64,000 nt of DNA from Squalus acanthias (taxonomy: Eukaryota): the NCBI GenBank assembly GCA_030390025.1, contig JASTWF010000034.1, positions 4,216,001 through 4,280,000 of the forward strand, written 5' to 3'. Shown piece by piece: positions 1 to 64,000 of the stretch (position 1 is its first letter; the number at the start of each line of letters is the position of its first letter). Made by a program: the position numbers and the translations under genes. The notes beneath the pieces are model-generated. The model had not been told where the DNA came from. It made no database searches and saw nothing but the letters and a program-made list of their open reading frames with translations.

Positions 1-469
1 TTACCATTTATTTATTGAGGCAACATACCCACAACATACTGTGTACATCATAACACCGCCAGGGACATACTTTGAACTGTAAAACGCTCCCACTGACCTC
101 AGGAATATTAACACTCTGACAGAAACCACCAGTTAATATTAACACTCTCACTGACACATTCTGTCCTTATTATTATACTGTCAAGGGCTGACAGTAATCA
201 ATAAAACATTCCCACAGAACCTTGGTTCATATTTACAATAAGAGGGAGATAAAGCCCCCGTTAATATTAACACAGACCACGTGTAATTATTAATTGAATC
301 ACAGAACACCTTGCACACAGTAAAACACTGCTAGCGACATTCCTTGTGCAAAAATATTCTCCCACAAATGCACAATATACATTAACACACGCATATAGAC
401 ACATTGTTCATGGTAACTCAGTGTCATGTGTTCCTGTAGGCAAATCTCATTCACTCTGTCGCCTGGCCT

Positions 470-850
470 GTCTCAGCTCTCTCTCTCGCTCTCTGTCATC
501 CTCAGTCACTCTGTATTTATCTGCTGTTTACTGTATATAGAGGAGCTGACGCTGAGACACGCACGCGCTTCACAGTACCAGGTGGAGAGAGGGAGAAAAG
601 GTGAGAGAAAGGGCGAGGGAAAGGAAGAAACAGGGGACAAGGGAGAGACAGAAAGTGAGTGATAGGGAGAAGAGCCAAAAGGGAGAAACAAGCAGGGTGA
701 GACAGAGCGAGAGAGACATAGACAGACAGAGACAGACAGATAGACCAGGTGAGACACAGGGAGAGTGAGAGATCGGGTTAGTGAAAGATAGAAATACAGG
801 GAAATGAGAGAAAGAGAGAGACATAACATGAGAGATAGGGAGTGGGAAAA
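470..850. repeat. CT/GA-rich low-complexity tract
   Basis: Runs of ctct, gaga and gaca; the overlapping ORFs are Leu/Ser-rich artefacts. Confidence 0.8.
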
Positions 851-1751
851 ACTGTCCCCATCAAATACTCCCAGGACAGCTATAACAAGGGTTGGATACA
901 GAGTAAAGCTCCCTCTACACTGTACCATCAAACACTCCCAGGGCCGGTACAGCACGGGTTAGATACAGAGTAAAGCTCCCTCTACACTGTCCCATCAAAC
1001 ACTCCCAGGGCAGATACAGCACGGGTTAGATACAGAGTAAAGCTCCCTCTACACTGCTCCATCAAACACTCCCAGGACAGGTACAGCACGGGTTAGATAC
1101 AGAGTAAAGCTCCCTCTACAGTGTCCCATCAAACACTCCCAGGGCAGGTACAGCAGGGGTTATACACAGAGTAAAGCTCCCTCTACACTCTCTCATCAAA
1201 CACTCCCAGGGCAGGTACAGCACGGGTTAGATACAGAGTAAAGCTCCCTCTAAACTGCCCCGTCAAACATTCCCAGGGCAGGTACAGCCCGGGTTGCACA
1301 CAGAGTAAAGCTCCCTCTACACTGTCCCCATCAAACACTCCCAGGGCAGGTACAGCCCGGGTTGGATACAGAGTAAATATTCCTCTACACTGCCCCATCA
1401 AACACTCCCAGGGCAGGTACAGCACGGGTTAGATACAGAGTAAAGATGCTCTATGCTGTCCCTTCAAACAATCCCAGAGCAGGTACAGCACGGGTTAGAT
1501 ACAGAGTAAAGCTCGCTCTGCTCTGCCCCATCAAACACTCCCAGGGCAGGAGCAGTACGGGTTTGATCCAGAGTAAAGCTCCCTCTACACTGCCCCATCA
1601 CACACTCCCAGGGCAGGAGCAGTACGGGTTAGATACAGAGTAAAGCTCCCTCTATACTATCCCATCAAACACTCCCAGGGCAGGTACACCACGGATTACA
1701 TACAGAATAAAGCTGCCTCTACACTGTCCCATCAAATGCGCCCAGGGCAGG

Positions 1752-3010
1752 AGATCGGGAATGAGGAAATGGCTGAGAAATTAAATAAGTACTTTGTTTC
1801 TTTCTTCACAGAGGAAGACACAAAAAACCTCCGAGAAATACGAGAAAACCAAGGGTGTGGTGAGAATGAAGAACTTAAAGAAATTATTATTAATCAAAAA
1901 ACATGGATTGAGAGTTGGTTAACAGACAGAAAACAAAGTGTAGGGAGAAACGTGTCTTTTTCAGGATGGCAGGCTGTAACTAGTGGGTTCCGCAAGGATC
2001 AGTGCTTGGGCCCCAGCTATTCACAATCTATATCAATGAATTGGCTGAGGGGACTAAATGTAACATTTTAAAATTTGCTGATGATGCAAAGCTAGGTGGC
2101 AGTGTCAGTTGTGAAGAGGTTGCGAAGAGGCTTCAAGGGTATCTCAAAGGGCTCAGTGAGTGGGCGAGAACATGGCAGATGGAATATAAAGTGGATAAAT
2201 ATGAAGTTAGCAACTTGGGTAGAAAAACCAGAAAGGCAGTGTATTTCCTAAATGGTGAAAGATTGGGGAATGTTGATGCTCAAAGGGATCTGGGTGTCCT
2301 TGTACATGAGTCACTGAAAGTGAATGTGCAGGTGCAGCAAGCCATTAGGAAGGCAAATGGTATGCTGGCCTTTATTACAAGTGGATTTGAGTACAGGAGT
2401 AACGATGTCTTACTCCAATTATCTAGGGTCTTGGTGAGACCACACCTGGTGTACTGTGTACAATTTTGGTCTCCTTATCGAAGGAAGGATATACTTGCCA
2501 TAGAGGGAGTGCGACGAAGGTTCACGAGATTGATTCCTGGGATGGCGGGACTGTCGGATAGGAAGAGATTGAGTAAACGAGTCCGGTTTTAACTTCAATT
2601 CAGAAGAATGAGCGGGGATCTCATTGAAGCATACAAAATTATTAAAGGGCTTGATAGGGTGGATGCTGGGAGAAAGTTTCACTTGGCTGGGGAATCTAGA
2701 ACCAGGGGCCACAGCCTCAGGATAAAGGGTAGGCCATTCAGGACTGAGATGGACCTAAATTTCTTCACACAGAGGGTGGTGAATCTTTGGATTTCCCTAC
2801 CCCTGAGGGTTGTGGAGGCTTAGTCATTGGTATATTCAAAACAGAAGTCGATAGATTTCTGACTAGTAAAGGCATCAAGGGATAAGGCGATAGGGCCGCT
2901 GGATGTAATTGAGGCAGAAGATCAGCCATGATCTCATTGAATGGCGGAGCAGATGAAGGGCCGAAGGGCCTTCTCCTGCTTCTATTTCTTATGTTCTTAT
3001 GTTCGTATGT
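1752..3010 (+). mobile_element. 5'-truncated, internally deleted CR1 LINE
   Basis: LGPQLFTIYINEL, KFADDAKLGG, RPHLVYCVQFWSP and RTRGHSLRI motifs; frameshifts; 3' (ttcttatg)n tail; sequence jumps from IIINQK to TWIESWL. Confidence 0.92.
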
Positions 3011-3347
3011 ACTCCCAGGGCAGATACAGCCCGGGTTAAATACAGAGTAACGCTCTCTCTACACTGTCCCATCAAACACTCCCAGGGAGGTACAGCACGG
3101 GTTAGATACAGAGTAAAGCTCACTCTACATTGTTCCATCAAATACTCCCAGGGCAGTTACAGCCCGGATTAGATACAGAGTAACGCTCCCTCTACACTGT
3201 CCCATCAAACACTCCCAGGGAGGTACAGCACGGGGTTAGATACAGGGTAAAGCTCCCTCTACACTGTCCAATCAATTACTCCCAGAGCAGTTACAGCACG
3301 GGTTAGATGCAGACTAAAGCTCGCTCTACACTGTCCCATTAAACATT

Positions 3348-3439
3348 CACCCGACGAAGGAGCAGTAACTCCGAAAGCTTGTGATTTCAAATAAAACTGT
3401 TGGACTATAACCTGGTGTTGTGCGACTTCTCAATTTTGT
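3348..3439 (+). mobile_element. 92-bp Penelope-like terminal fragment with degenerate hammerhead core
   Basis: ccgacga-aggagcagtaactcc-gaaagctt; downstream sequence matches the PLE end at 37039-37130; flanked by direct repeat ccattaaacatt (3336-3347, 3440-3451). Confidence 0.75.
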
Positions 3440-6400
3440 CCATTAAACATTGCCAAGGTAGGAATAGCATGTGTTAGATACAGAGTAAAGCTCCCTCTGC
3501 ACTGTCCCAGGGCAGGTACAGCACGGGTTAGATGCAGAGTAAAGGTCCCTCTCCACTGTCCCATCAAAAGCTCCCAGGGCAGGTGCAGCACGGGTTAGAT
3601 AGAGAGTAAAGCTCCCGCTACATTGCCTGATCAAACATACCCAGGGCAATTACAGCACGAGTTAGATACAGAGTAAACCTCCCTCTACACTGTCTCCTCA
3701 AACACTCCCAGGGCAGGTACAGCACGGGTTAGATGCAGATTAAACCTCCCTCTGCACTGTCTCCTCAAACACTCCCAGGGCAGGTACAGCACGAGTTAGA
3801 TACAGAGTAAAGATCCCTCTACACTTTCCCATCAAAAACTCCCAGGGAAGGTTCAGCACGGTTTACATACAGAGTAATGCTTCCTCCGCACTGTCGCATC
3901 CAACACTCCCAGTGTAGGGATAGCACGGGTAGATACAGAGTAAAGATCCCTCTGCACTGTCCTTTCAAATACTCCCGAGTCAAGAACAGCACTGGTTCGA
4001 TTCAGAGCAAAGATCCGTCTGCACAGTCTCATCAAACAATTCCAGTGCTGGAACAGCACGGATTAGATACAGAGTAAAGCTCCCGCTACACAGTTCCATC
4101 AAAGAACCCAGGTATAGGGAGCACGGGTTGGATACAGAGTAAAGATCCCTCTGCACTCTCCCATCAAACACTCCTAGGGCAGATACAGCACGGGTTAGTT
4201 ACAGTGTAAGCTCCCTCTGCACTGTCCCATCAAACAATCCTAGTGCAGGTACAGAACGGGTTGGATAAAGAATAAAGCTCTCTATTCACTGTCCCATCAA
4301 AAACACCTAGGGCAGGTACAGCACGGGTTAGATAACGAATAAAGCTCTCCCTTCACTGTCCCATCAGACAGTCCCTAGTCAGGAACAGCACGGGTTAGAT
4401 TCATAGTTAAGATTGTCTGCACAGTCCCATCAAACACTTCCATTGCAGGAACAGCACGGGGTAGATACAGAGTAAAGCTCCTTCTAAATTGTCCCATCAA
4501 ACAATCCTCGGGCAGGTAACGCACGGGTTTGATACAGAGCAAAGTTCCCTCTGGACTATCGCATCAAACACACCCAGGTATAGACAGCACTGGTCAGATT
4601 CAGAGTAAAGCTCCCTCGACATTGTCCCATCAAACACTCCATGGGTAGGTACAGCACGGGCTAGATACAGAGTAAAGCTCCCTCTACACTGCCCCGTCAA
4701 ACATTGCCAGGGTAGGAACAGCACGGGTTCGATACAGAAAACAGCTCCCTCGACACTGTCCCATCCAACACTCCCAAGGCTGGTACTGCACGGGTTAAAT
4801 ACAGAGTAAAGCTCCTACCACAGTGTAGAGGGAGCTTTACTCTGTATTTAACCCATGCTTTACCTGCCCTGGGAGTGTTTGATTGGATAGTGTAGAGTCT
4901 ACACTATCCCATCAAACACTCCCAGGGCAGGTAAAGCATCGGTTAGATACAGAGTAAAGCTCCCTCTACATTATCCCATCAAACACTCCCAGGGCTGGTA
5001 CAGCACCAGGTTAGATACCGAGTAAAGTTCCCTCTACACTGTCCCATCAAACACTCCGAGGGCAGATACAGCACGGGTTAGATACAGAGTAAATCTCCCT
5101 CTCCACTGTCCCATCAAACAGTCCTAGGGCAGATACAGCACGGGTTAGATACAGAGTAAAGCTCCCTCTACACTGTCCCATCAAACACTTCTAGGGCAGA
5201 TACAGCACACGTTAAACATAGAGTAAAGCTCGCTCTACACAGTCCCCATCATACACTCGGAGGACAGGTACAGCACGGGTTAGATACAGAGTAAAGCTCC
5301 CTCTGCACTGTCCCGACAAACACTCCCAGGGCAGGTAAAGCACGTGTTTGATACAGAGTAAAGCTCCCCCGACATTGTCCCATCAAACACTCGCAGAGAA
5401 GGAACAGCACTGGTTCGAGACAGTATAAATCTCCCTCTACACTGTCCCATCAAACATTCCCAAGGCAGGTAAAGCTCGGGCTCGATAGAGAGTAAAGGTC
5501 CCTCTACACTCTCCCATCAAATACTCCCTGGTCAGGAACAGCACGGGTGAGATTCATGGTAAAGTTTGCCTGCACTCTCCCATCAAACACTTCCAGGGAA
5601 GGTAAAGCACGAGTTAGAAACAAAGTAAAGCTTCCCTCTACACTATCCCATCAAACACTCCCTGGGCAGGTGCAGCACTATTTAATTACAGAGTAAAGCT
5701 CCCTCTACAATGTCTCATCAAAAACTCCAGTGCAGGTACAGCACGGGTTAGATATGTAGTAAAGCTCCCTCTGCAATGTCCCATCAAACACTCCCAGGGC
5801 AGGTATAGCTCGGGTTAGATACAGAGTGAAGCTCGCTCTACACTGTCCCATCAAACACTCCCAGGGCAGGTACAGCACGGGTTAGATACAGAGTAAAGAT
5901 TTCCTGCACAGTCCCATCAAGCACTTCCATTGCAGGAACAGCACGGGTTAGATACAGAGTGAAGCTCCCTCTCCGCTGTCCCATAAAATACTCCCAGGGG
6001 AGCTACAGTTCGGTTTAGTTACTGAGTAAACTCCCTCTACACTCTCCCAACAAATACTCCCTAGTCAGGAACAGCACGGGTTAGATTCATAGTAAAGATT
6101 TCCTGCACAGTCCCATCAAGCACTTCCATTGCAGGAACAGCACGGGTTAGATACAGAATTAAGCTCCCTCTACACTGTTCCTTCAAACACTCCCAGGGCA
6201 GGTACAGCACGTGTTAGGTACAGAGTAAGCTCCTTTTTTATTGCCTGATCAACCACAACCAGGGCAGGTAGAGCACGAGTAAGAAACAGAGTAAAATTCC
6301 ATTTACAGTGCCCCACCAAACATTCCCAGGGCACGTACAGCACGGGTTTGAAACTCAGTAATGCTCCTTCTGCACTGTCCCATCAAACACACCCAGGTAT

Positions 6401-7883
6401 AGACAGCACGGGTTAGATACAAAGTAAAGCTCCGTCTGTACTCTTCCATCAAACACTCCCAAGCCAGGTACAGCACGGGTTAGATAGAGAGTAAAGCTTC
6501 CTCCACCCTGCCCCATCAAACATTCCCAGTATAGAGACAACACGGGTTAGATACAGAGTAAAGCTCCCTCTACACTGCCCCATCAAGCACTCCTAGGGCA
6601 GCGACAGCACGGGTGAGATAAAGAGTAAAGCTCCCTCTATACTGCCCCATCAAACACTCCCAGGACAGGTACAGCACGGGTTAGATACAGTGTAAAGCTC
6701 CCTCTATACTATCCAATCAAACACTCCCAGGACAGGTACAGCACGGGTTTGATTCACAGTAAAGCTCCCTTTGCACTGTCATATAAAATACTCGCTAGTT
6801 AAGAACAGCACGGGTTAGATTCAGTGTAAATTCCGTCTGCACAGACTCATCAAACACTTTCAGTGCAGAGATTCATAGTTAAGATTGTCTGCACAGTCCC
6901 ATCAAACACTTCCATTGCAGGAACAGCACGGGGTAGATACAGAGTAAAGCTCCTTCTAAATTGTCCCATCAAACAATCCTCGGGCAGGTAACGCACGGGT
7001 TTGATACAGAGCAAAGTTCCCTCTGGACTATCGCATCAAACACACCCAGGTATAGACAGCACTGGTCAGATTCAGAGTAAAGCTCCCTCGACATTGTCCC
7101 GTCAAACACTCCATGGGTAGGTACAGCACGGGCTAGATACAGAGTAAAGCTCCCTCTACACTGCCCCGTCAAACATTGCCAGGGTAGGAAATGCACGGGT
7201 TCGATACAGAAAACAGCTCCCTCGACACTGTCCCATCCAACACTCCCAAGGCTGGTACTGCACGGGTTAAATACAGAGTAAAGCTCCTACCACAGTGTAG
7301 AGGGAGCTTTACTCTGTATTTAACCCATGCTTTACCTGCCCTGGGAGTGTTTGATTGGATAGTGTAGAGTCTACACTATCAACAGCACCTGTTAGATCCA
7401 GACTAAAACTCTCTCTACAATGTCGCCATTAAACATTCCCAGGGCAGGTACAGCATGGGTTCGATACAGAGTGAATCTCCCTCTACACTGTCCCATCAAA
7501 CAGTCCCGGGCCAGGTACAGCACGGGTTAGATACAGAGTAAAGATTGTTCTACACTGTCCCATCAAATACTCCCAGGGCAGGTGCAGCATTGGCTAGATA
7601 CAGAGTAGAGCCCCCTTTGCATTGTCCCATCAAACTCTCCAAGGGCAGGTACAACACAAGTTAAATACAGAGTAAAACTCCCTTTGCATTGTCCCATCAA
7701 ACTCTCCAAGGGCAGGTACAACACAAGTTAAATACAGAGTAAAACTCCCTTTACCCTGTCCCATCTAAGACACCCAGGGCAGGTGCAGCACGGGTTAGAT
7801 ACAGAGTAAAGCTATCTCTACACTCTCCCATCAAATACTCCCAGGGCAGGTACAGCATGGGTCAGATACAGAGTAAAGCTCAC

Positions 7884-9218
7884 AGAATCATAGAATCATA
7901 GAAGATAGGGTCAGGAGTAGGCCATTCGGCCCCTCGAGCCTGCTCTGCCATTCAATGAGATCATGGCTGATCATCCACATTCAGTATCCTGTCCCGGCCT
8001 TCTCCCCATATCCCTTGATCCCTTTAGCCTTTAGAAATATATCTAACTCCTTCTTGAATATATTTAATGAGTTGGCCTCAACTGCCTTCTGTGGCAGAGA
8101 ATTCCACAGGTTCACCACTCTTTAGGTGAAGAAATTCCTCCTCATCTCTGTCCTAAATGGCTTACCCCTTATCCTTAGACTGTGACCCCTGGTTCTGGAC
8201 TCCCCGGCCATCGGGATCATCCTTCCTGCATCTAGTCTGTCTACTCCTGTTAGAATTTTATAAGTTTCAATGAGATCCCCTCTCATTCTTCTAAATTTCA
8301 GCGAGTATAATCCCAATCGACCCAATCTCTCCTAATACGTCATTCCTGCCATCCCAGGTATCAGTCTGGTGAACCTTCGCTGCACACCCTCCATGGCAAG
8401 AACATCCTTCCCCAGATAAGGCGAACAAAACTGCACACAATAATCAACATGTGGTCTCACCAAGGCTCTGTACAACGGCGGCAAGACATCCTTGTTCCTG
8501 TACTCGAAACTTCTCGCTACGAAGGCCAACATACCATTTGCCTTCTTAACCGCCTGCTGCACCTGCATGCTTACCTTCAGCGACTGGTGCACAAGGACAC
8601 CCAGGTCTCGTTGCACTTCCCCTTCTCCCAATCTATTGCCGTTCAGATAATAATCTGCCTTCCTGTTTTTGCCACCAAAGTGGATAACTTCGCATTTATC
8701 CACATTCTACTGCATTTGCCATGCATCTGCCCAATCACTCAACCTATCCAAGTCATACTGGAGTTTATCGGCATCCTCCTCACAGCACACACGCCCACAC
8801 AGCTTTGTGTCGTCTGCAAACTTGGAGATATTACATCTAGTTATTCGTCTAGAACTAGATCATTAATATATATTCTGAATAGCTGGGGTCCTAGGACCGA
8901 TCACTGCGGTACCCCACTAGTCACTGCCTGCCACTCGGAAAAAGACCCGTTTATTCCAACTGTTTGCTTCCTGTCTGCCAACCAGTTCTCTATCCAAGTC
9001 AGTACCCTGCCCCCAATCCCATGTGCCTTAACTTTACACGCTAATCTCTTGTGCGGGACCATATCGAAAGCCTTCTGAAAGTCCAAATACACCACATCCA
9101 CTGGTTCTCCCTTATCTATTTTATCAGTTACATCCTCAAAAAATCTAGTAGATTAGTCAAGCACGATTTGCCTTTTGTAAATCCATGTTGACTTTGACCG
9201 ATCCTGTCACTGTTTTCC
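7884..9218 (-). mobile_element. 5'-truncated CR1 LINE
   Basis: DVVYLDFQKAFD, GVPQ, KFADDTKL and RRFTRLIPGM motifs broken by stops and frameshifts; 8-bp (tctatgat)n tail at 7884-7903. Confidence 0.93.
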
Positions 9219-11842
9219 ACCCAAGTGGCTACCCTTGTGAATTATACTTGTGTACGAAAGACTGATACTTGGATGTTTGTAGTAATAACATGTATAAGTG
9301 TGAGTGTAGAATAGTGAACTTCGCATTAACCAAATATCTATATTCAGTGTGACCTGTAATGACTTGTGCATAAATTGCTGAGGCTTGCTCAAAATGTAAC
9401 TGCAAAGACAGCCAGGACTAGTCAAGACTGGCTCTGATAACGGACAGTATCGCTGCTTACAGTTTATGAGGCTTTGTACTGCCTGTAACATGGAAGCTAG
9501 AAATGAGAGAGATAAGCTCAATTCCAATGGGGTGAAGAACTATAAACAAGATGACGATGAACAGGGTAAAGTTGTAGGAAAAATACTGGAAAGGTGAGGC
9601 CAGGATGCTAAACTTAGTCTGAGTGACAATGGTGTTTTGATCATTGGAACCTATTAAAATAGGTGATTTTGTTAAAGTCCATATATGGACAATGCCCGCA
9701 TGAACTTTTGATAAGATATGGGTTAAAACCTTGATACTCGAAAAACAACTTTAAACAGACCTACTGCAAGAACAAAGGAACAGACTGAAGATGACATCAC
9801 CTGTGTCCGAGAGGTTCCAGAGACCAAGGGCTGTGAGCTACTCGTTAAACTATCGCCTGCTGTTCAGTCTATTACGCTGTAAGCTTAATAAATCTTGATC
9901 TATTGCTCAAACATACTGGCTGCTGCCTATTGGTGTCTAGTCAAAGAAATCTGAGAGATCATAAAGCTCTTACACTTCTGTGTCATCTTTTTCTTCTGCA
10001 TGCATCTACGAGGAGCTAGCCCTGTGGCTTCAGCAGAGATAGAGGCAGCCTGCTCACTTCCCTGCTGCCAAGGAGGTGTAGAGCACCTTGTTGCACAGCA
10101 GTGAGGCCATGAGGACCCACGTCTATGCTGACATCCCTGTTAGAGAGGAGGTCTATGAGCCTCTGCCATCTATTCGCTATACATAGCCATCTATCCTCCA
10201 TAAAGACCATGTGCTCCTCTGAGTGGCGCATTAGCTGCTCCATGTAGCTGCCCATCCTATCCATGGAGGAGCCTACAGTCACCATCGTCTGTGACAAGGT
10301 GGTGCTCATGTTGGTGATTGACTACTCCATTCTCTGAAAATTTGCAGACATCGCGCTCGCAAAACCTGTCAGAGCCCCCCTGCACTTCTTGCTGCATCTC
10401 CAGGGTCGCCCTCTTTCTAGATGGCCCCCGAGGCTCAGCGTCTGCATGCAGCTGAGCAGAGCTGGGAGCGTCCTGCGCCCTCCGGCAAGGAGACTCCGCT
10501 GCTCTCCCTCTCTCCACCATCTCCTCTTGCACACTTGTGAATTGGGAGACACCAGTTGACAACACTACTCTATCTAATTCTTGTGATGGTGAACCCTCAG
10601 CGGCTGAAGGCTCCTCTGAGGAGTCATCTTCCTCTTCCTCCTGGACATTGGAGGGGGGGAACTCTTGATGGACCTGTGGGAGAGTGAAGATATGAGTTAG
10701 ATATGTCATATGAACAATGGGTACAGATACCATTATGTACATGATGACCATTCAGTGAGATCAGTGCCCATTTGAGTGATGGATGTATGCCATGTTGCTG
10801 TATGATATGTAATTCTGTCACCCGGTTGCTGAGATGTCCCCCTCGCTCCATCTCCCACCTCCAGCTGCTCAGCGACTCCAGATATTTCTAAAGCAGCCTC
10901 CTCTGCTATTGTAAGGTTTGCAAATGATTGGGTGCCACCGCCGGTTCACCCCTTCTCCCTGTTATTGTGGGCTCTCTTTTCCTGCAAGGAGGGAAAAAAG
11001 AGAAGTTTGAGTGAGACTGATGGAATGAATGTAAGGAATGGATGTGGTAGATATTTAGAGGGTGACTATGATGGAGTGGGGTGCCAAATACAAGTGGCTC
11101 CTTGTGTGTTGTTAGTTGGTATGATTGCACAAGGGTGAGTGTGAGTGTGAGAGGATGGCTATTGAGATGGGGATGTGATAATGTAAATAGAAAGAGAGGG
11201 ACGGGTGGACGTGCAAGGTATGTTGGTGTGAGTAAGAATGTGCAGGGGTAGGGTTGGGAAGGCAGAGTGATAGGTGTATGATGAGAGGCATAGCAAGATG
11301 AAGGTGAGTGTGGCTTTGTACTCACGTTTCCTGATCTAATGAAATCATTGAAACGTTTGCGGCACTGCACCAAGGTCTTGCTGACAACATCCCTGCTGGT
11401 GACCCCCTCTGCAATCTCCAACCAGGCTGTTTTAGTGTCCTGGGGTGCTCACATCCGTCCATTAGAAGAGAAGAGGACCACCCTGAATGCTTTGACTCCC
11501 TTCATAAGCATATGGAGCGAGTCCTCAGACAACCTGGGTGCAGCACTCTGCCTCTGTGCAGTCATTGTCAGTGTTTGCAGCACTCCAATGCTGTAGTGCA
11601 CTGACAGCAGTATGTTACATTGACATTCAAGTCCAATGTGGCCATGGCCCCTTAAAGATCCCGGCTGAAAACGCTTAATCAACGATGTCAACAGTCCAGA
11701 CCCGCATCATTTAATTGGACCGGGTAACACGCTGGGTGGGCTCAATAGGTCCGACTAACGTAAAGTCATTTTCAGCAGCAGGCTGACAACCCGCCATTGC
11801 CACCGCCCGCACCGGACCTGCCAGGTAGGCACAATTCCAGCC
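9219..11842 (-). mobile_element. Harbinger/PIF-type DNA transposon remnant, left copy
   Basis: Myb/SANT-like ORF; inverted homologue at 34813-38117; cut off by the CR1 at 9218. Confidence 0.65.
11326..11565 (-). pseudogene. Myb/SANT-like DNA-binding domain exon (Harbinger second ORF), with internal stop
   Basis: MTAQRQSAAPRLSEDSLHMLMKGV...TKTAWLEIAEGVTSRDVVSKTLVQCRKRFNDFIRS, then a gtgagt donor; TGA at ~11449. Probable downstream acidic and coiled-coil exons at 10016-10680. Confidence 0.75.
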
Positions 11843-12029
11843 GTGTTTTTACGGCCTTGAGAAGTCCATAATCCATATGTATTTTCAGTGTGAGAGGTTG
11901 CAGCCTCTGTATCATTACCTGAAGTGGCCGGTGGGCACCGCAGCTCAGTGAGGTGGTAATCGATCCTCACTGTCACATTGTGATTTAATTATTATTTGTG
12001 TGTGTGGCTGTATTGTACATACTTATTAC

Positions 12030-12135
12030 AGGAATAACAACAGAACATGTTGGAAACACTCAGCAGGTCAGGCAGCATCGAGGAGAGAGAAACAGAGTCA
12101 ACGTTTCGGGTCCAGGGCCCTTCGTCAGAACTGTT
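12030..12135 (-). mobile_element. PLE-derived short repeat with minimal hammerhead core
   Basis: Minus strand CTGACGA-agggccctggaccc-GAAA-cgttgactctgtttctctctcc...gatgctgcctgacctgctgag; related copies at 13015-13110 (-), 33877-33925 (+), 34245-34345 (+) and 40125-40225 (+, no core). Confidence 0.7.
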
Positions 12136-12235
12136 ACTGGATATTTGTGGTGTGCTGGGACACTTGCCTTATTGGTTTATATCCACGTCTAGTGAAAATG
12201 GGGCAACTTAATGTCACCCCACTACAGGTAGTGAA

Positions 12236-12787
12236 ATATTTTTATTCAAAAACAATAATACCTGTACAACTCATCAATTACATAGTAAATCCATTACATA
12301 GTAAATCCATTACATTCATCCATCACAGTAAAAAAATAAAGCCTTAAAAACAGTCTTATAATTAATATAAATGCAATGATTACTTTTACAAATAATCAAT
12401 AATGTTTACAGTACAAATACCCTTAAGCAATTCCACACAACTTTTTAGATTTAAAATAATAAATCTCAAAGTTAACTCCACGTAAAACAAACCATTTGAA
12501 CACCAGTGTACAAACACATAGCAGCATCATAATCCAGTTAAATGCTATAGATAACATTTATTCCAATAAACCAAGAAAACCTGTTTTACGCCAGTCCGTT
12601 CGATCATTCGATCATTCATTCAAGCGTTCGTTCGAGCGTAAGTTCCATTATGTATGTCTCAGGGCGTGCGTGCGTATCAGTTGTCTAAGTGCGCGCCGAC
12701 GTGCGTTCGCGCGAATCGTTCGTCTGATCGTTCGCCATGCGATCATTCGTTCGATCGAGTGTAAGTTCCAATGTGCATGCTTGCGTT
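12236..12787 (-). mobile_element. Unclassified 552-bp insertion with 15-bp TSD
   Basis: actacaggtagtgaa at 12221-12235 and 12788-12802; absent from the paralogous site at ~34140-34155. Confidence 0.8.
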
Positions 12788-12829
12788 ACTACAGGTAGTG
12801 AACAAAGGCCCAATCTGAAAATGTGAATG

Positions 12830-13390
12830 ATCTCTTCACCAATTGGAAGTTTCAATGGCGGTGCGTTTACCCAGGATCCGCGGCGCGGCAGAAAGTGCCC
12901 TAGCAATGACTGCAGGATTCCACTGCGCAGGCGCGGAACCGAGGCGTGCTCTGAGCGTGCGCAGTACGCGTGGTGACGTCTAGAGTAATGGCGGAAAACA
13001 ATAAAAGCAACGGAAATAACAACAGAAAACGCTGGAAAAACTCAGCAGGCCAGGCAACATCCGTGGAGAGAGAAAGAGAGTTAACGTTTCAGGTCGATAT
13101 CCTTCGTCTAAAAGCAGCGGGCAGAGAGAAACAGAGCGAACGGTTCAGGTAATTTTCTGTTGTACTAATGGCCGAAAAGGCGGCTCGAGAGGCGGGAAGA
13201 CATTGTGGGGGCCGGGGAGGAATAGGCGCCCATTTGCGAGAGGATTTCTCCGCTGCGACAGGCCCGGGTTACCCCGGCAACCGGCCGCCATCTTGGTGAA
13301 GGAAGGCGGGACTTGTCCCCGCGCCGCCATCTTGGACAGGGCGGGATCAGGGCGCATGCGCCACCCACTCCCAGAGCAGGTGCAGCAGAA
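12830..13390 (+). promoter_or_regulatory. CpG-island promoter of the left zinc-finger pseudogene
   Basis: High CpG density; NRF1-like tgcgcaggcgc and gcgcatgcgc; YY1-like gccgccatctt twice; CCAAT at ~12839. Confidence 0.65.
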
Positions 13391-13395
13391 GCTGT

Positions 13396-13925
13396 TTTTT
13401 ATTCGTTTCTGCGATGTGGCAGTCGCTGGCAAGGCCAGAATTTATTACCCATCCCTAATTGCCGTTGAGAAGGTGGTGGTGAGCTGCCTTCTTAAACCGC
13501 TGCAGTCTGTGTGGTGAAGGTCCTCCCACATTGCTGTTAGTTAGGGAGTTCCTGGATTTTGACCCAGCGATGATGAAGGATCAGCGATAAACTTCTAAGT
13601 CAGGATGGTGTGTGACTTGGAGGGGAACCTGGAGGTGGAGGTGTTCCCATGAGCCTGCTGCCCTTGTTCTTCTAATGTAGAAGAGTTCACGGGTTTGGGA
13701 GGTGCTACCGATCACGACCTGGCGAGTTGCTGCAGTGCATCTTGTAGATGGTACACACTGCAGCCACGGTACGCCGGTGGTGGAGGGAGTGAATGTTTCA
13801 TGTGGTGGATGGGGTGTCAATCAAGCGGGCTGATTTGTTCTGGATGGCGTCGAGCTTCTTGAGTGTTGTTGGAGCTGTACTCATCCAGGCAAGTGGAGAG
13901 TATTCCATCACACTCCTCGCACACA
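13396..13925 (-). mobile_element. 3' fragment of a CR1/L2-group LINE (same family as 47110-48758)
   Basis: RSVMEYSPLAW and KKLDAIQNKSARLI; mirror copy at 33033-33495. Confidence 0.85.
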
Positions 13926-14150
13926 GGGGCTGCAGAACTGGAGAGCAGAGGGAGGGAGAGAGTGGGTTGGGGCAAAAATATGGTGCAATGGGCAAGGATT
14001 TCAGCACAGGGAGAGGGAGAGTGTGTGGGACAGGAACTTACAGCTTTTGGGGGAAACAAGAGAGGAAAGATTGTTCCAGAGAAAGTAGAATTGTCTGTTC
14101 TGAATTTATGTCCTGTACTTAGTGATGACTTTTGTAATCTCCTTTTTCAG

Positions 14151-14804
<654 letters not shown>

Positions 14805-15126
14805 ATTATTAAATAGAATCCACTGGTTGAGATATAGAATGATATCAATATTAAGCTAGAATAACCAGGGATTAAGTTGGGTTAAAACACAGACCAGATA
14901 GACACACATCTGCTGCCGAGCATGGGTAAGTGTGAGGATTGAATTTAATGCCAGCAGGGTGTCTGGAGGACTGCTGGGGAGTGTGGCCAGAGAATCAGTC
15001 CCTTTTGTAAAGGACATTGGAAGCTGTGAGGGTTTGAAGGTTACAGAAGCAGGTAATTAACACTCCTGTGTGGGAGAGTAAAGAGCAAACTGACAGAGAT
15101 CAATGGGCAAGCACAACGAATGATAA

Positions 15127-18100
15127 CAGCTCACCTCCCCACTAAACCACCAGCTCAACTCCCCACTTAACCAGCAGCTCACCTCCCCATTTAACCAGCA
15201 GCTCACCTCATCACTAAACCAGCAGCTCCCTGGCCCACTAAATCAGCAGCTCACTGGCCCACTAAACCAGCAGCTCACTGGCCCACTCAACCAGCAGCTC
15301 ACCTCCCCACTAAACCAGCAGCTCACCTCCCCACTTAACCAGCAGCACACTGGCCCACTAAACCAACCGCTCACCTCCCCAATAAACCAGCAGCTCACCT
15401 CCCCACTAAACCAGCAGCTCACCTCCCCACTAAACCAGCAGCTCACCTCATCACTAAACCAGCAGCTCACCTCATCACTAAACCAGCAGCTCACTGGCCC
15501 ACTAAACCAGCAGCTCACTGGCCCACTCAAACAGCAGCTCACTGGCCCACTATACCAGCAGCTCACTGGCCCACTAAACCAGCAGCTCACCGCCCCACGA
15601 AAGCAGCAGCTCACTGACCCACTAAACCAGCAGCTCACTGGCCCACTAAACCAGCAGCTCAGTGTCCCAACAAATCAGCAGCTCACTGCTCCACTAAACC
15701 AGCAGCTCACTGTCCCACTGAACCAGCAGCTCACTGGCCCACTAAATCAGCAGCTCACCTCCCCACTGATCCAGCAGCTCAACTGGCCCAAAAAACCAGC
15801 AGCTCACTGGTCCACTAAACCAGCAGCTCACTGGCCCACTAAACCAGCAGCTCACTGGCCCACTAAACCAGCAGCTCACTGGCCCACTAAACCAACAGCT
15901 CACTGTCCCACGAAACAAGCAGTTCACTGGCAACTCAACCAGCAACTCACTGGCCCACTAAACCAGCAGCTCACTGGTCCACTAAACCAGCAGCTCACTG
16001 GCCAACTCAACCAGCAGCTCACCTCCCCACTCAACCAGCAGCTCACCTCCCCACTAAATCAGCAGCTCACTGGCCCACTAAATCAGCAGCTCACTGGCCC
16101 ACTAAATCAGCAGCTCACTGGCCCACTCAACCAGCAGCTCACCTCCACAGTAAACTAGCAGCTCACTGGCCCACTAAACCAGCAGCTCACTGGCCCACTA
16201 AACCAGCAGCTCACTGGCCCACTAAACCATCAGCTCACTGGCCCACTAAACCAGCAGCTGACTGGCCCACTAAACCAGCAGCTCACTGGCCCACTAAACC
16301 AGCAGCTCACTGGCCCACTAAACCAGCATCTGACTGGCCCACTAAACCAGCAGCACACTGGCCCACTAAACGAACTGCTCACCTCCCCAATAAACCAGCA
16401 GCTCACCTCCCCACTAAACCAGCAGCACACTGGCCCACTAAACGAACAGCTCACCTCCCCAATAAACCAACAGCTCACCTCCCCACTAAACCAGCAGCTC
16501 ACCTCCCCACTAAACCAGCAGCTCACCTCCCCACTAAACCAGCAGCTCACCTCATCACTAAACCAGCAGCTCACTGGCCCACTAAAACAGCAGCTCACTG
16601 GCCCACTCAAACAGCAGCTCACTGGCCCACTAAAACAGCAGCTCACTGGCCCACTCAAACAGCAGCTCACTGGCCCACTATACCAGCAGCTCACTGGCCC
16701 ACTAAACCAGTAGCTCACTGCCCCAATAAACCAGCAGTACACTGGCTAACTAAACCAGCAGCTCACTGGCCCACTAAACCAGCAGCTCACTGGCCCACTA
16801 AACCAGCAGCTCACTGGCCCACTAAACCAGCATCTGACTGGCCCACTAAACCAGCAGCACACTGGCCCACTAAACGAACTGCTCACCTCCCCAATAAACC
16901 AGCAGCTCACCTCCCCACTAAACCAGCAGCACACTGGCCCACTAAACGAACAGCTCACCTCCCCAATAAACCAACAGCTCACCTCACCACTAAACCAGCA
17001 GCTCACCTCCCCACTAAACCAGCAGCTCACCTCCCCACTAAACCAGCAGCTCACCTCATCACTAAACCAGCAGCTCACTGGCCCACTAAACCAGCAGCTC
17101 ACTGGCCCACTCAAACAGCAGCTCACTGGCCCACTATACCAGCAGCTCACTGGCCCACTAAACCAGCAGCTCACCGCCCCACGAAACCAGCAGCTCACTG
17201 ACCCACTAAACCAGCAGCTCACTGGCCCACTAAACCAGCAGCTCAGTGTCCCAACAAATCAGCAGCTCACTGCTCCACTAATCAGCAGCTCAGGCCCACT
17301 GAACGCAGCCACAAAAGCTGAACACAGCAACCTGCCCTCACTGGCCCACTAAATCAGCAGCTCACCCCCCACTGATCCAGCAGCTCAACTGGCCCAAAAA
17401 ACCAGCAGCTCACTGGTCCACTAAACCAGCAGCTCACTGTCACACTAAACCAGCAGCTCACTGGTCCACTAAACCAGCAGCTCACTGGCCAACTCAACTA
17501 GCAGCTCACTGGCCCACTAAACCAGCAGCTCACTGGCCCACTCAAACAGCAGCTCACCTCCCCACTAAACCAGCAGCTCACTGGCCCACTAAATCAGCAG
17601 CTCACTGGCCCACTCAACCAGCAGCTCACCTCCACAGTAAACTAGCAGCTCACTGGCCCACTAAACCAGCAGCTCACTGGCCCACTAAACCAGCAGCTCA
17701 CTGGCCCACTAAACCAGCAGCTCACTGGCCCACTAAATCAGCAGCTCACTGGCCCACTCAACCAGCAGCTCACCTCCCCACTAAACCAGCAGCTCACTGG
17801 CCCACTAAACCAGCAGCTCACACGCACACTAAACCAGCAGCTCACTGGCCCACTAAATCAGCAGCTCACCTCCCCACTGATCCAGCAGCTCACCGGCCCA
17901 CTAAACCAGCAGCTCACTGACCTACTAAACCAGCAGCTCACTGACCTACTAAACCAGCAGCTCACTGACCTACTAAACCAGCAGCTCACCTCCCCACTAA
18001 ACCAGCAGCTCACTGACCTACTAAACCAGCAGCTCACTGACCTACTAAACCAGCAGCTCACTGGCCCACTCAAACAGAAGCTCACTGGCCCACTAAACCA

Positions 18101-21100
18101 GCGGCTCACTGGCCCACGAAACCATCAGCTCCCTGGCCCACTAAACTGCAGCTTAGACCCACTAAACCAGCACCTCACTGGCCCACTAAACCAGCAGCTC
18201 ACTGGCCCACTAAACCAGCAGCTCAGCTCCCCACTGAACCAGCAGCTGACTGGCCCACTAAACCAGCAGCTCACTGGACCACTAAACCAGCAGCTTGCTG
18301 GCCCAGTTAACCTGCAGCTCACTGGCCCACTCAACCAGCAGCTCACTGGCCCACTCAACCAGCAGCTCACTGGCCCACTAAACCAGCAGCTCACTGGCCA
18401 ACTAAACCAGCATCTGACTGGCCCACTAAACCAGCAGCACACTGGCCCAATAAACGAACTGCTCACCTCCCCAATAAACCAGCAGCTCACCTCCCCACTA
18501 AACCAGCAGCACACTGGCCCACTAAACCAACCGCTCACCTCCCCAATAAACCAACAGCTCTTCTCCCCACTAAACCAGCAGCTCACCTCCCCACTAAACC
18601 AGCAGCTCACCTCATCACTAAACCAGCAGCTCACCTCATCACTAAACCAGCAGCTCACTGGCCCACTAAACCAGCAGCTCACTGGCCCACTCAAACAGCA
18701 GCTCACTGGCCCACTATACCAGCAGCTCACTGGCCCACTAAACCAGCAGCTCACCGCCCCACGAAACCAGCAGCTCACTGACCCACTAAACCAGCAGCTC
18801 ACTGGCCCACTAAACCAGCAGCTCAGTGTCCCAACAAATCAGCAGCTCACTGCTCCACTAAACCAGCAGCTCACTGGCCCACTGAACCAGCAGCTCACTG
18901 GCCCACTAAATCAGCAGCTCACCTCCCCACTGATCCAGCAGCTCAACTGGCCCAAAAAACCAGCAGCTCACTGGTCCACTAAACCAGCAGCTGACTGTCA
19001 CACTAAACCAGCAGCTCAGCTCCCCCACTAAACCAGCAGCTCACTGGACCACTAAACCAGCAGCTCACTGGCCCACTAAACCAGCAGCTCACTGGCCCAC
19101 TAAACCAACAGCTCACTGGCCCACTAAACCAGCAGCTCACTGGCAACTCAACCAGCAGCTCACTGGCCCACTAAACCAGCAGCTCACTGGCCCACTAAAC
19201 CAGCAGCTCACTGGCCCACTAAACCAACAGCTCACTGTCCCACGAAACCAGCAGTTCACTGGCAACTCAACCAGCAGCTCACTGGCCCACTAAACCAGCA
19301 GCTCACTGGTCCTCTAAACCAGCAGCTCACTGGCCAACTCAACTAGCAGCTCACTGGCCCACGAAACCAGCAGCTCACTGGCCCACTAAATCAGCAGCTC
19401 ACTGGCCCACTCAACCAGCAGCTCACCTCCACAGTAAACCAGCAGCTCACTGGCCCACTAAACCAGCAGCTCACTGGCCCACTAAACCAGCAGCTCACTG
19501 GCCCACTAAACCAGCAGCTCACTGGCCCACGAAACCAGCAGCTCACTGGACCACTAAACCAGCAGCTCGCTGGCCCACTCAACCAGCAGCTCACTGGCCC
19601 ACTCAACCAGCAGCTCACTGGCCCACTCAACCAGCAGCTCACTGGCCCACTCAACCAGCAGCTCACTGGCCCACTCAACCATCAGCTCACTGGCCCACTA
19701 AACCATCAGCTCACTGGCCCACTAAACCAGCAGCTCACTGGCCCACTAAACCAGCAGCTCACTGGCCCGCAAAACCAGCAGCTCACTGTCCCACTAAACC
19801 AGCAGCACACTGTCCCACGGAACAAGCAGCTCACTGTCCCACTAAACCAGCAGCTCACTGGCACACTAAACCAGCAGCTCACTGGCCCACTCAAACAGAA
19901 GCTCACTGACCTACTAAACCAGCGGCTCACTGGCCCACTAAACCATCAGCTCACTGGCCCACTAAACCAGCAGCTCACTGACACACTAAACCAGCACCTC
20001 ACTGGCCCACTAAACCAGCAGCTCACTGGCACACTAAACCAGCAGCTCACTGGCCCACTCAAACAGAAGCTCACTGGCCCACTAAACCAGCGGCTCACTG
20101 GCCCACTAAACCAGCACCTCACTGGCCCACTAAACCAGCTGCTCACTGGCCCACTGAACAAGCAGCTCACTGGCCCACTAAACCAGCAGCTCACCTCCCC
20201 ACTGAACCAGCAGCTCAGCTCCCCACTGAACCAGCAGCTCACTTGCCCACTAAACCAGAAGCTCACTGGACCACTAAACCAGCAGCTCACTGGCCCACTC
20301 AACCAGCAGCTCACTGGCCCACTAAACCAGCAGCTCACTGGCTCACTAAATCAGCAGCTCATTAGCTCACTATACCAGCAGCTCACTGACCCACTAAACC
20401 AGCAGCTCACTGGCCCACTAAACCAGCAGCTCACCTCCCCACTAAACCAGCAGCTCACTGGCCCACTAAACGAACAACTGACTGGCCCACTGAACCAGCA
20501 GCTCACTGGCCCACTAAACCATCAGCCCCACTAAACCAGCAGCTCACTGGCCCACTAAACCAGCAGCTCACCGTCCCAATATACCAGCAGCTCACTGGCG
20601 CACTAGACCAGCAGCTCACTGGCCCACTAAACCAGCAGCTCACTGGCCCAATAAACCATCAGCTCACTGGCCCACTAAACGAACAGCTCACTGGCCCACT
20701 GAACCAGCAGCTCACTGGCCCACTAAACCATCAGCCCCACTAAACCAGCAGCTCACTGGCCCACTAAACCAGCAGCTCACCGTCCCAATAAACCGGCAGC
20801 TCACTGGCGTACTAAACCAGCAGCTCACTGGCCCACTAAACCAGCAGCTCACTGGCCCACTAAGCCAGCAGCTCACTGGCCCACTAAACCAGAAGCTCAC
20901 CTCCCCCATAAACCAGCAGCTCACAGCCCTACTAAACCAGCAGCTCACTGGCCCACTAAACCAGCAGCTCACCTCCCCACTAAACCAGCAGCTCACTGCC
21001 CTACTAAACCAGCAGCTCACTGGCCCACTAAACCAGCAGCTCACTGGCCCACTAAACCAGCAGCTCACTGTCCCACTAAACCAGCATCTGACTGGCCCAC

Positions 21101-23926
21101 TAAACCAGCAGCACACTGGCCCACTAAACGAACTGCTCACCTCCCCAATAAACCAGCAGCTCACCTCCCCACTAAACCAGCAGCACACTGGCCCACTAAA
21201 CGAACAGCTCACTTCCCCACTAAACCAGCAGCTCACCTCCCCACTAAACCAGCAGCTCACTGCCCACCAAACCAGCAGCTCACTGCCCACTAAACCAGCA
21301 GCTCACTCACCACTAAACCAGCAGCTCACTGGCCCACTAAACCAGCAGCTCACTGGCCCACTCAAACAGCAGCTCACTGGCCCACTATACCAGCAGCTCA
21401 CTGGCCCACTAAACCAGCAGCTCACTAGCCCACCAAATCAGCAGCTCACTGCTCCACTAAACCAGCAGCTCACTGGCCCACTAAACCAGCAGCTCACTAG
21501 CCCACTAAATCAGCAGCTCACTGCTCCACTAAACCAGCAGCTCACTGGCCAACTAAACTAGCAGCTCACTGGCCACTAAATCAGCAGCTCACTGGCCCAC
21601 TCAACCAGCAGCTCACTCCCACAGTAAACCTAGCAGCTCACTGGCCCACTAAACCAGCAGCTCACTGGCCCACTAAACCAGCAGCTCACTGGCCCACTAA
21701 ACCAACAGCTCACTGTCCCACGAAACCAGCAGTTCACTGGCAACTCAACCAGCAGCTCACTGGCCCACTAAACCAGCAGCTCACTGACCCACTAAACCAG
21801 CAGCTCACTGGTCCACTAAACCAGCAGCTCAGCTCCCCCACTAAACCAGCAGCTCACTGGCCCACTAAACCAGCAGCTCACTGGCCCACTAAAGCAGCAG
21901 CTCACTGGCCCACTAAACCAACAGCTCACTGTCCCACGAAACCAGCAGTTCACTGGCAACTCAACTAGCAGCTCACTGGCCCACTAAACCAGCAGCTCAC
22001 TGGCCCACTAAACCAGCAGCTCACTGGCCCACTAAATTAGCAGCTCACTGGCCCACTCAACCAGCAGCTCACCTCCACAGTAAACTAGCAGCTCACTGGC
22101 CCACTCAAACAGAAGCTCACTGGCCTACTAAACCAGCGGCTCACTGGCCCACGAAACCATCAGCTCCCTGGCCCACTAAACTGCAGCTTAGAACCACTAA
22201 ACCAGCACCTCACTGGCCCACTAAACCAGCAGCTCACCTCCCTACTGAACCAGCAGCTCAACTGGCCCAATAAACCAGCAGCTCAGTGGCCCACTAAACC
22301 AGCAGCTCACTGGCCCACTAAACCAGCAGCTAAGCTCCCCACTGAACCAGCAGCTGACTGGCCCACTAAACCAGCAGCTCACTGGACCACTAAACCAGCA
22401 GCTTGCTGGCCCAGTTAACCTGCAGCTCACTGGCCCACTCAACCAGCAGCTCACTGGCCCACTCAACCAGCAGCTCACTGGCCCACTCAACCAGCAGCTC
22501 ACTGGCCCACTCAACCAGCAGCTCACTGGCCCACTCAACCAGCAGCTCACTGGCCCACTAAACCATCAGCTCACTGGCCCACTAAACCAGCAGCTCACTG
22601 GCCCACTAAACCAGCAGCTCACTGACCCACTAAACCAGCAGCTCACTGGCCCACTAAATCAGCAGCTCACTGGCCCACTCAACCAGCAGCTCACCTCCCC
22701 ACTAAACCAGCAGCTCACTGGCCCACTACACCAGCAGCTCACTGGCCCACTAAACCAGCATCTCACTTGCCCGCTAAACCAGCAGCTCACTGTCCCACTA
22801 AACCAGCAGCACACTGTCCCACGGAACAAGCAGCTCACTGTCCCACTAAACCAGCAGCTCACTGGCACACTAAACCAGCAGCTCACTGGCCCACTCAAAC
22901 AGAAGCTCACTGACCTACTAAACCAGCGGCTCACTGGCCCACTAAACCATCAGCTCACTGGCCCACTAAACCAGCAGCTCACTGACACACTAAACCAGCA
23001 CCTCACTGGCCCACTAAACCAGCAGCTCACTGGCACACTAAACCAGCAGCTCACTGGCCCACTCAAACAGAAGCTCACTGGCCCACTAAACCAGCGGCTC
23101 ACTGGCCCACTAAACCAGCACCTCACTGGCCCACTAAACCAGCTGCTCACTGGCCCACTGAACAAGCAGCTCACTGGCCCACTAAACCAGCAGCTCACCT
23201 CCCCACTGAACCAGCAGCTCAGCTCCCCACTGAACCAGCAGCTCACTTGCCCACTAAACCAGAAGCTCACTGGACCACTAAACCAGCAGCTTGCTGGCCC
23301 AGTTAACCTGCAGCTCACTGGCCCACTAAACCAGCAGTTCACTGGCAACTCAACCAGCAGCTCACTGGCCCACTCAACCAGCAGCTCACTGGCCCACTAA
23401 ACCAGCAGCTCACTGGCTCACTAAATCAGCAGCTCACTAGCTCACTATACCAGCAGCTCACTGACCCACTAAACCAGCAGCTCACTGGCCCACTAAACCA
23501 GCAGCTCACCTCCCCACTAAACCAGCAGCTCACTGGCCCACTAAACGAACAACTGACTGGCCCACTGAACCAGCAGCTCACTGGCCCACTAAACCATCAG
23601 CCCCACTAAACCAGCAGCTCACTGGCCCACTAAACCAGCAGCTCACCGTCCCAATATACCAGCAGCTCACTGGCGCACTAGACCAGCAGCTCACTGGCCC
23701 ACTAAACGAACAGCTCACTGGCCCACTGAACCAGCAGCTCACTGGCCCACTAGACCATCAGCCCCACTAAACCAGCAGCTCACTGGCCCACTAAACCAGC
23801 AGCTCACCGTCCCAATAAACCGGCAGCTCACTGGCGTACTAAACCAGCAGCTCACTGGCCCACTAAACCAGCAGCTAACTGACACACTAAACCAGCAGCT
23901 CACTGGCCCAATAAACCAGCAGCTCA
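15127..23926 (+). repeat. 24-bp minisatellite (TCACTGGCCCACTAAACCAGCAGC)n, C-rich strand on +
   Basis: Hundreds of units; the 8-aa ORF repeat SCWFSGPV confirms period 24. Confidence 0.97.
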
Positions 23927-26344
23927 CATAGATACATAGATACATAGAAGATAGGAGCAGGAGTAGGCCATCCGGCCCTTCGAGCCTGCTCCGCCATTTA
24001 ATGAGATCATGGCTGATCCTTCAATTCAGTATCCCGTCCCCGCCTTCTCTCCGTAACCCTTAACCCCTTTTGCCTGTAGAAATATATCTAATTCCCTCTT
24101 AAATATATTTAATGAGCTGGCGTACACTGCCCTCTGTGGCAATGAGTTCCACAGGTTCACCACCCTCTGAGTGAAGAAATTCCCCCTCATTTCTGTCCTA
24201 AATGGTTTAGCCCTTATCCTTAAATTATGTCCTCTAGTTCTGTTCTCACCCGCCAAGGGAAACATTCCTTCTGCGTCTAATCTGTCTAGACCTGTCAGAA
24301 TTTTATACACTTCTATGAGGTCCCCTCTCAATCTTCTAAACTCCAGTGTGTACATCCCTAAACTACATAGTCTCTCCTCATAGGTCAATCCCGCCATTCC
24401 TGGTATCAGCCTGGTGAATCGCCGCTGCACCCCCTCCATGGCAAGAACATCTTTCCTCAGATGAGGCGACCAAAACTGTACACAGTACTCGAGGTGTGGT
24501 CTCACCAGTGCCCTGTACAGCTGCAGCAAGGTATCCCTGTTCCTGTATTCCAACCCTTTTGCTATGAAGGCCAGCATACCGTTTGCCTTCTTGACCGCCT
24601 GTTGCACCTGCATGCTCGCCTTCAGTGACTGGTGTACAAGAACACCCAGGTCTCTCTGTACTTCCCCCTCTCCCAATTTATTGCCATTTAAATAATAATT
24701 TGCCCTCCCGTTCCTGCACCCAAGGTGGATAACTTCGCACTTGTCCACATTATAGTGCATCTGCCATTTATCCGCCCAATCACCCAGTCTGTCCAAATCG
24801 CTCTGGAGCTTCCTGGTCTCCTCCTCTGAGCCCACCCCCCCTCCTAGTTTAGTGTCGTCTGCAAATTTGGAAATGCTGCATTCGACTCCCTGATCCAGGT
24901 CATTAATATAAATTGTGAACAGCTGGGGACCCAGGACAGATCCCTGTGGTACCCCACTTGTTACTGCCTGCCATTCAGAAAATGAGCCGTTTATTCCAAC
25001 TCTCTGTTTTCTATCTGACAGCCAGTTCTCTATCCACGTCAATACTTTCCCCTTTATCCCATGAGCTTCAATTTTCCATGCTAATCTTTTATGTGGGACC
25101 TTATCGAAGGCCTTTTGGAAGTCCAGGTACACCACATCTACTGGCTCTCCCCCATCTATTTTACCAGTTACTCCCTCAAAAAATTCCAATAGATTAGTCA
25201 AGCACGATTTACCCTTTGTAAATCCATGTTGACTCTGTCCTATCCTGTCCCCATTTGCTAAGTGCTCGGCTATTTCATCCTTAATGATGGACTCCAGCAA
25301 TTTGCCCACAACTGATGTAAGGCTTACAGGTCTGTAATTACCTGCTTTTTCCCTACCCCCCTTTTTGAATAGTGGGGTAACGTTAGCTACCCTCCAATCC
25401 ATGGGCACTGTTCCCGAGTCTAATGAATTCTGAAAAATCATGCTTAGTGCATCCGCTATCTCTAGGGCCACCTCCTTCAGTACCCTAGGATGCATGTTAT
25501 CAGGCCCTGGGGATTTGTCCGCCTTCAATCCCTTTAGCTTCCTTAACACCATATCCTTAGAGATATTGATTTGCGTCAGTTCCTCCTTTGCCAATGTCCC
25601 TATTTTTCCCGATATCCCAGGGAGGTTTTTTGTGTCTTCCTTCGTAAAGACTGACCCAAAGTATGCATTTAGTTGGTCTGCCATTTCCTTATTTCCCATT
25701 ATATATTCCCCCGTATCTGACTGCAATGGACCAACTTTGGTTTTCACCAGTCTTTTCCTCTTGATATACTTATAAAAGCTTTTGGAGTTAGTTTTTATAT
25801 TTTCCGCCAGCTTGCTTTCGTAAGCTATTTTGCCCTTCTTGATTAAGCCCTTTGCCCTCCTTTGCTCTATCTTAAACTGTTCCCAATCTTCCGCTCTGGC
25901 GCGTTTTTTGGCTATTTTATACGCCCTATCTTTGGATTTTATGCTGTCTCTAATTTCCCCTGTTATCCACGGTTGAGTCACCTTTTTAGATTTCCTTTTA
26001 TGCCAGATTGGTATAAACAATTTTTGCAATTTTGTCATTCTATCTTTAAATGCTTGCCATTGTTTATCTACCTCCAGTCCTCCCAGGAACGTTGTCCAAT
26101 CAGACCTACTCAGTTCCCGTCTAATGGCATCATAATTCCCCTTGTTTAAATTCAGGACCTGAGTCTCTGAGTCAATTTCTTCGCTCTCCATTTCGAGTGA
26201 GAAATCGATCATGTTATGATCGCTCTGACCCAAGGGTCCCCGTACAACAAGATTACTAATTAGTCCCTTCTCATTGCACAGTACCCAGTCCAATATAGCC
26301 TGTTCCCGAGTTGGTTCCTCGACATATTGATCCAGATAACCATC
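23927..26344 (-). mobile_element. Young CR1 LINE inserted in the 24-bp array, running into the gap
   Basis: (tctatgta)n 3' tail at 23927-23948, short 3' UTR, uninterrupted ORF2. Confidence 0.95.
24026..26344 (-). CDS. CR1 ORF2 (APE endonuclease C-terminus plus reverse transcriptase), 5'-incomplete
   Basis: PLGQSDHNMI, KSPGPD, NYRPVSLTS, YLDFQKAFD, GVPQGSVLGP and KFADDTKL; open for more than 755 codons up to the N gap. Confidence 0.93.
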   Translation of the reverse strand, partial: DGYLDQYVEEPTREQAILDWVLCNEKGLISNLVVRGPLGQSDHNMIDFSLEMESEEIDSETQVLNLNKGNYDAIRRELSRSDWTTFLGGLEVDKQWQAFKDRMTKLQKLFIPIWHKRKSKKVTQPWITGEIRDSIKSKDRAYKIAKKRARAEDWEQFKIEQRRAKGLIKKGKIAYESKLAENIKTNSKSFYKYIKRKRLVKTKVGPLQSDTGEYIMGNKEMADQLNAYFGSVFTKEDTKNLPGISGKIGTLAKEELTQINISKDMVLRKLKGLKADKSPGPDNMHPRVLKEVALEIADALSMIFQNSLDSGTVPMDWRVANVTPLFKKGGREKAGNYRPVSLTSVVGKLLESIIKDEIAEHLANGDRIGQSQHGFTKGKSCLTNLLEFFEGVTGKIDGGEPVDVVYLDFQKAFDKVPHKRLAWKIEAHGIKGKVLTWIENWLSDRKQRVGINGSFSEWQAVTSGVPQGSVLGPQLFTIYINDLDQGVECSISKFADDTKLGGGVGSEEETRKLQSDLDRLGDWADKWQMHYNVDKCEVIHLGCRNGRANYYLNGNKLGEGEVQRDLGVLVHQSLKASMQVQQAVKKANGMLAFIAKGLEYRNRDTLLQLYRALVRPHLEYCVQFWSPHLRKDVLAMEGVQRRFTRLIPGMAGLTYEERLCSLGMYTLEFRRLRGDLIEVYKILTGLDRLDAEGMFPLAGENRTRGHNLRIRAKPFRTEMRGNFFTQRVVNLWNSLPQRAVYASSLNIFKRELDIFLQAKGVKGYGEKAGTGY

Positions 26345-26544
26345 NNNNNNNNNNNNNNNNNNNNNNNNNNNNNNNNNNNNNNNNNNNNNNNNNNNNNNNN
26401 NNNNNNNNNNNNNNNNNNNNNNNNNNNNNNNNNNNNNNNNNNNNNNNNNNNNNNNNNNNNNNNNNNNNNNNNNNNNNNNNNNNNNNNNNNNNNNNNNNNN
26501 NNNNNNNNNNNNNNNNNNNNNNNNNNNNNNNNNNNNNNNNNNNN
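26345..26544. other. Assembly gap (200 N)
   Basis: Run of N; the round length suggests a scaffolding spacer. Confidence 1.
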
Positions 26545-29500
26545 TTAGTGGGCCAGTGAGCTGCTGGTTTAGTGGGCCAGTGAGCTGCTGGTTTATTCGG
26601 CCAGTGAGCTGCTGGTTTATTGGGCCAGTGAGCTGCTGGTTTAGTGGGGAGGTGAGCTGCTGGTTTATTGTGTCAGTGAGCTGCTGGTTTAGTGGGCCAG
26701 TGAGCTGCTGGTTTCGTGGGTCAGTGAGCTGCTGGTTTATTCGGCCAGTGAGCTGCTGGTTTAGTCGGGAGGTGAGCTGTCGGTTTATGGGCCAGTGAGC
26801 TGCTGATTTAGTGGGCCAGTGAGCAGCCGGTTTAGTGGGCCAGTGAGCTTCTGGTTTAGTGGGTCATAGAGCTTCCGGTTTAGTGGGCCAGTGAGCTGCC
26901 GGTATAGTGGGCCAGGGAGCTGCTGGTTTAGTGGGCTATTGAGCTGCCGGTTTAGCGGGACAGTGACTGCTGGTTTAGTGAGCCAGTGAGCTGCTGGTTT
27001 AGTGGGCCAGTGAGCTGCTGGTTTAGTGGGGAGTTGAGCTGCTGGTTTAGTGGGGAGTTGAGCTGCTGGTTTAGTGTGCCAGTGAGCTGCTGGTTTAGTG
27101 GGCCAGTGAGCTGCTGGTTTAGTGGGCCAGTGAGCTGCTGGTTTAGTGATCCAGTGAGCTGCTGGTTTAGTTGGCCAGTGAGCTGCTGGTTTAGTGGGCC
27201 AGTGAGCTGCTGGTTTATTGTGCCAGTGAGCTGCTGGTTTATTGGGCCAGTGAGCTGTCGGTTTATTGGGGAGGTGAGCTGCTGGTTTAGTTGGCCGGTG
27301 AGCTGCTGGTTTAGTGGGCCGGGGAGCTGTTGGTTTAGTGGGCCAGGGAGCTGCTGGTTTAGTGAGCAGTGAGCTGCTGGTTAAGTGGGGATGTGAGCTG
27401 CTGGTTTAGTGGGGAGGTGAGCTGCTGGTTTAGTGGGGAGGTGAGATGCTGTTTTTGTGTGCCAGTGAGCTGCTGGTTTAGCGGGGAGGTGTGCTGCTGG
27501 GTAAGTGGGCCAGTGAGCTGCTGGTTTAGTGGGCCAGTGAGCTGCTGGTTTAGTGGGCCAGTGAGCTGCTGGTTTAGTGGGCCAGTGAGCTGCTGGTTTA
27601 TTCGGCCAGTGAGCTGCTGGTTTATTGGGCCAGCGAGCTGCTGGTTTAGTGGGGAGGTGAGCTGCTGGTTTATTGTGTCAGTGAGCTGCTGGTTTAGTGG
27701 GCCAGTGAGCTGCTGGTTTCGTGGGTCAGTGAGCTGCTGGTTTATTCGGCCAGTGAGCTGCTGGTTTAGTGGGGAGGTGAGCTGTCGGTTTATGGGCCAG
27801 TGAGCTGCTGATTTAGTGGGCCAGTGAGCTGCCGGTTTAGTGGGCTATTGAGCTGCCGGTTTAGCGGGACAGTGACTGCTGGTTTAGTGAGCCAGTGAGC
27901 TGCTGGTTTAGTGGGCCAGTGAGCTGCTGGTTTAGTGGGGAGTTGAGCTGCTGGTTTAGTGGGGAGTTGAGCTGCTGGTTTAGTGTGCCAGTGAGCTGCT
28001 GGTTTAGTGGGCCAGTGAGCTGCTGGTTTAGTGGGCCAGTGAGCTGCTGGTTTAGTGGGCCAGTGAGCTGCTGGTTTCGTGGGTCAGTGAGCTGCTGGTT
28101 TATTCGGCCAGTGAGCTGCTGGTTTAGTGGGGAGGTGAGCTGTCGGTTTATGGGCCAGTGAGCTGCTGATTTAGTGGGCCAGTGAGCTGCCGGTTTAGTG
28201 GGCCAGTGAGCTTCTGGTTTAGTGGGTCATAGAGCTTCCGGTTTAGTGGGCCAGTGAGCTGCCGGTTTAGTGGGCCAGGGAGCTGCTGGTTTAGTGGGCT
28301 ATTGAGCTGCCGGTTTAGCGGGACAGTGACTGCTGGTTTAGTGAGCCAGTGAGCTGCTGGTTTAGTGGGCCAGTGAGCTGCTGGTTTAGTGGGGAGTTGA
28401 GCTGCTGGTTTAGTGGGGAGTTGAGCTGCTGGTTTAGTGTGCCAGTGAGCTGCTGGTTTAGTGGGCCAGTGAGCTGCTGGTTTAGTGGGCCAGTGAGCTG
28501 CTGGTTTAGTGGGCCAGTGAGCTGCTGGTTTAGTGGGCAGTGAGCTGCTGGTTTAGTGGGACAGTGAGCTGCTGGTTTAGTGGGCCAGTGAGCTGCTGGT
28601 TTAGTGGGCCAGTGAGCTGCTGGTTTAGTGGGCCAGTGAGCTGCTGGTTTAGTGGGTCAGTGAGCTGCTGGTTTAGTGGGCCAGTGAGCTGCTGGTTTAG
28701 TGGGTCAGTGAGCTGCTGGTTTAGTGGGCCAGTGAGCTGCTGGTTTAGTGGGCCAGTGAGCTGCTGGTTTAGTGGGCCAGGGAGCTGCTGGTTTAGTGGG
28801 CCAGGGAGCTGCTGGTTTAGTGGGCCAGTGAGCTGCTGGTTTAGTGGGACAGTGAGCTGCTGGTTTAGTGGGCCAGTGAGCTGCTGGTTTAGTGGGCCAG
28901 TGAGCTGCTGGTTTAGTGGGCCAGTGAGCTGCTGGTTTAGTGGGCAGTGAGCTGCTGGTTTAGTGGGCCAGTGAGCTGCTGGTTTAGTGGGCCAGTGAGC
29001 TGCTGGTTTATTGGGGAGGTGAGCTGCTGGTTTAGTTGGCCGGTGAGCTGCTGGTTTAGTGGGCCAGTGAGCTGCTGGTTTAGTGGGCCAGTGAGCTGCT
29101 GGTTTAGTGGGCCATTGAGCTGCTGGTTTATTGGGCCAGTGAGCTGCTGGTTTATTGTGCCAGTGAGCTGCTGGTTTATTGGGCCAGTGAGCTGTCGGTT
29201 TATTGGGGAGGTGAGCTGCTGGTTTAGTTGGCCGGTGAGCTGCTGGTTTAGTGGGCCAGGGAGCTGCTGGTTTAGTGAGCAGTGAGCTGCTGGTTAAGTG
29301 GGTAGGTGAGCTGCTGGTTTAGTGGGGAGGTGAGCTGCTGGTTTAGTGGGGAGGTGAGATGCTGTTTTTGTGTGCCAGTGAGCTGCTGGTTTAGCGTGCC
29401 AGTGAGCTGCTGGTTTAGTGGGCCAGGGAGCTGCTGGTTTAGCGGGGAGGTGTGCTGCTGGGTAAGTGGGCCAGTGAGCTGCTGGTTTAGTGGGCCAGTG

Positions 29501-31756
29501 AGCTGCTGGTTTAGTGGGCCAGTGAGCTGCTGGTTTATTCGGCCAGTGAGCTGCTGGTTTATTGGGCCAGTGAGCTGCTGGTTTAGTGGGGAGGTGAGCT
29601 GCCGGTTTAGTGGGTCAGTGAGCTGCTGGTTTAGTGGGCCAGTGAGCTGCTGGTTTAGTGGGTCAGTGAGCTGCTGGTTTAGTGGGTCAGTGAGCTGCTG
29701 GTTTATTCGGCCAGTGAGCATCTGGTTTAGTGGGGAGTTGAGCTGCTGGTTTAGTCTGCCAGTGAGCTGCTGTTTTAGTGGGCCAGTGAGCTGCTGGTTT
29801 AGTGGGCTATTGAGCTGCCGGTTTAGCGGGACAGTGACTGCTGGTTTAGTGATCCAGTGAGCTGCTGGTTTAGTTGGCCAGTGAGCTGCTGGTTTAGTGG
29901 GCCAGTGAGCTGCTGGTTTAGTGGGCCAGGGAGCTGCTGGTTTAGTGGGCTATTGAGCTGCCGGTTTAGCGGGACAGTGACTGCTGGTTTAGTGATCCAG
30001 TGAGCTGCTGGTTTAGTTGGCCAGTGAGCTGCTGGTTTAGTGGGCCAGTGTGCTGCCGGTTTATTGGGTCAGTGAGCTGCCGGTTTAGTGGGCCAGTGAG
30101 CTGCTGGTTTAGTGGGTCAGTGAGCTGCTGGTTTAGTGGGCCAGTGAGCTGCTGGTTTAGTGGGCCAGTGAGTTGCCGGTTTAGTGGGCCAGGGAGCTGC
30201 TGGTTTACTGGGCCAGGGAGCTGCTTTTTTCGTGGGCCAGGGAGCTGCTGGTTTAGTGGGACAGGGAGCTGCTGGTTTAGTGGGCCAGGGAGCTGCTGGT
30301 TCAGTGGGCAAGTGAGCTGCTGGTTCAGTGGGCCAGTGAGCTGCTGGTTTAGTGGGCCAGTGAGCTGCTGGTTTAGTGGGCCAGTGAGGTGCTGGTTTAG
30401 TGGGCCAGTGAGCTGCTGGTTTATTGGGGAGGTGAGCTGCTGGTTTAGTTGGCCGGTGAGCTGCTGGTTTAGTGGGCCAGTGAGCTGCTGGTTTAGTGGG
30501 CCAGTGAGCTGCTGGTTTAGTGGGCCAGTGAGCTGCTGGTTTATTGGGCCAGTGAGCTGCTGGTTTATTGTGCCAGTGAGCTGCTGGTTTATTGGGCCAG
30601 TGAGCTGTCGGTTTATTGGGGAGGTGAGCTGCTGGTTTAGTTGGCCGGTGAGCTGCTGGTTTAGTGGGCCAGGGAGCTGCTGGTTTAGTGAGCAGTGAGC
30701 TGCTGGTTAAGTGGGTAGGTGAGCTGCTGGTTTAGTGGGGAGGTGAGCTGCTGGTTTAGTGGGGAGGTGAGATGCTGTTTTTGTGTGCCAGTGAGCTGCT
30801 GGTTTAGCGTGCCAGTGAGCTGCTGGTTTAGTGGGCCAGGGAGCTGCTGGTTTAGCGGGGAGGTGTGCTGCTGGGTAAGTGGGCCAGTGAGCTGCTGGTT
30901 TAGTGGGCCAGTGAGCTGCTGGTTTAGTGGGCCAGTGAGCTGCTGGTTTATTCGGCCAGTGAGCTGCTGGTTTATTGGGCCAGTGAGCTGCTGGTTTAGT
31001 GGGGAGGTGAGCTGCTGGTTTAGTGGGTCAGTGAGCTGCTGGTTTAGTGGGCCAGTGAGCTGCTGGTTTAGTGGGTCAGTGAGCTGCTGGTTTAGTGGGT
31101 CAGTGAGCTGCTGGTTTATTCGGCCAGTGAGCATCTGGTTTAGTGGGGAGTTGAGCTGCTGGTTTAGTGTGCCAGTGAGCTGCTGTTTTAGTGGGCCAGT
31201 GAGCTGCTGGTTTAGTGGGCTATTGAGCTGCCGGTTTAGCGGGACAGTGACTGCTGGTTTAGTGATCCAGTGAGCTGCTGGTTTAGTTGGCCAGTGAGCT
31301 GCTGGTTTAGTGGGCCAGTGAGCTGCTGGTTTAGTGGGCCAGTGAGCTGCTGTTTTAGTGGGCCAGTGAGTTGCCGGTTTAGTGGGACAGTGACTGCTGG
31401 TTTAGTGGGACAGTGAGCTGCTGGTTTAGTGGGACAGTGAGCTGCTGGTTTAGCGGGACAGTGAGCTGCTGGTTTAGTGGACCAGGAGCTGCTGTTTAGT
31501 GGGCGAGTGAGCTGCTGTTTAAGTGGGCCAAGGAGCTGCTGGTTTAGTGGGCCAGTGAGCTGCTGGTTTAGTGGGCCAGTGAGCTGCTGGTTTAGTGGGC
31601 CAGGGAGCTGCTGGTTCAGTGGGCCAGGGAGCTGCTGGTTTAGTGGGCCAGTGAGCTGCTGGTTTAGTGGGCCAGTGAGCTGCTGGTTTAGTGGGCCAGT
31701 GAGCTGCTGGTTTAGTGGGCCAGTGAGCTGCTGGTTTAGTGGGGATGTGAGCTGTT
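26545..31756 (-). repeat. Same 24-bp minisatellite in inverted orientation
   Basis: (GCTGCTGGTTTAGTGGGCCAGTGA)n on +. Confidence 0.97.
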
Positions 31757-32076
31757 ATTAGTCGTTGTGCTTGTCCATTAATCTCTGTTCGTGTTTTCGT
31801 TACTCTCCCACACAGGAGTGTTAATTACCTGCTTCTGTAACCTTCAAACCCTGACAGCTTCCAATGTCCTTTACAGAAGGGACTAATTCTCTGGCCACAC
31901 TCCCCAGCAGTCCTCCAGACACCCTGCTGGCATTAAATTCAATCTTCAAACTCACCCATGCTCGGCAGCAGATGTGTGTCTATCTGGAGTGTGTTTTAAC
32001 CTAACTTAATCACTAGGTATTCGCGCTTAATATTGAAATAATTCTATATGTCAACCAGTGTATTCTATTTAATAAT

Positions 32077-32810
32077 CTATACATACCAATACTTACAAGA
32101 ACTTTTAAAATGTCTGCTGTCAGAGAGAATTTGCTGGTGTTTCAGCTGACTGGATGACCTTGTGAATCCCTTCACACACACGGAGCAGGTGAACGGATTC
32201 TCTCCACTGTGAACATGCTGGTGTTCAATGAGGTGGGATGACTGAATCTCTTCCCACAGTAAAAGCAACTGAACAGTCTCTCGTCAGTGTGAACTCGCTG
32301 GTGTTTCAGCAGACTGGATGACCGACTTAATCCCTTCCCACATACGGAGCGGGTCAACAGTCTCTCCCCAGTGTGACTGCGCTGATGAATTTGCATCTCA
32401 GATGGATAATTGAATCCCTTCTCACAGTCTCCACATTCCTACGGTTACTCCATGGTCTTTCTTTCTCTCCAGGTTGGACGATCGGTTGAAGCCTCGTCCA
32501 CAAACAGAACACGTGTACGGTTTCTCCCCGCTGTGAATGGTGTGAAGTTTTTTCAGGCTGTGTAGCTGGTTACAGCTCTCTCCACAGTCAGTGCACAGGA
32601 ACACTCTCGCTCAAGTGTGAATGGGTCTCGGTGCTTTCCCAGTCACAAGGTGTTTGAAATCCTTTCCCAAACACAAGAACAGAGAAAGATTTCTCCTTCC
32701 GCATTCAAAGACCGATGATATTCAGGTCCTGATGAATCGAGTGACTGTCAGATCCTGGCGTGATGTTTGGTTTGAGTTTCTTGTCTACAAATCCTCCCCT
32801 TCTAATACCC
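32077..32810 (-). pseudogene. C2H2 zinc-finger exon, disabled paralogue of 14151-14804
   Basis: [46 protein letters not shown] and [12 protein letters not shown] spread over three frames. Confidence 0.85.
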
Positions 32811-33032
32811 TGTAAAAAGGAGATTACAAAAGTCATCACTCTAAGTACAGAACAGAAATTCAGAACAGACAATTCTAGTTTCTATGGAACAATCTCTTGT
32901 TTCCCCCAAAAGTTGTAAATTCCTGCCCCACACCCTCTCACTCTCCGTGCTGAAATCCTTACCCATTGCATCATATGTTTGCCCCTCTGCCACTCTCTCC
33001 CTGTCTCTGCTCGGCTCCAGTTCTACAGCCCC

Positions 33033-33495
33033 TGTGTGCGAGGAGTATGATGGAATACTCTCCACTTGCCTTGATGCGTACTGCTCCAACAACACTCAAG
33101 AAGCTCAACACCATCCAGGACAAAGCAGCCCGCTATATTGACACACCATCCATCACCTTAAACATTCACTCACTTCACCACCGGCGTACCGTGGCAGCAG
33201 TGTGTACCATCTACAAAATGCACTGCATCAACTCGCCAAGGCTTCTTCGGCAGCATCTCCCAAACCTGCGACCTTTGCACCTAGAAGGACAAGGGCAGCA
33301 GGCGCATCGGAACACCACCACCTCCAAGTTCCCCTCCAAGTCACACAATCCTGAATTGGAAGTATATCGCCGATCCTTCATCGTCGCCGAGTCAAAATCC
33401 TGGAACTCCCTCCCTGACAGCACAGTGGGAGTACCTTCACCACATGGACTGCAGCGGTTTAAGAAGGCGAATCACCACCACCTTCTCAAGGGAAT
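33033..33495 (+). mobile_element. 3' fragment of a CR1/L2-group LINE
   Basis: RSMMEYSPLA, IQDKAARYI and SWNSLP. Confidence 0.85.
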
Positions 33496-33519
33496 TAAAA
33501 AAGTGTTCCTGCTGCAGCT

Positions 33520-34110
33520 GCATTGCGAGAGAGGAGCGCATGCGCCCTGACCCCATACTGTCCAAGATGGCGGCGCGGGGCCAAGGCCCGCCTTCCTTCA
33601 GCAAGATGGCGGCCGGTTGCCTGGGTAACCCGGCCCTGTCGCCGAGGAGAAATCCTCTTACAAGATGGCGGACAGTCGCTCCGCTCACCCCGGCGGCCGG
33701 GCCTGGCGGCGCTGCGAAAACACGGACCCTGCGGTATCTTATTCGGGGCCTGAGGCCTACGCCGGGTGTTTTTGAATCTTCCCAGTCCAGCCGCGGCGCC
33801 AATTCCTCCCCGGCCGCTACAATCTCCTCCCGCCTCTTCAGCCGCTTGTTCGGCCATTAGTACAACAGGAAATACTCTGACGAAGGTCAAGACCTGAAAC
33901 GTTCATTCTGCTTCTCTCTGCTGAATGCTCCGATTGTTTCCGTCATTACTCCTGCACGTCACCACGCGCACTGCGCATGCTCGGAGCAACCCCCGCCCCC
34001 CCCCTTCGCGCCTGCGCACTGGGCTCCTGTAGTCATTGATCGGACACTTTCTACCGCGCGGGGGATCCTGGGTAAGCACACCGCCATTGAAAGCTCCAAT
34101 TGGTGAAGAG
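33520..34110 (-). promoter_or_regulatory. CpG-island promoter and probable first exon of the right zinc-finger pseudogene
   Basis: CpG-dense; three caagatggcg YY1-like sites; NRF1-like sites; GC box at ~33990; possible donor gtgagc on the minus strand at ~33683-33688. Confidence 0.65.
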
Positions 34111-36240
34111 ATCATTCACATTTTCAGTTTGGGCCTTTGTTCACTACCTGTAGCGGGGTGACATTAAGTTGCCCTAGTGTCACCAGACGGGGACATTAAA
34201 CCTTTAAGGCAATTGTCCCAGCGCACCACAAATGTCCAGTAACAGTTCTAAGGAAGGGACCTCGACCCAAAACGTTGACTCTGTTTCTCTCTCCTCGATG
34301 CTGCCTGATCTACTGAGTGTTTTCAACATGTTCTGTTGTTATTCCAGTAATATGTATGTACAATACAGCCACACACACACACACACAAACAATAATTAAA
34401 TCACAATGTGATTGTGAGGATCGATTATCACCTCACTGACCTGCAGTGCCCTCTGGTCACGGAAGATATCGTACCTACCAGTGAACACTGCAGTCACCCT
34501 CTCCAGAGCCACCTGGGCACGGACAAGACCGCGGAACTGAGGCAGGAAGCCAGAGACACCCTCGCACCCGATGGACCCCGCCCACCCTGAACCTACAAAT
34601 TGCTGTTTCAGCCAAGCCCAAGTGCAGGTCCAGGAGAAGATCCGCCGCCTTACTCACCCCACTCTGCACCAGGCGGCCAAAGATTAGGAGCCTGGGGCTA
34701 AAATGTAACCAATAGCTGAGGAGCTGCCACTTCAGGTAACGATACAGAGGCTGCAACCTCTCACACTGAAAATACATATGGCCCCTGGACTCGTCAAGGC
34801 CGTAAAAATCACGGCCGGAATTGTGCCTACCTGGGCAGGTCCGGTGGGGGAGGTGGCCATGGCAGGTCGTGACCCAACTGCTGGCTCCAGCCCGCTGCTG
34901 AAATTAACTTTACGTTAATGGGGCATATTGAGCCCGCCCAGTGCGTTACCCAGGACAATTAGACGGGTCTGGTCTGTTGACGTCATCGATGACGCGTTTT
35001 CAGCCGTGATCTTTAAAGGGGCCACGGCCACATTGGATTTGAATGTCAATGTAACATAGTGCTGTCAGTGCACTACAGCATTGGAGTGCTGCAAACACTA
35101 ACAATGACTGCACATAGGCAGAGGGAGTCAAAGCATTCAGGGTGGTCCTCTTCTCTTCCAATGGACGGAAGAGACCTCTCCAGGACACCAAAACAGCCTG
35201 GTTGGAGATTGCAGAGGGGGTCACCAGCAGGGATGTTGTCAGGAAGACCTGGGTGCAGTGCCACAAACGTTTCAATAATCTCATTAGATCAGGAAATATG
35301 AGTACAAAGCTGCACTCACCTTCATCTTGCTGTGACCCTCATCACACCCACATCACTCTGCCTTCCCAACTCTATCTCTGCACAGTGTTACACACAACAA
35401 CATACCTTGCACGTCCACCCATCCCTCTCTTTTTATTTACATTATCTCACTAGCTCCAATAGAAATATCTGGAATCGCCGAGCAGCTGGAGTTGGGAGAC
35501 GGAGCAAGTGGGACATCTCGGCAACCTGGTGACAGAATTACATATCATAAAGCTACATGGCATACATCCGTCACTCATATGGGCACTCATCTCACTGAAT
35601 GGTCATCGTGTGCATAATGATATCTGTACCCATTCTTCATATGACATATCCAACTCATATCTTCACTCTTCCACACGTCCATCAAGAGCTCCCCCCTCCA
35701 CTGTCCAGGAGGAAGAGGAAGAGGACTCCTCAGTGGAGCCTCCAGCCTCTGAGGGCGCACCATCACCAGACATAAGCTCACCCAACACAAGGGCAGACAC
35801 GCAAACCTCGGTGAGTCCCACACGAGATAGAGTAGTGTTGTAACCTGGTGTCTCATAACTTACAAGTGTGCAAGAGCAGATGGTGGACACAGGGACAGCA
35901 GTGGAGACTCCTTGCCTTAGGGCGCAGGGCGCTCCCAGCTCTGCTCAGCTGCATGCAGACGCTGAGCCTCGGGGGCCATCCAGAAAGAGGGCGATCCTGG
36001 AGGTGCAGCAAGAAGTGCAGGGGGGCTCTGACAGGTTTTACGAGCGCGATGACTACAAATGTTCAGAGAATGGAGGAGCCCATCTGCAACATGACCACCA
36101 GCATGTCACAGCCCATGGTGACTGTAGGCTCCTCCATGGATAGGATGGGCAGCTACATGGAGCAGCTAATGTGCCAGTCGGAGGAACACATGATCTTTAT
36201 CGAGGATAGATGGCTATGTATAGAGAATAGATAAAAAGCA

Positions 36241-37185
36241 TCTGCCATCTATTCTCTATTGGTCATGATGTGGAGATGCCGGCGTTGGACTTGGGTGGAC
36301 AAAATGAGTCGCACAACCAGGTTATAGTCAAGATTTATTAAATTACAAGCTTTCGGAGCTGTCGCCCCTTCCTCAGGTAGAGTTACTGTGAGACAATCTA
36401 TTAGAATTCACAGAAACTAAACACAGAGAAAATGCATTCAATCTTTCCCTACATCAAAGACACACTAAGAGCACAGCCAAGACAATGAGATGTGTCCCAG
36501 GGGGTCCAACGTGTCAAAACACCTGCTGGCTGCATATCCTCTCCATTTGGGTTTGTTTATTGTGTTTGTTTTTTTAAAAGCTGGAAAGACCGGCAACGAT
36601 GTCAAGTCACGTTCTGTATCGTGACATGAACCCGATATCCCGATTGAGGCCATCCTCATGAGTGCGGAACTTGGCTATCAGTTTCTGCTCGATGATTTTG
36701 CGTTGTCGTGTATCCCGAAGGCCGCCTTGGAGAAGATAGCCAAGTTCCGCACTCATGAGGATGGCCTCAATCGGGATATCGGGTTCATGTCACGATACAG
36801 AACGTGACTTGACATCGTTGCCGGTCTTTCCAGCTTTTTAAAAAAACAAACACAAGAAACAAACCCAAATGGAGAGGATATGCAGCCAGCAGGTGTTTTG
36901 ACACGTTGGACCCCCTGGGACACATCTCATTGTCTTGGCTGTGCTCTTAGTGTGTCTTTGATGTAGGGAAAGATTGAATGCATTTTCTCTGTGTTTAGTT
37001 TCTGTGAATTCTAATAGATTGTCTCACAGTAACTCTACCTGAGGAAGGGGCGACAGCTCCGAAAGCTTGTAATTTTAAATAAATCTGTTGGACTATAACC
37101 TGGTGTTGTGCGACTTCTCATTTTTGTCCACCCAAGTCCAACGCCGGCATCTCCACATCATGACCAATAGAGAATAGATGGCAGA
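36241..37185. mobile_element. Penelope-like element 3' end in fold-back (inverted) arrangement
   Basis: Arms 36241-36679 and 36735-37185 with a 55-nt spacer; minus strand reads LQGGLRDTRQRKIIEQKLIAKFRTHEDGLNRDIGFMSRYRT*, resembling a GIY-YIG C-terminus; hammerhead core in each arm. Confidence 0.85.
37039..37071 (+). ncRNA. Minimal hammerhead ribozyme motif (PLE type); mirror copy at ~36345-36376 (-)
   Basis: CUGAGGA-A-GGGGC/GACA/GCUCC-GAAA-GCUU; palindromic AAGCUU in place of stem III. Confidence 0.6.
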
Positions 37186-39055
37186 GGCTCATAGACCTCC
37201 TCTCTAAGAGTGATGTCAGCATAGACGTGGGTCCTCATGGCCTCACTTCTGTGCAGCAAGGTGCTCTCCACCTCCTTGGCAGCAGGGAAGTGAGCAGGCT
37301 GCCTCTACCTCTGCTGAAGCCACAGGGCTAGCTCCTCGTAGATACATGCAGAAGAGAAAGATGACACACAAGTGTAAGATCTCTATGATCTCCCAGATGC
37401 CTTGGAGAAGACACCAATAGGAAGCGGCCAGTATATTTGAGCAATAGATCAAGATTTATTAAGCTTACAGCGTAATAGACTGAACAGCAGGCGATAGTTT
37501 AACGAGTAGCTCGCAGCCCTTGGACTCTGGAACCTCTCGGACACAAGTGACGTCGTCTTCAGTCCGTTCCTTTGTTCTTGCAGTAGGTCTGTGTAAAGTT
37601 GTTTTTCGAGTGTCAAGGTTTTAACCCATATGTTTTGGGCATTGTCCATATATGGCCTTTAACAAAATCACCTATTTTAATAGGTTGTAATGGTCAAAAC
37701 ACCATTGTCACTCAGACTAAGTTTAGCATCCTGGCCCCGCCTTTCCAGTATTTGTCCTACAACTTTACCCTGTTCATCGTCATCTTGTTTATAGTTCTTC
37801 ACCCCATTGGAATTTATCTCATCTCTCTCATTTCTAGCTTCCCTGGTACAGGCAGTACAAGGCCTCATAAGCTGCGTCAGCTGCGATACTGTCCGTTATC
37901 AGAGCTACTCTTGACTGGTCCTGGCTGTCTTTGCAGTTACATTTGGAGCAAGCCTCAGCAATTTATGCACAAGTCATTAAAGTTCACACTCAATATGGAT
38001 ATTTGGTTAATGTGAAGTTCACTATTCTACACTCACACTTATACATGTTATTACAAAAAACATCCAAGTATCAGTCTTTCGTACACAGGTATAATTCACA
38101 AGGGTAGCCACTTGGGTGTTTTATCGAATGTTTATATAAAGTTTCCGTTAATGTACTGTCAAACATCAAAATCCATATTTTCAACACTTTCCGGTCTTGG
38201 ACAGATGTGTGTGCACCTTTGCAAGTGGATTAATGAGATACAGTGAATGGTGAGACATAACGGTACCTCCAGCAATGGTGGTGAGTGTGAAAGGAACGGC
38301 TTGGTCATTGCAGGGATGCTTTACGGTGTTGCTGTGGGGTGGTGCCAACCTGGAGCATCATGTGGCAGCTGCAAGGGTGAACAGCGTCAAGTGAAGTAAA
38401 TCTCTCCATGGTGAGGCCAGCCCTGGTCTGCGGGACAGCAATGTGCTCGGGTGCTGATGCGCTCTGTCCTCTGCAGCATCAAGTGATTGCGGAGAAGGTT
38501 GGTGGTGTTGTTGTTGGTGCTGCTGGTGTGCCTGATGCTGCTGGTGTTGGGGCTCATCGTGGTCAGATTCTGAGGACCAAGGTGAGACAGTATAAACGGC
38601 ATCCATGCTGATGGAATAGATGGCAGGTGAAGTAGAGATGACAGAAGCAATCTGTCAATAGTGAGAGAGATTCTCCCAATGAGGTGACACTGGATGGAGA
38701 CTTTGCTGGAAAGGCTCTAACCTGCAGAATCTGTGCTGAGAATGCAGTGAGAAACAGCTTCTGCTGAGGAAAGTATCAGCTGTCAGGTTAGAGTTTTGCT
38801 ATACATTTGATGCTGTCAAGTAATCAGCTGGAGTAATGGCAACTGAAATCCTGCCTCAGGTTGACAGATGTGGTTCCCGAGCAGCGTGTTTCCCATGTCC
38901 ATCCAGTTAAATTTAAGGTTAAGGTTAAAGCCACTCTTAAAGGTCTGACAACCAGCTAATAATAATTTAAATTGGCTCGCCCGCCTCTGCCTTTCAGGTC
39001 GGATCTCCGCTGATAGATACGCTTGGGGGATAGGCGCGTGGGAGCGGGATGATAG

Positions 39056-39445
39056 CGAACACAGAGGCAAAATATTCATTTAAAACCTCACCTGCATCTT
39101 CCGGCTCTACACACAGATTGCCACTTTGGTCCCTAATGGGCACTACTCTTTCCCTGGTTATCACGTGGCAGATGAAATTTAAAACAGAAAAGTGCGAAGT
39201 GGTGACGATAACTCTATGATACATTTTGGTAGGAAGAACGAGGAGATGCAAGAGAAACTAAAGGGTACAATTCTAAAGGGGGTGCAGGAACAAAGGGACC
39301 TGGGGGTATATATGCACAAATCATTAAAGGTATCAGGGCAGGTTTAGAAAGTGGTTAAAAAAGCTTTCGGGATCCTGGGCTTCATAAATAGAGGCATAGA
39401 GTTGAAAGCAAGGATGTTATGATGAACCTTTATCAAACCCTGGTG
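39056..39445. mobile_element. Abutting CR1 fragments in both orientations
   Basis: Minus strand VVPIRDQSGNLCVEPEDAGEVLNEYFASVF; plus strand WQMKFKTEKCEV and RDLGV. Confidence 0.75.
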
Positions 39446-39599
39446 CGGCTCAGTTTCTCGGAGCCGCACTGCGCATGCTCTGCGCACTAAGGCGATCTCT
39501 TGGGGCTCTGCCCTCCCCGCGCCTGCGCGCCTTCTGATGCAGATAGGCCTTATTCTGCCGCGCAGAGCACTCTGGGTAGTATAATCCACCATTTGTCTT

Positions 39600-40097
39600 T
39601 CACAGAATAAGGCCATTCTGCCCACTGAGCGTGTGCCGGCTCTTTGGTTGTGCTAAAAATGGTTCCAGTTCCCTGCTCATCGCAAGAGCCTGAAAATGTT
39701 TCTCTCCAATGAAAGTTTCTATTGAATCTGCTTCCATCACCCTTTCAGACAGTGCATTCCAGAGCATCATAACATGCTGTGTAAAAAAATGCTTCCTCAT
39801 CTCGCCTCTGGTTCGTTTGCCAATCACTTTCAATCTATGTTACCGACCCTTCTGCCACTGGAAACAGTTTCTCCTTATTTACACCACTATTAAATCTCCT
39901 CTTAACCTTCTCTGCTCTAAGGAGAACAAGCCCAGCTTCTCTCCACGGAACCAAAGTCCCTCATCCTGGTATCATTCTGTTCAATCTCCTCTGCACCCTC
40001 TCGAAGGCATTGACATCCTTCCTAAAGTGTGGCGCACAGAATTGAGAACAATTCTCCAGCTGAGTAGTAACCAGTGTTTTGTAAAGGTTTAGCACAA
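39600..40097 (-). mobile_element. Degraded CR1 3' fragment
   Basis: KVIGKRTRGEMRKHFFT and LWNAL. Confidence 0.8.
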
Positions 40098-40716
40098 CTA
40101 AACACCAAATACTGCTCGACCGCGCAACTCTGTTTCTCTCTCCACGGATGCTGCCTCGCCTGCTGAGTTTTTCCAGCGTTTTCTGTTGTTATTTCGGATT
40201 TCCAGCATCTGCAGTATTTTGCTATCGTACTGCAATTTCTGTGATGGGTTTCGAAGGGCAAGGCTAATCCAGGCAGTTGGATGTGTGAATGAGAACTTGA
40301 GCTGAAAGAAGTACATTTGGAGCACAGAGCCATGGACACTCAGTTCAGTTTATGAATTGGATCATGTTTCTCTAATTGTATTTCCTAACTCAGAATCAAG
40401 GCTTCATTTCGTTTCTTCCTCTGAGCCCCTGAACCTCATCTGGCAGCGTAATGTTGGCGAGGGTGATCCATTTCCCTGGGAAACAACAGGAAGAGAGCTC
40501 AGAGGCCGGCGGGCCAAAGGAGCAGCGTGTTCTGCAACCAATCGCGGTGCTTGAGTCTGCCAGTCAGGTGAGTCAGTGTGAACCCCTGTTAAACAATTTA
40601 TCTTTTAAAAGTTAAATCGAGATTTTTTTTGTCCAGTAAACAGTTTAACACTTGTCAGAATTTTGTTTTCCTGGAGTTCCTATTATGAGTTTCAGACAAT
40701 TCAGTGCAAAGTGGAC

Positions 40717-40995
40717 CATAGAATAATAGAATGGTTACAGCACAGAAGGAGGCCATTCGGCCCGTCGAGCCCGTGCTGGCTCTTTGCAAGTGCACTTCAG
40801 CAAGTCCCACCCGCCCCCACCCCGCCCCGCCTTTTCCCCGTATCCCTGTGTTTGTTTTCCTTCAGTTACTTATCCAATTCCCTTATGAAAGCCAGTTAGT
40901 TAAACACGATTTGCCTTTAACAAATCCGTGTTGGCTTTCCTCAATTAATCCACACGTGTCCAAGTGACTGCTCATTGTGTCCTGGATTATCGACC
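40717..40995 (-). mobile_element. Rearranged CR1 fragments
   Basis: catagaataataga tail, aggccattcggccc end hairpin, and a QHGFVKGKSCLTN-coding segment. Confidence 0.7.
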
Positions 40996-41607
40996 AGTTG
41001 TTTAAAGGCCATTAATTTCTCTGTTTCCATGTCACTCTTAGTTAAAGGTTCAGAGATTGATTTCTGCTCATTATGCATCTATTTGTGATATTTAGAGGGG
41101 CAATGACTTACGTTTCTGCACATTTAGGAGTTAAACTAACATCCTTCCTGTTAGTATTGAGTCACATTCTGTACTGGAAGAGACGGCTGGTGGTTTCAGC
41201 CTTTAACATTCTCATAATCTTGTTCAAATCCCTCCATGGCCTCGCCTCTCCCTATCTCTATGACCTCCTCCAGTCCTATAACACTCTTAATAAGGAGAAA
41301 CTGTTTCCAGTTTCAGAAGGGTCGGTAGTCAGAGGACACAGATTTAATGTAATTGGGGAAAGAACCAGAGGTGACATGAGGGGAACATTTTTACCCATCC
41401 TGCTGTTATGTCCTGGAATGCACTTCCTGAAAGGCTGTGCTGCTCCCCATGGTCGAAATTCTGGCAGCTCACTGTATGGGCTCACAGCTCAGAATTACCA
41501 CTTGACAAGGTACTGGAGGGCAATGGTGACTGGGGCCGATCCCCACCGTCACGCAGCACCTTCAGCATAGGCTGGTACAATTATACAACAGATATTTCCT
41601 CTACAGA

Positions 41608-41967
41608 TAAGAAGAAATAAGAACATAAGAAATAGGAGCAGGAGTAGGCCATTCGGCCCCTCGAGCCTTCTCCGTCATTCAACAAGTTCATGGCTGATCT
41701 TCTACCTCAACTCCACGTTCTTTCACTATCCCCATATCCCTTGATTCCCTTAATATCCAAGAAGTTTTGATATCTGTATTAAATATACTCAACGACTGAT
41801 CCTCCACAGCCCTCCGCGGTAGTGAATCCCAAAGTTTCAACAACCTCTGAGTGAAGAAATGTCTCCTCATCTCAGTCCTAAATGGCCGACCCTTATTCTG
41901 AGACTGTGACCTCTGGTTCTAGCTTCCCCAGCCAGAGGAAACATCCTCCCTGCATCAATCCTGTCAG
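41608..41967 (-). mobile_element. CR1 3' fragment
   Basis: (taagaaca)n tail; MRRHFFTQR...WDSLP. Confidence 0.85.
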
Positions 41968-42339
41968 ATAATGAAGGACCTGCAGTATGTTTCCAGGAAT
42001 TCCCTGTTTTATTGACGTGTTAGACACCAGGATTACTAAAAATGCACGGCCCGGAACATCCACGGGATTGCGATAAAGTCAGTTATTCTGGGATCACTAC
42101 TGCTCCGGAACTCTACCACTCACCCTGCTGAAGGAAGTAGGTTCAGGGAGTGGGGCCCCCAGGAGTGGACTGTAAGAAAGTTGGGGTTCGGTAGCCTGAC
42201 AAATATATGGCGAGGAACCACAGCAATCTTTACTAAGGCGCCGGCTGAGGTTTTAGCGTAGGTCTAGGCGTCGGTTGAATCATTCCTGACTCCCCGAGCT
42301 GTCTTACATTGAACCCAATTCAGATCAACATGGATTCAG

Positions 42340-42690
42340 GCTACAGGAGAATAGGGAAAGATATCACCCTCAATTGAGGGAGGCAAAAGCAGCCATTAGA
42401 GAAGCGAAGAGATCTTTGACAAAGAAGATGCTGAACCATTGTGGTAATAATAGCAAAAGCTTTTCCAGCGACGTCAGGAGTCAGAAGACCGTGAATGATG
42501 GTTTAGGGCCACTGAAAGACAGTTCAGGACAGATTGAAATAGATTCCCAGGCTCTAGCAGAGTTGTTAAATGACTATTTCATACCAGCTTGCACTCCTGT
42601 GGATGATGCTCAGATTCCAGCTGTGGGATGTGCTGTCGACAATAACATCAAAAATATTAAAATAGAACGGGATTGTCATCGTGGGTAAAA
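42340..42690 (+). mobile_element. Internal CR1-type ORF2 fragment
   Basis: AIREAKR, NSKSF, LGPLKDSSG and LAELLNDYF, typical of the EN-RT linker. Confidence 0.7.
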
Positions 42691-43239
42691 TAGGAAATCT
42701 GAAAATGTCTCCGCATTTGCCTCTGTCTGTGTCACGCATTATATGTCTCGCCCCAGTCTGTTTCCATCCGTCTCTCTCGCATCGGTCTGTCTCCCCGCTG
42801 GCTCTGTCGTTCTCTCTTTCTAACTCCCACCATATGTCTCTCTCTGTCCTCTCCCCGTCTGTTTCCATCAGTCTCTCAGACCCTGTAATTCTAATCCTGG
42901 TCTGTTTCCGGTTCCTACTCCCCCGTATGTCTCTCTTACACTTGCCCCGATATTCCTATTCCTACGGGGGTGTACGCGCTGTGTACATGCGCTGACAACC
43001 GGCATTTCCGATCTGTCAACAATGCTCCCAATGGCCCACGTGATCCCAGGGAGGCTTGCGAACCGCATGCGCCCCTGGGATACGTAGGCCCTGTAGACTT
43101 GGAGTTCGAGAGTCCCAGCATCGCAACTATACGCACCTTGGCAGCCCTCAGGTATGTGCGCAGATTTTTTTCCAGATCGGAGGCTTTCGCATGCGGGGAG
43201 CCTCCGATCGGATAATACAGCCCACTATCTCCCGCGCCT

Positions 43240-43860
43240 GTCTTCCCCGTCTGTCTCCCACCGTCTGACTCTCTCTTTCACTCACCCAAGCTGTCTCCTC
43301 AGCTGGTCTGTCTCTCCTTCTGGCCCCCACCATCTGTCTCACCCCCGTCTGTCTCCGCCTATCTGTTTATCTCTCTCTATCTTAAACCTGCCTGATTTTT
43401 CTGTCTCCCCGTCTGCCCCCTACCGTCCGTCTCTCCATCTGTCTATCTCTGTGTCACCCACCATCTGTATCCCCCCAGGCTGTCTCCATCTGTTTCCCTC
43501 CCCGTCGGTCTGTCTCCAACATTGTATGTCGCTCTCTCCCTACATCCCACCGTATGTCTTTCTCTGGCCCTTTGCTGCTCTCTCTCTCTCTATCTCCCAC
43601 CGTATCTCTCTGTCTCCAACCCCCTGTCCGTCTCTCTCTCTCTCTCTATCTATCTCCCACCGTATGTCTCTCGCTCTGTTCCCCTGTTGGTCTTTCTCTC
43701 TCTCTATCTATCTCCCACCGTATGTCTCTCTTTCCATCCCCCTGTTGGTCTCTCTCTCTCTCTCTATCTCTCACCGTATGTCTCTGCCTCCAACCCCCTG
43801 TCGGTCTCTATCTTTCTTTCTCTATCTCCCACCGTATGTCTCTCTCTCTGTCCCCTGTTG
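43240..43860. repeat. CT-rich low-complexity tract with degenerate tandem unit (tatctcccaccgtatgtctctc...)
   Basis: Recurring tcccaccgtatgtct separated by (ct)n. Confidence 0.8.
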
Positions 43861-43864
43861 TTCT

Positions 43865-46245
43865 CACTGTAACACTCTGATGTACCCCACATCCCTCACT
43901 GTAATACTCTGATATAAATCCACACCACTCACTGTAACACCCCAAACACGCTTCTGTAATTCTGATAAACATGGCGCTACTCACTGTATCACTGATATAA
44001 CGCACACCCCTCATTGTAACACTCTGATATAAACTACACCACTCACTGTAAGACTCTGATATACCCAACATCCCTTACTGTAACACTCTGAGATACCCCA
44101 CACCCCTCACTGTAACACCTTGATATACCCCACACCCCTCACTGTAACACTCTGATATAAACCAAACCCCTCAATGTAACACTCTGATATACCACACACT
44201 CCTGACTGTAACCCTCTCTTACATACATCAAATCTCTTAATGTAACACACCGTTATACCCCATGCCCCTCATTGTAACACTCTCTGATATACTGCATACC
44301 CCTCGCTGTAGCACTCCAATATACCAAACACCCCTGACTGTAAACCTGATATACCCGACACCCCTCACTGTAACACTCTCTGATATACGCCATACCCCTC
44401 GCTGTAACACTCTGATATACCCGACACCATTCAGTGTAACACACTGATATAATCCCAACCCCTGACTGTAACACACTGTTATACAACGCAACTCTCCCTG
44501 TAACACTCTGAGGTAACCCACACCACTCATTGTATTACTCTGATATAAACCACACCCCTCACTGTAACACTCTGATGTAATCGCACGCCCCTGACTATGA
44601 TATTCTGATATACCCCACACACCTCTTTCTGCAACACACCGATATACCCGACAGCCATCACGGTAACAACATGATATACCCAACACCCCACACGGTAACA
44701 CTATGATATATCCCATACCCCTCGCTGTACCACTGTGATATACCCTACATCACTCACTTTGACACTCTGATATACCCCTCATTTTAATCCTCTCGTACAT
44801 ATCCCAAACCTCTCACTGTAACAGACCAATATACCCCACGCGACTCACTGTAACTCTCTGATATACCCCATAGCCCTCACTGTAACTCTCTAATATACCC
44901 CACACGCCTCGCTGTAAAACACTGATATATCCCACACGACTCACTCTAAGACTCTAATATACCCCACACCCCTCGCTGTAACACACTGATATATCCCACA
45001 CGACTCACTGTAACTCTCTGATATACCCACACCCCTCAATATAACACTCTGATATACCCCACACAACTCACTGTAAAACTCTGATATACCCCACACCCCT
45101 CACTGTAACACTATGATATACCCCACACAACTCACTGTAACACTCTGATATACCTCACACCCCTCACTGTAACACTCTGATATGCCCCACATCCCTCACT
45201 GTAACTCTCTGATGTATTCCACACGCCTCGCTTTAACACGCTGATATACGCCACATGACTTACTGTAACACTCTGATATACCCCGCACCCCTCACTGTAA
45301 CACACTGATATACCCGACACCCCTTAATGTAACAATCTGATATAAACCCACACCGCTCATTTTATTACTCTGATGTACACCACACCCCTCACTGTAGCAT
45401 TCTGATATAAACCCACTCCCCTGACTATAACCCTTTGATATATCCCACACACCCCTCACTGTAACACACCGATATATCCCACACCCCTCATGGTAACACT
45501 CTGATATACCTATCACACCACACGGTTACACTCTGATATAGCCCACACCCCTCGCTGTAACAATCTGATATACCCCACTCACCTCCCTTTAACACTCTGA
45601 TATATCCACATCATTCACTTGAGCACTCTGATATAACCCTCACTTTAATCCTCTTACATAACCCAAACCTCTACTGTAATGGACCGATATACGCCCCTCA
45701 CCTCCCTTTAACACTCTGATATACCTCACACCCCTCAATGTAAAACTGTGATTTACCACACACCACTCACTGCAAGACTATGATACACCCCACATCCCTC
45801 ACTGTAACTTTGATTAGCCCACATCCCTCGCTGTAACACTGCGATTTACCCCACACTCCTCACTCTAACACTCTGATATACCGGACACCTCTCTCTCTAA
45901 CTCTCTGATATGGCCCACAGCCTTCACTGTAACACTCTGATATACCCCACACGACTCACTTTAACTCTTTGATATACCCCACGCACCTCACTGCAACACG
46001 TTGATAAACCCCACACCCCTCACTGTAAAACTTTGATACAGCTCTCACTGTAATCCTCTCTTACATATCCCAACCCCCTCACTGTAACACTCTGATACAC
46101 CCCTCATTGTAATCCTCTCTTACATACTGATAAACCCCACACCACTCACTGTCACACTATGATACATGCCACACTCTGGGCTGTTATTCCCCACAGCACT
46201 CACTGTAATACTAATATTGTTCCACACCACTCACTGTTATCACTG
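43865..46245 (+). repeat. 32-bp minisatellite (CACTGTAACACTCTGATATACCCCACACCCCT)n, diverged
   Basis: cactgtaac at 44108 and 44140; persists for ~2.4 kb. Confidence 0.93.
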
Positions 46246-46559
46246 CCACTTTAATCCCATGGGCTTCAATTTTGGTAATATGTGATACTTTATCAAGCAC
46301 CTTTTGTAAGGATAGGGGGATTGGGAAAGTGTCAGTAGTATCAATCATACAACGATAGAATTGGAGATCCAAGTGTTGTTGACAATTTGTTTAGCATACT
46401 TGACGCCCCGCTCTGATCACAGGCCTCATCTGGTTTCAATCAATGAATTATAAAATCATTGATTTTAATCCTATTTTATTATTTCTATGTATTTCTTCTC
46501 AGGCTAGGGGTGACGCTGTCAAGGCCGGTATTACTTTCCCATCCCTAGTTCCCCATGAG

Positions 46560-47030
46560 AAGAGGGCATTTACTGGAATGGTACCAGAGATGAGACGTTT
46601 CAGTTATATGGAGAGACTGGAGAAGCTGAGATTTCCCCCCTTCGACCAGAGAAGGTTAAGGGGAGATTTAATGGAGTTGTTCAAGGATTTGGATAGAGTA
46701 AATAATGAGGAACTGTTTCCAGTGGCGGAAGGGTCGTAACCAAAAGACAAAGATTTAGGATAATTGGCAAAAAAACAGAGGGAAGCTGAGGAGAATGTGT
46801 TTTACGCGGCGAGTTGTTATGATCTGGAATGCACTGCCTGGAAAGGTGATAGAAGGAGATTCAATAATAACTTTAAAAAGTGAATGGGATCAATACTGGA
46901 AGTGAGGGATTTGCAGGGCTATGGCAAAAGGACAGGGGATTCGGACTAATTGAATAGCTCTTTCAAAGGGCCGGCACAGGCTACATGGACCGAATGGCCT
47001 GCTTCTGTGCTGTATGATTCTATGATTCTG
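46560..47030 (+). mobile_element. CR1 3' fragment
   Basis: SYMERLEKL and RRLRGDL; (tatgattc)n tail. Confidence 0.82.
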
Positions 47031-47109
47031 TGAAAAAATAAGGCATTGAGTCCTTATCTCATGTGTAAAATCGAAGTTCTGCAGTTTTTGAGACAGATTT
47101 TCAACCATC

Positions 47110-48758
47110 TTCAGTTAGAAGTGCCGAGTGGATGATCCATATCGGCCTACTCCTGAGGTTCCCACCATCACAGAAGCCAGTCTTCAGCCAATTCGATTCA
47201 CTCCACGTGATATCAAGAAACGGCTGAGCGCACTGGATACAACAAAGGCTGTGGGCCCCGACAACATCCCGGCTGTCGTGCTGAAGACTTGTGCTCCAGA
47301 ACTAGCCGCGCCTCTAGCCAAGCTGTTCCAGTACAGATACAACACTGGCATATATCCGACAATGTGGAAAACTGCCCAGGTAAGCCCTGTCCACAAAAAT
47401 GAGGACAAATCCAATGCGGCCAGTTACTGCCACATTAGTCTACTCTCAATCATCAGCAACGTGACGGAAGGTGTCATCGACAGTGCTAGCGGCACTTACT
47501 TACCAATAACCTGCTCACTGATGCCCAGTTTGGGATCTGCCAAGACCACTCTGCTCCCGACCTCATTACAGCCTTGGTCCAAACATGGACAAAGGAGCTG
47601 AATTCCAGAGCGAGGTGAGAGTGACTGCCCTTGACATCAAGGCAGCATTTGACCGAATGTGGCATCAAGGAGCCCTAGTCAAACTGAAGTCAATGGGAAT
47701 CGGGGGAAAACTCTCCACTGGCTGGAGTCATACCTAGCAGAAAGGAAGATGACTGTGGTGGCTGAATGTCAATCATCACAGCCCCAGGACATCGCTGCAG
47801 GAGTTCGTCAGGGCAGTGACCTAGGCCCAACCATTTCCGCTGCTTCATCAATGGCTTCCCCTTCAACATAAGGTCAGAAATAGTAGTGTTCGCTGATGAC
47901 TGCACAGTGTTCAGTGCCAATCTCAGCTGTACAGATAATGAAGCAGTCCATGCCCGCATGCAAAAAGAGCTGGACGACATTCAGGCTTGGGCTTACAAGT
48001 GGCAGGTAACATTCGCGCCACAGACGTGCACGGTAATGACTATCTCCAACAAGCGAGAGTCTAACCACCGCCCCTTGACATTAAACGACATTACCATCGC
48101 CGAATCCTCCATCATCAACATCCTTTTGGTCACCATTGACCAGAAACTTAACTGGACCAGCCACATAAATACTATGGCAACAAGAGCAGGTCAGAGGCTA
48201 GGTATTCTGCGGCGAGTGTCTCAACTCCTCACTCCCCAAAGCCTTTCCACCATCTACATCTCACAAGTAAGGAGTGTGATGGAATACTCTCCACTTGCAT
48301 GGTTGAGTGCAGTTCCAAGAACAATCAAGAAGCTCGACACCATCCAGGACAAAGCAGCCCGCTTGATTGGCACCCCATCTACCATCTTAAACATTCACTC
48401 CCTCCACCACCGGCGTTCCGTGGCTGCAGTGTGTAACATTTACATGATGCACTCAAGCAATTCACCAAGCCTTCTTCGGCAGCACCTCCCAAACCCGCGA
48501 ACTCTTCCACCTAGAAAGACAAGGGCAGCAGGCGCATGGGAACACCACCACCACCAAGTTCCCCTCTAAGTCACACACCATCCTGACTTAGAAGCATATC
48601 GCCGATCCTTCATGGTCGCTGGGTCAAAATCCTGGAACTCCGTAGCTAAGAGCACTGTGGGAGTACCTTCAACACATGGACTGCAGCGGTTCAAGAAATC
48701 GGCTCTCCACCACCTTCTCAAGGGCAACTATGGATGAGCAATAAATGCTGGCCTTGCC
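47110..48758 (+). mobile_element. CR1/L2-group LINE, 5'-truncated, frameshifted RT
   Basis: KAVGPDNIP, LDIKAAFD, FADDCTV and VRSVMEYS; aataaa near the 3' end. Confidence 0.88.
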
Positions 48759-48759
48759 C

Positions 48760-49880
48760 CCTGGCGAAGTGTGGTGAGGGGTGGAGTGAGGAGGTGGGCA
48801 GGCCTTCTCATTAACCACCCCGTCATAGCCTGGTAAGCTGAAATATCTGTGGTGCTATGTGGGTTTGCTCTCATGGCCATCAGACAGTTGGATAACATGT
48901 TAAACCACTGTCTGGGGTGGTCCGTACAAAACGTTTCCAGCATGGTTTTAAGGGTTCGATTTCCCCACTCCACTACCCCTGATGATTGTGGGTGGTGCAC
49001 TACATGCAATTTGTGGGAGAATTTCATGAGTCTCTGAAGTTCTCAGAACATTTTGCTGGTAAAATGAGTCTCTTGGTTACTATCCACCTGGATTGTTATT
49101 CCCCACCTGCAGACCACCTCACACAAAAGCAGTTTTGCTGCTGTCAGGGCTGTGTTCATTCTACAGCGGAAAGCCTCAATCCATTTCATCAATATGTCTA
49201 TTAGGACCAGACAGTATTTGTAGCCCGAGGGCGCCGTGACGAGGGTGCCTATAAAGTCTTTGCCTGCTGCGGCCAGACTGATGTTAACCTGTTTCCAAAC
49301 GTTTATCTTCCTTCTCAGCACCATATCTGGCCCCTCTTCTAACAGACGCACCCACTCATCATCACCTGCTTCAAAGGAGTTTGACTGAAGGTCCGCTACC
49401 GGGAACCAGTCCTCTCTCCATGGTAACTTCACCGCTATGTATTCTTGGATTGCTACTTCCATATTCCACCCGTGATACCCTCCACGCCTCTGTCCAGAAA
49501 TCCCACTTCTTCCTGGGACGTGAACACCATATTCACTGGAATCTACACACTGGTGACAACCATTCTTTGTTTGACTATGTCAGGTCCCTGTTCGGGCGCC
49601 ATTTATTCTGTCGGCATACAGATGTTCCATTAATTCGTGAACCTGGACAGTAGCCAGCCAGAGCAAGTCACTCTACTCTGTATATTAATTAATCAAAGTG
49701 AACGTTAGTGATTTAAACATTGCACGCAGCAATACAACAGTTTACACAAGAATCAAGACTGCAGCAAGCAATACATACGACCTTTAAACGAAAGATCTCA
49801 GCATCAAGGCAGCAGAGTGATCTGCTCTCTCTCTCAGCCCTTCAACTTTCTTCTTTTTGTTCCTAGACGTTGTAAGAATA
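48760..49880 (-). mobile_element. Internally deleted LTR element: LTR remnant, PBS, gag-like start, integrase core
   Basis: PBS at 49584-49601; ORF from 49462; DFIG, LVLID..KWIEAF, RWGI and HPQSSGVVE..NRTLK motifs. Confidence 0.8.
49584..49601 (-). promoter_or_regulatory. Primer-binding site, tRNA-Lys3(UUU)
   Basis: Minus strand TGGCGCCCGAACAGGGAC, 18/18 to the canonical Lys3 PBS. Confidence 0.92.
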
Positions 49881-49887
49881 AAAATAT

Positions 49888-52800
49888 ATAGAAACATAGA
49901 AACATAGAAGATAGGAGCAGGAGTTGGTCATTCGGCCCCTCGAGCCTGCTCTGCCATTTAATGAGATCATGGCTGATCATCAAAATTCAGAACCCTGTCC
50001 CTGCTTTCTCCCCACATCCCTTGATCCCTTTAGCCTTAAGAAATATATCTAACTCCTTCTTGAATATATTATAATGAGTTGGCCTCAACTGCCTTCTGTG
50101 GTAGAGAATTCCACAGGTTCACCAATCTATGGTTGAAGAAATTCCTCCTCATCTCAGTCCTAAATGGCTTCCCCCTTATCCTTAGACTGTGACCCCTGGT
50201 TCTGGACTCCCCTGCCATCGGGAACATCCTTCCTACACCTAGTCTATCTAGTCCTGTTTGAATTTTATATGTTCAATGGGATCCCCTCTCATTCTTCTAA
50301 ACTCTAGCGAATACAAGCTCAATCGTCCCAATCTCTCTTCATACGTCATTCCTGCCATCCCAGGTTTCAGTCTGGTGAATCTTCGCTGCACTCCCTTCAT
50401 GGCAAGAACATCCTTCCTCATTAAGGCGACCAAAACTGCACACAATACTCAAGATGTGGTCTCACCAAGGCCCTGTACAACTGCAGCAAGACATCCTTGC
50501 TCCTGTACTTGAATCCTCTCGTTATGAAGGCCAACATACCATTTGCCATCTTAACCGCCTGCTGCACCTGCGACTGGTGCACAAGGACACCCAGGTCTCG
50601 TTGCACTTCCCCTTTTCCCAATCTATTGCCGTTCAGATAATAATCTGCCTTCCTGTTTTTGACACCAAAGTGGATAACCTCACATTTATTTACATTATAC
50701 TGCATCTGCAATGCATCTGCCCAATCACCCAACTTGTCCAAATCATACTGGAGTTTCTCTGCATCCTCCTCATAACACACACGCCCACCCAGCTTTGTGT
50801 CATCTGCAAACTTGGAGATATTACATCTAGTTCCCTCGTCTAGATCATTAATATATATTGTGAATAACTGGGATCCTAGCACCGATCCCTGCGGTACCCC
50901 ACCAGTCACTGCCTGCCACTCGGAAATTGACCCATTTATTCCAACTCTTTGCTTCTTGTCTGCCAACCAGTTCTCCATCCAAGTCATTACCTTACCCCCA
51001 ATCCCATGTGATTATTCTTTGCACGCCAATCTCTTATGCGGGACCTTAGCGAAGGCCTTCTGAAAGTCCAAATACACCACATCCACTGGTTCTCCCTGAT
51101 CTATTCTACCAGTTACATCCTCAAAAAATTCCAGTAGTTTAGTCAAGCATGATTTACCTTTTGTAAATCTAAGTTGACTTTGTCCGATCCCTTCACTGTT
51201 TACCAAGTGCTCTGCTATTACATCTTTTATAATGGACTCTAACATTTTCCCCACTACCGATGTCAGGCTTACCGGTCTATAATTCCCCGTTTTCTCCCTA
51301 CCACCTTTTTAAATCGTGGGGTTACATTTGCTACTCTCCAATCCATGGGAAATGTTCCAGAGTCGACAGAATTTTGAAAGATGATCAGCAATGCATCTAC
51401 TATTTCTAGGGCCACTTCCTTAAGTACCCTATGATGCAAATTATCAGGCCCTGCGGATATATCGGCCTTCAATCCCGTCAATTTCCCTAACACCATTTCC
51501 CTACAAATACTGATTTCATTCAGTTCTTCCCTCTCATTAGACCCTATGTTCCCCGACATCTCTGGGAGGTTATTTGTGTTCTCCTTTGTGAAGACAGAAC
51601 TAAAGTATGTATTAATAGAAACATAGAAAAATAGAAGATAGGCGCAGGAGTAGGCCATTCGGACCCTCGAGCCTGCTCTGCCAATTAATGAGATCATGCC
51701 TGATCATCCAAATTCAGTACCCTGTTCCTGCTTTCTCCCCATATCCCTTGATCCCTTTAGCCTTAAGAAATATATCTAACTCCTTCTTGAATATATTTAA
51801 TGAATTGGCCTCAACTGCCTTCTGTGGTAGAGAATTCCACAGGTTCACCACTCTCTGGGTGAAGAAATTCCTCCTCATCTCAATCCTAAATGGCTTCCCC
51901 CTTATCCTTAGACTGTGACCCCTGGTTCTGGACTCCCCTGCCATCGGGAACATCCTTCCTGCATCTAGTCTGTCTAGTCCTGTTAGAATTTTATAAGTTT
52001 CAATGAGAACCCCTCTCATTCTTCTATACTCTAGCGAATACAAGCCCAATCGTCCGAATCTCTCTTCATACGTCATTCCTGCCATCCCAGGTATCAGTCT
52101 GGTGAATCTTCGCTGCACTCCCTCCAAGGCAAGAACATCCTTCCTCAGATAAGGCGACTAAAACTGCACATTGGTCAGCCATTTATTTCTTCCCCATTAT
52201 AAATTCCCCTGATTCTGACTGCAAGAGACCTACGCTTAACTTCACCAATCTTTTTCTCTTCACATATCTATAGAAGCTTTTACAGTCAGTTTTTATATTC
52301 CCAGCAAGCTTACTCTCATACTCTATTTTCCCACTCTCAATTAATCCCTTTGTTCTCCTTTGCTGAAATCTATACTGCTCCTAATCCTCATGTTTGCTGT
52401 TTTTTCAGGCCAATTTATATGTCCTCTCCTTGGATCTTATGCTATCCCTAATTTCCCTTGTTAGCCATGGTTGAGTCACCTTTTTTGTTTTATTTTTATG
52501 CCAAACAGTGATGAACAAATTCTGTAGTTCATCCATGCGATCTTTAAATGTTTGCCATTGCCTATCCACTGTCAACCCTTTAAGTAACGTTCCCCAATCC
52601 ATCCTAGCCAATTCGCGCCTCATACCATCGTAGTTTCCTTTATTTAAATTCAGGACCCTAGTCTCTGAGTCAACTACTTCACTCTCCATCTTAATGAAGA
52701 ATTCTATCATATTATGATCGCTCCTCCCCAAGGGGCCTCGCACAACAAGATTGCTAATTAATCCTTGCTCATTACATAATACCCATTCTAAGATGGCCTG

Positions 52801-52992
52801 ATCTCGAGTTGGTTCTTCGACATATTGGTCCAGGATACCATCCAGTATACACTCAAGGAATTCCTCCTCCACAGTATTGTCACTAATTTGGATTGCCCAA
52901 TCTATATGTAGATTAAAGTCACCCATGATAACTGCTGTGCCCTTATTGCACGCGTCACTAATTTCCCGTTTAATGCCATCCCCAACCTCAGC
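49888..52992 (-). mobile_element. CR1 LINE (EN plus RT, decayed) with a second CR1 3' fragment nested at ~51615-52170
   Basis: IMGDFN, SDHNMI and FADDTKL; two (tttctatg)n tails at ~49890 and ~51616; host copy resumes at 52171. Confidence 0.92.
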
Positions 52993-52995
52993 ATA

Positions 52996-53663
52996 TGTTT
53001 TGTATGTGAGATGACTCAAGACTATTAATATAAGATGTATGTAATAAAGATGAACTTGATGTGTACGGATCTCCCTGCTCAAGGCAACGGCGCGAAACTT
53101 AACAATTGAAACCTGCATAACAGGAAAAACCCCCACAGAGACAGCATCGAAAACCCATCGAAACTCACCATCGAAACTCAAGAGCCATTAAAAGGTGTTA
53201 ACAAACAATTCACTTAATCAAGAAATGGCACCAGCCACTGCAGACAGACACATGTTCAAAGGAAAGCCAATCAAGAACTGCCATAAAACTGAGACCCAAT
53301 CCTTAGGTCTTAGCAATTTAGACTGGAGACAGTGGACTTAAAAAGACATAAAATAAGGAACCCAACGGCTCTCACTCTCTTTCTGGAGGACCGCTCGGAA
53401 AAACAGGAAGCCCTCCCTCTGCAGACCAGACCAAGAAGCGAGGAAAAAGGCAGCGTGCATTGCTTGACTCAGGGAAGTACAAGTCTGTTTAAATCGAACC
53501 CATTGCCTTACCTGTTGTAATCGAGTAGAGTCCATAGGATACCAGTAGGCTATTGTTTTGATGTGTATGAGTGTGTTTGTTTAATAAACTTATTCCAAGT
53601 TGTTTCAAATGAATTGGTCTTGCTGTCAATGTAATGCCAGTCGAAATAAAAAGCTTATAAAAC
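52996..53663 (+). repeat. Probable 5' LTR
   Basis: Starts tgtttt and ends aaaac; aataaa at ~53583 and ~53645; immediately followed by a tRNA-Pro-like PBS. No second LTR is available to confirm. Confidence 0.6.
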
Positions 53664-53681
53664 TTTTGGCTCGTCCAGGAT
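53664..53681 (+). promoter_or_regulatory. Degenerate tRNA-Pro primer-binding site
   Basis: ttttggctcgtccaggat vs canonical TGGGGGCTCGTCCGGGAT; 13 of the 3' 14 nt match. Confidence 0.7.
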
Positions 53682-56600
53682 CTGGCGAGACAGCTTTAGA
53701 TCATTCTTTTAAACAATTGGAAATTACGGGAGTTGTGATTCTGACCTGTGGAGCGAAGTTTAAAAATAAATTCAAAAGATGCAGGATGAAGGGTCGGGGG
53801 GCATACAAAAAGACAACAAAATACGTAGCTGTAGCCTTCCATGAGAACATATACGAAAAGGTATCCATAAGGGACTTACAAGAGTTACGGGCACGATGCA
53901 TCTGTAAGGGCCAACATGCAGTCCTTTGGGAAGCTCGTGTCATTTATCCAGGAGAGGGTAGATGAGGGAAAGCTAAGGCCCAAACAGGCAAATGGTCTCT
54001 TGGCATTCGGGGCACATTACTGTGCTCGGAGAGATGAGGAATTAATGAGGCAGGATGCAAAAGAGATTCGAGATTTAAAGGGAGAGATACAAGATTTAAA
54101 AGAACTAAAATTCAAAGAGATTCAACTAAAAGAAAAGGAGATTCAAAATATTAAAGAACAGAAAGAAGAAGGCATCCAGCTTGTTAGACAGTTAAAGGAG
54201 GGTGAAATGCAGCATTTGAGACAAGAAATCGATCGATTAGGCCACAGTATCAGGCAACTAGAAAGAGGAGCCGAGCAGGCAGCTTCGTTGCTACAGCAAC
54301 AAAGCCTCTCACATTTAAATGCAGGAGCAGCTGTCGCGGCAGCAAATGAAATCAAATTAAAATCAAGAAATATAAATTGGAAAACCTGGGGCTCCGGCAG
54401 GAAGTAGAAGACGTTAGGGGGGCATTAAGGGAAGCAATTAAGAAGCTACATAGGGAGGCAGACCACTCCCGGTGCCGCCTAGAAATAGCGCGGCTGAAGA
54501 GTAAATTAGGGCAGCAACAGGCTCTAGTATCCGCAGTAACACGGGGAGCCATAATAGAGACAACAGAAAGGGACGAGGGGAAGACAGATTTGGAAGAGGA
54601 AGGCAGTCAGTGTAATCCCCAGCAGGGCGGCGAAGGATAGGATACCTTGGAGACACAAGGGCCAACCGTAGCAGTAGTGAACACTTCTTTACAGCGTAAT
54701 GTGCATGATCACATGACGAGTAACCATACCGAATCAGGGCCCATATCTGGTGCTGACACCACGGCGTGTAGCCACGAGTTAGGGCCCTATTAATTTTGGG
54801 GACGACCCACTGGTCGTTAATAGGAGGTGGATTATTTCAGGAGGAATCGCCCCGAGTTAGAAGAGGCAGACTTAACACGAGTCTTCCTCTTGTCCTGTTC
54901 CACTTTTTAAAGAATAATCTGCCAGACGCGATCCTCCAGCGTGGCACAGCGACCGATGCTGTCGTGACCGAGATCCTAAACCATATAGGGATCTAAAACT
55001 TAACCTTAGTGGATTTGCTTAGTCAGACTAAACAGCGCCCAGATGAGACCCCGAGAGCGTTCAGTAATCGCCTGTACGATATCTATGAACGTCCCCAGAA
55101 CCAGGCACCCGCAAATGCTGCAGCAGGAAAGAATCAGGAACCATTCAAAACGATGTTCCTGACCCAGCTCCACTCTTTAGTTAAAACCACACTGGGTATA
55201 GCCCTGAGGCCCGCCGATCAGTGGACAGATATAGAGATTAACGTTCAAAGAGCCTGGGAGATGGTAAAAGACCAGTTAAAGGTGAAGTCACCACCCACCG
55301 CAAAGAATCAGTGTCAGCGGTGGAGGGATCTAGGTACTACCCCTTTAGAGGACAGTGGTTTAATTGTAAGAAGGAAGGTCACCTCGCAAAACACTGCAGG
55401 AGACCCAGACAGGCACCGGACCACGATGCAACGCATAGATCCCTCCCGACGGATGAACCCGAGCCCTCTGGGGTGGAACAACAATTGGCTCAGTTAGTTA
55501 CCCTTTTAAAAAGGACGAATTCAAGTCCTCTGGGACGGATCAATGATTGGACCAGTTGATAACCCTCATGAAAGCTCAAATTGTCACGGGGCGGGGGGGG
55601 GGGGGGGGATGCAAAATCATTTACCGGTGCACGCAATCGCCAGTGCACACCCATTGGAAATGCAAATTCCTATTGTCAATGCACACCCATTGGAGGGACC
55701 CCTGCAAGGATCCACCCTATGACGGGGATTGTCCCCTAACGATTGGTCGGAAGTGGGGTTCCGATATGATGGTAGCGGGAGACCAGTAGTCCTTGTTGTC
55801 TTAAAAGTGGACCGGCAGCAGATTATGCTTATAGACACTGGCTCAGCCGTTACCATCATCCACACCCCATACCCTGAACGCCATGCAGCGGCGGGCAAGG
55901 GTTGTATGGCCCTTAAAGGGTTTATTGGTGATACAACCACCGCGTATACAGGGAAGGCCTCTGAACTTCAGTTGGGAGGCCTCATCTGTAAGGTCCCAGC
56001 GCCGATGCTGATGACCACCCCCGACGGAAGGGGAATGTTAGGGACTGATGTGTTGGATCAATATGGCGCGGTAATAGATTACAATCGGGACTGTGTTTGG
56101 ATGGGATTGAGAAATAATGCAAAAGTGACAGAAATTTCAGATGCTCACGCTGTTTTTGCTATTATAATGCTATCCGAGTATGATCCTCCGGGGAGCGAAA
56201 ATGAAGCTGTGGCAAAACTAATTCAGGAACACCTAGCGGTGTTTGCCACGTGCAAGCACGATTGTGGAAAAATGGGAGGCGAAGAGTCTATTGAGGGACC
56301 CCCCCCACTCATTCACTAACAGTACCCCATCCCAAGGGAGAGTCACCCGAGACACCATAAAATCTCTAGTCGAGAAGGGTGTTGTTATGACAGGCACTTC
56401 CACAACCAATTCACCCACACGACTGGTTAAAAAGCCTGATAGCAGCTGGCGACTGACTATTGCCGACAGAAAGTTCAATTCTGTAACGCCAGCCTGCTCA
56501 CCGGTAGTAAGAGAAGCTCCCACCATATTATCTCAAATTGCTGCTGGTTCCAAGTACTTCTCGACCCTCGACATGGCCAATTGATTCTGGAGTTTCCCTG

Positions 56601-58723
56601 TTAAAAGGGAGGACCAGTTAAATTCACGATCACAGTTGAGGATCAGAGCTACACCTGGACATGCCTGCCTCAGGGGGTCCACAATGCCCCCCATGATCTT
56701 CCACTAAAGAATGGCTGCGGTTTTAAAATACTTTTCCCGCCCTACCTGCTTGCTACAGTATGTAGACGGTCTACTGCTGGCAACCGATAACATGGAGGAG
56801 CATCTGTCCCTTTTGCACGTACTGTTGACATTATTGGCTCAGGCGGGACTAAAGGTGAATCCCCGTAAGGCTCAGTTGGTAAAAGAACGGGTCACCTTTC
56901 TGGGAGTGTCCATTTCTCCAGAGGGAGCGTCCCCCGACTCCTTCAAGGTGGAGATAATGCAGCGACTACCATTACCCATTTCCAAAACAGCCCTACGATC
57001 ATTCTTGGGTTTGGTGGGCTACCAAAGGGACTTTATCCCAGGCTTTGCAGAATGCGCAAAGCCCCTGTATGATTTGATAAAACTGCAGGGTGATGACATA
57101 CGCCCGGCATGGACTAATGATCACACCCAGTCCGTGGCCATATTAAAAACTGCAGTGATACAGGCCGCATGTCTGATTCCTCCAGTCCCACGCAGCCCTT
57201 CCATTTGGAGGTCGGGGCCACAGAACAAAGCCTCGCCGCAGTTCTGTGCCAAACGCGAGCTGATCGACTACCGTCCATTGCATATGCGTCTGGAATCCTG
57301 CAGGGGGCAGAAAAGACGTACACCGCGTGCGAGCGCCACCTGCTGGCCGTCTTCTGGGCGGTACATCATTTTACCTTTATTTCTGGCTGCAAGCTACCAT
57401 CCTTCACAGAGCTCATACGCCTCTGAGCCTACTGATGAAACCTGGAGATTCGCTAGTTTCCTCGCAGCACCTCAGCAAATGGACATTGGAATTTATGGAA
57501 AGAGACATTGGTATCATTTCCAAACCCACCACATTGGTGCCACAATTTCTGGTTTATGCGGGGGAACCGCATGAATGTCCGCTACCCCTGATTAACTTTG
57601 AGACCCATCCTGTGCAGAAAGAGCCCATACAGGGAGCCCCAGATGTCTACGTCGATGGGTCCTCATATCACATCGAGGGATGCCCCCACACCGGGTATGC
57701 TGTGGTATTGCCAGAGACAACCGTCCAGCGATGATGCAACCGACAGTCCACACAATATGCAGAAATCGCCGCACTTCTAAGCACCGTGATAGAAACCTCA
57801 GATAGGCCCGTGAATATTTGGTCCGATAGTGCCTATGCTATAAACACCATGCTCTCCTTGCCCCTATACCACAAAAATGACTACCGTACAATTGACGGTA
57901 ACGAACTGGTCCATGGGGCCTGGTTACGCCTGCTCTGGTCATACCTTAAACAGCGATCCCATCCCTGTTTCATAGAAAATGTAGCAGCCCATAGAAAAGG
58001 TGTCCACAAAGTGAGGGAAATTCCAGAGCAGACAGAGCAGCCAAGGACGCTGCGATTTATGGGGAGATAGAGGATATAGTTGTTGAGCCCTGAAACGGCT
58101 CTCCAACATTCACCTAGATTTAAATTCCCTGCAGCAGCAATACTGGCCATACGCCGTTGTAAGCGCCTGGCACGAGGGAGGCAGATCCTTTCCTCAACCG
58201 ACAGCCTGGGACCCCAATACCAGACTAGCCACTGACCCTGACTCAGCGGAGTAGTTGGTGATGTTGAAAAGAAAGCCATACATCTGCCCGGTGTTGTGTG
58301 TTCCACCAGAGCTGGGTCAGGAACTGCTGTCCCTCTTTCACACCTACACAACGGCAGGGCACTATTCGGCCCTGGCAATCTTCAGTAAGTCAGCAACCAC
58401 AGCTTGGTGGTCTTCCATGAGGGAAACAATCAACCAAATGTGGCACCATGCCGACCGTGCCTGCAGCCCAATCCTCCCACGTGCACTAACCCAGCCTTGC
58501 TTCAAAGCGCGCCCCCACCTCAAGGGCCATGGACTCACCTCCAAATAGACGTCATTGGGCCACTTCCACAGGTTCAAGGCACTTCTTGGCATGCCCTAGT
58601 GGTGGTGGATCAATTCACAAAATGTATCGAAGAATTCCCCTTCCGCTCCAACACCGCAATCACGGATGACAAAACACTATTAAATCATATGTTATGTCGG
58701 TGGGGTGTAACGGTAAAAGTGAA

Positions 58724-59190
58724 CAAGGGAATATAGTTAATTGTTAATTTGACATGATGCCCTCTACAACTGGGAATAAAGTTACAGTTAATTGTTAATT
58801 TGACATGACACCCGCTACACCGGGAAATAAATTTACAGTTAATTGTTAATTTGACATGATGCCCCCTACACCTGGGAATAAAGTTACAGTTAATTGTTAA
58901 TTTGACATGATACCCTCTGCACTGGGGAATAAAGTTACAGTCAATTGTTAATTTGACATGATACACTCTACACCAGGGAATAAATTTACAGTTAATTGTT
59001 AATTTGACATGATTGCCTCTACACCGGGGAATAAAGTTACAGTTAATTTTTAATTTGACATGATGGCTTCTACAACTGGGAATAAATTTACAGCACGGAC
59101 TAAAGTTACGGTTAATTGTTAATTTGACATGACACCCTCTACACCAGCGAATAAAGTTACAGTTATTTGTTAATTAGGGTTGATACCCTC
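58724..59190 (+). repeat. 51-bp minisatellite (ACAGTTAATTGTTAATTTGACATGATGCCCTCTACACCGGGGAATAAAGTT)n
   Basis: ttgttaattt at 58741 and 58792. Confidence 0.93.
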
Positions 59191-59384
59191 TGTCGTAAGA
59201 ATGAGCCTTACGCATGGTGAACTTAAAGTAAGCTTTAATCAACTAAAAAGGTGCTACATACAAAAGAGGTCTTACTCTATGCCTCTCCAGGATCCAACTG
59301 ATCAGCCCAGTATTTATCCTGGACTAATCACAGGAAGTGATGTAATAAAGTTCAAGTCACAGGAAGCTGTATTGTGTTACCACA
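59191..59384 (-). repeat. 3' LTR
   Basis: Direct repeat of 63470-63663. Confidence 0.97.
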
Positions 59385-59451
59385 TTCCCCCCCCCCCCCC
59401 AAAAGATTAGGAGGCCGGGATGAAGTTCGAGTCACAGGAAGCTGTATTGTG

Positions 59452-61960
59452 TTACCACATTCTCCCTCCATTTCGTAGCCGCTGGACGAGGGAGAGCCGC
59501 ACCCATTTGGGTTCTCGTCGCGGTAGAGGGCCCCTAGCCTGTTTACCCGCCGCGGGTCGTGGACCAAAGTCCGAGTGATCCAGCACGCTCTGTGAGGGGT
59601 CAGGACGATCCTGACTGTGTACTGGCGCCCGAACGGGTGTCGGGCAGGGCTGTGGCAGATCCGTTTCCGAGCGTATGGTACGGGGTGGATCGTGGCTGCG
59701 TGTGCGAGCCCCGACGGGCTCATAGTCAGTCTGCCCCAGGTCGGCACGCTGGAGTGAGGTACCAGCCGGCGTCAGATCCAGATCGTGATGAGAGGCACCT
59801 GGCGAGCCCAGAGATGTGCCTGGTACAATATCATCCCCTGGTGTCCCTCTATGTTTCGGCGGGCAGCGAGCCAGATCCCGCAATGACACGGTAGATTCCC
59901 GACCGTCAGGATACCGAATATAGGCGTAGGTAGGGTTGACGTCAGTGAGCTCAACCTCATCTACCAGGGGGTCATTCTTAGACGCCCGAACATATCTTCG
60001 GAGTAGCACTGGTCCCGGTGCAGTCAGCCACGACGGGAGAGATATCCCATAGGGTGAGCGACGCTGAAATCGGAAGAACCGTTCATGAGGCGTCGTACTT
60101 GTGGCGGTCGAAAGGAGGGACCGTGTGGAGTGTAATGCGTCTGGAAGTACTGCTTCCCATTGCTGGTTGGGTAGGCCCCGAGATCTCAAAGCCAGACGTA
60201 CCGCATTCCAGATGATAGCGTTAAAACGCTCGACTTGCCCATTCCCGACCGGATGATAAGGCGTCGTTCTGCTGGCAGCAATACCCCGTTCCGAGAGATA
60301 GGCCTTGAGTTCTCCTGACATAAAAGAAGGGCCCCGATCCGAATGAACATAGGATGCCATGCCACAGAAAGCAAATACCTGCTCAAGGCAGCTGATAACC
60401 GTGTTCGTCAGCATATTGGGGCAGGGAAAGGCAAACGGAAAACGGGAATACTCATCGACCATGGTCAATAGATAAGTGTTGCGAGTTGAAGAGGGCAACG
60501 GCCCCTTAAAATCGATGCTAAGCCATTGCATTGGCTGGGTCGCATGTATGAGTATACCACCCGAGGGGCGGAAAAACTGAGGTTTCAATTCCGCACAGAC
60601 TCTGCAGTCCGAGCACATCTTCTTTACATCCCCGGTAGAGAATGGGAGATTTCGGGACCGCACGAAGTGTAGCATGCGAGTAACGCCCGGATGACACAAC
60701 CCATCATGGATGTCTACGAGCGTAGAGGGTGCCATAGCGGAGCAGAATGCTCGTGTGAGGGTATCCGGAGCCACATTCTCCTTGCCAGGTCGATAGTGGA
60801 TGGTGTAACCAAAAGAGGCCAATTCCAGCCGCCAAAGCTGGATTTTATTATTTTTAATTTTGGTCCGTTTTCGATTATCGAGCATGAAGGCGACCGATCG
60901 CTGGTCCGTGATTAAGTTAAAGTGCTGGCGAGCTAGGAGATGAGTCCACTTCCGTACTGCCTCTATGATGGCTGTAGCTTCTTTCTCGACTGGAGGATAA
61001 TGTAGCTCAGCCCCTTGAAAAGTCCTGGACAAAAATGCCACCGGACGACCTTCCTGATTCAGAGTGGCCGAGATCGCCACCTCCGAGGCATCACACTCAA
61101 CAACAAAAGGAAGACTCTCATTGATGGAGTGAAGAGCCGCTTTCTCCAACTGTTTTTTCAGGAGTTTAAAGGCTGCAACAGCCGCTGTGTCTAGTGGGAA
61201 TGTGCTGGCCTTCAGTAGAGGTTGGATTCGGTCCGAGAAGTTAGGAATCCATTTAGCATAGTATGCAAACAGGCCGAGGGCCCGGCGCAAGGAGGCCGGA
61301 TTCTTAGGTGGCGGGAGTTCTTGGAGTGGGCGAAGCCTTTCAGGGTCAGGTTTAATGATGCCATTGCCCACACAATAGCCAAGGATGTTGATGGTGGTTG
61401 TGACTCAATGGATTTAGCCGCATTTAATGTCAAATTACGGTGCTGGAGTGCATCCCAAAATCGTTGGAGATTGGCGTCATGTTCCCGCTGATTGCGACCT
61501 GCGACAGTAATATTGTCCAGATAAGGAAACGTATCCTTTAAGTCTTCCTGTTTGACCAGGTCATCCATTGCTCGCTGGAAGACAGCCACTCCATTAGTGA
61601 CCCCAAAGGGGAGGCGACGAAATTGATACAGCCGTCCATTGGCTTCAAAGGCCGTATACTGCTTGTCTGAGACCTTCAAGGGTACCTGATGATAGGCACT
61701 TTTCAGATCATATGTTGAGAACACCGTGTACTCAGCCAGTTTATTAACCATATCATCGATGCGCGGCAATGGGTATGCGTCCAAGTCCGTATATTGATTG
61801 ATGGTCTGTGAATAGTCAATGCACAGCCGTTTCTTGTGAGGTTGTAGAGGGTAACGACCTGGGCGCGCCATGGCGACGAACAAGGCTCGATGATATCCTC
61901 TGCTAAAAGCCGAGAAATCTCAGCCGCAATAAAAGACTGGTCTTCCTGACTGAAACGTCG
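59452..61960 (-). pseudogene. Gypsy pol (RT, RNase H, integrase) with frameshifts at ~61850 and ~61400
   Basis: RLCIDY, YPLPRID, DLKSAYHQ, PFGV, YLDN; VECDAS, TDQRS; HHCC, IDFKGP, HSDRG and NGQVER. Confidence 0.92.
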
Positions 61961-63391
61961 TTACTTTGTTATAATCAGTTTGCATCGAGGAGGGATACTG
62001 GTAAACAGTGAGGGTTCATCCAGTGAAGCTGCTGACAATGCACAGAACGGTAATCGAGGTCGTATATTAGAAATAGTGAGTTCAGGTTTGGATCCGCCGA
62101 ACTCAATGGTGAGCTTCTTATGCTGCTTTTGAAAATCTAGCCCTAAGATAAGATCACTACATAAGTCCTTGAGCACCGAAAGCCGGGTGGAGGGATACCT
62201 GTGACCATTAAGTGTTATTTCAACCATACAACAGCCAGAAATTCTGGTATTAAGTGATGACTGAGCCATCGCAATTGCCTGGTCCGATGGGAAAACATGT
62301 AGCTTTAACTCTGCAACAATCTGTTCCCTAATGAAACTATCAGTGCTACCTGAGTCAATTAAGGCATCTAAAGTATGTCCATTAATTGATGCTTTTGTAG
62401 CTGCATGGAATAGGTTCTGAGGACAAGCAGCTGTAATTGGTGTCGTTGCACAAAGAGTGGCTGAAACTCTAGGTGTGTTTCTTCGAGAGAAAACCCGAGA
62501 GGAAGCACGATAGATTTTAGCCGGAACATCTTGATAAGCCCTTACCGGGGCAGTTCGGTAGGACTTAGCTTGATAAGCCCTCGTAGAGGCTCTTGATAGG
62601 CAAACCTTTGCAAAATGACCGTTTTTGTTGCAATGACTGCAAAACGCATTGCGAGCAGGGCAGAATTTCCGAGGGTGGAACTCATCACCACAAAAGAAGC
62701 ATTTCTTCGATTGCCAAGAGGCTGCCACAGTGGGGTCATCATCCTCTTCATCAGTGAAGTCATCAGATTGATCGTCAGGGATAAAGACCTCCCTAATAGA
62801 GTTCACCTGTGGCCTCTTAAATTGCCTGACTGTAGTTAAGGCAGCAGACCGAGGTCTGGGCACTGTATAAAGGTCTGCATTTCTTTTTGCCAGATCTAGA
62901 GAGCAAGCCATGTCATAAGCTCTCTGAAGCTCAAGTGTCTTACTTTCCAGTAGACGCTGGCGTATAAATGGGGAGACAAGCCCGCAGATGAAAGCATCAC
63001 GGATCATTTCTTCACGGTACAGCTCAGCTGAGGCCGCCTGAAAGTTACAGTCCATACTAAGTCTGCGAAGCTCTTGGAGGAATTTATCAATGGATTCCTC
63101 CGGCCCTTGTTGGGCTGTAGCTAGTAGATGTCTGGCATAGACCTCATTCGGTGTCTTAGTATATAGTCTTTTAAGCGTCCGAATTGCCTCCTCGTAACTG
63201 CCCCATTCCTCGACATACTGAAATACATTCGGGGTGACACAGTTGATGAGTATCCGCAATTTTGAGTCATCATCAGCCTTGCAATATTCGAGAAAATTGT
63301 CAAACGTGCGATACCAGTGTTTCCACACCTTACCGGCTGCTGGGGTGTTTGGGTCCAAGTCAAGACGCGATGGTTTAATGATGTTTTCCAT
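61961..63391 (-). CDS. Gypsy gag-protease ORF, 476 aa
   Basis: Two Cys/His knuckles (CFFCGDEFHPRKFC, CSHCNKNGHFAKVC) and LIDSGS; the frame continues into RT past the TAA at 61961. Confidence 0.9.
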   Translation of the reverse strand: MENIIKPSRLDLDPNTPAAGKVWKHWYRTFDNFLEYCKADDDSKLRILINCVTPNVFQYVEEWGSYEEAIRTLKRLYTKTPNEVYARHLLATAQQGPEESIDKFLQELRRLSMDCNFQAASAELYREEMIRDAFICGLVSPFIRQRLLESKTLELQRAYDMACSLDLAKRNADLYTVPRPRSAALTTVRQFKRPQVNSIREVFIPDDQSDDFTDEEDDDPTVAASWQSKKCFFCGDEFHPRKFCPARNAFCSHCNKNGHFAKVCLSRASTRAYQAKSYRTAPVRAYQDVPAKIYRASSRVFSRRNTPRVSATLCATTPITAACPQNLFHAATKASINGHTLDALIDSGSTDSFIREQIVAELKLHVFPSDQAIAMAQSSLNTRISGCCMVEITLNGHRYPSTRLSVLKDLCSDLILGLDFQKQHKKLTIEFGGSKPELTISNIRPRLPFCALSAASLDEPSLFTSIPPRCKLIITK

Positions 63392-63469
63392 GATGGGTGA
63401 TTCCCTGGATCCTTAGTTCCGAGTTCGTCCAAAAAGTTTGAGTGCGAAGTTTTTCAAAGTTGATTAAAT

Positions 63470-63663
63470 TGTCGTAAGAATGAGCCTTACGCGTGGTGAA
63501 CTTAAAGTAAGCTTTAATCAACTAAAAAGGTGCTACATACAAAAGAGGTCTTACTCTATGCCTCTCCAGGATCCAACTGATCATCCCAGTATTTATCCTG
63601 GACTAATCACAGGAAGTGATGTAATAAAGTTCAAGTCACAGGAAGCTGTATTGTGTTACCACA
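63470..63663 (-). repeat. 5' LTR
   Basis: Direct repeat of 59191-59384, upstream of gag. Confidence 0.97.
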
Positions 63664-64000
63664 CCCTCCACACTGGGGAATACAGTTTCAGTTAATTGTA
63701 TATTTAGAAATGATGCCCTCTGCACAAGGGAATAAGTTTCAGTTAATTGTTAATTTGACATGATACCCTGTTTAACGGGGAACAAATTTACAGCTAATTG
63801 TTAGTTTTACATGATGCCCTCTACACCGGGGAATAAAGTTACAGTAAATTGCTAATTTGGCATGACACGCTCTACATCGGGAAATAAATTTACAGTTAAT
63901 TGTTAATTTGACATGATGCCCTCTACACCGGGGAATAAAGTTACAGTAAATTGTTAATTTGACATGACACCCTCTACACCGGGGAATAAAGTTACAGTTA
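63664..64000 (+). repeat. 51-bp minisatellite, continuing after the Gypsy insertion
   Basis: Same unit as 58724-59190. Confidence 0.93.

What the first reader, a model, noticed from the sequence alone, without database searches (positions are those of the whole stretch)
36220..37185. Fold-back Penelope insertion whose inverted arm includes 19 nt of downstream host DNA
Seen: the left arm gives the empty site (...ggctatgtatagcgaatagatggcagaggctc, ~10157-10188 minus). The filled site reads TSD atagagaatagat (36220-36232), filler aaaaagca, inverted host flank tctgccatctattctctat (36241-36259), inverted PLE end, 55-nt spacer, direct PLE end, TSD (37167-37179), ggcaga. Established: PLEs often have inverted terminal repeats and hammerheads. 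Inference: the inverted copy was templated from DNA already joined to the target, a rare junction-level record of how inverted pLTRs form. It would also yield ~440 bp of dsRNA with a ribozyme in either direction.
Basis: partly seen in the sequence, partly recalled or inferred. Interest (0 to 1): 0.72.

Follow-up and report, generated by a model that had tools for sequence, protein, structure and literature searches.

The report
Penelope insertion mirrors its own junction
In this assembly a short, dead Penelope-type jumping-gene fragment sits as a 440-base mirror pair whose reversed half also repeats 19-23 bases of the landing site, likely because the new DNA copy folded back and copied itself past its starting point; it is probably a rare accident rather than the usual way such mirror ends form, and no sequencing read has yet confirmed its joints.

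Summary
The structure is real in the assembly: a 13-nt target duplication, an inverted arm carrying the duplicated site plus 6-10 nt of downstream host, and a direct arm. An empty paralogous site lies in the window, and the 19 nt are not part of the element's consensus. Correction: the 55-nt spacer is the element's own endonuclease sequence, continuous with the inverted arm. The host-carrying arm is therefore the longer one and cannot be a plain copy of the direct arm. Both arms share one tail and one host junction, so the junction was most likely duplicated by DNA copying. Best reading (0.4): the cDNA folded back into a hairpin-capped end that was reopened just beyond the target. Rivals: an ordinary head-to-head insertion extended later by template switching (0.22), an assembly error (0.15), snap-back plus a spacer flip (0.13). 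It differs from canonical one-tailed inverted PLE ends, so it does not show how those form. The hammerheads would be locked in the hairpin. No read spans a junction, and the left arm has 11 unexplained deleted bases. Close L1 and R2 analogues are published, and the scan noted similar flank-copying Penelope palindromes at three other loci (unchecked).

The parts
36220..36232 (+). left target-site duplication (13 nt, starts and ends with AT)
   Evidence: single copy in the paralogous empty site
36233..36240 (+). filler: 8 nt, or 4 A followed by 4 nt of inverted host with one mismatch at 36240
   Evidence: an 8-mer match to the PLE near 36840 is not significant (111 of 2000 shuffles for that word, 461 of 2000 for any of 7 candidate words)
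36241..36246 (-). inverted copy of the first 6 nt of downstream host (37180-37185)
36247..36259 (-). third, inverted copy of the TSD, with this locus's allele
   Evidence: exact match to 37167-37179; the paralogue differs at one base
36260..36734 (-). left PLE arm, the longer one: tail, hammerhead, 3' UTR and the last ~40 codons of the GIY-YIG domain
36300..36339 (.). cluster of 6 small deletions (11 nt) private to the left arm, starting at the mirror of the family's tail-less 3' end (37125)
   Evidence: family contigs and the window copy 3349-3442 carry the right-arm version; loose ends at 37125 in 70 contigs of run X3
36344..36379 (-). minimal hammerhead motif, minus-strand copy (core identical to the right arm)
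   Evidence: no Rfam hammerhead hit
36680..36734 (-). 55-nt spacer = PLE endonuclease coding sequence continuous with the left arm; 36734 is the 5' truncation point
   Evidence: family contigs diverge after 36734
36735..37166 (+). right PLE arm (432 nt), family-like, ending in a 36-41-nt tail
37036..37071 (+). minimal hammerhead motif: CUGANGA core, 5-bp stem II, GAAA, palindromic stem III loop
   Evidence: stem II folds; the palindrome pairs only in a dimer
37167..37179 (+). right target-site duplication, followed by collinear host
35118..35453 (+). Myb/SANT-like reading frame of the multi-copy host repeat that was hit (Harbinger-like is my recalled label, not tested)
   Evidence: Pfam PF13837 E 0.00085, below its curated cut-off; high contig depth
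10157..10188 (-). paralogous empty site in the inverted duplicate of the host region

Best explanation
This is a 5'-truncated Penelope-like insertion with a 13-nt target duplication whose element-to-host junction is present twice, once inverted, and it likely arose when the new cDNA folded back, was copied past its own primer into a hairpin-capped end, and that hairpin was likely reopened 6-10 nt beyond the target and joined to the other DNA end. Steps: (1, inferred from the TSD) staggered nicks 13 nt apart. (2, inferred) The bottom-strand end primes cDNA from the tail to 36734-equivalent, about 487 nt. (3, inferred) The cDNA 3' end re-primes on itself, leaving a 55-nt loop, and the copy runs through tail and TSD and is sealed to downstream host. 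(4, inferred) The primer strand is nicked 6-10 nt beyond the TSD, or the hairpin end is replicated and that arm breaks there. (5, inferred) That end is joined through a short A-rich filler to the intact left overhang. Shown directly: three copies of the TSD, identical tail and junction in both arms, and a spacer that belongs to the host-carrying arm.
For: Both arms end at the same base and share the same host junction. They also share letters that are rare among family contigs, e.g. T at 36402, where 23,125 of 23,144 depth in X1 reads C: one template and probably one priming event. An allele built from the parts with the spacer on the host-carrying arm matches 1200 of 1201 window bases, against 1171 for an unfolded snap-back (built from the window, so it tests only spacer orientation). 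Both rearrangement breakpoints coincide with the TSD/5'-end boundary, where a break exists during integration. [quoted passage not shown]
Against: 7 of the 9 arm differences are clearly derived in the left arm, none clearly in the right, and 2 are unresolved (36559 and 36575 vary in the family). That is awkward if the left arm was the template, unless the errors came during re-synthesis or sequencing. The deletion cluster begins at the mirror of the tail-less 3' end, which suggests a seam that this model does not predict. The tip has only a 4-nt possible pairing followed by a 3-nt skip, and the cDNA end is unpaired in the predicted fold. A nick on the primer strand just past the TSD needs its own cause. 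No read confirms the junctions. One locus only; no genome was available for a survey.
Confidence: 0.4

Rival explanations
1. Two events. An ordinary head-to-head insertion formed first (both cut ends primed; long tail-less left arm, tailed right arm). Later a replication fork stalled at the hairpin base, switched to the other parental strand and copied about 60-70 nt of right junction (host, TSD, tail) into the left end.
For: The deletion cluster starts at 36300, the mirror of the family's tail-less end at 37125, as expected for a seam. A PLE protein extends both cut strands and starts at two sites that bound the tail (PMC11167929, parts 1-2 of the text). Template switching between inverted-repeat arms lengthens perfect arms (PMC8604942, passages; short yeast repeats). 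A stall at the hairpin base would leave the TSD exact. No constraint on spacer polarity.
Against: It needs a second rare event with return to the same base. No clear microhomology at the left junction. Arms that share rare letters need the same RNA or source copy used twice. The seam argument is post hoc and the 37125 end was listed for 1 of 4 runs.
Confidence: 0.22
2. Assembly or consensus error: reads from the right junction were laid in reverse on the left arm of a real palindrome, or a noisy read formed the draft, adding the tail-TSD-host segment and the deletions.
For: 11 of 50 bases are missing with no substitution, mostly in short runs or repeats. Nanopore reads miss bases in the arm read second in inverted duplicates (PMC7229812, passages). 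No contig spans the junctions.
Against: The TSD is exact and the host continues collinearly. Capture stops after 6-10 nt, whereas flipped reads would carry far more flank. The outer 63 nt are almost clean. Nanopore failure covers the length of the second arm, not 40 nt. The platform is unknown. The runs laid probably lack this locus (all laid depth at 36101 differs from the window in X3, X5, X6), so their silence says nothing.
Confidence: 0.15
3. Plain snap-back: the cDNA folded back, copied itself 6-10 nt into host, and this new end was joined to the left flank; the spacer was inverted later by exchange between the arms.
For: It explains why the errors sit in the left arm (the copy) and why capture stops just beyond the single-stranded TSD. 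Snap-back joins to antisense sequence are seen with R2 (PMC11371274, passages). Spacer inversion between perfect arms occurs and is reversible (PMC8604942, passages).
Against: Without the flip it predicts the opposite spacer orientation. The documented flips involve spacers of 2-5 nt in yeast.
Confidence: 0.13
4. The left arm was reverse-transcribed from a read-through RNA that already carried the target sequence (from a copy in another member of the same host repeat) and was primed from the top strand.
For: The host is a multi-copy repeat. Both strands can prime (PMC11167929).
Against: It needs an earlier insertion at the same base of a paralogue with this copy's TSD allele; most host contigs differ just left of 37170. 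No such filled paralogue was seen in the window.
Confidence: 0.05

Closest known systems
Endonuclease-bearing PLE insertions with an inverted 5'-truncated copy, 30-40-bp tail and TSD (Pen2a_Av, PMC3846280; general scheme in PMC8557442; passages read)
   Same: Head-to-head arms, TSD, tail, hammerhead in the terminal repeat, C-terminal GIY-YIG
   Different: Here both arms have the tail, the inverted arm carries an inverted TSD plus host, and it is the longer arm; in Pen2a_Av the inverted copy is the short one (181 bp) and no host capture is described in the passages read
L1 insertions with local inversion, inverted duplication or foldback (10.1101/2024.12.14.628481, sections 9-11 read; figures and supplements not seen)
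   Same: Target DNA inverted or duplicated next to a TPRT insertion with the TSD overlap kept; one case inverts the primary RT end including genomic DNA; triplications flanked by two foldbacks
   Different: Somatic human events, mostly on the reciprocal end, and larger where sizes are given; no case with the element duplicated as two long arms plus 6-10 nt of host in the sections read
Snap-back 5' junctions of R2-protein insertions (PMC11371274, passages)
   Same: cDNA 3' end primes synthesis on the cDNA before joining upstream target
   Different: By my reconstruction this leaves the loop on the arm next to the downstream host, the opposite of this locus
Fold-back inversions through hairpin-capped ends in yeast (PMC10622511, PMC7467729; passages)
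   Same: 3' end anneals on itself, fill-in and ligation give a hairpin end whose copy is an inverted duplication with a spacer; large loops escape Mre11-Sae2
   Different: Chromosome-scale, no retroelement, resolved by telomere capture or recombination rather than by joining to the partner end of the same cut
Somatic L1 with short foldback inversion upstream of the target (PMC10191854, passage: n = 3, 0.3%, plus 1 with an internal inversion too)
   Same: Rare inverted duplication of target-flanking DNA at an insertion
   Different: Copies upstream flank; here the downstream junction is copied

Membership tests
Endonuclease-bearing Penelope-like element | Telomerase-like RT fused to a C-terminal GIY-YIG domain | tested here: inconclusive
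   The insertion holds only the last ~40 codons. They match the C-terminus of P0003 at 90%, which has RVT_1; relative P0005 passes the Pfam GIY-YIG cut-off. No RT tree was built.
Endonuclease-bearing Penelope-like element | Minimal hammerhead in the terminal repeat | tested here: met
   Core and stem II at 37036-37071, palindromic stem III; motif only, Rfam gave no hit
Endonuclease-bearing Penelope-like element | 30-40-bp optional tail and variable-length TSD | tested here: met
   Tail of 36-41 nt beyond the shorter family end; 13-nt TSD with empty paralogue
Neptune/Nematis clades | CX2-5CxxC motif between RT and endonuclease (PMC8557442, passages) | tested here: inconclusive
   Read by eye in relative P0003 (C-X4-C-X2-C); the region is absent from this insertion
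Canonical inverted pLTR insertion | Inverted copy directly inside the TSD, no host DNA in the arm | tested here: not met
   27 nt (filler, 6 nt host, inverted TSD) lie between the TSD and the arm
Canonical inverted pLTR insertion | Tail often at one end only | tested here: not met
   Both arms carry the full tail; the feature is 'often', not always
Snap-back junction (R2 type) | Loop sequence stays with the arm attached to downstream target | tested here: not met
   The spacer is continuous with the left arm; the prediction is my reconstruction from the paper's text
Functional hammerhead or dsRNA locus | Transcription and self-cleavage | not tested
   Only DNA runs were searched; the predicted fold pairs the motif with the other arm

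The most novel reading that the evidence does not exclude
The locus is a frozen, mis-cut intermediate of a rolling-hairpin-like route. PLE cDNA self-primes, closes into a covalent hairpin, and the element's own GIY-YIG nuclease re-cuts the primer strand and hands it to the other end. A CTAT site like the first nick lies 24 nt away, 1 nt from the end of the 23-nt capture. The ordinary tail-less inverted arm would be the same reaction cut at the tail boundary, which would explain both inverted pLTRs and the one-sided tail.
Probability: 0.08. Interest if true: 0.72.

Novelty: new variant of a known kind. Interest (0 to 1): 0.33.

Why it matters
How Penelope-like elements form their tandem and inverted ends is stated as open in PMC8557442 and PMC11167929. 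A copy that duplicates its own 3' junction suggests that DNA-templated copying of an already primed cDNA happens at PLE sites, and it gives a countable discriminator: which arm owns the spacer and the tail. As a single dead, unvalidated locus it changes little. As one of a class that can be surveyed in a shark genome where the family is abundant, it could separate self-priming from two-ended priming and from later palindrome repair.

Tried and rejected
No whole genome is held, so no survey of sister copies was possible. Read validation: 6 of the 20 listed runs were laid (X1, X3, X5, X6; X1, X5, X7, X8); all are contig sets, no listed piece spans a junction, the tables are cut, and locus-specific letters are missing in most, so this is neither support nor refutation. 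An 18-nt family motif gave 32 loci in metagenome contigs, none a real relative (best alignments 27 nt, E 0.31), and 0 in viral contigs. Rfam gave 2 chance microRNA-precursor hits and no hammerhead. Pfam on the 42-aa fragment gave nothing meaningful. 'The 19 nt are PLE consensus' is rejected. A simple fold-back chimera is rejected because the host resumes collinearly with an exact TSD. A top-strand end copying along a hairpin-capped end is rejected: by my reasoning it gives the opposite spacer orientation. A templated origin of the filler is not significant. My note that all 9 arm differences are left-derived was too strong: 36559 reads C in the majority in 2 of 4 runs, and 36575 lies in a variable run. 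Of the 12 arm-to-arm joints I took from the rows shown, 7 lie within 4 nt of mirror symmetry. All 9 with a stated side have under 30 letters there, 51 joints and 46 letter rows were not shown, and library fold-back chimeras or a truncation hot spot could give the same, so I did not use this as evidence. Literature searches for a PLE case (Penelope + pLTR + inverted; + twin priming; + self-priming + hairpin) listed 9, 2 and 2 papers. I read passages or parts of 3 of the first 9 and found no host-capturing arm; the others I saw only as listings. Subscription papers, figures and supplements were not seen and may hold such a case.

Full report
1. What is there. The + strand reads: host, TSD 36220-36232, 8-nt filler, the reverse complement of TSD + 6 nt of downstream host (36241-36259), an antisense PLE end (36260-36734), a sense PLE end (36735-37166), TSD 37167-37179, collinear host. 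The TSD is 13 nt exactly. Removing everything between the TSD copies gives a sequence that aligns without a gap across the junction to a paralogue on the minus strand near 10157-10188. That paralogue belongs to an old inverted duplication spanning about 9.2-15.1 kb and 31.7-38.1 kb, so it is an empty paralogue, not an allele. Contigs from X1, X3 and X6 also join 36219 to 37167, which are empty sites in other host-repeat copies. The inverted 19-mer is far beyond chance (about 6e-7 expected in the window). With one mismatch it extends to 23 nt, leaving four A as filler.

2. The element. The 42-aa frame at 36610-36735 (minus) found 10 proteins among 11 candidates, the named ones from sharks. P0003 (643 aa, 90% identical) has an RT domain and ends in this sequence; relative P0005 passes the Pfam GIY-YIG cut-off. 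P0003 shows a C-X4-C-X2-C linker by eye, which PMC8557442 (passages) gives as a mark of Neptune/Nematis; I built no tree. A minimal hammerhead motif lies at 37036-37071 and, mirrored, at 36344-36379. A second family copy in the window (3349-3442) ends about 36 nt short of this one, and 70 contigs of X3 leave the element at 37125 with diverse flanks. So 37126/37131-37166 is the optional PLE tail, and both arms have it. The host has a weak Myb/SANT hit and is multi-copy.

3. The 55-nt spacer translates in frame with the left arm. P0003 residues 603-642 match the minus strand and only 622-642 the plus strand. Family contigs continue beyond 36734 in all six runs laid (7-45 contigs each); by hand their letters translate to the residues that precede this stretch in P0003. 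So the arm that carries host DNA is the longer arm, and 36734 is the 5' truncation point. The + strand from 36237 onward reads exactly as a primer-plus-cDNA strand that then turns and copies itself.

4. The 19 nt are not PLE consensus: summed contig depth drops from 64,742-1,193,275 over the tail to 14-2,870 over 36230-36249 in 4 of 4 runs (summed depth is only a rough measure). A plain chimeric read is unlikely because the host resumes in its original orientation with an exact TSD, which needs two switches at the same boundary. An assembly error is not excluded. No listed contig spans a junction, but the runs seem not to hold this locus and the tool warns that holes prove nothing. The left arm lacks 11 of 50 bases in 6 blocks (36300-36339) that the right arm, the window copy and family contigs have. 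Of 9 arm differences, 7 are clearly left-derived, none clearly right-derived, and 2 are unresolved. Missed bases in the second-read arm are a known nanopore failure at inverted duplicates (PMC7229812, passages), but there they cover the arm's length, and the platform here is unknown.

5. Mechanism. Shown: one junction present twice, the same tail, shared rare letters, the spacer on the host-carrying arm. Inferred: a DNA polymerase copied the junction after priming. A plain snap-back that is unfolded and joined to the upstream end (R2, PMC11371274 passages; L1 inverted duplication, 10.1101/2024.12.14.628481 section 9) puts the loop on the other arm by my reconstruction; model alleles match 1171 against 1200 of 1201 bases (a test of spacer orientation only). 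A hairpin-capped end, as in yeast fold-back inversions (PMC10622511, passages), reopened on the primer strand or replicated and broken 6-10 nt past the TSD, gives the observed order, and both breakpoints fall where a break exists during integration. I put this at 0.4. Against it: the errors lie in the arm that would be the template, the tip has only a 4-nt possible pairing with a 3-nt skip, and the deletion cluster starts at the mirror of the tail-less end. That seam favours a rival (0.22): an ordinary head-to-head insertion, primed from both ends at the two start sites seen in vitro (PMC11167929, parts 1-2 of 4 read), whose left arm was later extended across the right junction by template switching. 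Snap-back followed by a spacer flip (0.13; PMC8604942 passages, short yeast repeats), consensus error (0.15) and a read-through RNA (0.05) remain. A CTAT site like the first nick sits 1 nt from the end of the 23-nt capture. CTAT occurs at 0.008 per base in this flank and I noticed it after the fact, so it only feeds the novel case.

6. RNA claim. A transcript of 36200-37200 is predicted to fold with 448 long-range pairs (-870.7 kcal/mol), and the four hammerhead positions checked pair with the other arm. A single minimal hammerhead showed no cleavage in vitro (PMC4209133, passages) and the anole PLE motif needed protein (PMC11167929). I ran no RNA search. The claim is a geometric possibility, not a function.

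7. Known and new. Head-to-head PLE ends with tail and TSD are known, and self-priming on an antisense template was proposed in PMC3846280 (passages). Opposite-strand hammerhead pairs 100-700 bp apart are noted in PMC4209133. Host inversion or duplication at TPRT sites is known for L1 (10.1101/2024.12.14.628481 sections 9-11; PMC10191854 passage) and R2. I found no PLE case with the downstream junction duplicated, with the reading limits given under Tried and rejected; supplements and figures were not seen. PMC11724301 was seen as abstract and outline only, PMC7467729 as passages. Earlier notes of this scan describe similar flank-copying palindromes with 322, about 140 and 110 nt of flank (unchecked, not used as support). 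Because canonical inverted ends lack host DNA and often have one tail, this locus is best read as a rare by-product, not as the record of how inverted pLTRs normally form.

8. Verdict. Observation partly confirmed (real in the assembly, spacer misread, junctions unvalidated). Interpretation partly supported. New variant of a known kind; interest 0.33.

Noticed in passing
window 9218-15137 versus 31744-38118, around 15138-23927 and 26545-31743: An old inverted segmental duplication (blocks of 81-92% identity) flanks two oppositely oriented arrays of a 24-bp satellite, with a 200-N gap at 26345-26544 between them.
   Followed up: partly
window 4749-4897 and 7221-7369: Inside the 67-bp tandem array, a ~78-nt inverted satellite piece forms a local fold-back; the same 149-nt cassette occurs twice with apparently identical sequence.
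   Followed up: partly
window 3349-3442: A 94-nt tail-less stub of the same PLE family, starting near the hammerhead edge, inside the 67-bp array.
   Followed up: partly
window 12033-12135 and 13015-13097: Short copies of what looks like a second hammerhead-bearing repeat (core at 12128, minus strand), with a related copy at 34262-34343.
   Followed up: no
joints between window 36279-36704 and 36917-37100 in contigs of X1, X3, X5: Contigs of other family copies join an antisense arm to a sense arm; 7 of the 12 shown are within 4 nt of mirror symmetry. Could be real self-primed tips, a truncation hot spot or library chimeras.
   Followed up: partly
P0002, P0010: Annotated shark proteins named XRCC5 isoform X2 and FAM204A isoform X2 contain this PLE endonuclease C-terminus at about 90% identity: exonised PLE ends or annotation errors.
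   Followed up: no
window 36220-36232: The TSD begins and ends with AT, so both inferred nicks fall after AT, a symmetric cut pattern.
   Followed up: no

Follow-up and report, generated by a model that had tools for sequence, protein, structure and literature searches.

The element described here is a copy of an endogenous retrovirus (ERV), dead and truncated, located in a stretch of 64,000 nucleotides from Squalus acanthias, the whole of which is called the window below. It consists of the following features:

52993..53659, + strand: 5' LTR of ca 670 bp, the first ca 19 bases missing; it matches both ends of other copies
53664..53681, + strand: primer-binding site (PBS), decayed, 4 nt past the LTR end
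53786..55722, + strand: gag, with stops and frameshifts and an inferred start, terminating at an in-frame TGA
55723..56150, + strand: aspartic protease, in frame past the gag stop, LIDTGS at 55828
56300..57120, + strand: reverse transcriptase (RT), frameshifted, its active-site motif altered in this copy (RVT_1, E 3e-9)
57175..57500, + strand: tether, a Ty3-type RNase H fold without the first catalytic Asp (PF17919/PF17917 and motif census)
57636..58060, + strand: second RNase H, of catalytic type, with a frameshift near the C-terminus (PF00075, E 5e-8)
58300..58724, + strand: integrase zinc domain and start of the core, truncated (PF17921, E 4e-7)
58725..58735, no strand: 3' break, where several bases of inserted LINE-like sequence lead into a 51-bp satellite, from comparison with paralogue L021

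The first-pass annotation had the element run from 55729 to 58722. Its real start is at ca 52993, and the 5' LTR, the PBS and gag thus all lie outside that interval. LINE-like sequence adjoins the damaged 5' edge of the LTR. A search for LTR copies gave 512 first-look candidates, 40 of which were scored. Complete copies of the family have LTRs of the form TG...CA and 4-bp target duplications, which are exact in L031, in L039 and at the solo LTR in L036, and carry one mismatch in L028 and L038. The PBS 18-mer, which we take to be of the tRNA-Pro type, is intact at five of the ten other LTR-flanking 5' sites that were read, and priming would accordingly use tRNA-Pro. These termini, the PBS and the short target duplication are retroviral in character, as is the order protease, RT, RNase H, integrase with a tether and an acquired RNase H.

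The window gag has a coiled-coil N-terminal half, an MHR-like motif at 55033 and a single CCHC knuckle at 55359-55397. The protease matches to PF13975 and PF00077 are weak, below the curated cut-offs. The RT is 88% identical to that of copy L037 when the out-of-frame stretch is excluded, and the integrase core (rve) is complete in copy L038. At the 3' break the window copy has lost the rest of the integrase, the env remnant and the 3' LTR; it tracks paralogue L021 up to this point, from which L021 continues for another ca 2.3 kb until it reaches the same satellite.

The junction between gag and pol is an in-frame UGA, and we infer that Gag-Pol would arise by readthrough, which seems to take place at UGA rather than UAG. 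A clear RNA structure or hairpin 3' of the gag stop was not found (z of -1.0 in the window, below -2 in 4 of 16 copies). The CCHC knuckle and the in-frame stop before the protease are common to this family and L091, a contig with the RT motif of snakehead retrovirus (SnRV), and the CA/NC part of the L039 Gag aligns with the L091 Gag with an E-value of 1e-7.

The presence of two RNase H domains followed by integrase, as read in the first-pass annotation, is confirmed, and the motifs quoted there are found at their places. The Ty3-type domain without the first Asp contains PFHLEVGAT (57196-57222), IAYASG (57277) and ERHLLAVFW (57331); the second contains VYVDGSS (57645), AEIAAL (57759), IWSDSAYA (57816) and VAAH (57981), and the integrase core begins at 58536. 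Pfam scores them as two separate domains over the curated cut-offs (PF17919/PF17917 with E 2e-15/2e-13 in 57121-57423, PF00075 with E 5e-8 in 57735-58067). Frameshifts separate the two in the window copy; in copy L028 a single natural frame of 514 aa holds the end of the RT, PF17919/PF17917 (aa 120-249) and PF00075 (aa 299-435). Of 25 loci examined, 22 gave the motif of the first domain, and none of these has the Asp in its strand; the first Asp of the second domain is retained in 15 of the 19 loci with a matching motif. The first domain is likely a non-catalytic tether, and the second would cleave RNA. All ten Gypsy references, in contrast, have the Asp and no second RNase H, and the Gypsy element next to this one in the window likewise has one RNase H with the Asp present. 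The family thus has neither the one Asp-bearing RNase H nor the Metaviridae RT of single-RNase H Ty3/Gypsy elements.

We now turn to the position of the family in the trees. The RT tree has 57 rows, which include 39 of the 120 Pol matches of one search and none of the 82 of another; Odin, ERV-L, ERV-S, the fish foamy-like ERVs (FLERVs), CmiFLERV/XtrFLERV, CmiERV1 and the class II viruses are not among them, and the lokiretroviruses are represented by only three rows, identified as such by visual comparison with the published alignment. In this tree the family RT lies within the canonical retrovirus clade, with the lokiretroviruses outside it (100/99), and is sister to the Xenopus tropicalis element P0001 (100/98). 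It lies outside Gypsy (100/100). Since the RT is inside the canonical retroviruses, the dual RNase H is the ordinary retroviral state and no surprise. In the integrase tree the pairing with P0001 is the sole resolved grouping, while the RNase H tree (155 columns, unrooted) puts the family on the side of lokiretroviruses and foamy viruses, and SnRV on the other (99/97). Among the Pol matches X. tropicalis ranks first (60%), followed by coelacanth and frogs (47-49%), and each of these carries both RNase H families; the NYNRIN and RTOM papers do not place this clade. An approximately unbiased (AU) test does not reject a grouping of the family with the SnRV-like L091 (p=0.23). However, the base of the canonical clade has no resolved branching order in the RT tree, and the SnRV group is therefore a likely ally of the family rather than its established home.

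It had also been stated in the first-pass annotation that env could not be assessed, with the suggestion to look for copies that have it. Such copies exist: an env of the F type lies between pol and the 3' LTR in L034, L036, L075, L076 and L081, and most other copies, the window copy having none, share one common env deletion. Env interior DNA at 93% identity or more is present at these five loci and one fragment (13 of 13 candidates scored). An RxKR site with a fusion-peptide-like stretch occurs in three of the family's loci, and a variant of it in a fourth.

The Env with which the virus would have entered cells is predicted to have the fold of paramyxovirus F and foamy Env, the folded protein being that of a sister family, which is 46% identical to the family's own Env over 280 aa. 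Its model (pLDDT 70.8) matches paramyxo- and pneumovirus F with a Foldseek E-value of 4e-9 and a VIA Z of 10.6, and foamy Env with a Z of 8.2. An earlier AlphaFold model from three sequences had a pLDDT of 27.6. In hhalign the profile of the sister-family Env aligns to the Env of L091 at an E-value of 4.6e-6 and a probability of 86.5. Of the sequence searches, Pfam gave no family on the L036 Env frame and Fusion_gly only at E 0.036, no fusion-protein family scored over the Pfam cut-off in 22 Env homologues, and a PDB search with a single Env sequence returned coiled-coil noise only. One search gave two Env matches, both from sharks. The S. acanthias genome holds relatives of a shark env at 67-83%; a stricter first look gave no intact orthologue there of P0121, a conserved shark env.

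The env deletion is ca 1.8 kb. Its junction was spanned by 40 of the 40 scored out of 114 candidates, that is, at least 40 loci. In a set of 20 copies that were fetched, env is deleted in 15, of which 14 share one junction, and present in two, while in the other three the deletion extends to the LTR. In the env-less copies the start of env is fused to its membrane-anchor end, and env-bearing copies are 92% identical to them on both flanks of the deletion. Multiplication is thus likely to have occurred mostly after the loss of env. After entry into the germ line, a variant with the in-frame deletion would have made most copies, and we infer a likely spread by intracellular retrotransposition or complementation in trans. 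The window copy arose by segmental duplication from an insertion already without env, and lost its 3' end later. This insertion would have gained a LINE piece in its integrase before it was duplicated, and the duplicate would then have lost its 3' end into the satellite.

Taken as a whole, the element is with good confidence explained as the dead provirus of a canonical, class III-like retrovirus that branched early, present here as an env-deleted segmental duplicate without its 3' end. Of the initial interpretation, the departure from ordinary Gypsy, the tether with an acquired RNase H and the early-branching retroviral type thus hold, while an affinity to lokiretroviruses or Odin is not supported.

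An alternative, which we consider improbable, is that the family belongs to the shark and frog "foamy-like" group (CmiFLERV and XtrFLERV), basal relatives of the spumaretroviruses. According to PMC5512871 XtrFLERV is nested with the shark CmiFLERVs, the same pairing of shark and Xenopus as seen for the family RT; the top solved-structure matches of both Pol and the Env profile are foamy proteins, and the RNase H lies on the foamy side. However, a grouping with the foamy viruses is rejected (AU p=0.006, without fish FLERV rows), ERVs of the same genome with a foamy env form a separate clade with the foamy viruses (100/100), and PF03408 (Foamy_virus_ENV) has no match on this Env type. The Gag zinc knuckle (CCHC at 55359) and the in-frame stop before the protease are also unlike spumaviruses, according to PMC2717909. 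A true foamy ERV is rejected by the RT tree and the AU test. The foamy-like group and the present family may partly be one lineage under two labels.

That the element is a lokiretrovirus was the first guess once env was found, and it would be the first in cartilaginous fishes; the original screen found none in six chondrichthyan genomes (Fig. S1). The dual RNase H with a Ty3-like tether, the F-type Env and the "NYNRIN-like" labels that relatives carry agree with the description of these viruses, and the side taken in the RNase H tree is that of lokiretroviruses and foamy viruses. We nevertheless regard this as very unlikely, and it is rejected by the RT tree and the AU test (p=0.018); the RT is 36-39% identical to the lokiretrovirus rows compared to 67% to the Xenopus element, the RT motifs of lokiretroviruses and Odin in the published alignment are absent by eye, and an Env related to the F of Mononegavirales, as predicted here for the sister family, is not specific to lokiretroviruses, since foamy Env has it too (PMC11468914). 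Finally, an env-less LTR retrotransposon, either Odin-like or a Gypsy element with an independently gained second RNase H, would agree with the many copies without env and with the window copy, but is scarcely conceivable and is ruled out by the five env-bearing loci, the remnant env ends fused in env-less copies, the identity on both flanks and the RT outside Gypsy.

What matters here is the family, rather than the dual RNase H itself. It would place an F-type fusogen, as predicted from the model, on a canonical, non-foamy retroviral backbone, while F-type Env has been treated as a feature of lokiretroviruses (PMC7947760, PMC9040795) and foamy viruses (PMC11468914). The placement is relevant to whether retroviral env originated once or several times. 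One can tentatively speculate, at less than even chances, that the family belongs to an unnamed early-branching retrovirus clade, known from sharks, frogs, coelacanth and perhaps bowfin, which retains an ancestral kit of Ty3-like tether, RNase H of the lokiretrovirus and foamy type and F-type Env. Given that the Envs of foamy viruses, lokiretroviruses, SnRV and walleye virus are all F-like, the original retroviral envelope would on this view be the paramyxovirus-type fusogen, replaced later by Env of the gamma/lenti type. In addition, the family provides a clear case from fish of an ERV that spread once its env had been deleted.

Among known systems, an alliance with the SnRV-related class III ERVs ("clade Huo", PMC6001957; elephant shark CmiERV lineage I, PMC4422223) is likely; SnRV-like ERVs of cartilaginous fish are already published. 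Shared are the canonical non-foamy RT, the dual RNase H, a Gag with a coiled coil and one CCHC, the in-frame gag-pol stop, an Env with homology to the L091 Env and the cartilaginous-fish host. The family differs in the side taken in the RNase H tree, in a junction of UGA instead of UAG, in an Env of ca 780 aa in the sister family compared to a frame of 1134 aa, and in that no accessory ORF was seen, in a comparison made without CmiERV1 itself.

With the lokiretroviruses (PMC7947760) and Odin (PMC9040795) the family shares the Ty3-like tether, the acquired RNase H and its side of the RNase H tree, and with the former an F-related Env; its RT lies outside the lokiretrovirus clade, and Odin is without env and known from sea anemones (PMC9040795). 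Foamy viruses and foamy-like ERVs (XtrFLERV/CmiFLERV, PMC5512871; CFEFV) share the F-type Env fold and the RNase H affinity, and differ in RT clade, zinc knuckle, readthrough-type gag-pol and Env family. Ovex1 of birds (PMC2717909) has a class III-like RT in the same basal group of unsettled branching and also an in-frame gag-pol; P0017 bears an Ovex1-like integrase tail motif. Ovex1 is a conserved single-copy element that lacks a zinc knuckle and LTRs and has a different ORF3, while the present family is a decayed multicopy ERV. In the env-less "superspreader" ERVs, credited to Magiorkinis 2012, env-deleted copies likewise outnumber env-bearing ones, here by at least 40 to 5.

It is important to note that the element is longer than the first-pass annotation had it, since its start lies outside that interval, with a 5' LTR running from 52993. 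The features of the window are the following.

52993-53659, + strand: 5' LTR of the window copy
53664-53681, + strand: decayed primer-binding site (PBS) of the window copy
55720-55731 (also L077:4906): gag-pol junction, in-frame TGA
851-7881, 15127-23927, 26545-31754, 43980-46103 and 58735-59190: large satellite arrays (unit lengths 67, 24, 32 and 51 bp, the 24-bp units forming two inverted blocks)
24026-26863, - strand: ORF of 945 aa between the 24-bp satellite blocks

The PBS of the family, which we take to be of the tRNA-Pro type, is intact in five of ten other copies read, and complete copies have TG...CA ends and 4-bp target duplications. The gag of the window is broken, with a coiled coil, an MHR-like motif and one CCHC knuckle being found.

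Across 52637-58733, 5' flank included, the window copy and another locus, L021, share 98% identity. Beyond this stretch, L021 and six loci like it have a LINE-like piece in the integrase, then the integrase remainder, what is left of env, the 3' LTR and finally a 51-bp satellite, while the window passes from the very start of the LINE-like piece straight into the same satellite. The window copy arose by segmental duplication of an env-deleted insertion and has lost ca 2.3 kb or more, and the locus is dead. A Gypsy element at 59190-63662 (LTRs 99% identical, a single RNase H (RH) with Asp) has inserted into the 51-bp satellite and is flanked by a short direct repeat.

As proposed earlier, the window pol contains two RH domains. 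The RH and integrase motifs quoted in the first-pass annotation were found where it had placed them, and the HMM check for just one domain came out as two, namely a Ty3-type RH at 57121-57423 (Pfam PF17919, E 2e-15; PF17917, E 2e-13) and, distinct from it, an RNase_H (PF00075, E 5e-8) at 57735-58067, followed by an integrase zinc domain. The window copy is interrupted by stops and frameshifts; at L028, another locus, the RT end, the first RH (the tether) and the second RH lie within one natural frame of 514 aa. The first RH strand is without Asp at all 22 loci where the motif matched (25 examined), whereas the Asp is kept and the second RH is absent in ten of ten Gypsy references and in the neighbouring Gypsy of the window. 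In retroviruses, the ancestral RH has turned into a tether and a newer RH performs the cleavage, according to PMC7947760. The dual RH is the ordinary retroviral state.

The element derives from an early-branching canonical retrovirus, of which it is a decayed copy, and is very probably neither a lokiretrovirus (loki) nor an Odin element. Of the earlier reading as a basal retrovirus-related lineage, the early branching stands by the RT tree, while a loki/Odin affinity is not supported, loki being outside the canonical clade. This tree has 57 rows, including 13 Gypsy and seven class I-like rows, six of the 14 contigs with a foamy RT motif, three foamy-env ERVs of the S. acanthias genome and, for SnRV, one motif-matching contig (L091); none of the trees includes Odin, ERV-L, fish FLERVs, XtrFLERV/CmiFLERV, CmiERV1 or class II viruses. 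The family RT falls within the canonical retroviruses (support 100/99) as sister to a Xenopus element (100/98), and outside lie the three loki rows, which were labelled by eye against a published RT alignment, such that published protein datasets could alter the labels. Pol is most similar to sequences of X. tropicalis (60%) and of coelacanth and frogs (47-49%), with additional matches in coelacanth and bowfin.

A grouping with L091 is not rejected (AU p 0.23). PMC4422223 describes an elephant shark ERV lineage clustering with SnRV. The unrooted RH tree speaks against a simple SnRV label, placing the family RH beside loki and foamy and apart from SnRV and class I (99/97). The loki grouping is rejected (AU p 0.018). 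PMC7947760 gives none of six chondrichthyan genomes as loki-positive. The foamy grouping is rejected as well (AU p 0.006). ERVs with Foamy_virus_ENV matches (11) are present in the S. acanthias genome (L061-L072), their RTs being sister to foamy viruses.

The first-pass annotation held that env cannot be assessed, which is overturned by its presence in other copies. In the env pieces of the family, a hydrophobic stretch comes after a basic cleavage site, and the C-terminus has a membrane anchor. Since all of them are broken, a natural frame of a sister family was modelled instead (Env 46% identical over 280 aa, RT 71%), giving pLDDT 70.8 and pTM 0.53 with 43 sequences; modelling with three failed. 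The top matches of the model are the paramyxo/pneumovirus F protein (Foldseek E 4e-9, TM ca 0.3; VIA Z 10.6, rmsd 5.1 across 283 residues) and foamy Env (VIA Z 8.2); among predicted viral structures (BFVD), walleye epsilonretrovirus Envs match at E 6e-11 and 2e-9. In the PDB the Env profile finds foamy Env (E 0.0018), and it aligns with the Env of L091 (E 4.6e-6, probability 86.5); in the Atlas, clusters of Fusion_gly came up at 0.93. The family Env is predicted, on the basis of this sister-family model, to be an F-type fusogen. Those of its homologues that are named belong to sharks, a skate and frogs, the same pattern as for Pol. The Env matches would by themselves place the host among the cartilaginous fishes.

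The walleye epsilonretrovirus and SnRV-type (L091) Envs likewise look F-like, for which no statement was found in the literature searched. This Env type has at least 135 matches (33-100% identity), which indicate several sister families side by side, one of which has an unbroken 784-aa env frame adjoining a broken pol (L052). Open env frames of this type resemble one another closely in Scyliorhinus, Heterodontus (same 90% cluster) and Chiloscyllium (P0121, P0218, P0122), possibly a co-opted shark env; only broken relatives (63-83%) were seen in the S. acanthias genome. Two frogs, Mantella (16 members) and Bombina (3), have many near-identical open copies of Env homologues (P0126 and P0144 clusters), which suggests young expansions.

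In the 3.7 Gb genome, the RH region query gave 212 candidates, 40 of them scored (identity 92-97%, the window itself excepted), and the LTR query 512, again with 40 scored. Among 20 fetched loci besides the window, two carry env, three are deleted from the integrase through to the LTR, and in 15 env has collapsed to its first codons joined to the membrane-anchor end, 14 of these with one junction and ca 1.8 kb lost. This junction is spanned at 40 of 40 scored places (114 candidates), while env-interior DNA at ≥93% is found genome-wide at five loci and one fragment (13 of 13 candidates scored). Three env-deleted copies (L031, L038, L039) differ in their flanks, and each has a target duplication of its own, which means that the env-deleted form itself was copied. 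Between the two LTRs of a copy, the K2P divergence is 0.023-0.053 in six cases, against 0.125-0.149 in L021 and L022. A solo LTR of the family, with a 4-bp target duplication, lies within the env of another copy (L036:7029-7943).

In the mechanism that we envisage, reverse transcription would be primed by tRNA-Pro, Gag-Pol would be made by UGA readthrough, entry would proceed through the F-type Env, and the env-deleted variant would have expanded later. What is noteworthy in the family is the F-type Env, the RH affinity, the UGA junction and the env-less expansion, not the dual RH. No description of the shark family, or of an F-type Env in SnRV-like ERVs, was found in the literature searched, with most subscription papers and bioRxiv supplements being outside its coverage.

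The gag frame terminates with an in-frame stop immediately 5' of the protease. Of 16 copies read at this place, 15 have TGA and 14 have C as the base after the stop, and the TGA-C junction is also present in a sister family; no conspicuous hairpin was seen 3' of the stop among the junctions examined. UGA-C is a leaky stop context, and retroviral stop readthrough normally takes place at UAG. The SnRV-type L091 has TAG at its gag-pol stop, in contrast to the TGA of the shark family.

Follow-up and report, generated by a model that had tools for sequence, protein, structure and literature searches.

Tf1 primes reverse transcription with the first 11 bases of its own RNA, which RNase H cuts between bases 11 and 12 (PMC7175516). 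Self-priming has been described for the Tf1/sushi group and predicted for Tcn1 and for TAR, a lineage of plant copia elements (PMC6317226), and it has likewise been predicted for Tj1 (PMC4600332). In the passages that deal with their primer sites, Skipper and bivalve TRIM elements are reported to have neither a tRNA site nor a clear complement in the LTR (PMC5006619, PMC6934838), and a term search of PMC2774666 found nothing relevant. The literature consulted ties self-priming to the Tf1/sushi chromoviruses and to one plant copia lineage. Here we describe a second large Gypsy clade, from animals, in which sequence comparison indicates that self-priming very probably operates outside the sampled chromoviruses, and probably in a Tf1-like form.

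Anatomy of the element and its primer site

The window, the whole 64-kb stretch of DNA analysed, has at its end a Gypsy element on the minus strand (63663-59191, 4,473 nt) with the following features.

63664..63668, minus strand: target-site duplication GAGGG, 5 bp (other copy 59190-59186), within a 51-bp tandem array
63470..63663, minus strand: 5' LTR, 194 nt, TG...CA ends, two differences from the 3' LTR
63590..63597, minus strand: TATA-like box, 74 nt upstream of the arm, giving a rival RNA start near 63566
63513..63523 (also 59244-59234), minus strand: LTR arm, LTR positions 141-151, exact complement of the primer site
63500..63512, minus strand: small hairpin directly after the arm, predicted by RNA folding
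63473..63491, minus strand: U5 stem-loop adjoining the LTR end, predicted by RNA folding
63468-63458, minus strand: primer-binding site TTTAATCAACT, separated from the 5' LTR by one A (63469), with no TGG
61961..63391, minus strand: gag (two CCHC knuckles) and protease, the frame ended by a stop codon in the window copy
59452..61960, minus strand: RT, RNase H and integrase, in more than one frame in the window copy, without a chromodomain
59423..59461, minus strand: 39-nt insert resembling the LTR start, behind a purine-rich run and upstream of the true polypurine tract
59385..59400, minus strand: polypurine tract
59191..59384, minus strand: 3' LTR, also 194 nt with TG...CA ends, with the second arm copy at 59244-59234

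The TG...CA LTRs, the target duplication, the polypurine tract and the order of protease, RT, RNase H and integrase place the element in Ty3/Gypsy, and Ty3 Gag-Pol is the best solved-structure match of a full-length relative. The window copy is damaged: a stop codon follows the protease, and the RT region contains frame changes. Its Gag region contains two CX2CX4HX4C knuckles, in line with the twin-knuckle gag claimed in an earlier note on this DNA. Target duplications of 5 bp accompany all eight family copies checked. The 39-nt insert keeps the frame and is found in four of eight family copies checked; it serves as a subfamily marker and has the look of a template-switch product.

The insertion site is the 51-bp tandem array, which occupies window positions 58735-59190 and 63664-64000, and similar flanks are seen around L068 and L075, two sister-family copies located on the contig of the window. 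A decayed retrovirus-like pol on the plus strand (55700-58736; protease, RT, RNase H, integrase), related to L236, adjoins the array. At window positions 15100-31400, large strand-skewed tandem arrays lie in inverted orientation on either side of a LINE fragment and an N gap.

The earlier note had placed the primer site at 63468-63458 and its complement at 63523-63513 and 59244-59234, and the 11-base complementarity is exact at these positions. No TGG follows the 5' LTR, as had been claimed, and the overlap of the arm with a poly(A) signal also holds, the 3' end of the arm being the poly(A)-type hexamer ATTAAA. Perfect pairing extends over exactly 11 bases, and a match of at least 11 nt starting 0-3 nt past the LTR arose in 9 of 20,000 dinucleotide shuffles of the LTR. 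RNA folding predicts pair probabilities of at least 0.98 at the central positions, both for an RNA starting at 63523 and for one starting 43-54 nt earlier. Comparison of the sequence with Rfam gave no match. Stems of at least 4 bp follow the arm in 15 of the 21 families compared below, which beats shuffles (0 of 5,000), with other offsets scoring equally high. The arm is likely to be the self-primer, a predicted role that draws on the blind search and covariation across families described in the following section.

Complementarity across families and the tRNA alternative

In the source genome (3.7 Gb searched; retrovirus-like elements are also present), the best 150 gag matches listed show 99-100% identity, and open frames of about 1,323 codons contain many of them; judged by this identity, the window family is young. 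The primer site is unchanged in all 56 family copies inspected, which were chosen as best matches. Searching with a diverged Gag revealed two further families that have different LTRs and carry both motifs in the same geometry. Genome-wide, 3,192 junctions of the three families carry both motifs intact, as against none for a reversed control pattern. The same primer site in three families could nevertheless mean a fixed host primer, so that relatives from outside the genome are needed.

Such relatives were drawn from 90 outside loci in metagenome and genome collections, of which 30 include the start of gag; their hosts are probably animals whose DNA is present within those assemblies. A blind search, defined as the longest perfect inverted repeat upstream of gag, found a perfect repeat of 11-18 nt at the junction of LTR and primer site in 22 of the 30 outside loci and in all three own-genome families, and each of these repeats was equalled by at most one of 100 shuffles. 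For 11 of the 22 paired outside loci the LTR end was set independently by comparing both LTRs. Six of the 30 relatives have no perfect pair of at least 11 and two more have too little upstream DNA; pairing is imperfect and at the right place in L133 and L139, and the blind search upstream of gag showed no pair in L103, L108, L123 and L138. A lack of complementarity in relatives, which the earlier note had named as evidence against self-priming, is thus not what the 22 perfectly paired outside loci show.

The relatives and the three own-genome families were grouped by eye, after the result was known, into 21 families with 14 different primer-site 11-mers. Watson-Crick pairing to the family's own LTR accounts for 229 of 231 positions, an upper figure since the anchor was chosen to maximise pairing. 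By comparison, only 28 of 420 cross-family pairs match in full, and the own-LTR total was reached in none of 100,000 permutations, in which kinship is ignored. Because of this choice of anchor and the neglect of kinship, the blind search is the fairer test. Pairing continues beyond the 11 bases in 20 of the 21 families at position 12, in 18 at position 13, in 11 at position 14 and in eight at position 15; the 11-nt duplex proposed earlier is therefore exact in the window family, but across the clade the duplex is mostly 12-14 bp. The inner end of the pairing is constant across families (AAA then G or A in the LTR; CA, one base and TTT after it), and the partner sits one base past the LTR end in every family. 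The hexamer at the end of the arm is ATTAAA in nine families, AATAAA in four and GTTAAA in three.

The compensatory changes that had been suggested as a check are found at two scales. Across the 21 families, the 14 primer sites track their own LTRs, and two different primer sites occur within one assembly (L122 versus L097). At closer range, a single change in both LTRs of L095 is mirrored in its primer site and is absent from the near-identical siblings L097 and L111.

Separately, five contigs of about 4 kb (L099, L100, L109, L171, L172) contain the element in a seemingly circularly permuted form, and represent either LTR circles or collapsed assemblies. Several permuted elements occur in genomes filed as bacterial, probably through host contamination. 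No relative was found among viral contigs.

Variation within the source genome is less informative. At the position tested there are 37 variants, namely one mirrored, 14 confined to the LTR and 22 confined to the primer site, and a second position tested has no mirrored variant. The sole mirrored variant is changed in the 5' LTR and the primer site with the 3' LTR unchanged, and hence says nothing about replication. This copy, together with the AT-richness of the arms, is what might be expected if the inverted repeat were a by-product of DNA template switching between quasi-palindromic arms, with no role in priming. Against this stand the conserved position, inner boundary and spacing from the LTR end across otherwise unrelated LTRs, and the presence of the arm in both LTRs; moreover, the family is young and abundant, so some primer is needed. 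We consider such an origin scarcely credible. At G000 C1:566513-575072, three family junctions occur with a spacing of 4,247 nt and are probably tandem copies with common LTRs.

Priming by the 3' end of a mature tRNA requires TGG, which the primer site lacks, and the alternative is then a tRNA fragment, the likeliest being a 5' piece of tRNA-Thr(AGT) or tRNA-Ile(AAT) whose end lies in the D-arm. The genome was screened with a targeted pattern made from the primer site with G-U pairs allowed. This pattern gave 69 matches, and six of 12 scanned loci were confirmed as tRNA genes; a general tRNA family search gave only Lys and Cys among the 16 loci scanned. The genome has genes for both tRNA-Thr(AGT) and tRNA-Ile(AAT) whose D-arm pairs with the primer site through one or two G-U pairs. 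The D-loop of tRNA-Thr(AGT) matches the arm at 10 of 11 bases, and the calculated duplex energy (-9.2 kcal/mol for the tRNA) is near that of the LTR arm (-9.8 kcal/mol). The arm with its flanks (window 63525-63511) matches the tRNA-Thr(AGT) D-arm at 14 of 15 bases (L337, L343), and might at some time have been captured from a tRNA.

In Tf1, the primer is reported to be copied into the primer-site DNA (PMC11042837). With copying of this kind, position 6 of the primer site should have become C if tRNA-Thr or tRNA-Ile were the primer, but this C is absent from the five position-6 variants among about 3,200 junctions; the templated base is thus seen in none of these primer sites. Nor would a tRNA fragment account for 14 different primer sites that follow their own LTRs. 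A match to a tRNA fragment, anticipated in the earlier note as a possible refutation, was found in the D-loop of tRNA-Thr but left no trace in some 3,200 sites. Priming by a tRNA fragment is largely refuted and, in our view, very improbable, and the tRNA-independent self-priming claimed in the note is supported both by the covariation across families and by the failure of the one tRNA look-alike from the targeted pattern.

The predicted cut and the start of the RNA

Self-priming in some form is, on this evidence, highly likely. Its 5'-arm version, in which the 11-base LTR arm pairs with the primer site and primes reverse transcription as in Tf1, is the form we think probable. Lying near the 5' end of the RNA, the arm would bend back and form an RNA duplex with the primer site, and a cut after the last A of the arm, by RNase H if the analogy with Tf1 holds, would free a 3' end from which minus-strand DNA starts, the 5' copy of the arm being the primer. 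Strong-stop DNA would then end at LTR base 152 and transfer by way of the short segment that separates the cut from the poly(A) site. In the 3' LTR the hexamer may act as poly(A) signal, and in the 5' LTR the duplex would mask it. The predicted cut falls between 63513 and 63512 (LTR 151/152), as suggested by the fixed inner end of the pairing and by aberrant copies.

Among these aberrant copies are four at different loci in which each of the two LTRs runs from bases 17-21 straight into bases 151-155, AGCTT being common to these two stretches. A search for the joint gave eight matches, all of them paired, and these make up four elements that differ in their interiors and have 5-bp target duplications.

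G000 C1:233412562, C3:107236248, C4:24610946 and C10:28811878: elements with 68-nt mini-LTRs at both ends (L367-L374)

Each was found once, and the shortest, of about 300 nt, resembles a miniature (TRIM-like) element. The 39-nt insert is present in three of the four and missing from one, which points to at least two parent subfamilies and implies that at least two of the events were independent. A deletion that is present in both LTRs must have originated during reverse transcription or been passed on by it, most simply from strong-stop DNA that ended near base 152 and landed on a short homology in U3. The LTR holds nine microhomologies of at least 5 bases, and two of eight alternative joints were searched as controls (55/144 and 86/141, with right ends inside the arm); neither gave a match, in line with strong-stop DNA that never includes the arm. 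The homology at the deletion joint is wider (7 of 8), and the elements number four in total. No breakpoint at 152 without microhomology was found, and a control at 161 showed one substitution and no breakpoint. Two-LTR deletions that end at 151-155 are indirect support for the predicted cut directly after the duplex, and fit strong-stop DNA that ends there. Such deleted-LTR fossils offer a route to mapping the end of strong-stop DNA from sequence alone.

The pairing might instead merely mask the 5' poly(A) signal or shape the leader RNA, while another primer starts DNA synthesis, and the poly(A)-type hexamer that ends the arm in most families is in keeping with this. Masking, however, would not require the partner to sit exactly one base past the LTR end in each family. 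Nor is there another primer site, and the deletion joint maps to the edge of the arm. We regard masking without priming as improbable.

Six copies (L320, L361-L365) have a primer site that runs on into inverted sequence upstream of the arm; two of them have shortened LTRs, with the joint for which the search above was made. In L363-L365 it continues through the inverted 3' LTR and the polypurine tract into the interior, and in L362 into inverted U3; in one case (L361) the inverted run-on stops at LTR base 96, near the rival RNA start. These copies can be read in two ways, as mis-annealing of a plus-strand primer-site copy to leftover arm or as priming from the 3' end of the RNA, and both would need a cut at 151/152. 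The second is consistent with a primer supplied by the arm of the 3' LTR; this arm, on the same RNA molecule or a co-packaged one, would be cut after the hexamer and then anneal to the primer site, and the run-ons of L362-L365 speak for it. Yet with its 3' end cut at 151, the RNA would lose the acceptor for strong-stop DNA ending at 152. Further, the run-ons are rare (six found versus 3,192 normal junctions) and are also explained by the mis-annealed plus-strand copy or by DNA inversion. A 3'-arm primer is therefore unlikely, and the 5' arm remains the preferred primer.

The start of the RNA can be placed in two ways. TATA-like boxes occur in all three own-genome families, at -74 in the window family and at -90 and -92 in its two sisters, and would place the start about 43-60 nt before the arm, in conflict with a start at the arm. 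Among the 18 outside families, only four have a TATA-like word within 120 nt, and its position varies. In 20 of 21 families a G stands ten bases before the cut, in a context that resembles the metazoan initiator consensus. A primer that ends where the pairing ends would, we infer, let the second strand transfer proceed. The RNA may start at the outer edge of the arm (63523, the start predicted in the earlier note), which would make the primer 11-14 nt long, or its start may lie some 43 nt farther upstream; alternative starts have been reported for Tf2 (PMC5341516). Contigs assembled from four RNA runs span the whole LTR but are uninformative here, showing no start, joint or poly(A) end, and a search for a poly(A)-tailed retrocopy ending past the hexamer found none.

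Splicing within the LTR (GT...AG, LTR 110-142) was considered and rejected; the intron would be only 33 nt long and would shorten the match, and the sole deletion in that region is off the splice positions and in one LTR only.

Placement in Ty3/Gypsy and comparison with known systems

An RT tree of 182 columns was built by a quick method from 61 of 69 rows, eight short rows having been dropped. Its chromovirus references are algal and plant proteins, with Tf1, sushi and the SURL/C-clade not among the rows, and its Mag label was assigned by eye against a reference alignment. The clade of the window element (33 rows) is separate (SH-aLRT 100; 99-100 over this and a second tree) on a long stem, apart from the sampled chromoviruses, Mag-type and retrovirus-like elements, and its RT motifs differ by eye from those of Sushi, Maggy, Mag and SURL. 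In the second tree, likewise quick and of 36 rows, a union of the clade with the most divergent chromodomain-bearing row is rejected (p-AU 0.014). Chromoviruses as its sister group are not rejected (p-AU 0.36), and the best tree joins the clade weakly to Mag (support 66).

In accordance with the earlier claim of no visible chromodomain, searches of the window's frames, of all 18 aligned sequences and of the precomputed domains of the 120 homologs listed found none. SH3_Tf2-1 had no match in the window's frames or in the 18 aligned sequences. No chromovirus was found in the source genome, where SH3_Tf2-1 matches accompanied by an RT are mostly retrovirus-like and the chromodomain matches inspected are apparently host genes. 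By these protein comparisons the clade is not a member of the sampled chromoviruses, and one or two origins of self-priming both fit. The suggestion that the element lies outside the Tf1/sushi group thus holds for the sampled algal and plant chromoviruses, but a sister relation to chromoviruses stays compatible with the data. Similarly, the feature had been presented as that of a vertebrate element, but it is not special to vertebrates; clade proteins span corals, crustaceans, molluscs, flatworms, nematodes and tunicates, the named ones coming from shrimp, isopod, tunicate, snail, fluke, Trichinella and corals.

Taken at its widest, the reading is of an animal-wide Gypsy clade without a chromodomain, ranging from coral to vertebrate, that came to self-prime independently of Tf1/sushi when its poly(A) signal was turned into the primer. 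A single arm of 11-14 bases would then prime DNA synthesis, conceal the poly(A) signal of the 5' LTR and terminate the RNA in the 3' LTR, and the botched copies would record the cut to a precision of a few bases. We put this forward tentatively, as a serious possibility that falls somewhat short of probable.

A second self-priming Gypsy clade would bear on the question of whether tRNA or hairpin priming came first (PMC3601003). If these elements do self-prime, thousands of young copies (3,192 junctions) would escape silencing by tRNA fragments directed at primer sites. Annotation tools that seek a tRNA site will miss or misname such elements.

The clade may already have a name. Cigr-1 is a short element, about 4.2 kb long, with a single frame and an echinoderm-like Gag, known from Ciona and also from molluscs and annelids, and on size and Gag the window clade may be the Cigr-1 clade. 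A Cigr-1 family is coded BG in a mollusc survey, from which the host is inferred, and a Biomphalaria protein falls in the window clade. Two surveys that treat Cigr-1 do not mention primer sites, and the Atlas gives only generic names. Selgy was rejected as the clade name, being applied in its source to a plant clade. A literature search, in which older subscription papers and databases were thinly covered, found no description of self-priming in this clade, and a prior note of it in the older literature is quite possible.

Twin CCHC knuckles are a Mag-like trait, and the window clade shares them with the Mag lineage (A/B clades), which occurs in the same genome; the RT clade is nonetheless separate from Mag, and the element does not belong there. 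Saci-2/lennie is described as a single-frame flatworm Gypsy lineage with variable primer sites (PMC12471100). It differs from the window clade in its tRNA-Leu primer site, mostly 4-bp duplications and CCCH Gag; the window element, with neither a tRNA-Leu site nor a CCCH Gag, was not identified with it. The TAR lineage (Houba, Osr-1) of plant Ty1/copia is likewise predicted to self-prime outside the chromoviruses (PMC6317226), but belongs to a different superfamily with a different domain order, and to plants. Closest in priming are Tf1/Tf2, Tj1 and the Tf1/sushi group including Tcn1, which like the window family have a primer site complementary to their own LTR and no TGG; the duplex of the window family is 11 bases long, and in Tf1 RNase H cuts after base 11. 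In contrast to Tf1/sushi, the window clade lacks a chromodomain and SH3_Tf2-1, has a twin-knuckle Gag and an RT outside the sampled chromoviruses, and forms a duplex of mostly 12-14 bp with an arm that ends in a poly(A)-type hexamer.
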